A DNA stretch of 64,000 nt from an uncultured Lachnospira sp. (GCA_949002095.1 CARJMT010000007.1:70024-134023); one strand, 5' to 3'. Positions 1 through 64,000 are shown, numbered from the stretch's first letter. The notes: generated from the sequence alone by a model not told the origin. A program made the numbers and translations.

Positions 1-528
1 AACCAGATTGTACCGACACTTGGAAGCAAGCCAAGAAATATTGTTTCTCGTATGTGCGACATTATTGGATACTCAAGAGCAATCCAGAATGAGGACGGAA
101 CAACTACAACTAAATTGTTTATGCGCGGGACTCCACGTTATATAGCTGGTAGCCGCTTTAAATATACACCTGATTACATTGACTTTACTTACAATGATTT
201 GGTTAAAGCAATCGGGGATGCTATTGATAAGCAGATGGCTGAAGATGGAGCAGAGTTCTTCACAGATGAAAGAACTAATGCTTACGCGGAAGTTACTCAG
301 ACACTTGACTTTGATGAGCTTGTTGCAACATTCAACAATCTTGTTAATAGCATAATTGAGAATAACGATGAAGAGAAATTCCAGAGTTACTGGCAACCAA
401 GAATTGTTCAGATTACTGACAAGTATCTGGGCAAGGGACAGAAAGTAAACCAGTGTTCAAGGGAACAAACCGAGGCACTTGACTTGATTGTCACAGATTT
501 GAAAGAACTAATTCAAACTAAGGAATAA
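1..528 (+). CDS. Hypothetical protein, probably truncated at its 5' end by the window edge. The reading frame is open from nucleotide 1, and the first ATG is at 52.
   Basis: ORF 52..528; in-frame codons upstream to position 1 contain no stop; followed by an intrinsic terminator. Confidence 0.45.
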   Translation, partial: NQIVPTLGSKPRNIVSRMCDIIGYSRAIQNEDGTTTTKLFMRGTPRYIAGSRFKYTPDYIDFTYNDLVKAIGDAIDKQMAEDGAEFFTDERTNAYAEVTQTLDFDELVATFNNLVNSIIENNDEEKFQSYWQPRIVQITDKYLGKGQKVNQCSREQTEALDLIVTDLKELIQTKE

Positions 529-534
529 GATATA

Positions 535-569
535 TGAGGCGTGGTCTGAATAGACACGCCTCATTTTGA
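535..569 (+). terminator. Rho-independent terminator (9-bp stem tgaggcgtg/cacgcctca, 11-nt loop, TTTTGA tail)
   Basis: Perfect inverted repeat 535-543/555-563 followed by a T-run. Confidence 0.7.
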
Positions 570-594
570 TTTATCCAAAAAAATATGATATAAT
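566..594 (+). promoter_or_regulatory. Sigma-70-like promoter: TTGATT (-35), 17-bp spacer, extended -10 TGATATAAT
   Basis: Hexamers at 566-571 and 589-594 with TG at 586-587; the same architecture recurs at 5827 and 7598. Confidence 0.6.
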
Positions 595-630
595 TAAATA
601 GTAAGAATATTAAAGAAAAAGAGGTATCAT

Positions 631-1140
631 ATGGCAGCACATTATGTAACTTGTGTTTATTGCGGAGAGCGGTTCAACCGTGATAAAGAGCCTACTACCC
701 AAGTGTCCGCGCGTCGATATGCTCATAAGGAATGTGCGGCAAAACATGAAGCAAATAAAAGTCAAGAGGAAAAAGATTTAGAAGCATTAGAAAAGTATAT
801 AATGCAACTTTTTGATGAAACTTATGTCAATGCCAGAGTGCGGAAGCAACTTAAAGAGTATAAAGAACAGTATCACTTTACTTATAGTGGAATCTTGAAA
901 ACTCTTATCTATTGGTATGAGATTAAGGGCAACTCAACAGAAAAGGCGAATGGCGGAATTGGTATCATTCCTTACGTTTATAATGATGCACTGAAGTATT
1001 ATTATGCTTTATATTTAGCAAAATTAGCTAATGAAAGTAAGGATATAGAAGTGTATAAGCCAAAAGAAAAGGTAATTGAGATATTGCCGCCTAAAGTGCA
1101 ACCTAAAAGAATTAGACTTTTATTTGATGACGAGGAGTAG
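631..1140 (+). CDS. Zinc-finger (CxxC...HxxC) protein, hypothetical; possible regulator or replication accessory protein
   Basis: Pattern VTCVYCGERF...AHKECAAKHE; first gene downstream of the promoter. Confidence 0.5.
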   Translation: MAAHYVTCVYCGERFNRDKEPTTQVSARRYAHKECAAKHEANKSQEEKDLEALEKYIMQLFDETYVNARVRKQLKEYKEQYHFTYSGILKTLIYWYEIKGNSTEKANGGIGIIPYVYNDALKYYYALYLAKLANESKDIEVYKPKEKVIEILPPKVQPKRIRLLFDDEE

Positions 1141-1143
1141 ATT

Positions 1144-2685
1144 ATGGGTAGTAAGTATACAGATTCTGCATCTATTGTTCAAGTAATAGGTGCCATTTAT
1201 AATAATCCTTCTTTGTTAGACGCGGAAGACAAGTATCATTTTAACGAAGAAGATTTTACTGAAGAGTTCCATCAAGTGTTATTTGGGTCTATCTATAATC
1301 TTCATGCTCTTGGCGCGGAAGAGATTACTTTAAATGCGATTGAGGATTATCTTGAGCAGAGACCTAAGAAATTAGCTATATATAAGACTAATAAAGGACA
1401 GGAATATTTGGAGAAGATTAAGCAATCTACTCAAATTGCTGCTTTTGACTATTATTACACTCGAATGAAAAAGATGACTTTGTTCAGAATGTATGAGAGT
1501 ATTGGCATGAATTTGGCTTGGTTATATGACCCAGACAATATCATGGACACAAAGAAAAAACAAGCACAAGAAGATTGGTTAGACAACACTCCTATTGAAG
1601 ATATAGCTGATTTAATAGACAGAAAAATAACTGATATTAGATTAAAATATATTGATGATTGTACTGGTGGTGCGGTAAGTGCCGGTGAAGGAGCATTAGA
1701 GCTGCTTAACCGCTTTAAAGAAACTCCAGAAATAGGATATCCACTATATGGTCCAATTTTTAACACAATCACACGTGGAGCTAGATTAAAGAAGTTTTAT
1801 CTTCGTTCTGCGGCAACTGGTGTAGGTAAGACACGTTCAATGATTGCGGATGTGTGTTCTATTGGATGCGACCAGATATATAGTTCAACTGAAGGTAAGT
1901 GGGTTGAGAATGGAAACAAGGAGCCTGTATTGTTTATCACGACAGAGCAGGAACTTGAAGAAATTCAGACTATGATGATGGCGTTTCTTTCAGATGTAAA
2001 TGAAGAACATATCATCAATGGAGAGTATTATCCTGGAGAATGGGAACGAGTAACATATGCCGCGAATCTTTTAAAGAAATGTCCAGTATATGTAGACCAG
2101 TTACCTGATTTCTCTTTAAAAGATATTGAGAATACAATTAAGCGTGAAGTTCGTGAGCATGACACTCATTATGTCTTTTTTGATTATATTCATTCAAGTA
2201 TGAAAATTTTAAGTGAGATTTCTTCTAAGTCTGGTGTAAAGGGATTAAGAGAAGATAATATCTTGTTTATGATTTCTATTAGATTGAAAGACTTATGTAA
2301 TGAGTATGGTATTTTTATTATGACAGCTACACAGTTGAATGCTGAATATAGAACTGCTGAACAGTATGACCAGAACTTATTGCGTGGAGCTAAGTCTATT
2401 GCGGATAAGATTGACGTTGGTATGATTATGCTTGAGACTTCTCAAGATGATTTAACAGCTTTAGCTGATGTTATTCAGCAGGGCGGATTTGACACTCCAG
2501 TAATTAAGATATCTGTATATAAGAATCGTAGAGGTAGATATAAGAATATCTTGTTATGGTGTAGAGCAGATAGAGGAACTTGTCGAATTGAGCCAATGTT
2601 TGTAACAAACTATCAGTTTGAGTTAATGGAAATTGAAGATTTAAAAATAAAAGTAAAGACAAAAGTTGAGAGTAGTGCATTTTAA
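1144..2685 (+). CDS. DnaB-like replicative DNA helicase
   Basis: Walker A SAATGVGKTRSM; H4-like motif TATQLN; 513 aa; lies next to the primase gene. Confidence 0.8.
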   Translation: MGSKYTDSASIVQVIGAIYNNPSLLDAEDKYHFNEEDFTEEFHQVLFGSIYNLHALGAEEITLNAIEDYLEQRPKKLAIYKTNKGQEYLEKIKQSTQIAAFDYYYTRMKKMTLFRMYESIGMNLAWLYDPDNIMDTKKKQAQEDWLDNTPIEDIADLIDRKITDIRLKYIDDCTGGAVSAGEGALELLNRFKETPEIGYPLYGPIFNTITRGARLKKFYLRSAATGVGKTRSMIADVCSIGCDQIYSSTEGKWVENGNKEPVLFITTEQELEEIQTMMMAFLSDVNEEHIINGEYYPGEWERVTYAANLLKKCPVYVDQLPDFSLKDIENTIKREVREHDTHYVFFDYIHSSMKILSEISSKSGVKGLREDNILFMISIRLKDLCNEYGIFIMTATQLNAEYRTAEQYDQNLLRGAKSIADKIDVGMIMLETSQDDLTALADVIQQGGFDTPVIKISVYKNRRGRYKNILLWCRADRGTCRIEPMFVTNYQFELMEIEDLKIKVKTKVESSAF

Positions 2686-2872
2686 GGAGTTTATTATGAA
2701 ATGTTATAGAAATGGTGGATGCGGACCTTATGAGATGTATAGTTGCAGTGAGTGTCCTTGTAGTAAAGAAGAATATCTATTGAGAAAGATTAAGAAAGAA
2801 ATAGACGAACAAGCTCAAAGGATGGCGCAAGAATGTATAGATATAATAAAGACGAACTTAAACAATCACTAA
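2666..2872 (+). CDS. Small Cys-rich hypothetical protein (68 aa)
   Basis: ORF with an RBS; overlaps neighbouring genes, so uncertain. Confidence 0.3.
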   Translation: MRVVHFKEFIMKCYRNGGCGPYEMYSCSECPCSKEEYLLRKIKKEIDEQAQRMAQECIDIIKTNLNNH

Positions 2873-3933
2873 CAATAGAACAAGTGTATGAACTAACTGC
2901 GGACTTGGGCGGAGAGCCAATGATGGAAGGTAATATATTTAAGTCAAGGACGATTTGTCACAATCCCGCAGGTCAAGGCTCATATAAACTTTACTATTAT
3001 GATAACACAAAGTTATTTAAGTGTTACACTGACTGTGGTGACTATTTTGATATTTATGAATTAGTTCGTAAGCAAAAGACAATTAGTACAGGAGAAGAAT
3101 GGTCTTTACCAAAGGCTATTGCTTTTGTTGCAGCTTATTTTGGATATTCTTCTCAGACTTTTGATTTTGGTCAAGATAAGGAGCTTCTTAAAGATTGGGA
3201 GATTCTTAGTAACTACGAACGTATCAGCAATTATGAAGAAAAGCAACAAATTGTTGAATTGAAAAAATTTGATGCAAAGATTTTGCAGTTCTTGCCACGA
3301 CCAAGAATTAGTATCTGGGAACGTGAAGGTATTAAGAAAGATATTATGATGAATCGTGGCATTGCATACGACCCTAAGAATGAGGGTATTGTTATTCCTC
3401 ATTTTGATATAGATGGAAATTTAATTGGGATTAGAGAGCGAACTCTTATTAAAGAGATGGAAAAGAACGGAAAGTATATGCCAGCAAAACTTAATAATAA
3501 AATGTATAATCATCCTTTAAGTTTTAATTTATATAACTTAAACAATAGCAAAGATGCAATAAGTATCATACAGAAGGCGATTGTTTTTGAGGGTGAGAAG
3601 TCTACATTATTATATGCAAGTTACTTCGGTGAAGAGAATGATATTAGTGTAGCTTGTTGCGGAAGTTCGCTCATATCGTATCAGGTTCAATTATTATTGT
3701 CATTAGGTGTGAAAGAAATTGTTATTGCATTCGATAAGCAGTTTAAGAAAATTGGCGATGATGAGTGGAAAAGATGGACTAAAAAATTGACAGCAATCCA
3801 CACTAAATATGGCGGATATGTGCAAATTACTTTCTTGTTCGATAAGACAGATTTATTAGGTTATAAGGACTCTCCTATAGATAGAGGACCTGAGACCTTT
3901 ATGAAACTATTTAAGGAGAGAATTATATTATGA
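2833..3933 (+). CDS. DnaG-type DNA primase (CHC2 zinc finger plus Toprim domain)
   Basis: CHNPAGQGSYKLYYYDNTKLFKCYTDCG zinc finger; FEGEKS Toprim glutamate motif. Confidence 0.7.
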   Translation: MYRYNKDELKQSLTIEQVYELTADLGGEPMMEGNIFKSRTICHNPAGQGSYKLYYYDNTKLFKCYTDCGDYFDIYELVRKQKTISTGEEWSLPKAIAFVAAYFGYSSQTFDFGQDKELLKDWEILSNYERISNYEEKQQIVELKKFDAKILQFLPRPRISIWEREGIKKDIMMNRGIAYDPKNEGIVIPHFDIDGNLIGIRERTLIKEMEKNGKYMPAKLNNKMYNHPLSFNLYNLNNSKDAISIIQKAIVFEGEKSTLLYASYFGEENDISVACCGSSLISYQVQLLLSLGVKEIVIAFDKQFKKIGDDEWKRWTKKLTAIHTKYGGYVQITFLFDKTDLLGYKDSPIDRGPETFMKLFKERIIL

Positions 3934-5753
3934 AATATCAGTTAATTAAAGATGTAAATAAAGATTATACTGCACTTGAACAGGTGCTTACAAATAGAGG
4001 ACTAAAGAGAGAAGAGATACCACACTACATAAATACAACAGATGATGATATAAATTCTTTCTTAAGTCTGGGTGAAGAGAACTTAAAAGCTGCGGCTTCC
4101 GTCCTAGTAGGAAATATACAAAGTGGAAATACAATCGGTTTGATTGTGGATAGTGACTGTGATGGTTTTACAAGTTCTGCTCTATTGATAAACTACTTAT
4201 ATGATATTTGCCCAGCTTGGGTTGAAAATCATCTTGTTTACTACATTCATGATGGTAAACAGCACGGACTAAGTGATTTTTGTGATGTTCTCTTGGAAGC
4301 TAAGTATCCATTAGTAATCGTCCCAGATGCGGGTAGTAATGACTATGAGTATCATAAGAAGTTAAAAGAAGCTGGTTGTCAAGTAATAGTATTAGACCAC
4401 CACGAAGCTGAGAGTATTTCAGAAGATGCTATTATTATAAATAATCAGTTAAGCGATTATCCAAACAAACAGTTATCTGGCGTTGGAGTAACTTGGCAAT
4501 TTTGCCGATACATTGACTCTCTATTAGGGACTTCTAATGCAGAACAGTATCTTGATTTAGTTGCTCTTGGTCTTACTGCTGATATGATGTCATTGCTTTC
4601 ATATGAAACTAAGCACTTGATAAATAAGGGATTTGAACCAGAAAATATTCACAATCCTTTCATTTATTCAATATGGCAAAAGAACCAGTATAAGTTAGGC
4701 AAACATATAACTTCATGGGGTGCCGCGTTCTATATTGCTCCTTTTGTTAATGCGATGGTGAGAAGTGGAACGCCTGGAGAGAAATTGCTTTTATTTGAAT
4801 CAATGTTGAAATTTAAAGCGTTTCAAATGATTCCTTCAAACAAGAGAGGACATAAGCTTGGAGAAGAAGAACAATTAGTTGAGCAAGCACTTCGCACTTG
4901 TACTAATGTTAAGAATAGACAAACAAGGGCGCAAGATGCAGGTATGGCTTTCCTTGAGAGTATGATACTTGAAAAGAACTTATTAGATAATAAGGTGCTA
5001 TTATTCCTTGTAAAGCCTGGTCAAGTGGACAGAAATATTGCGGGATTGGTTGCTAACAAGTTTATGGCTAAATATCAACGCCCTTGTTGTATTTTAACAA
5101 GAGTAGAAGAAAAAGATGAAGAAGCTATCGAAAGAAATAGTGGAACTTATGGTTTAATTAACTATTTACCTGAGATAAAAGTTTCATACCAAGGTTCTGC
5201 TCGCGGATGTGACAAAGTTGGAATTACAGAGTTTAAAGATATATGCGCGGCTACTGGTAAAACAATGTATGAGGTTGGTCACCAGGGAGCATTTGGTCTT
5301 GGTATTGAAGAGCATAATGTAGATGGTTTTATTTCTTCAACTAATGAAATGTTGAAAAATATGAGTGAAGAGCCTCTTTATTATGTAGATTATATATATA
5401 ATGGAAATGAGGTTAATCCACAGAACATTCTTGATATTGCGGAAATGGATTGTTACTGGGGCAAAGATGTAGACGAATCTTTGATTGCTATTAAGGATTT
5501 AAAAGTAACTAAAGACATGGTTACGTTAATGTCACCAGATAAGACTCCTACATTGAAGATTGTTCTTCCAAATAAGGTATCTATTATCAAGTTTGGTTCA
5601 AGCCAAGAAGAGTATGATAAGATTGCAACTGATGGATTCATTAAGATGGATATAATTGGTAAGTGTAATAAGAATGAGTGGAATGGATGGGTTAATGCTC
5701 AGATTATGCTTGAGGATTATGAAATCGTAGATTCCTGCAAATATTTCTTTTAA
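3930..5753 (+). CDS. DHH-family phosphoesterase, RecJ-like ssDNA exonuclease
   Basis: DSDCDG (motif I), VLDHHE (DHH motif), 607 aa. Confidence 0.6.
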   Translation: MKYQLIKDVNKDYTALEQVLTNRGLKREEIPHYINTTDDDINSFLSLGEENLKAAASVLVGNIQSGNTIGLIVDSDCDGFTSSALLINYLYDICPAWVENHLVYYIHDGKQHGLSDFCDVLLEAKYPLVIVPDAGSNDYEYHKKLKEAGCQVIVLDHHEAESISEDAIIINNQLSDYPNKQLSGVGVTWQFCRYIDSLLGTSNAEQYLDLVALGLTADMMSLLSYETKHLINKGFEPENIHNPFIYSIWQKNQYKLGKHITSWGAAFYIAPFVNAMVRSGTPGEKLLLFESMLKFKAFQMIPSNKRGHKLGEEEQLVEQALRTCTNVKNRQTRAQDAGMAFLESMILEKNLLDNKVLLFLVKPGQVDRNIAGLVANKFMAKYQRPCCILTRVEEKDEEAIERNSGTYGLINYLPEIKVSYQGSARGCDKVGITEFKDICAATGKTMYEVGHQGAFGLGIEEHNVDGFISSTNEMLKNMSEEPLYYVDYIYNGNEVNPQNILDIAEMDCYWGKDVDESLIAIKDLKVTKDMVTLMSPDKTPTLKIVLPNKVSIIKFGSSQEEYDKIATDGFIKMDIIGKCNKNEWNGWVNAQIMLEDYEIVDSCKYFF

Positions 5754-5756
5754 CTG

Positions 5757-5786
5757 CTCGGGCGGAAGACGCCCGAGTTTTAATTT
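5757..5786 (+). terminator. Rho-independent terminator (ctcgggcg-gaaga-cgcccgag plus TTTTAATTT)
   Basis: 8-bp GC-rich perfect stem followed by a T-run, directly after the stop codon at 5753. Confidence 0.75.
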
Positions 5787-5826
5787 CAAAAATGGGTTTG
5801 GAATTTTTTGCTCCAAAATTACTATA

Positions 5827-5855
5827 TTGATTTTTGCATAAAAATATGATATAAT
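5827..5855 (+). promoter_or_regulatory. Promoter: TTGATT, 17-bp spacer, TGATATAAT (second copy)
   Basis: Same architecture and sequence as 566-594; precedes the RBS and ATG at 5877. Confidence 0.6.
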
Positions 5856-5876
5856 ATAATAAAAGAAGGTGAAGAT

Positions 5877-6101
5877 ATGGCTTTTAATCCTGGGATACCA
5901 GAGGACGTAGGTATTTTAGACCTATTAAATGTATTTAGCTTATGGGCGCAGATAGACAATATGAATATGGATAAGCAACAGACTGAATATATTCGTAAAG
6001 TCATAAGAGCCATAGCTGATGAAATAGATAAGTTACACAAAGAGAATGATATAATAATAAAACAAAATGAGGAAATATTAGATTTATTAAGGAGAAGATG
6101 A
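5877..6101 (+). CDS. Hypothetical small protein (74 aa)
   Basis: ORF with RBS aagaaggtg, directly downstream of the promoter. Confidence 0.45.
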   Translation: MAFNPGIPEDVGILDLLNVFSLWAQIDNMNMDKQQTEYIRKVIRAIADEIDKLHKENDIIIKQNEEILDLLRRR

Positions 6102-6415
6102 TGTTTAGAGGAAAAGAAAATATGATAACCGCAGAACATCTGAAGAATGGTGAGGAATGTATAGTTGTAGGATATGGACAGTCAATGACTCCTATCTTGA
6201 AGTCAGGGCAGGCAGTCCGCGTAAGTCCTATAACCGAAGAGACGACTTTAAGTAAAAATGATATAGTTTTTGTTAAGGTTGCTGGACATATCTATCTTCA
6301 TAAGATTTCTGCTATAAAGAATGGAACTACCTATCAAATATCAAACAATCATGGTCATATAAATGGTTGGGTAGGAAAATCTCAAATTTATGGAAAGGTT
6401 GTTGAAATATTATGA
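6098..6415 (+). CDS. S24 (LexA/UmuD-like) serine peptidase domain protein
   Basis: GQSMTP (Ser nucleophile) and a downstream Lys (VFVKVAGH); 105 aa with no DNA-binding domain. Confidence 0.45.
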   Translation: MMFRGKENMITAEHLKNGEECIVVGYGQSMTPILKSGQAVRVSPITEETTLSKNDIVFVKVAGHIYLHKISAIKNGTTYQISNNHGHINGWVGKSQIYGKVVEIL

Positions 6416-7587
6416 TACTGAATGCGAAACAAGAGCAAGGGTTAAAGATTGCAGTAGAGAGATATAAGAATCATGAGAAGTTTACAGTAATTGCAGGATA
6501 CGCGGGAGCTGGTAAGTCTACCCTTGTTCGTTTTATTATAGAGGCTTTGAATGTGCCTGAAGAGGAGGTTTGTTATGCTACCTTTACTGGCAAAGCCGCA
6601 CAGGTATTATTGAAAAAGGGAAATAAGAATGTAAGTACATTACATAAGTTATTATATAAAAGTTTCCCTAAGCCAGATGGTTCGTTTGTGCGGATTCCAG
6701 TGGAAGAAGTGCCATATGATATTGTAATTGTAGACGAGGTATCTATGGCTCCTAAGACTATTATGGAATTGCTGTTCCAGTATGACGTGCATATTATCTG
6801 CCTTGGTGACCCATTCCAGTTGCCGCCTGTAGATAAGAATGAAGATAATCATTTGCTTGACAATCCTCATATCTTCCTTGACGAGATAATGCGGCAAGCG
6901 CAAGAATCTGAGATTATTAGATTGACTATGGATATTAGGGCTGGCAAACCTTTACATCCTATGCAGGGCAATGAAGTAATTATAGTTCCTCAGCAAGACT
7001 TAAATACAGGTATGCTTCAATGGGCAGACCAAGTTATATGTGGAACTAATGCCACAAGAATTGGTATCAACAATCAAATGAGAGAACTGTCTGGAAAGAG
7101 CGGCGGTCCGCAAGATGGTGATAAGGTTATTTGTTTGTTTAATGAGTGGGATATTATTGGAAGTAACGATGACCCACTTATCAATGGAACTATCGGGGCA
7201 ATAAATAATACTTTCTCTACATTCTATCAACTTCCAAGATACGTTGGTGGACAGCAGTTGTCTGTATTGGTAGCAGATTTTAACACTGATAATGATGCTA
7301 CGTTCCAAGGTCTTGAGATGGATAAGTTAATGTTCTCTACTGGAGAGTACACTTTAGATTGGAAGACTAGCTATAAGTTAATGAAGAATCCAAAGACTAG
7401 ACATTTGCTTCCATTAAAATTTACTTATGGATATGCGATTACTTGTCATAAGAGTCAAGGTAGTGAGTGGGATAAAGTTCTTGTTATAGAAGAAAAGTTC
7501 CCATTTGATAAAGATGAACATGCCCGCTGGCTTTATACAGCAGCAACTCGTGCAGCCGAGAAGTTAGTAATCAGAATGAAACCATAA
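6412..7587 (+). CDS. SF1 DNA helicase, RecD/Dda-like
   Basis: GYAGAGKST Walker A; IVIVDEVSM Walker B; GDPFQLPPV motif III; TCHKSQGSEWDKV motif V. Confidence 0.85.
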   Translation: MILNAKQEQGLKIAVERYKNHEKFTVIAGYAGAGKSTLVRFIIEALNVPEEEVCYATFTGKAAQVLLKKGNKNVSTLHKLLYKSFPKPDGSFVRIPVEEVPYDIVIVDEVSMAPKTIMELLFQYDVHIICLGDPFQLPPVDKNEDNHLLDNPHIFLDEIMRQAQESEIIRLTMDIRAGKPLHPMQGNEVIIVPQQDLNTGMLQWADQVICGTNATRIGINNQMRELSGKSGGPQDGDKVICLFNEWDIIGSNDDPLINGTIGAINNTFSTFYQLPRYVGGQQLSVLVADFNTDNDATFQGLEMDKLMFSTGEYTLDWKTSYKLMKNPKTRHLLPLKFTYGYAITCHKSQGSEWDKVLVIEEKFPFDKDEHARWLYTAATRAAEKLVIRMKP

Positions 7588-7597
7588 GAGAATTAAG

Positions 7598-7626
7598 TTG
7601 ATTTTATCTGTGAAATATGATATAAT
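7598..7626 (+). promoter_or_regulatory. Promoter: TTGATT, 17-bp spacer, TGATATAAT (third copy)
   Basis: Identical architecture to the other two copies; precedes the polymerase gene. Confidence 0.6.
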
Positions 7627-7658
7627 TATTATATAAAAGATAATAAAGGAAAAGATAA

Positions 7659-10600
7659 ATGAAAAGATTTGAAGTTCATAGTCATACTCATTACAGTAAT
7701 CTTCGTCTGCTCGATTGTATAAATCGTCCGAAAGATTTGATTAATAGAGCGATAGAATTAGGTTTAAGTGGTATCGCCATCACTGACCACGAAGCATTAT
7801 GTGGTCATATGGAGATTAACCAATATGCAAAGACTTTAAAAGAGGAACATCCAGATTTTAAAGTTGCATTAGGAAATGAAATTTATTTGTGTCCAAATAG
7901 AGAAAATGGTCAGAAGTACTACCATTTTATTTTGATTGCAAAGAATAAAGTAGGACATAGAGTATTGAGAGAGTTATCTTCAAGAGCGTGGATGAACTCA
8001 TGGTACGACAGAGGTATGGAAAGAGTTGTAACTACGTATGAAGATTTAAAAGAGATTGTAGGCAAACATCCTGGTTCAGTAATAGCAACAACGGCTTGTC
8101 TGGGCGGAGAGCTTAGCACACAAACTCTTAACATGATAAATTGTGAAGCTGTGCATGATTATGCAGGTAAAGAGATGGCTCACAATGATATAGTGAACTT
8201 TATGTTATTTTGTAAGTCACTATTTGGAGAAGACTTCTATATTGAATGCGCTCCAGCCGAAAGTAAAGACCAAATTGCAGTTAATAAAAGATTGGTGTCT
8301 ATTGCGGAATGTTTTAATGTGCAAATGATAATTGGTACTGATGCTCATTATTTGAAGAAGGAAGATAGGTTCATTCATGAATCTTACTTGAACTCTAAAG
8401 GTGGGGAGCGTGAGGTAGCAAGTTTCTATGAGTACGCTTACTTGCAAAGTGAGAATGAAGTAAGAGAAAATTTAGCGGCAAGTATACCTGATATGTACGA
8501 GAAAATGATGGTGACTTCCGCAGAAATATATGATAAAATAGAGGAATATAGTCTTGAACATAAGCAGACAATTCCTACTGTTGACGTGGAATATTATCCT
8601 AAAGATGACTCTTTAAAAGAGTACCCAACTCTTCATAAGTTACTTTTGAGTGATGATGAGCAAGATAGATATTGGGTAAATAGTTGTCTAAGAGGTTTAA
8701 GAGATAAAGATTTATGGAACGAAACTTATTTAAGTAGATTGGAAGAAGAGGCTGACATTAAGTCAACTATCAGTGAGAAGTTGGAAACTAATATGTTTAG
8801 CTATCCTAACACACTACAGCACTACATCAATATGTTCTGGGATTGCGGAAGTATTGTTGGTGCGGGAAGAGGCTCCAGTTGTAGTGGATTGAACCATTAT
8901 TTGTTAGGGATAACTCAGCTTGACCCAATCGAATGGGAGCTTCCTTTCTGGAGATACTTAAATAAGGAACGTGTTGAGTTAGGTGATATTGACCTTGACT
9001 TATGTCCATCTAAGCGTCCTTTGATTATTAGAAAGATAAAAGAAGAGCGTGGACAGAAGTTTAGAAAGGATATAGATGACCTATCAAGAAAGAATCTTGG
9101 ATGTACATTGATTGCGACTTTTGGTACAGAGGGAACTCGTTCTACAATCTTGACCGCTTGTCGTGGATATAGAAGTGAAGGGTATCCAGACGGTATTGAT
9201 GTTGATACCGCTCAGTATATGTCATCTTTGATTCCATCAGAAAGAGGATTCTTGTGGCCGCTATCTGATGTTGTGAATGGAAATGCAGATAAAGATAGAC
9301 GTCCTATTAAGGCGTTTATAAATGAAGTAGCACAGTATCCTGGTTTATTGGATATTATGACCGCTATTGAGGGACTTATAAATAAGAGAAGTAGCCACGC
9401 ATCTGGAGTTATTTTGTTTGATGAAGACCCTTATGAGTTTGGATGCTTTATGAGAACTCCAAAAGGCGAAGTTATCACTCAGTATGATTTACATATGTGT
9501 GAAGCCGCAGGAATGACGAAGTATGACTTCTTGGTAACAGAAGTTCAAGATAAGTTAGCGGAGACTATTAGACTACTTCAAGAGTACAATGAAATTGATA
9601 AGAACTTAACTTTAAGAGAAGTTTATAATAAATACTTCCATCCATCTATTTTGCCAATTAAGGATGAAAATATTTGGAAGGCACTTCAAGAGAACAGTGT
9701 ATTGAATATCTTCCAGTTTGACTCTGAGGTGGGCGGACAGGCGGCAAAGAAGATTAAGCCAACGAATATTTTAGAGATGGCAGACGCAAATGGTCTAATG
9801 AGATTGATGACCGCAGAAAAAGGACAGGAAGCGCCAATGGAAAAGTATGTTCGCTTTAAGAATAATATTGACCTTTGGTATAAAGAGATGGATAGAGCTG
9901 GCTTAACTAAAGATGAACAGAAAACTTTAGAGCCTTACTTCTTATCTTCTCATGGAGTTCCGCCTAGCCAAGAGCAGTTAATGAAGATGCTTATGGATGA
10001 AGATATATGTGGGTTCACGTTAAAAGATGCGAATGCCGCGCGTAAGATTGTTGGTAAGAAACAAATGTCTAAAATTCCTGAATTGAAAGAACAGGTTCTT
10101 ACAAAAGCAAAAAGTCAGAACTTGGGACAGTATGTTTGGGATTGCGGAATTGGTCCTCAGATGGGTTACTCATTCTCAATCATTCATGCTCTTGCGTACT
10201 CATTCATAGGTTTCCAGACTATGTTTGTTGCGACTAGATGGAATCCAATTTATTGGAATACAGCTTGTTTGATTGTAAATAGTGGTTCGTTGGAAGAAGA
10301 GGACGAATATGAAATTGAAGAGGACGAGAATGGTGAAAGATTAGTTAAGAAAGAAAAGTCAACTGATTATGCAAAGGTAGCTAAGGCTCTTGGAGATATC
10401 ATATCTAAAGGTATTAAAATATCTTTAATTGACATCAACCGTTCAAATTATAGCTTTGAGCCAGATATAGAAAATAATCAAATCTTATTTGGTATGAAAG
10501 CGTTGAATGGTGTGGGAGCGCCAGTTATTGATGCAATCATTCAGAATAGACCTTTCAGCAGTTTCACTGATTTTATGAATAGATGCCCGTTAAATAAGAC

Positions 10601-11594
10601 AGCAATGTTCTCTCTAATTAAAGCAGGAAGCTTTGATTTATTAGAGAAAGACTGGGCGGAAGAACTTGGAGTAGAACCAAGACTGCTGATTATGGTTTAT
10701 TATATATTAAAGGTTTGTGACGCAAAGAAGAGATTGACACTTCAGAACTTTAATGGATTGATTCAAAGAGATTTGATACCTGCGTCTCTTGAGTTTCAGA
10801 AGAGAGTGTTCACTTTTAATAAGTATTTAAAAGCTGAAAAGAAAGTGGGCAAGTATTATATCTTTGATGATGTTTGTGAAAGGTTCTACTCTCAGTTCTT
10901 TGATATGGAGAAGTTGAGTGTAATAAATGGTATCACTTGTATTCTTCAGACAGACTGGGATAAGATGTACCAAAAAGAGATGGATGCCGCGAGAGATTGG
11001 TTGAAAGAGAACCAAGAAGAAGTGTTGAAAGAGTTTAACTATATATTGTTTAAGGAATGTTGGGATAAGTATGCAGTTGGTACAATCTCAGCGTGGGAAA
11101 TGGAAAGTCTATGTTTCTACTATCACGACCATGAGTTGATTGATGTAGATGTAGATAAGTACGGTATCTCTAACTTCTTCAATATGCCAGAGACTCCTAT
11201 TGTAGATTACTTCTTCAAGCGGAATGGCAAGGAGATTCCAATTTATAAGACTTATAAGATAATTGGAACTGTCATAAGTAAGAATGATACTCGTTCATCA
11301 GTAACAATATTGACAACTAATGGTGTCGTAAATGTGAAGTTCACAAAAGAATATTTTGCTATGTTCAATCGGCAAATATCTGAAGTTCAGGAAGATGGAA
11401 CTAAGAAAGTGAAAGAAAAAGGTTGGTTCTCAAGAGGAAGTAAGATTATGGTAACTGGCTTCCGCAGAGAAGACACTTTTGTTGCTAAGTCTTATAAGCA
11501 CACATCTACACATCAGTTATATAAGATAACAAATGTGGAAAACGGAGAAATGCAGTTAGAGCATGAACGTTATGGTCAAGGAGGAGCCGAATGA
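7659..11594 (+). CDS. DNA polymerase III alpha-type (DnaE-like) replicative polymerase with an N-terminal PHP domain
   Basis: HSHTHYS...ITDHEAL PHP motifs; 1311 aa. Confidence 0.8.
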   Translation: MKRFEVHSHTHYSNLRLLDCINRPKDLINRAIELGLSGIAITDHEALCGHMEINQYAKTLKEEHPDFKVALGNEIYLCPNRENGQKYYHFILIAKNKVGHRVLRELSSRAWMNSWYDRGMERVVTTYEDLKEIVGKHPGSVIATTACLGGELSTQTLNMINCEAVHDYAGKEMAHNDIVNFMLFCKSLFGEDFYIECAPAESKDQIAVNKRLVSIAECFNVQMIIGTDAHYLKKEDRFIHESYLNSKGGEREVASFYEYAYLQSENEVRENLAASIPDMYEKMMVTSAEIYDKIEEYSLEHKQTIPTVDVEYYPKDDSLKEYPTLHKLLLSDDEQDRYWVNSCLRGLRDKDLWNETYLSRLEEEADIKSTISEKLETNMFSYPNTLQHYINMFWDCGSIVGAGRGSSCSGLNHYLLGITQLDPIEWELPFWRYLNKERVELGDIDLDLCPSKRPLIIRKIKEERGQKFRKDIDDLSRKNLGCTLIATFGTEGTRSTILTACRGYRSEGYPDGIDVDTAQYMSSLIPSERGFLWPLSDVVNGNADKDRRPIKAFINEVAQYPGLLDIMTAIEGLINKRSSHASGVILFDEDPYEFGCFMRTPKGEVITQYDLHMCEAAGMTKYDFLVTEVQDKLAETIRLLQEYNEIDKNLTLREVYNKYFHPSILPIKDENIWKALQENSVLNIFQFDSEVGGQAAKKIKPTNILEMADANGLMRLMTAEKGQEAPMEKYVRFKNNIDLWYKEMDRAGLTKDEQKTLEPYFLSSHGVPPSQEQLMKMLMDEDICGFTLKDANAARKIVGKKQMSKIPELKEQVLTKAKSQNLGQYVWDCGIGPQMGYSFSIIHALAYSFIGFQTMFVATRWNPIYWNTACLIVNSGSLEEEDEYEIEEDENGERLVKKEKSTDYAKVAKALGDIISKGIKISLIDINRSNYSFEPDIENNQILFGMKALNGVGAPVIDAIIQNRPFSSFTDFMNRCPLNKTAMFSLIKAGSFDLLEKDWAEELGVEPRLLIMVYYILKVCDAKKRLTLQNFNGLIQRDLIPASLEFQKRVFTFNKYLKAEKKVGKYYIFDDVCERFYSQFFDMEKLSVINGITCILQTDWDKMYQKEMDAARDWLKENQEEVLKEFNYILFKECWDKYAVGTISAWEMESLCFYYHDHELIDVDVDKYGISNFFNMPETPIVDYFFKRNGKEIPIYKTYKIIGTVISKNDTRSSVTILTTNGVVNVKFTKEYFAMFNRQISEVQEDGTKKVKEKGWFSRGSKIMVTGFRREDTFVAKSYKHTSTHQLYKITNVENGEMQLEHERYGQGGAE

Positions 11595-12127
11595 TAGTAA
11601 TAAATTTGTTTGGTGTGCCTGGCGCTGGTAAATCTACTGGCGCCGCATACATTTTCTCTCAACTTAAAATGCATGGAGTAAATGCGGAATTGATTACTGA
11701 ATTTGCTAAAGATAAAGTATGGGAAGAGAACCATGAAGTCTTTAAGAACCAAGCATATGTGTTTGGTAAGCAAAGTTTTAAAATGAGTAGATGTAAAGAT
11801 AAAGTAGATGTTATTGTCACTGACTCTCCTTTGCTCTTATCTGCTTTTTATAATAACGATGAAACTCTTGGAGAAGATTTCAATAAGGTTGTAAATAATG
11901 TGTTTAAATCTTATGATAATAGAAACTTCTTATTATTGAGAACTAAACCATATAACCCTATTGGAAGACACCAAACTGAAGAAGAATCTGATGCTTTAGC
12001 TGAACCAATGCGGAACTTATTGGTTAAGTATGATGTAAGAGCAGAAATGATTGCAGGTGAAACTGACGGATATAAGAAAATTGTAAGTAAGATATTGAAG
12101 GAGTTAGGAATTGATGAAGAACAGTAA
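11591..12127 (+). CDS. P-loop NTPase, putative (d)NMP kinase or AAA-like ATPase
   Basis: GVPGAGKST Walker A; 178 aa; sits in the nucleotide-metabolism cluster. Confidence 0.5.
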   Translation: MIVINLFGVPGAGKSTGAAYIFSQLKMHGVNAELITEFAKDKVWEENHEVFKNQAYVFGKQSFKMSRCKDKVDVIVTDSPLLLSAFYNNDETLGEDFNKVVNNVFKSYDNRNFLLLRTKPYNPIGRHQTEEESDALAEPMRNLLVKYDVRAEMIAGETDGYKKIVSKILKELGIDEEQ

Positions 12128-12677
12128 ATATAAAGTTCTCGCCCTATTCGGAAAGAGTGGAGCGGGAAAAGATACTATTCAAAAATGGCTAACTACAAAC
12201 TATGATATGAATGGAATTATTTCTTGTACCACCCGCCCAATGCGAGACTATGAGAAAGATGGAGTAGATTATCATTTCTTATCAAATGAAACTTTTGCTC
12301 AGAAGGTTCTTGATTTATCGATGCTTGAAGCGACTTGCTTTAATGATTGGTTTTATGGTACCCCGCTTGAATCTTTAGATAAAGACAGAGTTAATGTTGG
12401 AGTATTTAATATTCAAGGAATTGAATGCTTACTTCAAGACTCAAGACTTGATATAGTTCCAGTCTATATTTATAGCCATGATAAAGTAAGATTATTAAGG
12501 AACTTAGAACGTGAGAAGAATCCTAACTGTCAAGAGATTTGCAGAAGATTTTTAACTGATGAACAAGATTTCTCTAACATAGATTTTGATTATGTTCTTT
12601 TTGATAATAGCGACAATCGAATACGCGGTTTTTATGGTTTCACAAATCTGCCCGAAGTACGAGATTTAATTGGGTAA
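12111..12677 (+). CDS. Guanylate kinase-like nucleoside monophosphate kinase
   Basis: GKSGAGKDT plus the gmk signature SCTTRPMRDYEKDGVDYHF. Confidence 0.7.
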   Translation: MMKNSKYKVLALFGKSGAGKDTIQKWLTTNYDMNGIISCTTRPMRDYEKDGVDYHFLSNETFAQKVLDLSMLEATCFNDWFYGTPLESLDKDRVNVGVFNIQGIECLLQDSRLDIVPVYIYSHDKVRLLRNLEREKNPNCQEICRRFLTDEQDFSNIDFDYVLFDNSDNRIRGFYGFTNLPEVRDLIG

Positions 12678-12695
12678 GAATCTTTAATTATTTCT

Positions 12696-12740
12696 TGACA
12701 AAAGTCATATAATAAGAAACCTTAAAATACTTATATAATT
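12696..12740 (+). promoter_or_regulatory. Candidate promoter region (TTGACA at 12696 and TATAAT at 12735 are too far apart to pair; assignment ambiguous)
   Basis: Hexamers present upstream of the nrdD RBS aggagg. Confidence 0.3.
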
Positions 12741-12754
12741 AGGAGGATAATTAA

Positions 12755-14926
12755 ATGGTTCAGATTAAGAAACGCGATGGTCGCATAGTAAATTTTGACC
12801 AGAATAAAATTATTGATGCAATCTTTTCCGCCTTTAGAGAGATAGATGGAGAGCTGTCAGATTACGCTTATATTAAGGCTGGAAATATCGCGGACTATAT
12901 TCAAGACGTAGCTGACAAATGGAATCAAGAGGACAAATACCTTACTGTTGAAGATATTCAAGACTTAGTTGAAAAAGGTTTAATGTCTACTAAACGTAAG
13001 GATGTTGCTAGAGCTTACATTACTTATAGAAATAAAAGAACTGAAGCTAGAGGCAATATTACTGACCAGACAATAGATGAACTATTAACTGGTAATAATG
13101 AATATTGGAGTAAAGAAAACTCTAATAAGAATCCAATGATTGTCACTACTCAAAGAGATTATATTGCTGGTATTACCAGTACTGACCTAACAAGAAGAAA
13201 ATTATTACCAAAAGATATAGTTGAAGCACACGACGCGGGAATTATCCATTTCCATGATGCAGACTACTTTGCACAAAATGCTTTAACTAACTGTGAATTA
13301 TTAAATCTTGATGATATGCTTCAAAATGGCACTGTCATCAATGGCGTAAAAATCGACAAGCCGCACAGAGTAATTACAGCCTCAACAATAGGAACTCAAA
13401 TTATCTTAGCAGTAACATCCTCTACATATGGCGGATGTACCGTATCTTTAGCACATCTTGCTCCTTTTGTTAGAGATAGCTATAAAATATATTTGAACAA
13501 ATATTTAGATTGGGGTATGTCTTATAAAAAGGCTGTGTTATACGCTAAATATGATACAAGAAAAGAAATTGCTGATGCCGTTCAAACTTTTAATTATCAA
13601 GTTAATAGTATGACAAATACCAACGGTCAAGCACCTTTCCTTTCAGTTTGTATGTACTTAGGAGAAACAGATAAATATAAAGAAGAGCTTGCTATGCTTA
13701 TTGAAGAGTTTTTAAAACAAAGATTATTAGGTTTTAAAAATAAACAAGGAGTATATGTAACACCTGCATTTCCTAAGTTATTATATGTACTTGAAGAAGA
13801 TAACATTCATGAAGATAGTAAATATTATTATTTGACTGAATTAGCTGCTCAATGTACCGCAAAGAGAATGGTTCCAGACTATATCTCTGAGAAAGTAATG
13901 AAGCAGTTAAAAATAGATGCGAACGGAAATGGACAATGTTATCCATGTATGGGTTGTCGCTCATTCTTATTGCCATATGTAGATGAAAATGGGAGACCTA
14001 AATATTATGGTAGAATGAATATGGGAGTGGTGACGATAAATCTTGCGGATATTGCCTTATCATCTGAAGGAAACTTTGATAAGTTTTGGGACATATTTGA
14101 AGAACGTACTGAATTATGTCATAAAGCTTTAAGAATCCGCTATGAAAGAATTGCTGGAATTACATCTGATGCAGCACCTATTTTATGGCAAGATGGAGGA
14201 TTAGCTAGATTACAACCTGGAGAGTCTATCAAGAAGTTATTGCATAATGATTATGCCACTATTTCTCTTGGCTATGCCGCATTATATGAATGTGTTAAAT
14301 ATATGACTGGAGAAAGTCATACTCAAGAGAATGGTAAAAAGTTTGGATTAGAAGTTATGCAGAAGCTTAATGATAAATGTAAACAATGGAGAATGGAAGA
14401 AAACATTGGTTACAGCTTATATGGGACGCCTCTTGAGTCAACCACATATAAGTTTGCAAAAGGACTTCAGAAACGCTTTGGCATTATTGAAGAAATCACA
14501 GACCATGATTATGTAACTAATTCTTATCATATCAATGTAAGAGAAGACATTGACGCTTTTACTAAGCTAAAATTAGAAAGTGAGTTTCAAGCATTAAGTC
14601 CAGGTGGAGCAATTAGTTATGTAGAAGTTCCTAATATGCAGAATAATATTCCTGCTGTTTTAGAGTTAATTAAGTATATGTACGAAAATATTATGTATGC
14701 GGAAATTAACACTAAAAGTGATTATTGCCAAATATGCGGTTTTGATGGAGAAATCCAAATTAAAGAAAGTGAAGATGAGAAGCTCTATTGGGAATGTCCT
14801 AACTGCGGAAATCACGATGAAAAGAAAATGTCAGTAGTAAGACGTACTTGTGGATATTTAGGCTCTCAATTTTGGAATCAGGGCAGAACTGAAGAGATTA
14901 GAGATAGAGTATTACACGTGGAGTAA
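12755..14926 (+). CDS. nrdD: Anaerobic ribonucleoside-triphosphate reductase
   Basis: N-terminal ATP-cone (VQIKKRDGRIVNFD); C-terminal Zn ribbon CQICG...CPNCG; glycyl-radical motif RTCGYLG. Confidence 0.9.
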   Translation: MVQIKKRDGRIVNFDQNKIIDAIFSAFREIDGELSDYAYIKAGNIADYIQDVADKWNQEDKYLTVEDIQDLVEKGLMSTKRKDVARAYITYRNKRTEARGNITDQTIDELLTGNNEYWSKENSNKNPMIVTTQRDYIAGITSTDLTRRKLLPKDIVEAHDAGIIHFHDADYFAQNALTNCELLNLDDMLQNGTVINGVKIDKPHRVITASTIGTQIILAVTSSTYGGCTVSLAHLAPFVRDSYKIYLNKYLDWGMSYKKAVLYAKYDTRKEIADAVQTFNYQVNSMTNTNGQAPFLSVCMYLGETDKYKEELAMLIEEFLKQRLLGFKNKQGVYVTPAFPKLLYVLEEDNIHEDSKYYYLTELAAQCTAKRMVPDYISEKVMKQLKIDANGNGQCYPCMGCRSFLLPYVDENGRPKYYGRMNMGVVTINLADIALSSEGNFDKFWDIFEERTELCHKALRIRYERIAGITSDAAPILWQDGGLARLQPGESIKKLLHNDYATISLGYAALYECVKYMTGESHTQENGKKFGLEVMQKLNDKCKQWRMEENIGYSLYGTPLESTTYKFAKGLQKRFGIIEEITDHDYVTNSYHINVREDIDAFTKLKLESEFQALSPGGAISYVEVPNMQNNIPAVLELIKYMYENIMYAEINTKSDYCQICGFDGEIQIKESEDEKLYWECPNCGNHDEKKMSVVRRTCGYLGSQFWNQGRTEEIRDRVLHVE

Positions 14927-14930
14927 GGAT

Positions 14931-15437
14931 ATGAGATATGCAGGAATAAAAGAAAATGATACAACTAACGGAGAGGGAGTTTGCCTCTCCGTATTCACTC
15001 AAGGTTGTCCACATAGATGTAAAGGATGCTTTAATTCTGAAACATGGGATTTTGATGGTGGAATTGAAGTTGAAGATATGGATAAGTTTATTAAAGATAT
15101 AGTGTTGAAGTTAAGAGCAAATGGGGTACAACGAAATCTTAGTATCTTAGGTGGAGAGCCTCTTTGTGATGCTAATCAACATTTTGTATCTTTATTAGTC
15201 GGAGTTGCTAGAGAAGCTTATCCAGATATAAAAATATATTTATGGACTGGATATTACCTTGAAGATGTTCCTAAGAATGTTTATACTGATTTTATCCTTG
15301 AGAACGTAGATGTTATTATTGATGGTCCATTTATCGAGGAAGAACGTGATATCACATTGAAATTGAGGGGTAGTAAAAATCAAAGAATTTTGACAAAAGA
15401 AAAAATATGTGATATAATAAATCATAAAGGAGAATGA
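14931..15437 (+). CDS. nrdG: Anaerobic RNR activating enzyme (radical SAM)
   Basis: CPHRCKGC radical-SAM cluster motif; lies directly downstream of nrdD. Confidence 0.85.
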   Translation: MRYAGIKENDTTNGEGVCLSVFTQGCPHRCKGCFNSETWDFDGGIEVEDMDKFIKDIVLKLRANGVQRNLSILGGEPLCDANQHFVSLLVGVAREAYPDIKIYLWTGYYLEDVPKNVYTDFILENVDVIIDGPFIEEERDITLKLRGSKNQRILTKEKICDIINHKGE

Positions 15438-15829
15438 AAAGTATGACTGATATAAGTATGGGAACTTTATACGATATGAACAAGACGGCTATCGTGGATA
15501 TGCCTAGTCTTACTGGCTCAGAACTTAAGAAAAATTTAAAGAAAATAAAACAGTTTTTTTTAGAAAAGACTGATAAATATTTCATGTTATTAAATAGGGA
15601 AACTTATAACTTTACTCTATTTAACTTAGGCAATAAAAATGAGATTGCTATGAAACAAACAATAGATGACTTCAAAGAGTGCTTAGATAACCGCGGACGT
15701 ATAGTATCTATAGAGCCAGACTCCGCAGGTAATTATGAGATATGGATTGTAGATGAAGATAATGGAGCTTTAGTTTATTATCTATTCCCATATGACCTTG
15801 GTGTTATTGAGCATGGAACGGAGGCATAA
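15434..15829 (+). CDS. Hypothetical protein
   Basis: ORF coupled to its neighbours by overlapping start and stop codons. Confidence 0.45.
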   Translation: MKSMTDISMGTLYDMNKTAIVDMPSLTGSELKKNLKKIKQFFLEKTDKYFMLLNRETYNFTLFNLGNKNEIAMKQTIDDFKECLDNRGRIVSIEPDSAGNYEIWIVDEDNGALVYYLFPYDLGVIEHGTEA

Positions 15830-15831
15830 AA

Positions 15832-16092
15832 ATGCGTAAGATAGTTGGTATGATAAGACCATTTGATATGAGACAAAACTTTTATGTCTACGAAGATGGC
15901 AATAAATTGGCTTGTGAGCAGCCTAGAATGGGCGAATTAAATGAGACTATATTTAGTCTTATGGAAGAATATGATGTAACTCAGCTTGACCTTGTAGGTC
16001 CAAAGCAGTACAATAGAGGACTAAGCAAGAAGATACAAGAGGCGGAAATGACTAAATTCAGCTCAAACAAATTACAAATAAACATAGTATAG
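15832..16092 (+). CDS. Hypothetical protein
   Basis: ORF with RBS. Confidence 0.4.
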   Translation: MRKIVGMIRPFDMRQNFYVYEDGNKLACEQPRMGELNETIFSLMEEYDVTQLDLVGPKQYNRGLSKKIQEAEMTKFSSNKLQINIV

Positions 16093-16102
16093 GAGAAGAA
16101 AA

Positions 16103-16345
16103 ATGGCAAGATATTTAATTCAAACAACTGAAGTATATAGAGTAGACAGTGAAGCTGAAGCTAAGGCTTTAATTGAAGAAGCAAAAGGAGAAGGTATTAG
16201 CAATTTGAAGAAATATAATTGCGAGTACAAGAGTCAGAAAGCTAAGGGTGAAATTGTACAGGAATGGTATCGTGTAACCTTAACCAAGGCGTTTACAGAT
16301 GAAAAGGAACCAACTGAATCTGTTACAATAAATTACGAGATATAA
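16103..16345 (+). CDS. Hypothetical protein
   Basis: ORF with RBS ggagaag. Confidence 0.4.
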   Translation: MARYLIQTTEVYRVDSEAEAKALIEEAKGEGISNLKKYNCEYKSQKAKGEIVQEWYRVTLTKAFTDEKEPTESVTINYEI

Positions 16346-16355
16346 GGAGATTAGA

Positions 16356-16793
16356 ATGGAAATCAATATTAAACTTTTAAATGAGAATGCTCAAGTACCA
16401 ACAAGAGGAAGTGAGTACGCGGCAGGCTATGACTTGTACGCGGCAACTGCGGAAGATATTGAAATTGCTCCGCACAGCACAGTAAAAGTTGGAACTGGAA
16501 TTTCTGTAGAGTTACCTAATGGAACCTTTGGAGCAATCTTCGCACGTAGCGGGCTTGCTACCAAGAAGGGCTTAAGACCTGCTAACTGCGTAGGCGTATG
16601 TGACTCAGATTACCGCGGAGAGTATATCGTTGCAATTCATAATGATACAGATGAAATGATGACGATTGCCGCAGGTGAGAGAATCGCACAGCTGATTGTT
16701 ATGCCTTTTGTTGCAGTAGAGTTTAATACAGTTAAAGAGCTTACTGAAACTCAGCGCGGCGATGGCGGATTCGGCAGTACAGGAACTAACTAA
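16356..16793 (+). CDS. dut: dUTP diphosphatase
   Basis: AAGYDLYA, RSGLATKKGL, CDSDYRGEY and RGDGGFGSTG dUTPase motifs. Confidence 0.9.
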   Translation: MEINIKLLNENAQVPTRGSEYAAGYDLYAATAEDIEIAPHSTVKVGTGISVELPNGTFGAIFARSGLATKKGLRPANCVGVCDSDYRGEYIVAIHNDTDEMMTIAAGERIAQLIVMPFVAVEFNTVKELTETQRGDGGFGSTGTN

Positions 16794-17059
16794 TGACTTG
16801 GAAAGAATGCCTTAAATGGCAAGCTGAAGAGAAAGCTTTTCTTGATAGCGTAGATATTAAAGGTCTAATTAAAGAATTAGATACTGATGATATTTATGAT
16901 ATTATGGATGAAATAGAGGATAGATACAGAAAGCAATACTCAGAAGAGTTTGTTTTTAATTGTATGGATGCTTCAGAGTTTGGCGATTATTTAAGAGAAC
17001 GCTACCCAGAAGCAAACATATATGAACACACAGAAACTACTTACCATGTTATATTTTAA
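16793..17059 (+). CDS. Hypothetical acidic protein
   Basis: ORF whose start codon overlaps the dut stop codon. Confidence 0.4.
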   Translation: MTWKECLKWQAEEKAFLDSVDIKGLIKELDTDDIYDIMDEIEDRYRKQYSEEFVFNCMDASEFGDYLRERYPEANIYEHTETTYHVIF

Positions 17060-17097
17060 TGATGTCACTTTGTGGCATCATTTTTTTTATGCAAAAA

Positions 17098-17126
17098 TTG
17101 ACAAACCGAAAATTTTGTGTTATAAT
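17098..17126 (+). promoter_or_regulatory. Perfect sigma-70 consensus promoter: TTGACA, 17-bp spacer, TATAAT
   Basis: TTGACA 17098-17103; TATAAT 17121-17126; followed by RBS aaaggagg and the ATG at 17155. Confidence 0.75.
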
Positions 17127-17154
17127 CTAGGTATAGATAAAGGAGGAATATATA

Positions 17155-17651
17155 TGAGAATATTAAGCTTAGATGCTTCAACAAAGTCAACAGGATGTGC
17201 TATTTTTAACGATGAAAAATTAGAAGCATATTATTGTTTGACCGCTTCTTCTTCAGATTTAATAAATCGAATTAAAAAGATTATTCCTCAACTGGAGCAA
17301 GTGTTAAAAGACCATCCAGTAGATAAGATAATTTTGGAAGAAGTTAGACCAGAAGGCGGATTACAGAATATTAAAACCCACAAGGCTTTGATGTATCTTC
17401 AGGCGGCAATTACTTTTCTTGTACATGAAAGATTTAAGAATGTAGAGATAGATTATATATATCCAAATGAATGGAGAAAGTTATGTGGAATTAAAACTGG
17501 TGCGGGCGTCCGCCGCGAAACATTAAAACCACAAGACATTGCTTTTGCTAAGAAGGCTTATGGTGTAGATGTGAATGATGATATTGCAGATGCTATTGGA
17601 ATAGGTCATGCTTATATAAGCAGACTAAATAATGAAATAAATTGGGAATAA
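17155..17651 (+). CDS. RuvC-like Holliday-junction resolvase. The start is probably at 17155; the 6-frame ORF's upstream extension runs across the promoter.
   Basis: ILSLDASTKSTGCAIF resembles the RuvC N-terminal catalytic-Asp motif; the RBS and promoter lie immediately upstream. Confidence 0.6.
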
Positions 17652-17696
17652 AAAAAGAGGAGAAATAGCCGGCACTATCTCTCCTTCAATTTTTTA
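17651..17696. terminator. Bidirectional intrinsic terminator at a convergent gene junction
   Basis: Hairpin aggagaaatag / ctatctctcct (10 of 11 bp) with loop ccggca; flanked by an A-run on one side and a T-run on the other. Confidence 0.65.
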
Positions 17697-17989
17697 AACA
17701 CTTTATTGGCAATCATAATAATCTCTTCTCCATATGTTGCAATTAGGTCAGCGAGCAATTCCTCTTGCTCCTCAGTTAGGTCTACATCATATGAGAACAT
17801 TGCTGCGTGTGTTATTTCATGGCATAGGACTTTCTTTAAGAAAAATCCATGTAAAGTATTGTTGATGTAAATGGTTTTATCATTATCATCACAGGTTCCT
17901 ATAGATAAGGAGCCGTCACTTCTATAAAGCATAGGATGATATTCTGGTACGAATTTCACGCACCATTCTTCGTTATTTATATTGAACAT
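17675..17989 (-). CDS. Putative zinc metallopeptidase (HExxH)
   Basis: CHEITHAAM motif; 104 aa. Confidence 0.4.
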   Translation of the reverse strand: MFNINNEEWCVKFVPEYHPMLYRSDGSLSIGTCDDNDKTIYINNTLHGFFLKKVLCHEITHAAMFSYDVDLTEEQEELLADLIATYGEEIIMIANKVFKKLKER

Positions 17990-18594
17990 TATTTAATCTT
18001 TGAAGCCAATATAGATAACTTTTGCTGTAATACAGTTTTTTCTTCTGGTGAAGCGTCAGCAATCATCTCAGTAATGTCTTGAGATAATTCTTGTAAATAT
18101 TTCTCCAATTCTTTCATCTGTGCTGGGGTTCCTTGATGAAGTTCTTTAGATTCCATATAATTCTTTCTACTAATTGGACTCTTTCCTTCTCTTGCGTCCC
18201 TAATTTCCATTGGATACTTATTTCCTCTTTCGGAATCTCTATAATCTTCTTCTCTACCCCAATCTCTATCTTTTCCCTCTTGTCTGCGCATTCCGCCTCT
18301 GTAATCCATTCCTCTTCCATCATAGTACATGCGACCATGGTCTCTATCCATATCGCGATACTCATGATATGAAGGCATTTGCATAGGCATTGGATATATA
18401 TGCTTAGAGTGTTTCTCTTCTTCCTCTTTCTCTTTCATGGCTTTAGTAATGCTACAATAGTACATTGCTTCTTCCATGTCTTTTACCATATCTACGACTT
18501 CACCAAGTTCCTTAGCATCTACATTCTTCAAGTCTCCTATTTGTGACTCTACGGCGCATAGGAGAGTGTCTTTTACGTGTTTTAATCTTTCCAT
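17989..18594 (-). CDS. Hypothetical protein with a central Arg/Gly/Asp/Tyr-rich low-complexity region
   Basis: DRDHGRMYYDGRGMDYRGGMRRQEGKDRDWGREEDYRDSERG; coiled-coil-like N- and C-terminal ends. Confidence 0.4.
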   Translation of the reverse strand: MERLKHVKDTLLCAVESQIGDLKNVDAKELGEVVDMVKDMEEAMYYCSITKAMKEKEEEEKHSKHIYPMPMQMPSYHEYRDMDRDHGRMYYDGRGMDYRGGMRRQEGKDRDWGREEDYRDSERGNKYPMEIRDAREGKSPISRKNYMESKELHQGTPAQMKELEKYLQELSQDITEMIADASPEEKTVLQQKLSILASKIK

Positions 18595-18605
18595 GATTTA
18601 CCTCC

Positions 18606-19028
18606 TTACGCAACTCTTTCAATAATTAAATTAGCATTCTGAACATCTACTGCTCCTACGCTTGTATTTCTCACACTAACTTGTGTGCAACATCCTGCTG
18701 GTACGTCTAGGAAAACTCCTCCCGCAACATTAAAGTACTCTCCAACTGCGGCTGGTGTTACTATCATATTTGTGCTATTGATAGCTTCTCCATTAGATGC
18801 AATAGCAAAAGAGATAGATCCTACTGTTCCACCTGTTGGAACTGCAATATTTCCGCTGAAAAATACTCTAAATCTTGCGCGGCACTGTTTCGTAATGCCG
18901 CGCAAAGTAACTAACCCACTACCTTCGCGATGGATTATGGAGCAATTTCCGCAGACTGGTTCATCAGTGAACAATACATTTTGATTAAGCGCAACCGTTT
19001 GGTTCGCAACTGCTGTAAATTCAGCCAT
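18606..19028 (-). CDS. Hypothetical Ala/Gly/Val-rich protein (possible jelly-roll / C1q-like fold; speculative)
   Basis: ORF with RBS; 140 aa; no diagnostic motif found. Confidence 0.35.
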   Translation of the reverse strand: MAEFTAVANQTVALNQNVLFTDEPVCGNCSIIHREGSGLVTLRGITKQCRARFRVFFSGNIAVPTGGTVGSISFAIASNGEAINSTNMIVTPAAVGEYFNVAGGVFLDVPAGCCTQVSVRNTSVGAVDVQNANLIIERVA

Positions 19029-19066
19029 TCTTATTTACCTCCAAGTATAGTTTTAATTAGTTTAAA

Positions 19067-19930
19067 TTAGGCTACACCGTTGCATCCGCAACCGCATCCA
19101 TAATTATTCAATCCAATACCATAGCTAGCCTGATAAGGTGAGCAGGTAATATAAGCAGGGATTGGACATGGACGTAGTTGGTCTACTAAATAAGTGTTCT
19201 GTGCTGCCTGGCTTGCTGCCAATTTCAAGTTCTGATTTTCAGCTTGTAAGCTAGAAATCTTATCTTGTACTAAGAAGTCTAAGATACTTCTTGTGTTAGC
19301 ATTGTTTGTGTCGATAATATCTCTTGTGGTATTCTGAACAGTGTTCTGAATTGCACAAGTGTCTGTAGCCATGCGATACTCAATATCTTTCTGACCAGCT
19401 CTATTATCGCAGCAGCATTGTGCTAACTGAGCCTGAATAGCGTTAGTGTTCTGCATATTTCCTACTGTGTTATCAAAGATATCTCTTTGGATAGCATTAG
19501 TGTTCTGCATATTAGCTACATTTACGCTATTGATACCTGCTTGTGTCTGATAACCTAAAGTACATACTGCGTTATCTACACCAGCAAATCCGTTAGTCAG
19601 AGCATTTTGAACGCCTGCAAAACCATTTAACAAGTTTGTATTTTGTGCGTAGAAGCCATCACACAATCCTTGCTGGATGCCACGGATTCCGTTCTCCATT
19701 TGACTAAAGTTCATGTCCTGACATAAGTCAGCTCTGGTTAAGGCACCCTGAAGTCCGTTTCCACCGAAACCTCCGAATCCACCATTACCCCATCCGCAGA
19801 ATACGAATAAGAATAAGATGATAATCCACCAGGCTCCATTACCCATGAAACCGTCGCCATAACCTTCATTTCTTCCGCCTGTAGCAGCAGCGATGTCTGC
19901 TAGGCTATAACCTCCGTTTGAATTAAACAT
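19067..19930 (-). CDS. Hypothetical membrane protein with a Gly-rich N-terminus, one TM helix, Asn/Gln-rich internal repeats and a Cys-rich C-terminus
   Basis: WWIIILFLFVFCGW TM segment; duplicated NMQNTNAIQ and NGFAGV(Q/D)NA units; CGCGCNG at the C-terminus. Confidence 0.4.
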   Translation of the reverse strand: MFNSNGGYSLADIAAATGGRNEGYGDGFMGNGAWWIIILFLFVFCGWGNGGFGGFGGNGLQGALTRADLCQDMNFSQMENGIRGIQQGLCDGFYAQNTNLLNGFAGVQNALTNGFAGVDNAVCTLGYQTQAGINSVNVANMQNTNAIQRDIFDNTVGNMQNTNAIQAQLAQCCCDNRAGQKDIEYRMATDTCAIQNTVQNTTRDIIDTNNANTRSILDFLVQDKISSLQAENQNLKLAASQAAQNTYLVDQLRPCPIPAYITCSPYQASYGIGLNNYGCGCGCNGVA

Positions 19931-19962
19931 AAGGCACCTCCATAAAATTATTTATTAAAAAT

Positions 19963-28426: not shown

Positions 28427-30445
28427 TTATATCCTTTCTAATGCACGTACACAAGAGAGAGTCATAATGCTAGTAATGTCAAGCGGCAATGTGATATTAT
28501 TTATCATATAATCTCCATAAATTCCGCTCACAGTATCTCTTACTGTAATACGTGTATTTGGTTCTAAGTAAAAGATAGGAATTGCACTCACTGTAATACT
28601 CTCATTGTAGCTAGTATACTGATGCAACATCTGTCTTACTACATTATATGCAGAATTAAACTTACCTCCGCCAGTAATCATGCTAAATAAGTTTTGACTT
28701 AATTGTATATAATCTTGCCCCTTATTTTCACACTCTTGTCTTAACTCAGCAATATCTTCTGCCGCCTGATTTAATAATACTAAATCTGGTATCTCAGGCT
28801 CAAATACACAGTTAACTTTATCATCATTCACTACTTTTGTGCGGCGACCAATATTTGCAATACTAATTTCAGATATATCCGCCCCAGTATCAATAAAATC
28901 TAAATAGAAATCAATATCACTTGGATACTTCAATACTTCATCAAAAAACTTCCCATTCTCTACATCATAGAGCTTAGGCCATTCATTCTTTAACTCAGTA
29001 TAATAATAATTAGAATCTATTGCTAATGGGTCACTCACACTTCCGCTTAGATATAATTCTGTCCGCCAATCTTTAGTAGTTATAGCTTTCAATCCTATTG
29101 TTATTTCATCATAAGTTTTCAGCTTTGGGTTCCACTCATATATCTTCTTTGTAGAAGAGTCCATATAGAAAACTTCCTCAACTCCAACAAGAGGAAACTG
29201 ACTTTTATTAGGAAATATCGTAGGACATTTAGCTTTTATAATCTTATCTTCTGGGTCTTCATAAAAGAAAACCTGATAAGTATTTCCTGCCTGCGGTTTG
29301 CGGTCAATAGCAAGATGATAACGTAAAGGATAAGTTCTACCTTCAACATCTTCACGGATGCCCCATACAATAAAGTCATTCTTTATCATATTATACTGCG
29401 GCGTGTTGCTATAAGAAGTAATTAAGGTACTATCATCAAAGGTATATACTGACCTTCCTTTTGTGTAGTCCGCAAGGTAATCTTCTTTTCGTATCTTATC
29501 CAATTCTACCGTTGCATGGCTTGTATTTAGATAATTCTTTATCTCTTGAAATACAAAGTTTCCATCTACATCATAGAAGTATTCATAGTTGCCTAAGACA
29601 GCTTTAATCTTATCTAATACATCACATACTGAATTACCAGCATCAGCAATCAATTCATCTGGATAAATAAAATCTGTGTAAATATATCCAACATCGCTAC
29701 CATACTCATACATCTTATATGAACCCGCGGCAGCCGCCTCCGCACCATCAGTAGTAGGAGTATATTGGATTGAATTTCCATCTGTCTTTTGTATAATGTA
29801 AAGTGGAGAACTTCCAACCCATTTCATTACCTTTTTTATTCTAGTGTCCAAATCACTAATAATAATCTTTCCAAGCTGCTCTCCGCCAAAGTGGTTAACT
29901 GCCTCTTGTATTATTTGGTAAATAGTAGGTTGAAGAATAACATACTCTCCATCTTCATTAACGGTTTCATATTCATGGAAAACTGTTGAGGCTGGTATTA
30001 CGCCGCCGCATTCTCCATTTAAAAGACACATCTTATCCTTTAGTTGTAGTGAAATGGTAACCCCAGAAGTTCCGCTTGAAATAGATGGATTTATAATAAC
30101 ATATATTCCAAGCGGGAACCAAATAATTGGGAACTGACCATAATACTCTGTAGTATTCAAAATACCAATCTCTAAATCCACTTTCTTGTTGATTGAGATT
30201 AAATTATTTACATTAGTCAAATCATTCTCATACTCTTGAGCTACCATAGTTAAATTACAAGTTCTTCTAATGCTAGAAGTTCCGTCTAAATTCACATTCC
30301 CGCTTATTACCTGACCTTGTATTGTTCTAATAGGTTTCTCTACAAAATCAAGTAAAGTTATTCTAACATATTGTTCTTTATTTTGTAATTTATCTACTAC
30401 TTGTAGAAAGGCAGAGTCTTTTAAATAAGGGTAATTCTTTCTCAT
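28427..30445 (-). CDS. Baseplate/tail structural protein (672 aa)
   Basis: Position and size. Confidence 0.45.
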   Translation of the reverse strand: MRKNYPYLKDSAFLQVVDKLQNKEQYVRITLLDFVEKPIRTIQGQVISGNVNLDGTSSIRRTCNLTMVAQEYENDLTNVNNLISINKKVDLEIGILNTTEYYGQFPIIWFPLGIYVIINPSISSGTSGVTISLQLKDKMCLLNGECGGVIPASTVFHEYETVNEDGEYVILQPTIYQIIQEAVNHFGGEQLGKIIISDLDTRIKKVMKWVGSSPLYIIQKTDGNSIQYTPTTDGAEAAAAGSYKMYEYGSDVGYIYTDFIYPDELIADAGNSVCDVLDKIKAVLGNYEYFYDVDGNFVFQEIKNYLNTSHATVELDKIRKEDYLADYTKGRSVYTFDDSTLITSYSNTPQYNMIKNDFIVWGIREDVEGRTYPLRYHLAIDRKPQAGNTYQVFFYEDPEDKIIKAKCPTIFPNKSQFPLVGVEEVFYMDSSTKKIYEWNPKLKTYDEITIGLKAITTKDWRTELYLSGSVSDPLAIDSNYYYTELKNEWPKLYDVENGKFFDEVLKYPSDIDFYLDFIDTGADISEISIANIGRRTKVVNDDKVNCVFEPEIPDLVLLNQAAEDIAELRQECENKGQDYIQLSQNLFSMITGGGKFNSAYNVVRQMLHQYTSYNESITVSAIPIFYLEPNTRITVRDTVSGIYGDYMINNITLPLDITSIMTLSCVRALERI

Positions 30446-33181
30446 TTAGTACTCTCCTTTCATCAATTCATAAATATAATCAATTAACGCGTCCGTTGGA
30501 CATTGCACTACATTGTCATCAGAAAACTCATACCAATCTGCATGGTAAAAGACATATCTCTTATCTCCAACAGTATAAATACCATTTTTAACAGGTTGAG
30601 TTATATCAACTAATGAATCTGACTCATTAGGAATAATTCTAAACTCATTGTCTTTTACTTCCATATTACTGTGAGTTCCAACTACAACTGCATTACCTCT
30701 TATCTTAAAATAGTTTGCATTTAACTTAATACAACCATTCTCCATATCTAAAGCATCTTCTTTTATTTCTTCCAACGTACTATCTTCCACTTTGACAATT
30801 TGTTCTTCTAAATATTCTTCATTAGCTTCATACAGCTGAATCCCGCCGAAATGTAAACCATTAACAACAGCATCAGGGTCATAAAACTCTAATACTCCAG
30901 TTGGACCAATTTCATGTTTGAAGAAGTCATCATCAAATGAATCTCTTACGTAAACTATCGTTCCAGGTACTGCTTCTATTGTTACCTTATTTAATGACAA
31001 AAGCTGTTGATGGTACGCTGTATAGTTCAATAAATACTTCTGATAAATTCTCAAGAAGACATTCTCATCAACGTCAAACGTATCTCCCATTTGACCCACT
31101 TTTGTATAGAAGTACATCTTATTATATAATAAGCTAGTATTCTCTGTTTGGTCTACTTCAATCATATAATCAATAGTAACAGTTGATGCAACAGGAAAGA
31201 CAACTGATGTAATCTCCGTATCTTCATCAATTAACTCATAGAAACCGCGCGGACTTACGATAATAGGTTTGTTGTTAATGTAAACAATGTAACCTAATGC
31301 AGTATTCTCATTTGGTTTCTCTCCATCTGGCAATGGCATTGTAGTACCATTAGCCGCAGTCTTTATTAAGTATGGTGGCATATCAAATTCCAATCGCAAC
31401 CATTTAATAAATTTAACTGAGTTAATATATTTTTCAGTTGTTCTTTCTGCGTATTTCTCTTGTAGCATTTTTAAAACATCTTGTTTTTCGCCTTCATAAG
31501 TTCCTTGTAGTTGCCCTAATGTAGCGAATGTATATTTTAAAAATCTACTATAAGTTCCCACTGACTGAATACCATACTTTTCAAAGTTAGGTAATGAACA
31601 ATCATCAATCTCATATGCAGTTGCATTGAATGTATATAACATTCTTCCTAAAGTCTGATTAGGTGTAAATGAGATATCCATCAACTTAACTAAGATATTT
31701 CCTTCTGTTGTAGAACGAAATAGCTTAATTGTATTTGCATGAAGAAAGTCCATTACTTTCTCTCTGAACTCCCGCTCATAAATAAAATCTTGGTATTCAT
31801 CAATATCATTAACATCGTTGTAATTATCATAATAGGTAATTGCACTTCCGAATGTATTTTTCCTATTGATAAAGATACCCTCTTCGTCACAAAAGGCAGT
31901 AATTAAGCCAGAAATAGGAAACTGTCTATAACCAACATTTCCATTGCGGCGGATGACTGGATATTTAGAGCCTAAGGTGTCCGTTCTAGACTCCAACATA
32001 GTTTTCTTAAAAGAAGCTATTTGCGGATTATATTTTAATCTAATCTGCATATCTCCTCTTGTTAAGAACATATCATCGAATACTGCCATTACTGGATATC
32101 TAATATTTACAACCGCTCCGCGGTCTCCCTTGGAGTTTCTTCTTTGTGCACAATATCTATACCAAACTCCGCTCTCTATGGTATAATCGTACCAAGTGTA
32201 ATTTAACACTTTACCTTCTGCGATAGTAGTTTCATGTATATCTTCCCATATAGTGAAATTACTTTCACTAGAAGAACGTCTAATGGTTAAGTTTCCGAAG
32301 AAGATTTCTGTAATAGTTGCTACTATGTCAATCTTCACTCTACCAAACTCTTCTTCTAATGTCGCAGTTACAGTTGCGTCTAGCGAATCTATTGTATTCT
32401 GAATAATTGAGAATGTATAAGAAACACTATCAGTATATTCATTTACAGTAGTATAGCTAAATACAACTTTATATGTTACTCCATCCTCCAAAGCCGCCTT
32501 TAGAGTATAGTTAATTTCATTTGGATTATATGTATTTGTATATACGTCTTGACTATCATAGACCAAAGCATTTGTAGATGTTCTATATATTTTTACTCTA
32601 TATAGTTTAAGATATTCTTTTTCAATTTCCGCATCCTCTTCATAATACATACTTCCAACAAATTCGACTACTTCAGAAGTAAAAATAATCTCATGTTCAT
32701 CTATATTTTCAAAACCTTTTAAATATAATTCAGGCTTTTGTATTCCTTTAATTAAACAAACGGTTGACCATTCAGAAAAGAATTTTTGATTATCAATCAA
32801 CCATTTAGCAATTTGATTAGAACTACTTAAATTAGTAGCTCCAGCTCCAGTAAAGCGGAGTTGAACCTTATAATATTGATTTAATTCAAAAACTCCGCTT
32901 TGCAGGTCTTCTGGGTTAATAGTAACAAAATACTTATCATCTCCATCTCTACTTTCATCCTTTTGTAAAGTAGCAAGTTTGATTCCTGCTGGATATAAAT
33001 TAGGAGCTAAAGCAGATAAATTTGTATTTTGATTGCTAATAACAATTTGTACATTTTTAATTTCTTCTACACTATTATAAATAGATAAAGAAAAATATAT
33101 TTTACATGCCGTGGTTCTAACAAAAGCAGGCATGTAAGTATCCACTATTGGCGGATATAAATTATTTCCTATTCCAGGCAT
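30446..33181 (-). CDS. Large tail/baseplate structural protein (911 aa)
   Basis: Position and size. Confidence 0.45.
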   Translation of the reverse strand: MPGIGNNLYPPIVDTYMPAFVRTTACKIYFSLSIYNSVEEIKNVQIVISNQNTNLSALAPNLYPAGIKLATLQKDESRDGDDKYFVTINPEDLQSGVFELNQYYKVQLRFTGAGATNLSSSNQIAKWLIDNQKFFSEWSTVCLIKGIQKPELYLKGFENIDEHEIIFTSEVVEFVGSMYYEEDAEIEKEYLKLYRVKIYRTSTNALVYDSQDVYTNTYNPNEINYTLKAALEDGVTYKVVFSYTTVNEYTDSVSYTFSIIQNTIDSLDATVTATLEEEFGRVKIDIVATITEIFFGNLTIRRSSSESNFTIWEDIHETTIAEGKVLNYTWYDYTIESGVWYRYCAQRRNSKGDRGAVVNIRYPVMAVFDDMFLTRGDMQIRLKYNPQIASFKKTMLESRTDTLGSKYPVIRRNGNVGYRQFPISGLITAFCDEEGIFINRKNTFGSAITYYDNYNDVNDIDEYQDFIYEREFREKVMDFLHANTIKLFRSTTEGNILVKLMDISFTPNQTLGRMLYTFNATAYEIDDCSLPNFEKYGIQSVGTYSRFLKYTFATLGQLQGTYEGEKQDVLKMLQEKYAERTTEKYINSVKFIKWLRLEFDMPPYLIKTAANGTTMPLPDGEKPNENTALGYIVYINNKPIIVSPRGFYELIDEDTEITSVVFPVASTVTIDYMIEVDQTENTSLLYNKMYFYTKVGQMGDTFDVDENVFLRIYQKYLLNYTAYHQQLLSLNKVTIEAVPGTIVYVRDSFDDDFFKHEIGPTGVLEFYDPDAVVNGLHFGGIQLYEANEEYLEEQIVKVEDSTLEEIKEDALDMENGCIKLNANYFKIRGNAVVVGTHSNMEVKDNEFRIIPNESDSLVDITQPVKNGIYTVGDKRYVFYHADWYEFSDDNVVQCPTDALIDYIYELMKGEY

Positions 33182-33211
33182 GATAAAATACTCCTTTTCT
33201 CTCCTTAAAAA

Positions 33212-33724
33212 TTATACTGGCGGATGTTTTGGTAAATCTCTAATTTCTTCCATTAAACTTTCAACAAATGAATTTCCGCCTTCATCTTCATAATGTTTAA
33301 ATCGTTTTTCTAAACAGTCTAAACTATAATCATCAATCCATTGTCTTTCGTAACAAAAAGAATGATGCTTTTCTGTGATATAAGATTTTATATCATCTTT
33401 ATCTGAGTCAATAAGCATATTTATTTTATCTGTTAGAAAATCAATCTGTTCATTAATTCTTTTAAAATTAGCACTCATCTCTTCTTTTTTTTCATTAAAT
33501 TTTTTTTCTTTTTCTTCAAAAAATTCAGTGATATCGCTAATTTCATTTTGAATCTTATCTTTATCTTCTTTTTCTTTTAAATTCTTATTGTATCCTTGCT
33601 GAATGCGAGTTTTTCCCCAATCATAAAATGTAATAGCTTCTTTTATAGCTAAACAAATAACAATAAAGAAAATAATAATTTGTGATAAAGAATAAGTCTC
33701 TAACAATTTTATCATATTGAGCAT
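33212..33724 (-). CDS. Membrane-anchored coiled-coil protein (N-terminal TM helix), hypothetical
   Basis: IIIFFIVICLAIKEAITF TM segment followed by a charged coiled coil. Confidence 0.4.
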   Translation of the reverse strand: MLNMIKLLETYSLSQIIIFFIVICLAIKEAITFYDWGKTRIQQGYNKNLKEKEDKDKIQNEISDITEFFEEKEKKFNEKKEEMSANFKRINEQIDFLTDKINMLIDSDKDDIKSYITEKHHSFCYERQWIDDYSLDCLEKRFKHYEDEGGNSFVESLMEEIRDLPKHPPV

Positions 33725-33785
33725 CCTCCTTCATTATTTACTTATAATATGAAAATATAATTAAAGTAATGAAGGAGGATTGACC

Positions 33786-34040
33786 TTATTGCTTATTCTT
33801 CATTGCTTCAATTTCTTCTTCTGTATATTCAACAGGAATAGTAACCTCTTGAGTTTCTTCAATCTCTTCAGAAACTTGTTTTTGTTTTGCCATTGCTAAT
33901 TCATTACGATATGTGTTAAAAGCAGTCTGCACTTCGTTATATATATCTTTAATAACATAATATTTTGCACTAATAGGTAATGGACTTTCATTTATAACAT
34001 CACATAACCCATCACATAGTTGAATTGTATAATCTTCCAT
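33786..34040 (-). CDS. Hypothetical small protein
   Basis: ORF with RBS ggag. Confidence 0.35.
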   Translation of the reverse strand: MEDYTIQLCDGLCDVINESPLPISAKYYVIKDIYNEVQTAFNTYRNELAMAKQKQVSEEIEETQEVTIPVEYTEEEIEAMKNKQ

Positions 34041-34060
34041 TTTTATCTCCTTTTATCTCT

Positions 34061-37000
34061 TTAACTATCTGTATCAGATTTTGAATCTCCAATTTCACTT
34101 GTAGCTTCATAAAGAATACCATCATAAAAATTAAGTTCTCTTTTCATATAACTTAATGTAACAGTAATACTTGAAATTAATGGTGTTGAGATGCCTGCTA
34201 TGCTGCTATGACCAACTGATATTCCTAATCCAGTAATTCTTGATATAAATTTAATAGAACTACTACCGTCATATCTTTGCCCTGATTTTCCATTATTTAA
34301 TCTAACACCTTTAGGACCAATATTTATTCCACTCACCTCAGGATGAGTTGTATTTGCCCCTATTCTTAAATAACCACCATTATCACTTGTAACATTTAGA
34401 TAAGAATTAATAGTTACTTTATCAGCAGTTAATGTATCAACTACTAAATCTTTAATATAAGTTGGTAAACTTTTATTTCCTACTGTAGTTCTTCCAGCGG
34501 TTAAATTAGTTCCGCCATTATTTAAAGTTGTTCCTCCTAATTTAATACTTCCACCAGTAACTTCAACATCAGTAAATTTAGCATGTCCAGCGCTATTTAT
34601 ACTAGCAGCACCAATAGTAAGACTACCACCTGTAATGGTTACATTTGCAAAACTGGCTGAACCATCTGAATTTAATCTCCAACTTCCAGTATAAATACTA
34701 CTGTTAGAAATTGTACATCCACCTATTCTTCCCCCTGATGCGGTTATATTATTAAATGAAGCTGAACCGTTAGCATTAATATACCAAGTTCCTTGACTGG
34801 AGCTAGAATGAATGCCATTTTCAGTAATAGTACAGTTACCAATAGTTCCTCCTTTATCAGCTTTAATTCTGTTAAAAGTCGCAGTTCCCGCACTATTTAT
34901 AGACCACTCATATGAACTTCCACCTTTTAAAGTACCATTAGAACGTAATTCCATATGACCATCTGTAGCACTTAATTTATTACTACTAATTAGCCATCCG
35001 CCAATAGTACCTCCAGTAGCAGTAATATATTTAGCTAACATATTACCTTGACGGTCTACTGCAAATTTTTTACCTAATCTAATACCATCCGTTCCTAGAT
35101 ATACAGAAGAAGTTTGAGCACTATCTCCTACAGAAACTTTATTACTATCTGTTGTAATATAAGAAGCATTAGCATTATATCCGATATAAGACTCACTACC
35201 ACCATCAATAGTCCAATATTTTCCATTCGCGGAAACAGCACCATTACCAACTCTTACCACACCAGTATTATCAGCATAGAATTTCTTTCCTAATGAAATC
35301 ATTCCAGTACTAATATAAACAGAATTAGTATCTCCCATATTTCCATATTTAATATAAGAATTAGAAGAATTTCCATTAATTTCCCAATGCTTGCTAGTTT
35401 TTGCAACAGCACCATTACCAACTCTTACCACACCAGTATTATCAGCATAGAATTTACTACCGATTGATAATCCACTTCCGCTTAAATAAAAACCATTTCT
35501 AGTATTATCTAATCTATTTTTACTATTAGAATAAATCTCTGGTTCTCCAGTTGTACTAAAAACTAAACTACTGGTTACTGTACTTCCATCTTTATTATAG
35601 CTGCTTCTTAAAGATAATCCATCTTGGCTTAAATAAAAACCAACCGCAGTTGAAGTTAAACTATTGTGATTATTAGAATAGATAACTGGGGTATTAGTAT
35701 TGGTTTTCATCAATATCTTTCCGCCACCAGAGCTTACTAATCCTAATCCCTCAGGACTTAAATGGAATCCAACTGTATTACTATCAAGTGTAGTTTTAAC
35801 TCCAGAATAAATTTTTGTATTCTTAGAATCTAAAGTAATTTTTCTATTTGTATATGGAGCTGGGCTATATAATTCAGTATTTGTAATTTGCCATCCTGCA
35901 ATAGAACCTCCACCTTTTGCAGTTAAATGTCCTTCTTTATTTACTTCAAAATTTCCGCTGCCGAAACGAATTTGTGGAGTCGTTAAATCTATCTCCATAC
36001 CAGTTCCAGTACCATCTGGTTTATAAACAAAATTACCTGAATATATCCTTGCAGTATTTTGAGTAGGGTCAATAGTAATTTGACCTTTTCCATTCGCTCC
36101 AAATACTGCCTTACCAGTCTTAGCATCTAAAAAGATACTTCTTACACCTTTAGCATATCCAATCAATCCAATATCAGCACCAGACTGATTTGTTTCTTTT
36201 ACCTTACCCATAACAACACCAGTAAAGCTGTTGTCATTTTCCTTTATTCCAGCTCCTACTTGAGGTGCTAAAATAAATCCACCATCTTTGTCAATATTAA
36301 CACTATTTCCATCCCAACCATTTATAGCAGAATTTCCATATCTATTTAACATCAGATGAACTGGAATATGGATACGAGCAATTTCAGTCCCAGATTTTCT
36401 CACAATTCCTTCGATAGCATTAGTCACACATTGTCCATCATAATCATCTAAAGGCTTAACCGCTTTTTGATTTGCTAGACACATCTCTAATAATCTATCT
36501 CCTAAGTTAATGCTAGGAATCCAACCTTTCTCATAAATACGTCCTAAATAAGACCATTCATAAGTTACTGCATAGGCGGAAGTTGTCTTTAAACTTACAT
36601 CTTCATCATATCCACTTATTTTTTGAGTTACTGTCAATTCAAAAGGATAAGAATTGTCATATCTTGGTCTTTTTCCATCAGAACTATAAACCGCGTTAAC
36701 AAATCCTGTTCCTTCTTTTAAATTCACTCTGTAATTATTATTGCGTATTTTAACTGTAATAAGTGGAAGTGTCGCATAATACACTACTCCATCATACTCA
36801 AGTTCCGCCTTAACAATATGTGCAGGTGAATCATTTCTATATCCAGAATATGTAAAAATACCAGTATTCTCATTTACAATCAATCCGCTACTATCCAATA
36901 CGCCTGCATTATACTTATTCTGCAAAATGCTCCATTTAATAGTAGCTTGTTTTCCTTCTGTTGAACGCGCAGAAGTTACACTATCCAATACTTTACTTTC

Positions 37001-39274
37001 ATTGTGCCATAACTGAACTCTAAAGAATCTATTTGCTAATGGAGTTTGATAGTTTAAAGACCAGCTATAATCACTTAACTCAGTAATAGTTGGATACATA
37101 GGCACTTCTCTCCCAGATATTGTATTAGGAACAATACGACAAAAGAACTCAGTACCGTTGGTTCCTGCGTCTCCCTCCTTAGTAAATACTAAATCAGTCT
37201 TAGCAGATAAACTCATGCCTTTATAGTTAATCATCACTTGAATATCATTATTATTCTTAGTAATATCATATCTATCTTGAATTTCATAAGCAAAAGACAT
37301 GAAATCTTTATATATCCTAATTCCTTTTTCTAAGTCCTCTTCATACTTCTCATAAGAATTAGGAATTTTAATCATAGTATTTTCAATAGGAACAATCCAT
37401 TGAATACTACTATGTCTAACAATCTCATCATCAATGCGGTTTCCCAAATTATCATAAACACTAAATGTCAATGCTTTGATTTCGATAGGACTATCAACCG
37501 CATTACTTGCTGAACTAACACCATTTTCGTCATATTTAAACACACAAGAGCCATCATGAATAATTATAGAATATGAGCCTTCTGCGGTTAAGCTGTTCGT
37601 AAGCACGATAGATGCAGTTCCAAGATACAAATTACCTTGATATACTGTACATTGGTATGTGCTAAAATCAGTTATAGTATTTACATTTAAGTTCCAAATA
37701 GTATTTCTATCTACTCTTGTAATCTTATCATATTTATTTAATTCTGCTCTATACCAATTCAATCTATCTCTATTTGGTTCAAGTGGAACAAGTTCTTTTT
37801 GAATATTATCTAATAGTGTATGGTAATTATTCCATGCTTCCAAATATTCTTTGTTAATATCAGGAGTATCTGCTATACTTTCAAAGTTACCTACATTATT
37901 AGTTACCGCCCATGAGTATGTTAAATTATTATCTTCTTTTCCGTTCACTAAACATCTCAAAGTAGGATATCCAATATCAAAATAAAATTTGGTTCCTTCG
38001 CTTGAATCAATAGTAATGTTATATCCAGATGCTAAGTTTTTTATAACAATAGTCTTTGTTATAACAGTTCCGTCATAAACTACTGCACATTTGTACTTAA
38101 CTTCTTTAGCTATAATATCACGCTTAGATACTGTCCATTTATATGAAGATGGAATCCACTCTACTACTTCTGGGTCAGTATCAGTAGCCTTCTTAATAAC
38201 GGTATAATTATTTAGACACTTCCATCCTTGTCCGCCGAACTTATTATAATAAGTGCTTTCAGATGTAATGCCTACATGCTCTATAAACCAATAGAAAGGG
38301 AGTTGTTGGGATTTATTATCAATAACCTTTCCTTTAACGCGGACTTGCGCTTCAATACTTCTAGTATCTGAGATTAGGGAAGTGCTATCGAAATAAATAC
38401 CTTGTGGAGTATGGAAAGTTAGGCTATAGTTACTTAAATCATCTTCACTTAGACGTTCTGCTCCACATAATTCTATATCTTTAATAAATATATCATCAAT
38501 ACATTGACTATCTGGTTTAGTATTAGGAAAGTCATAACAAAATATACTAATACTTTCTACATCAATAAAATTTTCTCCATCAATATCAAAAATACCATAT
38601 TGTCTTGTATCATACAATATTTTATATGGATTTCCGCGCATTTTATCAACGTCCACAGTATAATATCTTGTTACAACGGAATTATTAGTGTTATCAGTGA
38701 AATTTAGCGCAAAGATAAGACCATAATTTCCTCTAAATTGTTGTTCTGCGGGAAGTGCAGTTCTAATCACCGCGCCGCAAATGATAGTCTGCTGGTTTTT
38801 GATATACTCATTTATTGCAGTCTTATTTAAGTTAATCAAGTTCTGATTTACAGTATATTGCTTACTATATAGAACTTTAACTTGTTTATCTTTTCTATAT
38901 GACTGTAAATTAAAAGATGCAGATGAGTTCATAATACAGTTATTACCAACTACTTGATATGCTTCATCGCCTTCTATTGTAGCCACATAGTTAATTCCTA
39001 ATTTTTTAGTTGTACCTAAAATGGTTTTATCAGCCTCTGTATTATTACCTGGAATCAAAATATATACAGTTGAACCATTTGTATAAGTAACTTCTGAATT
39101 GCCTGAATATGCATAGAAGGTACTATCTTGGTATTTAACCTTATATTTTCCTATTGTTGCGTCTACGCAACTAATTACAGTAGCTTGAATAGTCTTGTCA
39201 TAATTTGCTTGGTCTATTGCTCGTTCAACGATGATTTCAATAGCATCACAAATTTGTTGTTCTATCATATTCAT
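34061..39274 (-). CDS. Giant tail-fibre / tail-tip protein (1737 aa) with C-terminal tandem beta-helix-like repeats
   Basis: A KFYADNTGVVRVGNGAV block is duplicated; Gly/Ser/Thr/Asn-rich repeats GSASFxN(I/V)T.(S/T)GG.(I/L)..G; lies directly downstream of the tape-measure gene. Confidence 0.55.
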   Translation of the reverse strand: MNMIEQQICDAIEIIVERAIDQANYDKTIQATVISCVDATIGKYKVKYQDSTFYAYSGNSEVTYTNGSTVYILIPGNNTEADKTILGTTKKLGINYVATIEGDEAYQVVGNNCIMNSSASFNLQSYRKDKQVKVLYSKQYTVNQNLINLNKTAINEYIKNQQTIICGAVIRTALPAEQQFRGNYGLIFALNFTDNTNNSVVTRYYTVDVDKMRGNPYKILYDTRQYGIFDIDGENFIDVESISIFCYDFPNTKPDSQCIDDIFIKDIELCGAERLSEDDLSNYSLTFHTPQGIYFDSTSLISDTRSIEAQVRVKGKVIDNKSQQLPFYWFIEHVGITSESTYYNKFGGQGWKCLNNYTVIKKATDTDPEVVEWIPSSYKWTVSKRDIIAKEVKYKCAVVYDGTVITKTIVIKNLASGYNITIDSSEGTKFYFDIGYPTLRCLVNGKEDNNLTYSWAVTNNVGNFESIADTPDINKEYLEAWNNYHTLLDNIQKELVPLEPNRDRLNWYRAELNKYDKITRVDRNTIWNLNVNTITDFSTYQCTVYQGNLYLGTASIVLTNSLTAEGSYSIIIHDGSCVFKYDENGVSSASNAVDSPIEIKALTFSVYDNLGNRIDDEIVRHSSIQWIVPIENTMIKIPNSYEKYEEDLEKGIRIYKDFMSFAYEIQDRYDITKNNNDIQVMINYKGMSLSAKTDLVFTKEGDAGTNGTEFFCRIVPNTISGREVPMYPTITELSDYSWSLNYQTPLANRFFRVQLWHNESKVLDSVTSARSTEGKQATIKWSILQNKYNAGVLDSSGLIVNENTGIFTYSGYRNDSPAHIVKAELEYDGVVYYATLPLITVKIRNNNYRVNLKEGTGFVNAVYSSDGKRPRYDNSYPFELTVTQKISGYDEDVSLKTTSAYAVTYEWSYLGRIYEKGWIPSINLGDRLLEMCLANQKAVKPLDDYDGQCVTNAIEGIVRKSGTEIARIHIPVHLMLNRYGNSAINGWDGNSVNIDKDGGFILAPQVGAGIKENDNSFTGVVMGKVKETNQSGADIGLIGYAKGVRSIFLDAKTGKAVFGANGKGQITIDPTQNTARIYSGNFVYKPDGTGTGMEIDLTTPQIRFGSGNFEVNKEGHLTAKGGGSIAGWQITNTELYSPAPYTNRKITLDSKNTKIYSGVKTTLDSNTVGFHLSPEGLGLVSSGGGKILMKTNTNTPVIYSNNHNSLTSTAVGFYLSQDGLSLRSSYNKDGSTVTSSLVFSTTGEPEIYSNSKNRLDNTRNGFYLSGSGLSIGSKFYADNTGVVRVGNGAVAKTSKHWEINGNSSNSYIKYGNMGDTNSVYISTGMISLGKKFYADNTGVVRVGNGAVSANGKYWTIDGGSESYIGYNANASYITTDSNKVSVGDSAQTSSVYLGTDGIRLGKKFAVDRQGNMLAKYITATGGTIGGWLISSNKLSATDGHMELRSNGTLKGGSSYEWSINSAGTATFNRIKADKGGTIGNCTITENGIHSSSSQGTWYINANGSASFNNITASGGRIGGCTISNSSIYTGSWRLNSDGSASFANVTITGGSLTIGAASINSAGHAKFTDVEVTGGSIKLGGTTLNNGGTNLTAGRTTVGNKSLPTYIKDLVVDTLTADKVTINSYLNVTSDNGGYLRIGANTTHPEVSGINIGPKGVRLNNGKSGQRYDGSSSIKFISRITGLGISVGHSSIAGISTPLISSITVTLSYMKRELNFYDGILYEATSEIGDSKSDTDS

Positions 39275-39302
39275 TGCTATACTCTACTCCTTTTCTCTCT
39301 TT

Positions 39303-39331
39303 ATTCTAACATAATATTATTTTTTTGTCAA
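39303..39331 (-). promoter_or_regulatory. Promoter on the - strand: TTGACA, 17-bp spacer, TAGAAT
   Basis: Reverse complement of tgtcaa at 39326-39331 and of attcta at 39303-39308; lies upstream of the 1737-aa gene. Confidence 0.55.
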
Positions 39332-39349
39332 GTTTATTTAAGACAAATG

Positions 39350-39380
39350 ACCAAAATAAGGGAGAGCGTAAGCTCTCCCT
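39350..39380 (-). terminator. Intrinsic terminator after the tape-measure gene (agggagagc-gtaa-gctctccct)
   Basis: 9-bp perfect stem at 39359-39380; a U-rich tract follows on the - strand. Confidence 0.6.
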
Positions 39381-39387
39381 AGTTTGA

Positions 39388-42300
39388 TTATCTTTTATTT
39401 CTGAAAGCATATTGACTCGCAGTATTAACTAGATTGTTAAGCGCTTCTTCAATCTCACGTGAATCTCTCACGTTAGGGAATGAAGCATCAATATGTACAT
39501 TCTGTTCAAGAGCCTCAGAGTCCGTGGAAATGCCACTTGTAGGCACTGCGAATCCAGATGAAAGTCCAAACAATCTATCCATAACATTCGCATTCAAATT
39601 ATTCAGCATACCCGCCATATCTCTAACAATGCCAATGGCTGTTAAGAAATTAGCTGTATCATCATCATTCAATACGAGTTCTTTCTTATGTAAGAATGCT
39701 AGCTTTCCACTACTGTCTCCCCAGTCTCCTGTATATCCACCAGTATCATATCCACTAATCTGGCTTTGAGTCAACCATCCATACGCGGAATCTGATGACT
39801 GTACGTGAATAGGTTTAGGTGCGCCTGGATTTATATTGGTAATCGTAACCTTTTTACCAGGTCCGCGGCTTCCAGTAGGTTTTGTTCCGTATGAGTCATA
39901 ATAGTATAATCCACCTGTATAGGTTACTACGTCACCAACTCTAGGAACTCCATCTCCTCCGCCTCCAGAACCAGAACCAGAATCTCCGCCTGAACCACTT
40001 CCGCCGCCTGAGCCTCCACCACCAGAATCTGATGCGGCTGCCGCAGCAGCGGCTGCTTTCTGAGCTTGGACGAATGCATAAGCGGCTTCAGTTGCAGCTA
40101 CAGCTGCGGCTTGAGCTTCTTCGTACTTAGCTATCAAATCTTCTAATTGAGCAATGACATCTAATATCGCATCTATCTCTTCCATGTACTTGTTAATTAA
40201 ATCATCATTCGCATATAATAAATCTTGTGCTTTCTCTATGTTCTCATCATAGCCCTCAGATATAGCGTCAAAGTCAACGCCTGCCGCGCTCTCTAACTCA
40301 TCAAGTGAATCTTGATAATCATGAGTAGCTTGGTCTAATTCTTCAAATGCGTCTTTACATGTAGGAATAAATCCGCCCTCTCCTGCGAACACATCCGCCA
40401 TGTGCTGTACGCCTGAATCCCACTGAGGAATTAAATCATTGATAACTAAATCCTTTTCAGCATCGGTTAAATCTCTAAATGCTTCTATATCTTTACCTGT
40501 CATCTCTCTAAAGGAATCCGCATCTGCCGCGTATAATCCTTCAAGAGCCATGAATGTAGATTCATGTAGGTTTTGTTTAATGGTCTCGTTCTGTTCAACT
40601 AAACCGTTGATTAACTCTCCATATTGCTCTTGTAGTAACTTAGCTCTTTCTTGCCTCTCTTCATCAGTCAATGACATATCAGACATAATTTCCGCATACT
40701 TTTCTTGGAACTCTACATAGTATTCATAAATCTCGTTTAAATTCTCTTTATACTTCTCTTTGTCAAAATTATACAAATCATTCTGTGCGGCAAGTAAATC
40801 TTGCTGTGCTTGAGCAATGCTATCTTCGTCAGAAACAAATTGATAACTATAATTTCCTTGAGAATCACGTCTCAATCTCATTTTTGACTTATTTTGTTGA
40901 GCTTCTTCAAGTGCAATCTGCTTTAACGCAATCTCGTACATCATATTAGCACGGTCTACATCATATTGCGTTAATTTATCTTTATCCTTCAACATACCTA
41001 ATTGCTCATTCATCATGTCATTTAGTTTCTGTTGCGCGGATAAGCTATCTGTCTGGTCTAAAGCTTCAAGGTACTTATTTTCCAAATCCTGAATAGCATA
41101 CAAGCTATTGATAGTATCTAAGTACTGGTCAGCATTCTTATTGATTAAATCCCATTCATCATTTACATAATCTAATCCTTTTCCGTTTGTTACTTTCTTA
41201 TTTAATTCATCAAATGCTTTATTGATAGCGTTCTGGTATTTATCAATAAGGTTCTGGATAGAATCTTCAACCTTTTCGTTTAACTTCTCTAAGGCATCCA
41301 TCCATTCCTCTTCCCATTTCTCTTTAGCTTTAGGGTCAGTTTCCTTTTGCATCATTTCTTCTGCATATGCTACACGTTTCTTTAAAAAGTCTAATTCTTG
41401 ATTATTATTCTGTTCAATCTTCTCATAATATTGTGCCATTTGAGCATATGCTTTATCGCCATAGATAAGTCCAACCACATTCATATCATGGTCTAACAAG
41501 TCCTTGATATATTCATACTGGTCTACTTGCTTATCAAAGGCTTCAACCGCTTCATCAATCATATCTAGGTAAGATTCTTTTATTTCATCAACTAAGTCAA
41601 CAATATCTTCCAATTGTTCTCTTAATTCATCGTAATATTTTTCCAAATCTTCCATAGCTTGAGCTTTGTTATCGCCATAGACGTCCGCCCAGCCACTCTC
41701 ATCGATTTGTCGAATCTGGTCCATAGTATCATTAATTTGTTCAGTCAACTTCTGGATAGGTCCAATACCAGTTCCTTCTGTATCGAAATAAGAAGTATAA
41801 TCTTTTAGCTTAGACCTAGCCATATCTACAATATCATCATCTTTAATTCCATCTATAACCTTACGCTTAAATTCATTGAACTCTCTCTCAGCTTCCGCCA
41901 TATCAAGTCTTAATTCAACTTCCATGGTGAACTTCTGAATGTTAATTTCAATTTCTTTATCAATAGCGTCTTGGATAGCATCCTCAATGTCAGGAATAAA
42001 TGAAGATATTAACTCGTCATAACGTTCCATCTGAGACTTAAATGTCTCATAATCTTTCTTCGCGGCTTCTACTGTTTCCTTGAAGCCTTCTTGCTCTTCC
42101 GCGGACATAGCATTATATTGAGCAATAACACTATTTACATAATCTAATTTAGCTTGTAAAGCAGATGCATAGTTAGTCATGTATCCATCAGAATCAAAAG
42201 AAACTCCTTGCATAGCAAGCATATTTCTTAATTCTTGAGCTTCTTCTTTAGCAATTTGAAGTTTAACTCCGTAAGCAGCTTTCTGTTTCTCTAAAACATC

Positions 42301-45300
42301 TAATTGTGCATTTAAGTTATTGATTAAATCTTTTCCATATAATTTCTTTTGCTGCTTATTTAATCTATCTAAATTGGTTTCAAGGTCTTCAAGTTCCAGA
42401 TTGATGTCGTGATATCTATCGGCAACATCCTCAAGATAATCCATTTTATCTGGGTCTTTTTCTTTCTTACTTGAACCTTTCTTTCCACTACTCTTACCTG
42501 GAGATTTTCCGCCTTTATTAGAAGATGAGTAGTTATTTGAAGAACCAGTTGCTTTCTTCGTGATACCATTGATAACTGGAGTTTTTCCATTTGTAGACAT
42601 AGCAATGGCATCCATCTTACCTTCAGCTTCATAGAAACCATCTTGGTAAGTATTGGTTCTAGTTCTAACCCATGTCATTTCAGTTCCATCTGGCATTGTT
42701 TGAGTTCTTGTACCATCGTCTACTGTTTCAGTTACATACTTTGGAACTCTCTGTACAGTTGGAACTTTTTGAGTAGCAAAGTTAGCTTCAAATCCCATTG
42801 CATCGAATAATGCATTTACCTGCTCTACTGTCATATTCGCAGATTGAATTAGTTCATTCATCTTATTGACAAAATCACCGTCATCAACAGTAGCTCCAAC
42901 CTCAATATCTTGTAGGTTATCAACTAACCACTGATAATCTGCCATAATTTCATCAGCACTAGCAGACAATTCATTATTTAATAAAATATTTGCAATAATA
43001 TCATCAGCTAACGCGGCTTTCAAGCTATCAATAGCTTCTTCGCTACCTTCAGCCGCTTCTTTAATTAGGTCTAAATGTTCAAGAATAAAATCATTAGATA
43101 CAAAGTCAGAACTTACATCTAACAAGTCTGCGACTGCATCTTTAGTATTTATCATAGCGTCGGCAAATTCTTCGCTAGTCTCAGTACTATTTTGAAGAAT
43201 ATCTGACCAATCCTCGAAATTATCTGCTAAAGTATCAATAGCGTCGTTCATCTTCATGATTCCCTTAGCTACTATCTTAGCCTCCTCGTCGGTCATCTGG
43301 CTATTGAAGCCTTCCATATTCTCAGCTGCCTCTTGTAAGTAATCAGCGTAGTTCTTTAACTCTTCTGAATCTAAGTTTTCAATATCTAAAGCTTCATCTA
43401 ATGAAATTGCAGCTTGAGTAAAAGCTTCTGCGGAGATAGTTCCATCTTCCATAGCCGCTTTTAGGTCTTTCATATTATCATATGAATATGCAATAGCCAA
43501 ATCCCAACCGTCTATTGTTTCATTATTAGCTTGAATTGTTCCACTTAAATTCTCGAATGCATCTGAACATCCAGATACAGCGTCTGCAATTTCTTGTAGA
43601 CTTTCAACGTTTTCAAATCTTCCATTGTTTAATTGCTGTTGCCATTGGTCAATCTTTATCTTGGTTTCATCTGACTGGTCACCAAGTTCTCTAATTAAAT
43701 CAATCTGTTGCTGAACTGTAGTAGAATCATACTTATTCTCACCTTGTTCATTTTGATAATTAGCATTATTTGACAACCCTTCAAAATCATAACCTAATAA
43801 CTTAGTTAAATCATCGTTATTACTTGATAAAAGATTTTTCTGATTGATAGCTTCTTCAATTAAACTCTGTTGAGCTGCTTGCTGGAACTCTTCGGCACTT
43901 CCAATTAACTTGTATGTGCCATCTAACATCTGAGTAAAGTATTTCTGAGATTCTTCGTCTAATAGAGCATAATCCTCTGCATCAATACTATCTCCAGTTT
44001 CGATACCATCCATAAACTTATGAATAGCCGCATACTTTTCTTGGAAATCTCCTAAAGAATTTACTACGTCTCTAATTCCTTGTGCGAAATCTTCTAACGT
44101 TCCCGCTTCGTAAGCTTCAATTGCCTCATCTAATTTTCCATAAGCTGAAGCTAATTCAAATATATTCGCAATATCTCTCATTTCTGCTAAAGACAAATCT
44201 GATGTATCTATCTTAGCAAAAGCGTCTTGCACAGAATATGCCATACCTTTAGTGATATTTTGTACATTTTCATTCCAGGTATTTATAGCATTATCTCTTA
44301 ATTCTTCTAATTCTTCTACAGAACCAAAACCAAGAGTAGCCAATGTATCTTCAGATAACTCACTGAAATCAGAATCAGCTAGAGCCTTAATCTCATCTCC
44401 AGTTAAATTACTTAAATCATCAACTTTCAGCGCAAAGTTTGCTAGAGCATCTTCTACATTTTGATTTTCAACAGTAGAAGTTCCTGCTAATTCAGAAATT
44501 GCTTGAACATATTTTTCTATATCTGCGGTTGCCGCCTCTTGAGCATCCTTCTGAGCTAATGCAGCACGTGCTACAGAGTCAGAAATTTCCGTCAATTCGC
44601 CGTTAATAGAATATTGACCAATGTTACCATTCTTATTAGCAACCCAGTCGTATCCCATCATATCAGCATAGGCTTGCTGAATTTCTTTATCTGTCTTTTT
44701 TTTTCCAAACCATTTATCTTTATATTCGTCAGAATACTTATCTACATATAAGTCATTTGCTTGCTGACCAACTAATTGAGATAACTGATTTTCAAATTTA
44801 CTACCCTCATACTTAGTTCCTTCCAACATGGATTGACCAAGCTGTTGAGCATAAATTAAGTTACTTTCAGTATTAGCTTGCACCTTATCAGATAAAGTAA
44901 TAAGTGCGTCTTTATTCTCTAATACTGCGTTGGCTTCTAGTTTTGTAATACCAGCCGCCTCGGCTAAAGCATCGCTATTTTCAAGGATACTTAAACCATT
45001 TTCGTTAAGCGCGTCCAATATCTTATTTGTAGAAGCACTTGATAAAGTTGACCCAGTATAGTTCTCATTATACTGTGCCTGGTCAGGGTCAAAGTAACGA
45101 ACTTCCCTTGAGTAATTGGTAATATTAGATTTATTAGCTGCTTCATTAGACATAGCATTCGCCATCAATGAAGAACGATATGCTTCCTGTACTTTCTTAG
45201 TCTGAGCTTCTAATAAAGCATCTTGACCTTGTTTGCTAATTTCTAATAAACCATTATCATTGCTAATATACTTAGCTAATTCTGGATAAGTTTCTAATAG

Positions 45301-48183
45301 CTCCAAAACCTGTTCATTTAAAGACTGAACTGCGCTCTTCCACTCATCAGTTCCTTTAACTAATTCATCTAATCCATCTCTAGCGTCTTGATAATTAGCA
45401 ATAGTATTTGTTAAACCCTCATATGACTGTCTTAATTCATCATATGCGGATTTTAACTCTTTCGCGGTTTCAGCTGCTTCCTTAGCGGCAGTAGCATCTG
45501 CATTCCACGCATCTATACTTAATTTAACAATAGCAATCAAACCACCGATAGCTGCGGCAACTGCAATTATGATAGGTAAGATTGGTGCTAAAGCTGTCCA
45601 TAACATTCCTACTGCCGCAGTTAAACTTGTAGTTGCAGCGGTTGCTCCAATTTCTGCACCAGTTACTCCAGCTAAACTTAAAGCTACTGTAGATAGACCT
45701 GTAGCTAATCTTGGAATAATCTTAGCAATGTTAGTGAAGTTCATTATCAACATTGGTAAAGAGAATAACAATGTAGTAATGATAGCTTGAGCCTTTTCTC
45801 CTGCTGTTAAATCTTGGTTATTTAATGTCTGTATAATACCAGATAGTGTAGTCATTAAAGATACTACAGTCATTAAAACAGAAACCGCCTGAGACAGTAA
45901 CTGCTGTCTTTTAGCTTGTTCTGTCGTTTGGTCAATAATTCTCTGTCGAGCCTGTTGCTCTTGTTGTAACTGTTCTAAATGACCATTCTCTATATTCTGT
46001 CTATACTGTAATGCTTGATTAGCGTCAGCAATACCTTGCTCACTCTGCTGAATAAGACTTCTTTGTTGCTCAATTAAATTATTAAGCTCGCCTTCTTCTA
46101 AAGCTTCATTTTGAACTGTTTCCAAAATCTGTAACTGTTCAGATGAAATTCCTGCTAATAATTCCGCGGTTTCACTATTTTCGTTAAAGATTTCTTCTCC
46201 CAGTTGAGCAATTCTTGTACTGTGAGCCATCCAAGTCTCTTCAGACTGATTACATAATTCTAAGTACTCTAGTAAGTTTTTTTGGACTTGCACTTCCTGT
46301 TGTTTAAACTCAATACGATTAGTAATAGTTTGAGTACTATCTTTTTCAGTAAGGTCAATTCCTTTTAATAACTTACCATAATTAGTCGTTTCTTGGATTT
46401 CTTGTTCCAATAATCCAATTTTCTGTTGCTCAGCAGTCAACTCATTATACTGCTCAGATGTTAATGCTTTACGAACTTGTAGCAACTGATTAGCAATAGC
46501 CGCTTCTTTCTCAACAGCCGCTTCATTCGTAACATTCTGACCAGATACAGCATGAGCATCAATAATCTGCTGTTTCATAGCAATAGCATCTAAATTTGCA
46601 CGATAAGCGTCGAGATTAGATAAACTTTGCCCTATAGCTCTACCAATCTGATTACTAAAGATATTAGCAACAACACTGCCCATATGGACAATAGAGTTCA
46701 TACCACCATTTAAACCAGTTAAATAGTTATTAAAAACCTCTAATGCTCCTGTCGCAACATCCATAAAACCATTTACAGTATCCTGGTCAAATAAAATATC
46801 ATAAGTTTTATCTGCTTCAGTTCTTAATTGTTCTAAATGCGCGGCGGTAGATTCCATATAAATATCTTGCTGATGCTGTAATGTACCAACAGCGTTAATA
46901 GAAGTATTAACAGCTTCGTTATACATATCCCAGTTTTCAAATAAAGCTAGCAAGTTATTATACTGCCTCTTACCTGCTAAGTCAATAGCTAAAGCCTGCT
47001 TCTCAGCATCAGACCAAGCTCCACTATTCCATTTATTACCAACTTCTTCAATAACCTCTCCAAGGTCTTTCATAGAACCTTTTGCATCTAAGATATAAAC
47101 ACCCATAGACTCAAGAGAAGAAGATACTTCACCTAATGAAACACCGAACTCATCCTCTCCGTCTAACTCCAAGTCTTCCATACGCGCAAAGATAGTCTTA
47201 AACGCGGTACCTGCTGACTCTGGCGCTTGACGAGTTACAGATATAACTGTAGATAACATACCATTTAATTTATCTACATCTACACCCATCGCGGCTGCTG
47301 CTGACGCCACCTTGCTCATACCTACTGATAATTCTTCTAGGTCTGATGCGGTTGTAGCAGCCACTGCCGCTAATTTGTCAACATATGCTTCAGTTTCTTC
47401 TGCTGTAACCTTATAACCGTTCCATACGGCAGTAAGTTGCTCTGAAACTTCTTCACCAGTCTGACCAGTTACGTTAGCAGCTTTTAATGTAGTCTCAGCT
47501 CTTGCTTGAGCTTCTTTATCAGATAAACCTTGCTGATAGTAAATCAAAGATGCTTGTGTATAATCAAGCGTACTAGCACCTAAAGCTTTTGCTGCATTAT
47601 TAGCTTGTCTAGCAAAAGTTTCTATACTTTCAGCACTCTTATCTGTTACAATACGAATATCATTTAATGAACTATCTAAGTTCTTTGTATAGTTATATGC
47701 TTTTTGAATAGAGCCAGTAATGCTATTAAAGATACTAGATGTAACACCCCATTTTACAGTGTTAGCCATCGTAGTAGCCATATTATCCAAAAGCTTATTA
47801 GTTTGTTTCAACTGTAAGTTTGTATTTAAAACATTACTAGCAAATTTATTGTATGCAGTTGCGGCAGTTGTAGCTCCTGTACTACCCGCACTTCCTGCTA
47901 AGGTAAAAGAAGCTCTTAACTGTTCAACACTACCATAAGTAGCTTTAATGCTATTATTTAATTTACTTAAATCAAGTTGATTTAATTTACCATTCCAAGC
48001 ATCATTAAGAATAGTCTGTAACTGTTGAGCCGCTTTAGATGCTTCCTTTAACTCATTAGTTAAAGTTCCAGCTTTTGATGCCTTATTAGCTTCTAATTGG
48101 ACTTGTCTTAAAGCGGTTTGAATTTCATTTAAACCTGCTTTGTCAACAGTATAACCAACTTGAATGTCAATTCTATTAGCCAT
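39388..48183 (-). CDS. Tail tape-measure protein (2931 aa)
   Basis: Very long coiled-coil-rich protein; hydrophobic Ala/Gly/Ile-rich segments; C-terminal KLAFLHKKELVLNDDD tape-measure-type motif; Gly/Ser linker; lies between the tail-chaperone region and the tail-tip genes. Confidence 0.8.
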   Translation of the reverse strand: MANRIDIQVGYTVDKAGLNEIQTALRQVQLEANKASKAGTLTNELKEASKAAQQLQTILNDAWNGKLNQLDLSKLNNSIKATYGSVEQLRASFTLAGSAGSTGATTAATAYNKFASNVLNTNLQLKQTNKLLDNMATTMANTVKWGVTSSIFNSITGSIQKAYNYTKNLDSSLNDIRIVTDKSAESIETFARQANNAAKALGASTLDYTQASLIYYQQGLSDKEAQARAETTLKAANVTGQTGEEVSEQLTAVWNGYKVTAEETEAYVDKLAAVAATTASDLEELSVGMSKVASAAAAMGVDVDKLNGMLSTVISVTRQAPESAGTAFKTIFARMEDLELDGEDEFGVSLGEVSSSLESMGVYILDAKGSMKDLGEVIEEVGNKWNSGAWSDAEKQALAIDLAGKRQYNNLLALFENWDMYNEAVNTSINAVGTLQHQQDIYMESTAAHLEQLRTEADKTYDILFDQDTVNGFMDVATGALEVFNNYLTGLNGGMNSIVHMGSVVANIFSNQIGRAIGQSLSNLDAYRANLDAIAMKQQIIDAHAVSGQNVTNEAAVEKEAAIANQLLQVRKALTSEQYNELTAEQQKIGLLEQEIQETTNYGKLLKGIDLTEKDSTQTITNRIEFKQQEVQVQKNLLEYLELCNQSEETWMAHSTRIAQLGEEIFNENSETAELLAGISSEQLQILETVQNEALEEGELNNLIEQQRSLIQQSEQGIADANQALQYRQNIENGHLEQLQQEQQARQRIIDQTTEQAKRQQLLSQAVSVLMTVVSLMTTLSGIIQTLNNQDLTAGEKAQAIITTLLFSLPMLIMNFTNIAKIIPRLATGLSTVALSLAGVTGAEIGATAATTSLTAAVGMLWTALAPILPIIIAVAAAIGGLIAIVKLSIDAWNADATAAKEAAETAKELKSAYDELRQSYEGLTNTIANYQDARDGLDELVKGTDEWKSAVQSLNEQVLELLETYPELAKYISNDNGLLEISKQGQDALLEAQTKKVQEAYRSSLMANAMSNEAANKSNITNYSREVRYFDPDQAQYNENYTGSTLSSASTNKILDALNENGLSILENSDALAEAAGITKLEANAVLENKDALITLSDKVQANTESNLIYAQQLGQSMLEGTKYEGSKFENQLSQLVGQQANDLYVDKYSDEYKDKWFGKKKTDKEIQQAYADMMGYDWVANKNGNIGQYSINGELTEISDSVARAALAQKDAQEAATADIEKYVQAISELAGTSTVENQNVEDALANFALKVDDLSNLTGDEIKALADSDFSELSEDTLATLGFGSVEELEELRDNAINTWNENVQNITKGMAYSVQDAFAKIDTSDLSLAEMRDIANIFELASAYGKLDEAIEAYEAGTLEDFAQGIRDVVNSLGDFQEKYAAIHKFMDGIETGDSIDAEDYALLDEESQKYFTQMLDGTYKLIGSAEEFQQAAQQSLIEEAINQKNLLSSNNDDLTKLLGYDFEGLSNNANYQNEQGENKYDSTTVQQQIDLIRELGDQSDETKIKIDQWQQQLNNGRFENVESLQEIADAVSGCSDAFENLSGTIQANNETIDGWDLAIAYSYDNMKDLKAAMEDGTISAEAFTQAAISLDEALDIENLDSEELKNYADYLQEAAENMEGFNSQMTDEEAKIVAKGIMKMNDAIDTLADNFEDWSDILQNSTETSEEFADAMINTKDAVADLLDVSSDFVSNDFILEHLDLIKEAAEGSEEAIDSLKAALADDIIANILLNNELSASADEIMADYQWLVDNLQDIEVGATVDDGDFVNKMNELIQSANMTVEQVNALFDAMGFEANFATQKVPTVQRVPKYVTETVDDGTRTQTMPDGTEMTWVRTRTNTYQDGFYEAEGKMDAIAMSTNGKTPVINGITKKATGSSNNYSSSNKGGKSPGKSSGKKGSSKKEKDPDKMDYLEDVADRYHDINLELEDLETNLDRLNKQQKKLYGKDLINNLNAQLDVLEKQKAAYGVKLQIAKEEAQELRNMLAMQGVSFDSDGYMTNYASALQAKLDYVNSVIAQYNAMSAEEQEGFKETVEAAKKDYETFKSQMERYDELISSFIPDIEDAIQDAIDKEIEINIQKFTMEVELRLDMAEAEREFNEFKRKVIDGIKDDDIVDMARSKLKDYTSYFDTEGTGIGPIQKLTEQINDTMDQIRQIDESGWADVYGDNKAQAMEDLEKYYDELREQLEDIVDLVDEIKESYLDMIDEAVEAFDKQVDQYEYIKDLLDHDMNVVGLIYGDKAYAQMAQYYEKIEQNNNQELDFLKKRVAYAEEMMQKETDPKAKEKWEEEWMDALEKLNEKVEDSIQNLIDKYQNAINKAFDELNKKVTNGKGLDYVNDEWDLINKNADQYLDTINSLYAIQDLENKYLEALDQTDSLSAQQKLNDMMNEQLGMLKDKDKLTQYDVDRANMMYEIALKQIALEEAQQNKSKMRLRRDSQGNYSYQFVSDEDSIAQAQQDLLAAQNDLYNFDKEKYKENLNEIYEYYVEFQEKYAEIMSDMSLTDEERQERAKLLQEQYGELINGLVEQNETIKQNLHESTFMALEGLYAADADSFREMTGKDIEAFRDLTDAEKDLVINDLIPQWDSGVQHMADVFAGEGGFIPTCKDAFEELDQATHDYQDSLDELESAAGVDFDAISEGYDENIEKAQDLLYANDDLINKYMEEIDAILDVIAQLEDLIAKYEEAQAAAVAATEAAYAFVQAQKAAAAAAAASDSGGGGSGGGSGSGGDSGSGSGGGGDGVPRVGDVVTYTGGLYYYDSYGTKPTGSRGPGKKVTITNINPGAPKPIHVQSSDSAYGWLTQSQISGYDTGGYTGDWGDSSGKLAFLHKKELVLNDDDTANFLTAIGIVRDMAGMLNNLNANVMDRLFGLSSGFAVPTSGISTDSEALEQNVHIDASFPNVRDSREIEEALNNLVNTASQYAFRNKR

Positions 48184-48211
48184 CTATCTCCTTTTTCCTC
48201 CTAATTTTCTC

Positions 48212-48255
48212 AATAAAATAAAGCCTTTACTACCAATATATGATAGTAAAGGCTT
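48212..48255 (-). terminator. Hairpin (11-bp perfect stem) plus a U-tract between the upstream gene and the tape-measure start; possible attenuator or partial terminator
   Basis: aagcctttact / agtaaaggctt at 48221-48255. Confidence 0.45.
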
Positions 48256-48260
48256 ATGTT

Positions 48261-48890
48261 TTAATCTATTTTGCCCGCCTCATCAACAGGCTCAATATTC
48301 TGTCTTAACCCTCTTAATGGTCTACCACCATTAGCAGCTTCTGCGAATTGGATAACTTGTTCATATTTTTCTGGATTGAATGACTCTACGATTCTTGATG
48401 CGGCTTCCGCGTTCTTAGGTAAGTCATTGATAAGACTTTGAATCACAGCTCCCGCAGTAGTACGATAGTTCATGTAATCACTTACTGTGTCTTGCATCAT
48501 TTGGAATAAATAATTATATTCCTCATCTTCAATAGCATTCATAAACTGATAAATAAAACCTTGACTTGCCAAGCAATCATATAGTTTTAATTCATTCTCT
48601 CTTTGCTTATCTGTAAAAGATAAATTAGTATACATATACACTAAATGCAGATGGAAATAAATATCTAATTTTAATGGATTATAAACTCCATTTTCCTCTG
48701 CTTTCTGTAATGTAATCATTACTAAATCATATTTATCTTCAACAGGAAGATACTTTAAAACTTCAATCTTATTTCCTTCAAAATCAAAAGTATTAACAGA
48801 TGTATCTACTTTTAATTTCATATTAGCATAACTAACTTTTCCCATAATTCTTTTCTCCTTTTGTCTCAATCTATAATAATTATACCACAA
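48261..48890 (-). CDS. Putative tail assembly chaperone
   Basis: Position immediately upstream of the tape-measure gene. Confidence 0.35.
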   Translation of the reverse strand: MWYNYYRLRQKEKRIMGKVSYANMKLKVDTSVNTFDFEGNKIEVLKYLPVEDKYDLVMITLQKAEENGVYNPLKLDIYFHLHLVYMYTNLSFTDKQRENELKLYDCLASQGFIYQFMNAIEDEEYNYLFQMMQDTVSDYMNYRTTAGAVIQSLINDLPKNAEAASRIVESFNPEKYEQVIQFAEAANGGRPLRGLRQNIEPVDEAGKID

Positions 48891-48909
48891 AAATTTTCTT
48901 TTGTCAAGA

Positions 48910-49944
48910 TTAACCCTTATTTATTCTAGCTTCTATTGCTTTAAGCGTTTCTTCTGTAACCTCTTCCAATTTTCCATTTAACATTTTTACCATGTTCTGT
49001 TGACCTTCAGATTGTAATTTCTGTTTCAAATCTAATAGATACTGTTTTATATCGGCAGCTTCTAACATTTCTTTGGCATAATCAATAATTTCCATATAAC
49101 CCATGGCGGTTGCACCCTGGATTTTAATACCATATTCCATGCTGCCCTTGCCAACGTCACCTTGTAGCAAACCAGATGCGTTGTCCGCTAACACAGCACC
49201 ATATTTATTATTGGTCATAAAGTCTTTAACTGCGGGTTCTATCATAGTGCTGAATATATATTCATTAACAAAGAAGTTAAAATAAGCTTCTCCAAGTGCA
49301 CCAGCACCAGATATCCAAGCACCATCCCACTCGCCAGCTTCCTTCCAAAGGATATATGCGGCACCTCTCATTTTTTGCTTTTGCTTACTTATCTTAAAAC
49401 GTGCATATACTTCATCAAATGTAGATTCTAAGTGAGTATCTTTAGCTTTGCTATTATCTATTAGCTTACCCATTTTTGCTATCTTAGACCTGGTATAACG
49501 ACCAGAAATAGCGCCACCTCTTTTAGATGATGCTCTGTCCAAAGTTAAATCTTGTACAGAGTTTTCAACTGCATACATTTGAACTTTATTGTTTCTATCA
49601 AAATATAAAAACATCATCTGCACTTGCTGTCCTAAAAAGGCGTTTGCTTTATTTTGAAAATCGAACACTCTTGACATTAGTTCAGTAAATTCATCTTTTG
49701 TCTTGACAAGTTTTTTATTGAAGTTATATACTGTTTCAATATCTGTTCCAGAACTCATGGCGGCTGCCTGACTTGCAAAATCATTATTCTTGGCTATCAA
49801 TTCTTCTGTATATGCAATCAAATGTTGTGCGGCTTTCTTTACATCATCCGCAGATGCTTGCAAGTCTGATTTCTGCAAAGACTCAATACTAGCTTCTATA
49901 CCCGTTTGAACAGCTTCATTTGCCGCTTGTAGTAATCCATCCAT
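48910..49944 (-). CDS. Putative tail assembly / tail-associated protein
   Basis: Position between the major tail gene and the tape-measure gene. Confidence 0.35.
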   Translation of the reverse strand: MDGLLQAANEAVQTGIEASIESLQKSDLQASADDVKKAAQHLIAYTEELIAKNNDFASQAAAMSSGTDIETVYNFNKKLVKTKDEFTELMSRVFDFQNKANAFLGQQVQMMFLYFDRNNKVQMYAVENSVQDLTLDRASSKRGGAISGRYTRSKIAKMGKLIDNSKAKDTHLESTFDEVYARFKISKQKQKMRGAAYILWKEAGEWDGAWISGAGALGEAYFNFFVNEYIFSTMIEPAVKDFMTNNKYGAVLADNASGLLQGDVGKGSMEYGIKIQGATAMGYMEIIDYAKEMLEAADIKQYLLDLKQKLQSEGQQNMVKMLNGKLEEVTEETLKAIEARINKG

Positions 49945-49952
49945 TTATATCA

Positions 49953-49989
49953 CCTCAAAAAAATAAAGGAGGACTTAAAAAGTCCTCCT
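49953..49989 (-). terminator. Intrinsic terminator after the major tail protein gene
   Basis: aggaggact-taaaa-agtcctcct stem followed by a U-run on the - strand. Confidence 0.7.
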
Positions 49990-49995
49990 ATTTAA

Positions 49996-51321
49996 TTACA
50001 TCTTAAATTTAGCTCCTGCGAATGTTAAGGTAATAACCTCTTCATCGTCTACGAAGATACTAAACTTATCTCCCTTAGTTACACGTAGTAACAATTCTGG
50101 GTCGTAGTCCATATCGGTCTTTTCGTCAGAAGCAACACCATTCTTCATAATGGTCATCTTGCTTGTTCCTACTGTACCAATACCGTCAGCTAACTCGAAT
50201 GGGAAGTAGTATCCCTTCTGCTCTTCTGGCTTAGTTGCATTGAATCCTGTATAATCAGTGATGTAATTCAATGTACCCATTACCGCACCATTAACTGCTA
50301 CATAAGTATCTGGTGAAATCATTTCAGATACTGTCTTTCCTAACAATGTCTTGCTTTGAGCAGGAATTGTTAATACCTTATCGCTAATCTCATTAGCTTT
50401 TCCGCCATTATCATTTCCGTCCTCTGCCTCAGAAATAGTCTCTTCCTGACCATCCTTATTATGAGGGAATACAGAAACAATATCAGCTGTTTCATTCTCA
50501 TCTGGGTCATCCACAATCTGCATAGCGCAAAGAACTTTTCTTGTTGGATTGAAGTAAGTATATCCAGGGAAAGCGTCCATTGTGAATGTAAATGTAGATG
50601 GGTCTCCAGTAGAAGCCATCGTAAATGTAAAGTTAGACTGAATCTTAACATTAGGGAATGTTAATTCAGCTGGCATATCTACACCGTCATTTTGACGTCT
50701 GAATAATGTAGAAGCTTCAACGTAGTAGTAACCAGCGAAGTTCTCAGCGTCAATCTGTAATTCAGAAATTGCATTACCAGGCTTAGTTACATAGAAGTCA
50801 ACGAATACTGTTGTACCAGCAGGCACATTACCTAACAACTTCTTACCGTCTTCACTTACTACAAGAGGCTCAATTAACTCACCAGTAATAGAACCGTCTG
50901 CTTCAGCAACTACAGCAAAGATAGGAGCTGTTGCACAAATCTTTTCAGTTCTTCCTAATGCGTCAGTTAAGTCAATAACATTAGCATCGCTATATGCAGT
51001 AGAAGTCGTATGAACGTGTACTTCTTCCTGTGCAGTTCCCTTTAACAAACCTGCACCAGACAAGATTGCAAATCCCATAGGAGATAGCAAAGCATCTTCA
51101 ACAGTAAATGTTAAAGTCTTTTCACCTTCCCACGCAATCAATCTAGTGTTACCTTTACCACCGTTTGCATACACTGTTGTAGCTGAACCTTCAGTGGTTG
51201 AAGTCTTGGCTGTATCGATATAAAGAACTGGCTGGCCCTTTTTGAATAGCTTATTTCCGATTTTTACAGTTGACTTAGCCTTAAATACTACGTCACAAAT
51301 CTCGCGTACACCAAATTTCAT
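49996..51321 (-). CDS. Major tail protein (tube) with a C-terminal Ig-like extension
   Basis: 441 aa; position upstream of the chaperone and tape-measure genes; followed by a strong terminator. Confidence 0.5.
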   Translation of the reverse strand: MKFGVREICDVVFKAKSTVKIGNKLFKKGQPVLYIDTAKTSTTEGSATTVYANGGKGNTRLIAWEGEKTLTFTVEDALLSPMGFAILSGAGLLKGTAQEEVHVHTTSTAYSDANVIDLTDALGRTEKICATAPIFAVVAEADGSITGELIEPLVVSEDGKKLLGNVPAGTTVFVDFYVTKPGNAISELQIDAENFAGYYYVEASTLFRRQNDGVDMPAELTFPNVKIQSNFTFTMASTGDPSTFTFTMDAFPGYTYFNPTRKVLCAMQIVDDPDENETADIVSVFPHNKDGQEETISEAEDGNDNGGKANEISDKVLTIPAQSKTLLGKTVSEMISPDTYVAVNGAVMGTLNYITDYTGFNATKPEEQKGYYFPFELADGIGTVGTSKMTIMKNGVASDEKTDMDYDPELLLRVTKGDKFSIFVDDEEVITLTFAGAKFKM

Positions 51322-51359
51322 TTAGGCATCCTCCTTATAAAATTTCAATTAAATATAGA

Positions 51360-52100
51360 TTATGAATGAATATCTTTCATCCAATTATCCACTTCTTCTA
51401 AGTCTTTGGCTCCCGCCATTTTTGCCTGAACATATATATCATATTTTTGTTTCAGTTCAAAACGATTAAATTCATCAAATAATTGATAAACAGTATAGCC
51501 TAACAGAGTATCAAAACCTTTGCCCTCTCCAACAGATAAAATAGATATATATCTACTCAAAAGACTGACTTTCTTCTGAGCCTCTCCCTTCGCGGCTGCC
51601 GCAGCTTGGCGACCTTTCTTCATCTTCTCCGCGAGTTCTTTTGCTCTTGAACTGCCTGGATTATATTCTTGATTAGAGTCTCCTCGTTCTTTCAAACAGA
51701 ACATTCCAACAATAATTTTCTTAAAATCCTCAAAGTTCTTATTATCAATGTTATGAACATCGTCTTCTTTTACAAGAGAGATACAATCTTTCTGTATATG
51801 AACTTCATATCCTGGAAATATTAAAGTCAATACCATTAACGCACTAACTTTACCTTTTTGCGCTGTCAGACTTTTGTCTTTCATTATTGACATAAATACT
51901 TCAAAATTTGTTCTATCCTCTAAATTGGTTTTGTCCTCTGTGGATAAAATATCTTTAGAAAAGTTTAATAGTTCGCAACCAATAAAAAATGCTTCTTCGC
52001 CTATGAAAGAAATTTCCTTTATAGTAGGTTGATGAATACTGATTTGAGCTTGATGAAAGGGAATATCCGTTCCAGACAGAAGCAACAAATCATTTAACAT
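51360..52100 (-). CDS. Head-tail connector / tail completion protein (putative)
   Basis: Position. Confidence 0.35.
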   Translation of the reverse strand: MLNDLLLLSGTDIPFHQAQISIHQPTIKEISFIGEEAFFIGCELLNFSKDILSTEDKTNLEDRTNFEVFMSIMKDKSLTAQKGKVSALMVLTLIFPGYEVHIQKDCISLVKEDDVHNIDNKNFEDFKKIIVGMFCLKERGDSNQEYNPGSSRAKELAEKMKKGRQAAAAAKGEAQKKVSLLSRYISILSVGEGKGFDTLLGYTVYQLFDEFNRFELKQKYDIYVQAKMAGAKDLEEVDNWMKDIHS

Positions 52101-52688
52101 TTAGCCCTCTTTCTTTGGAATTTGGTCATCACTTCCATGAATCGCTCTATATCGCAATGTATAACCAGACAAGTCTTCACTAAGAACTAACTCATCGCAT
52201 CCTGCAAATAAGAACTGACCAATTCCAGACAGTTTACAATTATTTAATAAACCATCTATATACCCGCATATTTTAAGCGGTCTTAGTCTGTAATCTCCAA
52301 TGTCCCAAAAATCGGTGTGACAAATTATATCAAAGTTAACATCGCAATCTCTGAATTGTGGGTTCTTAGCATTAGGAGTAAAATTATCAAAAGAAAGAAT
52401 CATATAAGACTTAATCTGCGAATGCTCAGGAATACGAATCTTTGGTTCTAACTTAATGTATCCCTCTTCACGAAGCTTATTGATAGACATATCTTTTAAT
52501 TTCTCTAAATACTTTGGATTTTCTCTGTCATCAAGACAATCCTTAGCACTAATAACTAACAACCTTTTTAATTCATCACTATAAGGACGACTTTCAACGA
52601 ATAATTTGCGCAGTATAGTTTCTACATCCTTTTCGCAAGAAAGGAATGAAGACTCTAAAACTGGCAATCTTACCAAATCTCTCTTCAT
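52101..52688 (-). CDS. Head-tail joining protein (putative)
   Basis: Position. Confidence 0.35.
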   Translation of the reverse strand: MKRDLVRLPVLESSFLSCEKDVETILRKLFVESRPYSDELKRLLVISAKDCLDDRENPKYLEKLKDMSINKLREEGYIKLEPKIRIPEHSQIKSYMILSFDNFTPNAKNPQFRDCDVNFDIICHTDFWDIGDYRLRPLKICGYIDGLLNNCKLSGIGQFLFAGCDELVLSEDLSGYTLRYRAIHGSDDQIPKKEG

Positions 52689-52708
52689 CTTAAAACTCCT
52701 TTTATCTC

Positions 52709-53707
52709 CTATAATGATTTAATTTCAATAGGCAAAGTAACAACTTGGTTGTCACTTGTATATGTTAAATCAAACTTTCCACTTCTTCCTGTTACTATTT
52801 CTAGGGTAATTGCATTGCCATCGCCCTTAACAAACTTGGCTTTTTTGTTATTACTAATAGACCATTGCCCTTTTTTAAAGCCTATAATTTTATATTCGAC
52901 CGTATCAAAAGGATGAACAATACTAGGACCATCGATTCGCGGCATTGGAAGCTTAATATCACTTTCATCTGGCTCTTCTGGTTTTTGTTCTGGCTCTTCC
53001 GCGAACTCATTATTATACCATTCACCTAAACAAACTTCTATAATTCCATCTGCGGAATATGGGTCTACTGTTTTAACTTCCCACATATCTTCGCCAATTT
53101 TTATTTGTTTAAATCTATGAAAATAATCCAATGTTTCTTCATTCTTAGTAATATACATAATTAAAGAATAATTTACGTCATTCCAAGTTAAATTACTTTT
53201 TTGACGCCATTGGATTGTAGTTTCCACTGGACCCCTTATATAAACATGATATTTGTTGCCATTTATATCAACTGGTTCTTCTTCACATTTATATACTTCT
53301 CCTCTAAAGTAAGAGTCCTCTTCAAGAAATTGTAGATATACTAACCAATGAGTATTTGTTTCTTTCCATAAAAAAACTTGACCAGCTTTTATTTCAGTTG
53401 GCATTGTTCCTTTAGAAGTTGAACCATCAGGCGCTTTAAAACTAACTTCCGCAGTTTCTTCATCATATTCACCTAAACAAATATCTTCATACGGAATGGA
53501 TAGTATCTTACAATCATAATCTGCCTTTTGTTTATCGGTATTCAAAAGACAACGAAACATCTTACCATTTATTACAGCGGTCTCAGCTTGATAAGAATAT
53601 AAGAGAGCCTTTCGTAAGCTCTCTAACTTATCCTTCTGGAATCGACTCTCCGCAGTAATCCCTCCACGATACTCAAGTCTAGCTCTTAGATTATCTAAGC
53701 CTGACAT
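52709..53707 (-). CDS. Structural protein with a C-terminal bacterial Ig-like domain
   Basis: C-terminal region resembles an Ig-like (Big_2-type) domain. Confidence 0.4.
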   Translation of the reverse strand: MSGLDNLRARLEYRGGITAESRFQKDKLESLRKALLYSYQAETAVINGKMFRCLLNTDKQKADYDCKILSIPYEDICLGEYDEETAEVSFKAPDGSTSKGTMPTEIKAGQVFLWKETNTHWLVYLQFLEEDSYFRGEVYKCEEEPVDINGNKYHVYIRGPVETTIQWRQKSNLTWNDVNYSLIMYITKNEETLDYFHRFKQIKIGEDMWEVKTVDPYSADGIIEVCLGEWYNNEFAEEPEQKPEEPDESDIKLPMPRIDGPSIVHPFDTVEYKIIGFKKGQWSISNNKKAKFVKGDGNAITLEIVTGRSGKFDLTYTSDNQVVTLPIEIKSL

Positions 53708-54087
53708 TGCTTCATTAACATATTCATCATACTAAGACATTCAAAGATAGTGCGTCTAAATAGACCAAAATCTTCTATGTTAGTAAGAGTGAATAGTCCC
53801 TCTAATTTACTTAGCAAAGGAAATAAAATTTCATGTTTGTCGATTAACAATCTATCCATTCCCGCTAATTCTTCAATGATGGTTTCTAGTGGTTTTTCCC
53901 AGTCTAAATTTTCTTCTCTACTTGGAAGTAACTTATAAATAAGATTGGTAATTTTCTTCAACTCTTTTATAACTACTTCATTACTAATGTCTGCATTGTA
54001 CTTTATAACCATCGTAGTGGATTCTCCTTCCTGGTGGATAAGATTCCATAATAACTCCCATAGTAGATTTAGTATTCCCTTCATCAT
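53695..54087 (-). CDS. Head-tail adaptor-like protein (putative)
   Basis: Position. Confidence 0.3.
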   Translation of the reverse strand: MMKGILNLLWELLWNLIHQEGESTTMVIKYNADISNEVVIKELKKITNLIYKLLPSREENLDWEKPLETIIEELAGMDRLLIDKHEILFPLLSKLEGLFTLTNIEDFGLFRRTIFECLSMMNMLMKQCQA

Positions 54088-54571
54088 CTACGATTCTTCG
54101 CTTATACAATCTCTGTAAATGGAAGCCTTTTCTTTCGTAGTCTTTTTGTACTGTTAAGATTTTAGCCATATGGTTGGCTTGAGAAGTAAATTTAAAATCT
54201 GAGCCACTATATTTCATTCTAGTATTTTCCACACTTGCTAATTGTTGACCCATCCATTCAACAATCATATATGTAGATAATACATTTATTTCTTCTGCGG
54301 TTAAAGGAACATTAAAGTGTCCACCGCTATAGATTATTGCCTTTACAGGTTTATCTTCGCTTTCTACCCCACAATAAATATCCTCATCAACGATTTCATT
54401 TTCTTCATAATCATTGATATTAACACGCGGAAATTCAAACCAAGGTATAGAGGAAACTAACAGTTCCTGTAACATTCTGAATGTTTCAAGCTCTGTTAGT
54501 TCCATATACATATCGTCAGTAACTTTAGATAGAAAGCTATCATAAACTTTTAAAAAAGGTGTCTTGTTCAT
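53984..54571 (-). CDS. Head completion / connector protein (putative)
   Basis: Position; overlaps the previous ORF, so the start is uncertain. Confidence 0.35.
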   Translation of the reverse strand: MNKTPFLKVYDSFLSKVTDDMYMELTELETFRMLQELLVSSIPWFEFPRVNINDYEENEIVDEDIYCGVESEDKPVKAIIYSGGHFNVPLTAEEINVLSTYMIVEWMGQQLASVENTRMKYSGSDFKFTSQANHMAKILTVQKDYERKGFHLQRLYKRRIVDDEGNTKSTMGVIMESYPPGRRIHYDGYKVQCRH

Positions 54572-54588
54572 AGTACACCTCCTATATC

Positions 54589-55209
54589 TTACTCAGTTTT
54601 AGTTACGACTTTGTATTTAGGAGCAGCTGCTTTTCTCTGCGGAGTTGTAGGTTGAGCACTTTGAACTGGGGCAGGTGCAGTTTGACCAGGGATAGCCGCT
54701 TTACGAACTTTCGCTTCAGGCTGTTTAACACCCATTTCCGCCTCTGCCTGTTCTACTTTTTTGTTATTAGTAATAACATTATGAACATTATATCCAGTCT
54801 TATTATAGATTAACTCTCTCTTGTCCATATCGTTTAATTTGATTAAAACAGCGATAGTCTTTATCATTTCAATAACTCCCTCTGGAGCAAAAGTTAAACA
54901 ATCATCCAACTGGTCTAATGTACCATTCTTCAGTAAGTTCTCAATCTCTGCCGCAGTATAGAAATATTCTGGTTCAACTTGACCAAAAAGTTCCTCTACT
55001 AACTCTTGATTAAGAATAACTAAGTAATCCTGTAACATTACGTCTCCTCCAGGGATAAACATCAGTTTTCTTAATTCCTCAGCTTCAATTTTCTTAGTTT
55101 CACCTGGGGCAAACTTTCTCCATAAACTGTTATTTGAATCTGGAACTGGATAACCAGCATAGCCAGAATTACGATTTATAACAGAAATCATTTCTTTATC
55201 TTGTACCAT
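54589..55209 (-). CDS. Hypothetical head-associated protein with a Pro/Ala/Gln-rich C-terminal tail
   Basis: Position downstream of the major capsid gene. Confidence 0.35.
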   Translation of the reverse strand: MVQDKEMISVINRNSGYAGYPVPDSNNSLWRKFAPGETKKIEAEELRKLMFIPGGDVMLQDYLVILNQELVEELFGQVEPEYFYTAAEIENLLKNGTLDQLDDCLTFAPEGVIEMIKTIAVLIKLNDMDKRELIYNKTGYNVHNVITNNKKVEQAEAEMGVKQPEAKVRKAAIPGQTAPAPVQSAQPTTPQRKAAAPKYKVVTKTE

Positions 55210-55239
55210 ATATTTTAATCTCCTTTTATCTCTTTATAT

Positions 55240-55272
55240 AAAAAAATTCGGGGATAAGTGATTATCCCCGAA
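55240..55272 (-). terminator. Strong intrinsic terminator after the major capsid gene
   Basis: ttcggggata-agtgat-tatccccgaa 10-bp perfect stem plus a 7-U tract on the - strand. Confidence 0.8.
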
Positions 55273-55323
55273 TACAATAATCCCTTATATTTAAAGATTA
55301 TTTTATTGCTCTACCATTAAGGT

Positions 55324-56340
55324 TTAAGGTGTATACGCCTGCTTCTTTAAAGAAGTATTTTCATATACGCAAATATCGTTATGAATAATGGTGCCTACAC
55401 CAACTTTCTGGTAGATGTGAGTTGTTGTTGACCAGTCTTCATTTTGAGTCTCTCTCATATGAGCAACACCCTCGAAAGCAACCTTTACAGGCTTTTCAGC
55501 ACCGTTAGGAATAATCCAAGCGTATCTTGGGTCAATAGCGTAAACTTCATTGGTCTCATCTGTATAAGACTGCTGAAGAACTACTACACTATGTCCCTTG
55601 TAGTTACCTAAGTAACCATTAGCCCATCTTTGGTCTTTCATGTTCTCAGAAAGCCATCCTGTCTGTGGCAACATAGTAGCTGCGAAATCGAAAGTGCAAT
55701 AGATAGTTGCTTTTCCATATGTATCAGCTACAGCAAGTAATCTATCCATTTCAGTCTCATTGAATCCAGCTCCAGAGTACTTGTTTGCTCTCTGAATGTT
55801 ATCAACAGAAGCGATAAGAGCCTTTTCAATCTCTTCGTAAATCTTTTCATCCAAAGTGTCAAGAACGATGCTTAATACATCAGACATTTGAACTCTACCG
55901 TCTAAATATTCCTCGAAAGGAATGTTAGCAGCTCCACCGAATGCGCTTGTCTGTACTTCAAAGCTCTTTCCATCTAGCTTGAATACTTCGTAAGCACCAG
56001 CCAAACCAACCTTAGTGATGAACTGTTTAGCACGTCTACGAGATGCTTCAGTAATTCTCAACTTAAATACTGGTTTATCTCCTTGAGCAAAATGCTGAAC
56101 CTCAGCAAACTGACCATACTGCTCAATTACTTTCTTAGGAATAACCTCATTGATAGTCTGTTCCATCAAGGAATAAGCCTGCTTTGGGTTCTCCTGATAC
56201 ATTTTATTTAATTCTTGAGAAAAAGTCTCATTCAAAGTTGCATATGAGAACTTATCTTCGCCCCATGAATAAGCTGTAGGAGCAGAAGGGTTCGCATTAA
56301 CAACAATCTTTCCCAATGCTAATAACTCATTAAAAGTCAT
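55324..56340 (-). CDS. Major capsid protein (putative)
   Basis: 338 aa; lies after the scaffold-like gene; followed by a strong terminator. Confidence 0.5.
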   Translation of the reverse strand: MTFNELLALGKIVVNANPSAPTAYSWGEDKFSYATLNETFSQELNKMYQENPKQAYSLMEQTINEVIPKKVIEQYGQFAEVQHFAQGDKPVFKLRITEASRRRAKQFITKVGLAGAYEVFKLDGKSFEVQTSAFGGAANIPFEEYLDGRVQMSDVLSIVLDTLDEKIYEEIEKALIASVDNIQRANKYSGAGFNETEMDRLLAVADTYGKATIYCTFDFAATMLPQTGWLSENMKDQRWANGYLGNYKGHSVVVLQQSYTDETNEVYAIDPRYAWIIPNGAEKPVKVAFEGVAHMRETQNEDWSTTTHIYQKVGVGTIIHNDICVYENTSLKKQAYTP

Positions 56341-56354
56341 ATCTGTTCTCCTCC

Positions 56355-56879
56355 TTATTTAGTTCTCATTAGCTTAACGCCAGGCTGTCCATCTGGCATT
56401 GTGTAAACTTTAACTACGGTTAACTCATAATCCGCACCTTCGGTCTTATCAAGATATCCTTGTGCATTAGGAGTCAACTTATCTCCCTCAACTAACTCAA
56501 GTCCTGCATATTCCTGTCTGTAAGAACCTGCACCCTTTAAGCAATTAGTTGTGTACAAATCTCCAATGTTAATCTTTACTAATCTAGGAGTCATTTCTCC
56601 ATCAGTAAAGTTCTCTTTTCTCATAGCATAGTCTTTATAAGTTTCATTATAGGTATCGCCATATAACTTCACTTCGTTAAATACCATGTACCACTCTCCA
56701 ACGCCAGTGAAGTTTACTTCTCCGTTTGGAATATCGTACTTGGCAAACTGACCATTCTCTAATAGAGTAATATCTTTAGCAGCTGGCAACTGCGCATGCA
56801 TCTGACCAGTTCTCTGCATAGACAAGTGGTTAGGCTCTACTTGACCAAAACCAATTCTCTTAATAGTCTCTCTAGCCAT
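56355..56879 (-). CDS. Head decoration / scaffold-associated protein (putative)
   Basis: Position. Confidence 0.3.
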   Translation of the reverse strand: MARETIKRIGFGQVEPNHLSMQRTGQMHAQLPAAKDITLLENGQFAKYDIPNGEVNFTGVGEWYMVFNEVKLYGDTYNETYKDYAMRKENFTDGEMTPRLVKINIGDLYTTNCLKGAGSYRQEYAGLELVEGDKLTPNAQGYLDKTEGADYELTVVKVYTMPDGQPGVKLMRTK

Positions 56880-56897
56880 TCTATATGTTCCTCCTAT

Positions 56898-58289
56898 TTA
56901 TTTTTGTTTATTTTGAGTATTTCTGCAAGCTTGAACCCAAGCTGGCACATCATTCTCTACTGCTGAATTTAAAGAATATGTGGTAACAGAATTTGAAACC
57001 TGCTCATTCTTCTGTTCAACATTCTCATTACTGTTGCTTTCAAAAGAAACTTTCTTTCTGAAACAAATAACAGAAAGTTTAGCTTCGATTTCTTCTAAAG
57101 AATACTTAGATTTATTCTCAACAACATCTTTCTTATCTTCATCAGAAAGCATATAGAAAGTATTAATCAAAGCATCCTTCTTTTCATCATCAATCTTATT
57201 CTTAAACTGAACAAGAGCCTGATAATCTTTTTCCATAGCAGTATATCTCTGCTCCAAAGCTGTGAACTTCTCTTCTAACAAGGTATATTTCTTATCTTTA
57301 TCTTTTTCCTTGTCATCTTTGTCGTCCTTATCATCTTTGTTTTCTTCGTTATTATCAGAGGCGCCTTTGTCCTTTTTCTCTTCTTCGTCTTCTTTCTTAA
57401 ACTCAGAAGTTCCCGCACCTGTTTCAACAGCTGCATTCTCAGTAGATGAACCTTCTGTAAATTTTTGATTTTCGCTATTAACATTTTGTTCATCTTTGCC
57501 CTGAGTAGCAGAAAATTCTCCAGCAGGTGTTGCTACTTGAGTTTCTGGCTCAGTAGCTGTATTTTTTACATCAGCCATTGTCTGTCCTCCTTGCAACGCA
57601 AATTTTAAATCTTGCATCATAGTAAACAAAGTGATTTTGAAATCATCATCAATCTTACTAAATGTCTTACTTACTTCTGGCTTAGTAACGCTAGAACCTT
57701 CAAAACATGGCTCAACGTCCTCACCTAAAATACACAATTTTGAGAATATCGCGTCATTGATTATGAAAAATTCAAGACCTGTTTTTAAGTCTTGTGACCA
57801 TTTTCCGTCTAAAGTTCCATCATCCAACTCCATAGAGTGCGGACGACCGTCACCCTCAACAGCAAGTTTTGCTTCTTCATACTGACCAGTCCATAAGAAA
57901 CCAGTTGTCATTAGATATTCTCTAACAACTTTGTTACCAAAGTCATCTGTATCTTCAAATTTCTGAAACCATACTTCCGCGTCTGGAGCAACAAAACCAT
58001 AAGGTCTTGTCATACATTCAAATTGTATTCCATCTCCATCCCAAATAATGCGGTCTCCATGGTCTCCGAAGTCGCCTTTTTCTTCTTTATACCAACCTAC
58101 AATCGGTGCTCCACGTAATGTCTTAGACATTTCAGTAGCAACTTCTTTAGTTATAAAACTTCTATTTCTATTCTGTCCTACATACAATACTTTAATTTCG
58201 CACTTAGACATTAAAGGATTTATGTCCAAAGGTTGTAGATTGATAAATTCTGGATTGTCTATAGTGGCAATACTCATTCTTGACATCAA
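56898..58289 (-). CDS. Scaffolding protein, possibly fused to a prohead protease. The N-terminal half is globular and the C-terminal half is Lys/Asp/Glu-rich coiled coil.
   Basis: Low-complexity stretch KKEDEEEKKDKGASDNNEENKDDKDDKDDKEKDKDKK; lies between the portal and capsid genes. Confidence 0.4.
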   Translation of the reverse strand: MMSRMSIATIDNPEFINLQPLDINPLMSKCEIKVLYVGQNRNRSFITKEVATEMSKTLRGAPIVGWYKEEKGDFGDHGDRIIWDGDGIQFECMTRPYGFVAPDAEVWFQKFEDTDDFGNKVVREYLMTTGFLWTGQYEEAKLAVEGDGRPHSMELDDGTLDGKWSQDLKTGLEFFIINDAIFSKLCILGEDVEPCFEGSSVTKPEVSKTFSKIDDDFKITLFTMMQDLKFALQGGQTMADVKNTATEPETQVATPAGEFSATQGKDEQNVNSENQKFTEGSSTENAAVETGAGTSEFKKEDEEEKKDKGASDNNEENKDDKDDKDDKEKDKDKKYTLLEEKFTALEQRYTAMEKDYQALVQFKNKIDDEKKDALINTFYMLSDEDKKDVVENKSKYSLEEIEAKLSVICFRKKVSFESNSNENVEQKNEQVSNSVTTYSLNSAVENDVPAWVQACRNTQNKQK

Positions 58290-58300
58290 TCATATCCTCC

Positions 58301-59926
58301 TTAATTCATTGACTCTCTATTCTGAATAGTCTTTTCACTCTTTTCGTCATTAGGCTTTTCATTTCTTCCTGCTTTTTTATCACCGTTGTTGCTTTCGCTA
58401 CTACCTGAACCAGACTTATTTCCACTACCAGCCAAGGCAGCCGCGTTCATAGTATTACTGCTCATAGGTGGAATAAATACATTAACTAAATCAAGTATAT
58501 CATTCTCAAAATAAGCATTAGCAAGAATAGAACTTTGACTATGACCCAAAGCGATTTGAGGTAACATCTTAGAGTATCCTAATTGAGTTTGCTCTTTATA
58601 AAGTTTTGCCATCTCTTGATAATTATATATTGTAGTAGTCAAAATTTGAACTTTGTATAAAATCTTCTTAGGAGCTGTGTTAAAAGATGCTAACAAATCA
58701 TTCATAAATGACTCAAATTGCAATAGTAAATTATACATATTAGCAACGTCATTTAAGATAGATTTCTCAAGCGCAATATTACCGTCAGTATTAAACTGCA
58801 TTTGAGATACGCCCGCTTCATTATACACGGTTCTTTCTACTTTCATCAACTCATCTGTTGTTGTAGATGTGTTCTTATCAGCCATATCTGCAACATCAAC
58901 TTCCGCGAAAGTAGTTAATACATCTAGACCTAAAGCTCCATGTAGCATCTTAACCGCATTATTATGCAAAGCTTGTGCTTCATCTACATCGAAGATTAAA
59001 TCTCCGTTCTTATCCATAGGCATCTTTTGAATAATAATCTTCAAAAGTTGCTGTTGCATTTTCTTTCTATCTAACGCTTGTGCTTCATCTAAGTCGATGA
59101 TTGCGGGAATTACAGAAATAAATGCTGGATAATCGTTGTCATTAAGATTAAACTTTATACAACTATCAACGTCAAGTAAATACCAACCAGAGGTATCACC
59201 TTGAAAATCTGGTTTTAATTTTCCTTCCTTATAAAGAACATAACCTTTCTTGAACTCTTGAGGAAATAAATTTAACATCTTCATTCTTTGACTTGTATCT
59301 CTGAACATATCATCAAAGAATTTCATATTAAACTCAACCGCAGGTCTGTTATTTACAGAGAAACGTGAGCGGCAATATTTAGGCGGAAGCTCTTGGACTA
59401 CCATTTTATTTGTCTGTGGAACTAAATATCCATAATAGCAACCATTTCTAATAACTTTCAAAGCTACCTCTCCGAAGAAACGTTTAGCTTCAAAGTTATC
59501 AAGATACATCAAAGCCTTATTAAATCCGTCTAATATCTTTTCCTGTTTAAGACTTTCAGAATTTATGTATGGAGTAATATACCAATCATATCTGTAAAGA
59601 TAAGCCATATATCTACATAAACGTGAGTAGATACCGCTAGTCTTATAGAAGAAATTAGATATATCTCTCATAGTCTCATAGTCACTATTCATAATAGCTC
59701 TAAGAACTTCTTCTTTATCTCCTAACTTAGGATTAAGTTTCTTATAGCTACTAAATTCAAGAATAGCATTTTCAAGAGACTTCGCTCCAATTCTTATTTT
59801 TGAAAAGTCAACCATATCACGAGGAGTTGAATATATGTCATCTTCTACAATAGAGGGAATATTCGCATTCATGCTAAAACCCTTTTTCTTAATCTCTTCT
59901 CTTCTATTTATCAAGATAATACCCAA
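58301..59926 (-). CDS. Portal protein. The true start is probably the internal Met near 59872, given that the promoter lies at 59940-59968.
   Basis: 541 aa; located directly after the terminase region. Confidence 0.5.
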   Translation of the reverse strand: MGIILINRREEIKKKGFSMNANIPSIVEDDIYSTPRDMVDFSKIRIGAKSLENAILEFSSYKKLNPKLGDKEEVLRAIMNSDYETMRDISNFFYKTSGIYSRLCRYMAYLYRYDWYITPYINSESLKQEKILDGFNKALMYLDNFEAKRFFGEVALKVIRNGCYYGYLVPQTNKMVVQELPPKYCRSRFSVNNRPAVEFNMKFFDDMFRDTSQRMKMLNLFPQEFKKGYVLYKEGKLKPDFQGDTSGWYLLDVDSCIKFNLNDNDYPAFISVIPAIIDLDEAQALDRKKMQQQLLKIIIQKMPMDKNGDLIFDVDEAQALHNNAVKMLHGALGLDVLTTFAEVDVADMADKNTSTTTDELMKVERTVYNEAGVSQMQFNTDGNIALEKSILNDVANMYNLLLQFESFMNDLLASFNTAPKKILYKVQILTTTIYNYQEMAKLYKEQTQLGYSKMLPQIALGHSQSSILANAYFENDILDLVNVFIPPMSSNTMNAAALAGSGNKSGSGSSESNNGDKKAGRNEKPNDEKSEKTIQNRESMN

Positions 59927-59939
59927 CCTTTCTAATGAT

Positions 59940-59968
59940 ATTATACCAAAAATTTAGAACTTTGTCAA
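59940..59968 (-). promoter_or_regulatory. Perfect consensus promoter on the - strand: TTGACA, 17-bp spacer, TATAAT
   Basis: Reverse complement of 59963-59968 gives TTGACA; reverse complement of 59940-59945 gives TATAAT. Confidence 0.65.
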
Positions 59969-59989
59969 CTTTATTTAAAATTAAATGTT

Positions 59990-60346
59990 TTAATAGCCAG
60001 CCGCACGCATGATATAATCGTAGTCAATCTTACCTTCATCCCAGTATGGAATAGCTATTAAGGTAATATCATGTTTCTGACAATACTCTCGTTTCTTCAT
60101 ATCATTATACTGCTGTTTCCGCAATCCAGAATATCCGCCAAACTTACTCTTAGCTTGATAATGCTGAATACCTTGAAACTCTATTAAAAAATCCAATTCT
60201 CCATTATCGTCAAAGACAGCAAAGTCGAACCTCAGAGCTCTTCCATTAGTACTCACAAGTCCAGGAAAACTATATTCTTCTTTAAAATTTAAACCAGCTT
60301 CAGTTAAAATTTCTTCAATTTTTATTTCTCCTCTTGATGCTCTCAT
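59990..60346 (-). CDS. DUF559/Vsr-like (PD-(D/E)xK) endonuclease, free-standing
   Basis: RFDFAVFDDNGELDFLIEFQGIQH matches the DUF559 core motif (yivDF...lvIE.DG.qH); inserted between the terminase and portal genes. Confidence 0.5.
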   Translation of the reverse strand: MRASRGEIKIEEILTEAGLNFKEEYSFPGLVSTNGRALRFDFAVFDDNGELDFLIEFQGIQHYQAKSKFGGYSGLRKQQYNDMKKREYCQKHDITLIAIPYWDEGKIDYDYIMRAAGY

Positions 60347-60573
60347 TCTGTCCTCCTTAATTACACTAATATTTTAAAAAAATACCAAGTCTTTTAATAA
60401 CTTCTGACCACTTCTTTTAAATCAATTATTACTTGTGTGCCATCAGTAAATCCAAAGACTAATTGCCCTTCCGCATTAGCAGAAGCGTCAGTGATAAGCG
60501 GCATCTGCTTCAATGACGCTTTAATTCTGTCTAATGCTAAATCTTCATCAATCGCATGAACCATATCTTCCCT

Positions 60574-62304
60574 CTATGAAAAGAACATCATATCACTAAT
60601 ATTATGATGTTTTCTACGTTTTAGTCTTTCTTCCTCTTGTTTAATATAGTACAAACCATATTCAAAAGCTGAGAATTTATCCTTTCGGATACCTTTTGTA
60701 GATTGCTTCAAAATAATATTAACACCTTCATTTTCTTCTACTAAATTAAGCATTTGCTCTCTTAAAATAGTAGTTAAAGTAAAAGGTTTTAAGTAATCTG
60801 CACGTTTATTAGCATCCATAGCTTGCCCTGTCTTAGTTCCCATTAATTTAGCTTTAGCCTGATTTTCATCAATTAAAAATTTAATCTTTCCGCTAAATAA
60901 TTGAGTTTGAACATAAGTATGAGCCTCTGTGTTAATTGGAGCATTAGCTTTAATTAAATACAAAGCATCTCTTTCCATATCATCTGTTCTAAACTTCTTA
61001 TAGAAACCTTCATCATCATTCATAGGACCAAAAGGTGGATAATATGAACCGTCAATATCTTCTTGAGATTTAACCATATAATCAATCAAACCAATACCAA
61101 GACCGTTCGCGTCAATAGCTACAGCTCTAGCTTTATACTTATAATAAAGCTTTTTAATATTGATAGATTGTTGTTCAAAGTGTTCTTCATCAAACGTATA
61201 TATATTAACAAGAGACTTCAATGCACTTCCTTGCGGCTGTGGGGTTACTTTGAACACACAAACCTCAGTAGTACATCCTTTACGACCAACGTCTATTCCT
61301 AATACATAATAAGCTGATTTAGAACTTCTTCCACTCCATTCATACTCTGGCTGTAATAGAACTCTATATTTATCAATACGTTCAGATGAGAAGAAGGCAT
61401 TTTCTGCGTCTCCACTCCATTCTGATTCATATTCACGCGCAAATGAAGCGTCATTATAAGTTCCATCAAGTTTCAATTCTTCAATAAAGCTACGTTGCAA
61501 TAGTTTTTCCATTACAGGAACTCGCCACGTTCCACCAAGAACAACCGCCTCATCAGGCTCAATAATCTGTTGAATTAAGGTTTGAATTAACTTTTCATAA
61601 GCAAAGGTATTTTTCCAACCCGCGGTAGTTACAAAGATTTGACTCTTATTAACTAACTCTTCCTCATGGCGGCTACCGTCTGGAAGACGTCTATTAACGT
61701 TCATGGTAGGAATAATAACTTCATTCAACATTGTTTGGTCCACAAGGATACATTCCTCTACGAGTCCACCAGTTGCACGCTTACCACGAGAAGATTGTCT
61801 TGCAGCCATAATATCTAGCTTGCTTTTGTTCTTAAACAAGTATTCTACGTTATCTTTTGAAGATTTAGAAGCACCTCTGCTCCAGTCTATTTCATTCTTA
61901 ATACCAGGTATTAGCTTACAAAGTTCCTCTACCTTTTCTCTTGCGATACCAGCCGCCTGCTCCTTACCGCCTGTTGTAACGAATAAGTGGCTACCAGGAT
62001 ATAAGATGCAGCGTATCATCAAAATTAACACTGATAAAAATGATTTTGAATACGCACGAGGGAAAGTTGCATACGCGTATCTATGACGCATAACCGCCCT
62101 CAAGAAAACTCTTTGATAAAAATATAATTGGAAATTTTCAGGGTTACTTCCGCACAAGAAATCCACAAACATATCAGGATATTCACGCCAAAAAGCAACG
62201 TATTCACGCAACACTGGAATTTGTGCTTGAATACGTTCCTCAGATAATCCAACTTTTTTTACATTTTTGGCTTCGGAGAGTGCCATTAGGTCTTTTAGTG
62301 CCAT
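60574..62304 (-). CDS. Terminase large subunit
   Basis: Deviant Walker A PRAYSKSF; RNaseH-like nuclease segment LGIDVGRKG...AIDANGLG; 576 aa; lies upstream of the portal gene. Confidence 0.7.
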   Translation of the reverse strand: MALKDLMALSEAKNVKKVGLSEERIQAQIPVLREYVAFWREYPDMFVDFLCGSNPENFQLYFYQRVFLRAVMRHRYAYATFPRAYSKSFLSVLILMIRCILYPGSHLFVTTGGKEQAAGIAREKVEELCKLIPGIKNEIDWSRGASKSSKDNVEYLFKNKSKLDIMAARQSSRGKRATGGLVEECILVDQTMLNEVIIPTMNVNRRLPDGSRHEEELVNKSQIFVTTAGWKNTFAYEKLIQTLIQQIIEPDEAVVLGGTWRVPVMEKLLQRSFIEELKLDGTYNDASFAREYESEWSGDAENAFFSSERIDKYRVLLQPEYEWSGRSSKSAYYVLGIDVGRKGCTTEVCVFKVTPQPQGSALKSLVNIYTFDEEHFEQQSINIKKLYYKYKARAVAIDANGLGIGLIDYMVKSQEDIDGSYYPPFGPMNDDEGFYKKFRTDDMERDALYLIKANAPINTEAHTYVQTQLFSGKIKFLIDENQAKAKLMGTKTGQAMDANKRADYLKPFTLTTILREQMLNLVEENEGVNIILKQSTKGIRKDKFSAFEYGLYYIKQEEERLKRRKHHNISDMMFFS

Positions 62305-63494
62305 TAGTCGTCCTCCTCACCATACATTATTTTAATATCTTTCTGCTTTTGTTCTTGTATTTCTTCAAAATATTCTTCATAATCCTTATCTTTTAATCCA
62401 TCTACTTCATCTTCATCAAAGTCGAAATCATCCTCTTGCTCACGCATTTCTTTCTGAATCTGCAATTTCTTAATAGAGTCTTCAATCTGCTGACCGAAAC
62501 CTAAGTCTTGAGTTACCAATTTACGAACATAATTGTTCATATCCTTTAAAGTAACATCAACTTTATCTTGAGGAATATCTGTTGCAAAACGCGGAATGAA
62601 GCCTTCACGCTCGCATAACGCAACTAATTCACCTACAGAGTCAACATAATCGTTTTTAGTCTCTTTATTCTGAGCTGCTGTAAATTTAGCTGACTTACGC
62701 AAAGTATCATAAACTCTTGAAAGAGTATTATATCCAGATACATCTCCGCAGTCAATAGCTTGGTTCATTTTTAGGTAAGTCTTACAAATAAGAATAAGTG
62801 TACCAGTTGTATCAGAATCTTGAATATCAAATGAGTTCATCATTTCTGTATATTTACGCTCCAATTCAACCCATTCATTAGGCTTATATAATCTTCCCCA
62901 TTTCATAGCAAGATACATTTTGTCCTCTGTTGTAAGTTCTGATGCAGGGTCAATCAATTCATCCTCACTCATAAAATTATTTTCATTGTAAGGATTATTG
63001 TCCATATTAGGGGCAGGTCCGTACATAGGCTCTTCCGCGTGTTGAGTCTCTGTGCTCATTAACGTTTTATATTGAGCCTCACTTATCTTACCTTCTTCAT
63101 ATTGCTGTTTAATTTCCGCCTCATAAGCAGCTTGCTCTTCTCTTACTTGTTCTGCTCTTGCCGCATTCTGTTCTCTTAAACGCTCACCGTCAGCCCATCC
63201 ATAAGCTTTCCATTGTTTTAATTTCATTTTAGATAAATATTTGCCAAATACAGACATTCCATTCATCTTATAAGGGTCTTTTGCATAAGCTCTATCTCTT
63301 AACACATTCCATTCTTCTGGAATATAAGGAACATCCATTTTCTCAAGTAACCATAGAAATGTATCTGGCTCAAAATTATCTATGTGCATAGTTAAACATT
63401 TCTTGCACATTTCAGTCTTTTGACCATCTTTATAAGTGTAAAACTGTCCTTCATCCATGGACTTTCCGCACTTAGTACAAGTACAATTCGCCAT
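62304..63494 (-). CDS. Zinc-ribbon-containing protein, possible terminase small subunit or packaging accessory protein
   Basis: CTCTKCG...CKKC at the N-terminus; its stop codon overlaps the large-terminase start. Confidence 0.3.
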   Translation of the reverse strand: MANCTCTKCGKSMDEGQFYTYKDGQKTEMCKKCLTMHIDNFEPDTFLWLLEKMDVPYIPEEWNVLRDRAYAKDPYKMNGMSVFGKYLSKMKLKQWKAYGWADGERLREQNAARAEQVREEQAAYEAEIKQQYEEGKISEAQYKTLMSTETQHAEEPMYGPAPNMDNNPYNENNFMSEDELIDPASELTTEDKMYLAMKWGRLYKPNEWVELERKYTEMMNSFDIQDSDTTGTLILICKTYLKMNQAIDCGDVSGYNTLSRVYDTLRKSAKFTAAQNKETKNDYVDSVGELVALCEREGFIPRFATDIPQDKVDVTLKDMNNYVRKLVTQDLGFGQQIEDSIKKLQIQKEMREQEDDFDFDEDEVDGLKDKDYEEYFEEIQEQKQKDIKIMYGEEDD

Positions 63495-63553
63495 AATAGC
63501 TTCCTCCTTTTTAAATTCTCATTTTACCTGGGTATTGGTTAATCTAAAAAGTC

Positions 63554-63928
63554 CTACTTTTTCTTATTTCTACAACATTTGCAAATACTGTAGAATCCGT
63601 CTTTAGAGGTTTTATTCTTACTAAAGAATCTATTATGAGCAAGTTTAACTTCACCACATCTTGAACATCTCTTCCACTTACCACGTTCTTCCATAGTATA
63701 ATGCCAAACAAGATAATCTTCTTGTGCTTGCTCAGCCAATAGCTTAGGAATCTTATTTCTCCATAAGGAAGAGATATATTCTACTGAATGCTTAATTCCA
63801 TGCTTTTCATTTAGTAGCTCTTGTATTTCAACATTCTGTTTTCCATCAATTTTATAGATAAGCAAATCATAATACAACGGATATTTATCCTTTAATGTTC
63901 TTTCAATTAAATTATCTAAATCTTCCAT
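63554..63928 (-). CDS. Zinc-ribbon protein, hypothetical (no convincing HNH motif)
   Basis: CSRCGEV...ICKCCRN at the C-terminus. Confidence 0.3.
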   Translation of the reverse strand: MEDLDNLIERTLKDKYPLYYDLLIYKIDGKQNVEIQELLNEKHGIKHSVEYISSLWRNKIPKLLAEQAQEDYLVWHYTMEERGKWKRCSRCGEVKLAHNRFFSKNKTSKDGFYSICKCCRNKKK

Positions 63929-64000
63929 TAAGTAATATGAATCACTTCCAAATTTACCCCATGCATCTTCTTTTAACTTAGAATAATTACATAGTAGTGC

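Follow-up and report, generated by a model that had tools for sequence, protein, structure and literature searches.

Three near-identical promoters in the replication module of an SPbeta-like phage resemble host-type sigma-A extended -10 promoters

Three near-identical promoters, P1, P2 and P3, stand at the heads of three replication gene units in a large, uncultivated SPbeta-like phage of the gut type. We consider them, at a probability of about 0.84, to be strong housekeeping sigma-A/sigma-70 extended -10 promoters that a low-GC, anaerobic Firmicute host would transcribe with its unmodified RNA polymerase, their near-identity being the product of convergence. The argument is built on what can be observed directly, namely the motifs and their positions, the terminators, the conservation at orthologous junctions and the lack of any extra shared sequence. 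The window, as we call it here, is the whole stretch of 64,000 nt from an uncultured Lachnospira sp.

Results

Three exact copies of one promoter motif

A search of the window for TTGATT-N14-TGATATAAT returned exactly three exact matches, all on the + strand, at 566-594 (P1), 5827-5855 (P2) and 7598-7626 (P3). The expected number of matches was 0, and none was found in 100 dinucleotide-preserving shuffles, which confirms an earlier observation that three promoters share TTGATT, a 17-bp spacer and an extended -10 element. The three sites also have in common a T after the -35 element (TTGATTT) and AAATA before the TG, giving AAATATGATATAAT, and this string is present at all three sites as the sequence-only reading had written it. 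The search string proposed at that time, TTGATTN17TGATATAAT, gave 0 matches; N14 is the correct gap because the 17 bp are counted from hexamer to hexamer and already contain the TGA.

Each promoter combines the -35 hexamer TTGATT (4/6 relative to TTGACA) and an exact 17-bp spacer with a 6/6 TATAAT, located at 589-594, 5850-5855 and 7621-7626, respectively. The arrangement TATG-A-TATAAT corresponds to the Gram-positive TRTG '-16' element. Each site matches the sigma-A consensus at 10/12 hexamer positions plus the TG, and so does not form a consensus distinct from the housekeeping one. At P2 a second TATAAT (5855-5860) overlaps the first.

All three promoters are intergenic (gaps 529-630, 5754-5876 and 7588-7658) and co-oriented with the downstream gene, and downstream of each a Shine-Dalgarno sequence precedes the ATG by 4-8 nt; P3 starts 10 nt past the helicase stop codon. 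From the end of the -10 element, the distances for P1, P2 and P3 are 25, 10 and 19 nt to the Shine-Dalgarno sequence and 36, 21 and 32 nt to the ATG, and from the start of the -35 element to the Shine-Dalgarno sequence they are 54, 39 and 48 nt. The previous description of the promoters as lying 30-40 nt upstream of a ribosome-binding site was therefore imprecise. Transcription is predicted to start at about A600/G601 from P1, A5861-5863 from P2 and A7633 from P3, with leaders of about 30, 15 and 26 nt, respectively.

Transcription units of the replication module

P1 would drive unit 1 (631-5753), which encodes a YorH-like Zn-ribbon protein (631-1140), a DnaB helicase (1144-2685), a small Cys-rich ORF (2696-2872), a primase (2833-3933) and a RecJ-like exonuclease (3930-5753). 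The Zn-ribbon protein carries a C-x2-C...H-x2-C motif, matches Pfam PF26927 and is 32% identical to SPbeta YorH (E = 3e-17). Unit 2 (5877-7587), the putative target of P2, consists of orf74 (5877-6101), an S24 peptidase-only protein (6098-6415) and a Dda/RecD-like SF1 helicase (6412-7587). Unit 3 (7659-15437), assigned to P3, begins with a DnaE-type Pol III alpha (7659-11594) and continues with nucleotide-metabolism genes, encoding an AAA_28 kinase-like protein (11591-12127), a guanylate kinase (12111-12677), the anaerobic ribonucleotide reductase NrdD (12755-14926) and NrdG (14931-15437). All of these genes lie on the + strand. The gene identities given previously (Zn-finger, helicase and primase; small ORF, S24 and RecD-like; polymerase) were right, and the RecJ-like exonuclease that follows the primase in unit 1 was absent from that list. 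A tRNA scan of the window found none.

Indirect hints of the host come from the anaerobic NrdDG genes and from one relative, 61% identical, that was binned in an Acutalibacteraceae MAG. GenBank phages gave no match to 12 kb of the sequence by megablast, and in the closest cultured relatives the polymerase is only about 39% identical.

Terminators

The upstream sak4 unit ends in an intrinsic terminator hairpin on the + strand (537-565; dG -19 kcal/mol, z = -5.3, 0/200 shuffles equally stable) with the tail TTTGATTTAT, and its U-tract (TTTTGATTTAT) overlaps the -35 element of P1. The same layout was seen at the sak4/yorH junction in 15/15 distinct relatives, where the hairpin end falls between -1 and +9 relative to the first position of the -35 element and the stem sequences are unrelated. 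Unit 1 has its own intrinsic terminator on the + strand (5756-5788), a GC-rich hairpin at 5756-5778 (9 pairs, 7 of them GC; dG of the region -27.9 kcal/mol, z = -3.9) followed by TTTTAATTT.

Overlap of terminator and promoter is confined to P1. The terminator before P2 is separate, about 50 nt upstream, and P3 lacks one: a stable hairpin was sought in 7560-7615 and none was found. Since unit 2 is not followed by a terminator, read-through into unit 3 is expected.

Conservation in related phages

We compared the three junctions with those of 26 related SPbeta-like phage contigs or loci (about 117-176 kb), in which the flanking proteins are 40-95% identical. A TTGAnn-17-TGnTATAAT promoter was present at all three junctions in nearly all 26 loci. 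We take P1-P3 to be functional because the same junctions nearly always carry a strong promoter in these relatives. The ortholog of P1 at the sak4/yorH junction was found in 18/19 loci. At the P2 junction, where nearly all loci have a promoter, the -10 element and the TTGA are invariant and the TG is kept in 11/14 loci while the rest of the spacer varies, which is the pattern that sigma-A contacts would be expected to leave. Orthologs of P3 before polA have TTGACT, TTGATT, TTGACA or TTGAAT as the -35 element; when the orthologous junctions are taken together, TTTACT joins these four among the -35 elements, and the TG is followed by either A or T.

In the family matrix of 68 unique sites, T19 was found in 58/68 and R20 in 49/68 (the TRTG element), and the extra information resides in T19/R20, an AT-only spacer and an A/T-rich segment after the -10 element. 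P-values derived from such family counts are inflated because the counts contain orthologous, non-independent sites.

A block of about 80 nt in the RecJ-P2 intergenic region, upstream of P2, is also conserved. RNAalifold predicted no consensus pairs in this block, and an Rfam search of it gave chance-level matches only (E > 0.5).

Common descent and a shared operator as improbable explanations

Spacer identity among the three sites is 11, 7 and 8 of 14 positions, which is within the family background, and the flanks agree at 6-7/20 positions upstream and 6/15 downstream, at or below the family median. Outside the polymerase-contact positions, P1-P3 are thus no more alike than random or unrelated promoter pairs of the family. 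This result bears on two other explanations. If the three copies were a duplicated or mobile promoter cassette, they would be alike by common descent, and the P1-P2 spacers (11/14 identical) do rank among the most similar 7% of pairs in the family; however, the other two spacer pairs sit at the family median and no homology is seen in the flanks. Moreover, distant relatives carry a separate ortholog of each promoter at the matching junction, and each promoter therefore predates the divergence of this genome. We rejected the cassette on the grounds of the flanks and of these separate orthologs, and regard it as the least probable of all the readings.

Only slightly more credible, and still highly improbable, is a phage repressor operator of the SPBRE/MrpR type, in which the repressor would bind the ATATGATAT palindrome and keep the replication genes silent in the lysogen. 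SPbeta provides a precedent in the MrpR element at yorE, which heads the homologous replication module, and ATAT-G-ATAT does form a 9-bp palindrome overlapping the -10 element. Yet the three sites share no element of about 15 bp beyond the -35 and -10 elements, and the palindrome is broken (TGATAT to TGTTAT) with the promoter retained in close relatives, at P2 in L001 and L002 and at P1 in L003. The same sequence also occurs in many unrelated phages, and a non-systematic look among the window proteins scanned turned up no integrase or repressor. A shared operator or dyad was rejected because flanks and spacers are no more similar than background and orthologs do not keep the palindrome intact.

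Two promoter flavours and the question of a temporal class

About 27 promoters of this general type are present in 83 kb of the phage, 6 of them with TTGATT, and a fourth exact copy of the motif, outside the window, heads an operon of small genes oriented divergently from the structural module. Within the family there are two flavours, TTGAyT with a T-rich spacer and TTGACA with an A-rich spacer; TTGATT/TTGACT sites have 4.3-4.7 T in the first 7 nt of the spacer and TTGACA sites 1.4. Two TTGACA promoters of the window, both on the + strand with a 17-bp spacer, served for comparison. One (15390-15418, with TGATATAAT) lies before the genes from orf131 through dUTPase, and its L003 and L025 orthologs retain TTGACAaaag; the other (17098-17126, with TGTTATAAT) lies before a RuvC-like resolvase gene and is preceded by a terminator at 17058-17082.

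The sequence-only reading had taken P1-P3 for a distinct phage temporal-class family, most likely early or middle. In its fuller form, the TTGAyT promoters with T-rich spacers would be a separately regulated middle or delayed-early class, told from the TTGACA promoters with A-rich spacers by a phage factor that reads either the end of the -35 hexamer (its last two positions) or the part of the spacer next to it. The existence of two flavours speaks for such a class, as do the TTGATT flavour of all three core replisome unit heads, the retention of TTGATT at the P2 junction in most relatives, and the presumed early small-gene cluster, which mostly has TTGACA with upstream A-tracts. We nevertheless consider it unlikely. 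The orthologous P1 and P3 sites switch among TTGATT, TTGACT and TTGACA. In the DNA-metabolism module itself, TTGACA promoters are interleaved with TTGATT ones, standing before yorF/sak4, orf131-dUTPase and ruvC, and the presumed late structural operons have TTGACA promoters too. Conversely, one TTGATT promoter (L034 8688) is found at the head of a small-gene operon and another (L034 1206) within the cluster presumed to be early. At least 120 unrelated low-GC viral contigs contain the exact motif, and the spacer bias is the same there. A Pfam or PHROGs scan of 35 window proteins brought up no candidate for a phage sigma factor, activator or RNA polymerase, a tblastn with YonO was negative over 83 kb of phage, and the giant proteins contain no RNA polymerase domain, the 2931-aa protein being a tape measure. 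What survives of the earlier claim is that the promoters head three replication-module units, being intergenic, followed by a ribosome-binding site, associated with terminators and kept in relatives; the distinct temporal class is not supported.

Sites of the family with an abutting hairpin tend to have a T-rich proximal spacer (4.5 T of 7, versus 2.5 at the others). An abutting hairpin was found at 14/31 TTGATT sites (Fisher p of about 0.05, on non-independent data). As a full explanation of the TTGATT flavour, terminator overlap was rejected: it is only partial, and the difference between the flavours is not fully accounted for because the overlap covers no more than these 14/31 sites. It is conceivable, though again unlikely, that the TTGAyT/T-run flavour is a functional device rather than drift, either a 'stop-and-restart' module in which the same T-rich DNA is U-tract, -35 element and spacer, or a signature for a phage factor that times the replication genes. 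The conserved block upstream of P2 might then contribute to this control. If the stop-and-restart idea were true, each replication sub-operon would be insulated from upstream transcription and separately controllable.

Discussion

We favor the reading of P1-P3 as host-type sigma-A promoters, in which promoter activity, use of the host sigma-A, start sites and operon boundaries are all inferred from sequence. Sigma region 4 would read the TTGATT of the -35 element, region 3 the TG within the TATG -16 element, and region 2 the perfect TATAAT at optimal 17-bp spacing. Initiation would follow about 7 nt past the -10 element, on A or G, and yield short leaders of 15-30 nt. P1 would restart transcription directly after the terminator of the sak4 unit, its TTGATTT run having a second role as the U-tract of that terminator, and would drive yorH-dnaB-primase-recJ to the terminator at 5756-5788. 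P2 would drive orf74-S24-Dda, and P3 may serve inside the module to boost polA and the genes of nucleotide metabolism, which would also be fed by read-through from P2. The near-identity of the three sites probably reflects convergence on a family-wide optimum (TTGAyT, a T-rich and then A-rich spacer, TRTGnTATAAT), and not descent from one copy, an operator that all three share or a phage factor dedicated to them. The gene content makes early or middle timing plausible, but timing cannot be read from the sequence.

The analysis yields a transcription map of the replication module in an abundant uncultivated SPbeta-like phage (about 142-149 kb) of anaerobic Firmicutes. This phage lineage appears to rely on many host-type consensus promoters, the structural genes included. 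The promoters follow an everyday form and point to no new regulatory principle, and they call for caution, since near-identical promoters in one AT-rich phage genome can reflect mere convergence on the host consensus.

The extended -10 or '-16 region' TRTGnTATAAT was reportedly described by Voskuil and Chambliss in 1998 for sigma-A promoters of Bacillus subtilis and its phages. P1-P3 resemble such Gram-positive promoters in the TATAAT, the TATG, the 17-bp spacer, the TTGA and the AT-rich spacer and start region. They differ from the consensus in a -35 element that ends in TT instead of CA and in the T-run that follows it, and nothing essential is affected; in -35 elements of the sigma-70 type, conservation is lowest at these last two positions.

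Repeated promoters that head functional modules in a large phage recall the middle and late classes of SPO1, the MotA-dependent middle class of T4 and the YonO late class of SPbeta. All of these classes need a phage factor or polymerase, and in those of SPO1 and T4 the -35 element or both elements are clearly off the host consensus. P1-P3, unlike these classes, have the host consensus in both elements (the YonO promoter sequence lay outside this comparison), and, contrary to what a temporal class would predict, the TTGATT...TGATATAAT signature is not conserved at their orthologous sites.

The closest parallel in gene order is the SPbeta replication module, which is homologous and syntenic (YorF, Sak4/YorG, YorH, DnaB/YorI, primase/YorJ, RecJ/YorK and Pol/YorL) and likewise has a hairpin between sak4 and yorH. 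At the two SPbeta junctions that were read there is no room for an internal promoter: the ribosome-binding site follows directly after the yorG-yorH hairpin, and yorK and yorL are 12 nt apart. The operator of MrpR in SPbeta is a repeated 15-bp element (SPBRE) present at ten promoter regions, that of yorE among them (PMC10516654). SPbeta thus has a repressor operator in the upstream yorE promoter region, whereas the phage family studied here is without an SPBRE-like shared element and splits the module with three strong promoters and an extra Dda-helicase unit. The lack of promoter room at these SPbeta junctions, where the phage studied here has three promoter-headed units, is compatible with one operon under repressor control in SPbeta without proving it.

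Promoter conservation and transcription units

We searched the window for TTGATT-N14-TGATATAAT and found three exact copies, all on the + strand, at 566-594 (P1), 5827-5855 (P2) and 7598-7626 (P3); 100 dinucleotide-preserving shuffles contained none. Site reading and the pattern search thus bore out the near-identical trio with a 17-bp spacer described in the sequence-only reading. The search string proposed there, which carried an N17 run, matched nothing because the 17 bp are counted from hexamer to hexamer and the TGA already lies inside them. P1, P2 and P3 also have in common a T directly 3' of the -35 and AAATA 5' of the TG. From the end of the -10, the Shine-Dalgarno sequence lies 25, 10 and 19 nt downstream at P1, P2 and P3, respectively, and the ATG 36, 21 and 32 nt downstream, so that the spacing to the ribosome-binding site is more variable than the 30-40 nt initially claimed. 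By standard promoter geometry, the host sigma-A holoenzyme would read all three promoters, with start sites expected at ~600/601 for P1, 5861-5863 for P2 and ~7633 for P3.

We then compared 25 IMG/VR loci and one locus from a metagenome-assembled genome (MAG), all with the same gene order and with Dda identities of 43-88%. At each of the three junctions, a high-scoring TTGAnn-17-TGnTATAAT promoter was present in nearly all of the 26 loci, a few tens of nucleotides 5' of the first gene of each unit. When the P2 junction was aligned across 14 loci (Dda proteins 49-88% identical), the -10 and the TTGA of the -35 proved invariant, the TG was kept in 11 of 14 and the remaining spacer was variable, a pattern of constraint that, judged from the alignment, is the one expected of sigma-A contacts. 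A strong hairpin terminator at 537-565 (dG -19 kcal/mol, z = -5.3) closes the sak4 unit and a GC-rich hairpin terminator at 5756-5778 closes the P1-headed unit; no terminator was found between the Dda gene and P3. Given the junction conservation and the bracketing terminators, we regard P1-P3 as heading three transcription units (yorH-like gene to RecJ, orf74 to Dda, and Pol III alpha with the nucleotide genes), with read-through from the second into the third, and we put the probability that they are functional sigma-A-type promoters at about 0.85. The proposal of three promoters heading three replication sub-operons is supported by their conservation across relatives.

In the same 14-locus alignment, the ~80 nt from the RecJ stop to the P2 -35 (5754-5826) are conserved at the DNA level, with a mean column identity of 73%, and contain a GC-containing block GCTCGGnGCGC...TCG and AAAAATGcGTTTGGAaTTTTTT. 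Since the hairpins of different lineages are in different registers, RNAalifold gave no consensus RNA structure for the ~80 nt; no Rfam match was found. This conserved stretch could be a protein-binding site.

Overlap of terminators and promoters

In all 15 of the distinct genomes compared, a stable hairpin (dG from -7 to -22 kcal/mol) lies at the sak4/yorH junction. The stems are unrelated in sequence, yet each 3' arm stops between -1 and +9 relative to the first base of the -35, and the T-run that follows is the -35 plus the proximal spacer. On this evidence TTGATTT at P1 is, by its layout, dual-use DNA, both a -35 element and a predicted terminator U-tract. With a threshold of dG -10 kcal/mol or lower, 12 of 20 genomes had a hairpin abutting the promoter at P2, and 5 of 19 had one at P3. 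Among 87 unique promoters, which are not phylogenetically independent sites, an abutting hairpin was associated with a T-rich proximal spacer (4.5 vs 2.5 T of 7, p ~2e-5) and weakly with TTGATT (p ~0.05). The TTGAyT/T-run flavour is explained only in part by dual use (14 of 31 TTGATT sites).

Source of the likeness and the question of a temporal class

What P1-P3 have in common are polymerase-contact positions, namely the -35, TRTG (TATG) plus one base, and a perfect -10. In a position matrix built from 68 unique promoters of this phage and its SPbeta-like relatives (the family), information beyond the fixed hexamers peaks at T19 and R20 (the TRTG '-16' element); G and C are excluded from the spacer, which is T-rich by the -35 and A-rich by the TG, and an A/T-rich segment lies 3' of the -10. 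Pairs among P1-P3 match at 11 (top 7% of family pairs), 7 and 8 of the 14 spacer positions (family median ~7), at 6-7 of the 20 nt upstream of the -35 (about the family median) and at 6 of the 15 nt downstream of the -10 (at or below it). Set against all family pairs, the flanks hold no operator, no duplicated cassette and no hidden repeat. Close relatives do not keep the ATAT-G-ATAT palindrome but have TGTTATAAT at their orthologous P1 and P2 sites, and the P2 ortholog of one related locus (L001) has a 16-bp spacer. P1-P3 add new members to a kind of promoter that is very well known.

The sequence-only reading had taken TTGATT...TGATATAAT to define a phage temporal-class family. This was not supported, since the -35 switches at orthologous sites (TTGATT, TTGACT, TTGACA, TTTACT, TTGAAT), the flavours are interleaved and the motif is generic. 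In the DNA-metabolism module of this phage, TTGATT with TGTTATAAT drives the DUF7123 gene and with TGATATAAT forms P1-P3, while TTGACA drives yorF/sak4 and orf131 through dUTPase with TGATATAAT, and ruvC with TGTTATAAT. A census over ~83 kb of the phage counted ~27 such promoters, of which 6 have TTGATT. A fourth exact copy (TTGATTtatttaaaaataaaTGATATAAT), at position 8688 of L034 (the same phage past window position 64000), heads a small-gene operon diverging from the structural genes, and a further TTGATT site lies inside an early-looking 8.7-kb stretch of L034 that is dense with promoters (12 in all). Scanning IMG/VR returned at least 120 exact matches on contigs of every size. The contigs listed have a median GC content of 35%, several of them with 3-6 copies, and their matches likewise have TRTG and a T-then-A spacer. 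Neither a phage RNA polymerase nor a sigma factor turned up among the 35 window proteins scanned against Pfam or PHROGs, and tblastn with SPbeta YonO against ~83 kb of the ~142-149 kb genome gave no match. A 2931-aa protein considered as a phage RNA polymerase was rejected, as it is the tape measure. Early or middle timing of the replication genes is plausible by analogy with other large phages, but the sequence itself offers no support for it, and we consider it unlikely that the TTGATT flavour is the sign of a class or device under its own regulation.

Promoters outside the replication module

The structural module carries two perfect TTGACA-17-TGnTATAAT promoters, at 59940-59968 (-) and 48879-48907 (-), and a TTGACA-17-TGTTAGAAT promoter at 39303-39331 (-). 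The operons they precede are those of the portal/terminase region, of the stretch upstream of the tape-measure gene and of a 1737-aa protein, and their presence is a further argument against a temporal class defined by TTGATT. Positions 1-8700 of L034, probably an early region, hold ~20 small genes whose transcription leads away from the structural genes; 12 strong extended -10 promoters lie in these 8.7 kb, and many of them have A-tracts upstream. Unusually GC-rich sequence, which may encode small RNAs, follows two antisense TTGACA promoters there (1266+ and 3072+).

A complete diversity-generating retroelement (DGR) lies at 20898-24084 (-). Its reverse transcriptase (Pfam RVT_1) is encoded at 20898-22169 (-) and its template repeat lies at 22377-22501 (-), while the variable repeat, at 23286-23410 (-), is located at the 3' end of the DUF6273 gene that spans 23272-24084. 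The two repeats differ at 17 positions, every one of them a template adenine. A perfect TTGACA-17-TGATATAAT at 24628-24656 (-), within the ORF 24105-24980 and just upstream of the target gene, may serve the cassette as an internal promoter.

The phage, its host and its relation to SPbeta

The phage genome to which the window belongs, of ~142-149 kb, recurs across many metagenome assemblies; the ENA contigs ERR3199540_169 (141,814 bp) and ERR3199526_141 (148,947 bp) are identical to the window over 17.5 kb and 11 kb, respectively. No close DNA-level relative was found among GenBank phages. The gene order is SPbeta-like (YorF, Sak4/YorG, YorH, DnaB, primase, RecJ, orf74, S24 peptidase, Dda-like helicase, Pol III alpha), and the gene read earlier as a Zn-finger gene is a YorH homolog (C-x2-C...H-x2-C, 32% identity, E = 3e-17). 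Downstream of the DnaE-type Pol III alpha, which is ~39% identical to SPbeta YorL and likewise to polymerases of ~140 kb Enterococcus siphophages, come nucleotide kinases and NrdD/NrdG, an anaerobic ribonucleotide reductase. An anaerobic Firmicute host is suggested by NrdDG and by one relative, 61% identical, that was binned in an Acutalibacteraceae MAG.

A small Cys-rich ORF (MKCYRNGGCGPYEMYSCSECPC...) at 2696-2872 (+), annotated as a gene of 58 aa in the identical ENA contig, occupies the apparent dnaB-primase gap and runs into the start of the primase gene. L001 and L002 also have this gap; L003 lacks it. The Dda-helicase operon includes a 105-aa UmuD-like S24 peptidase domain without a DNA-binding domain (6098-6415, +), found among the 26 related loci only in L001 and L002. 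In five relatives (L007, L008, L011, L020, L023) the polymerase match starts only at residue ~430-620, 1.6-4 kb past the helicase gene, which suggests that polA is split or interrupted by inteins, introns or homing endonucleases, as is annotated for polA of the Enterococcus phages EF1 and EF5.

SPbeta keeps the yorG-yorH hairpin as in this phage, but its RBS directly follows the hairpin, and its yorK-yorL gap, which lacks the orf74/S24 peptidase/Dda-like helicase group, is 12 nt, so there is no promoter space at these two junctions. At the head of the SPbeta module, the promoter region of yorE is one of the SPBRE sites to which the repressor MrpR binds (PMC10516654). The MrpR-bound head and the two junctions without room for a promoter are consistent with the SPbeta module being run as one unit. 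The SPbeta late genes form a single YonO-dependent operon (PMC5467207). Unlike SPbeta, this phage family has three internal host-type promoters in its replication module and consensus host-type promoters in its structural module.
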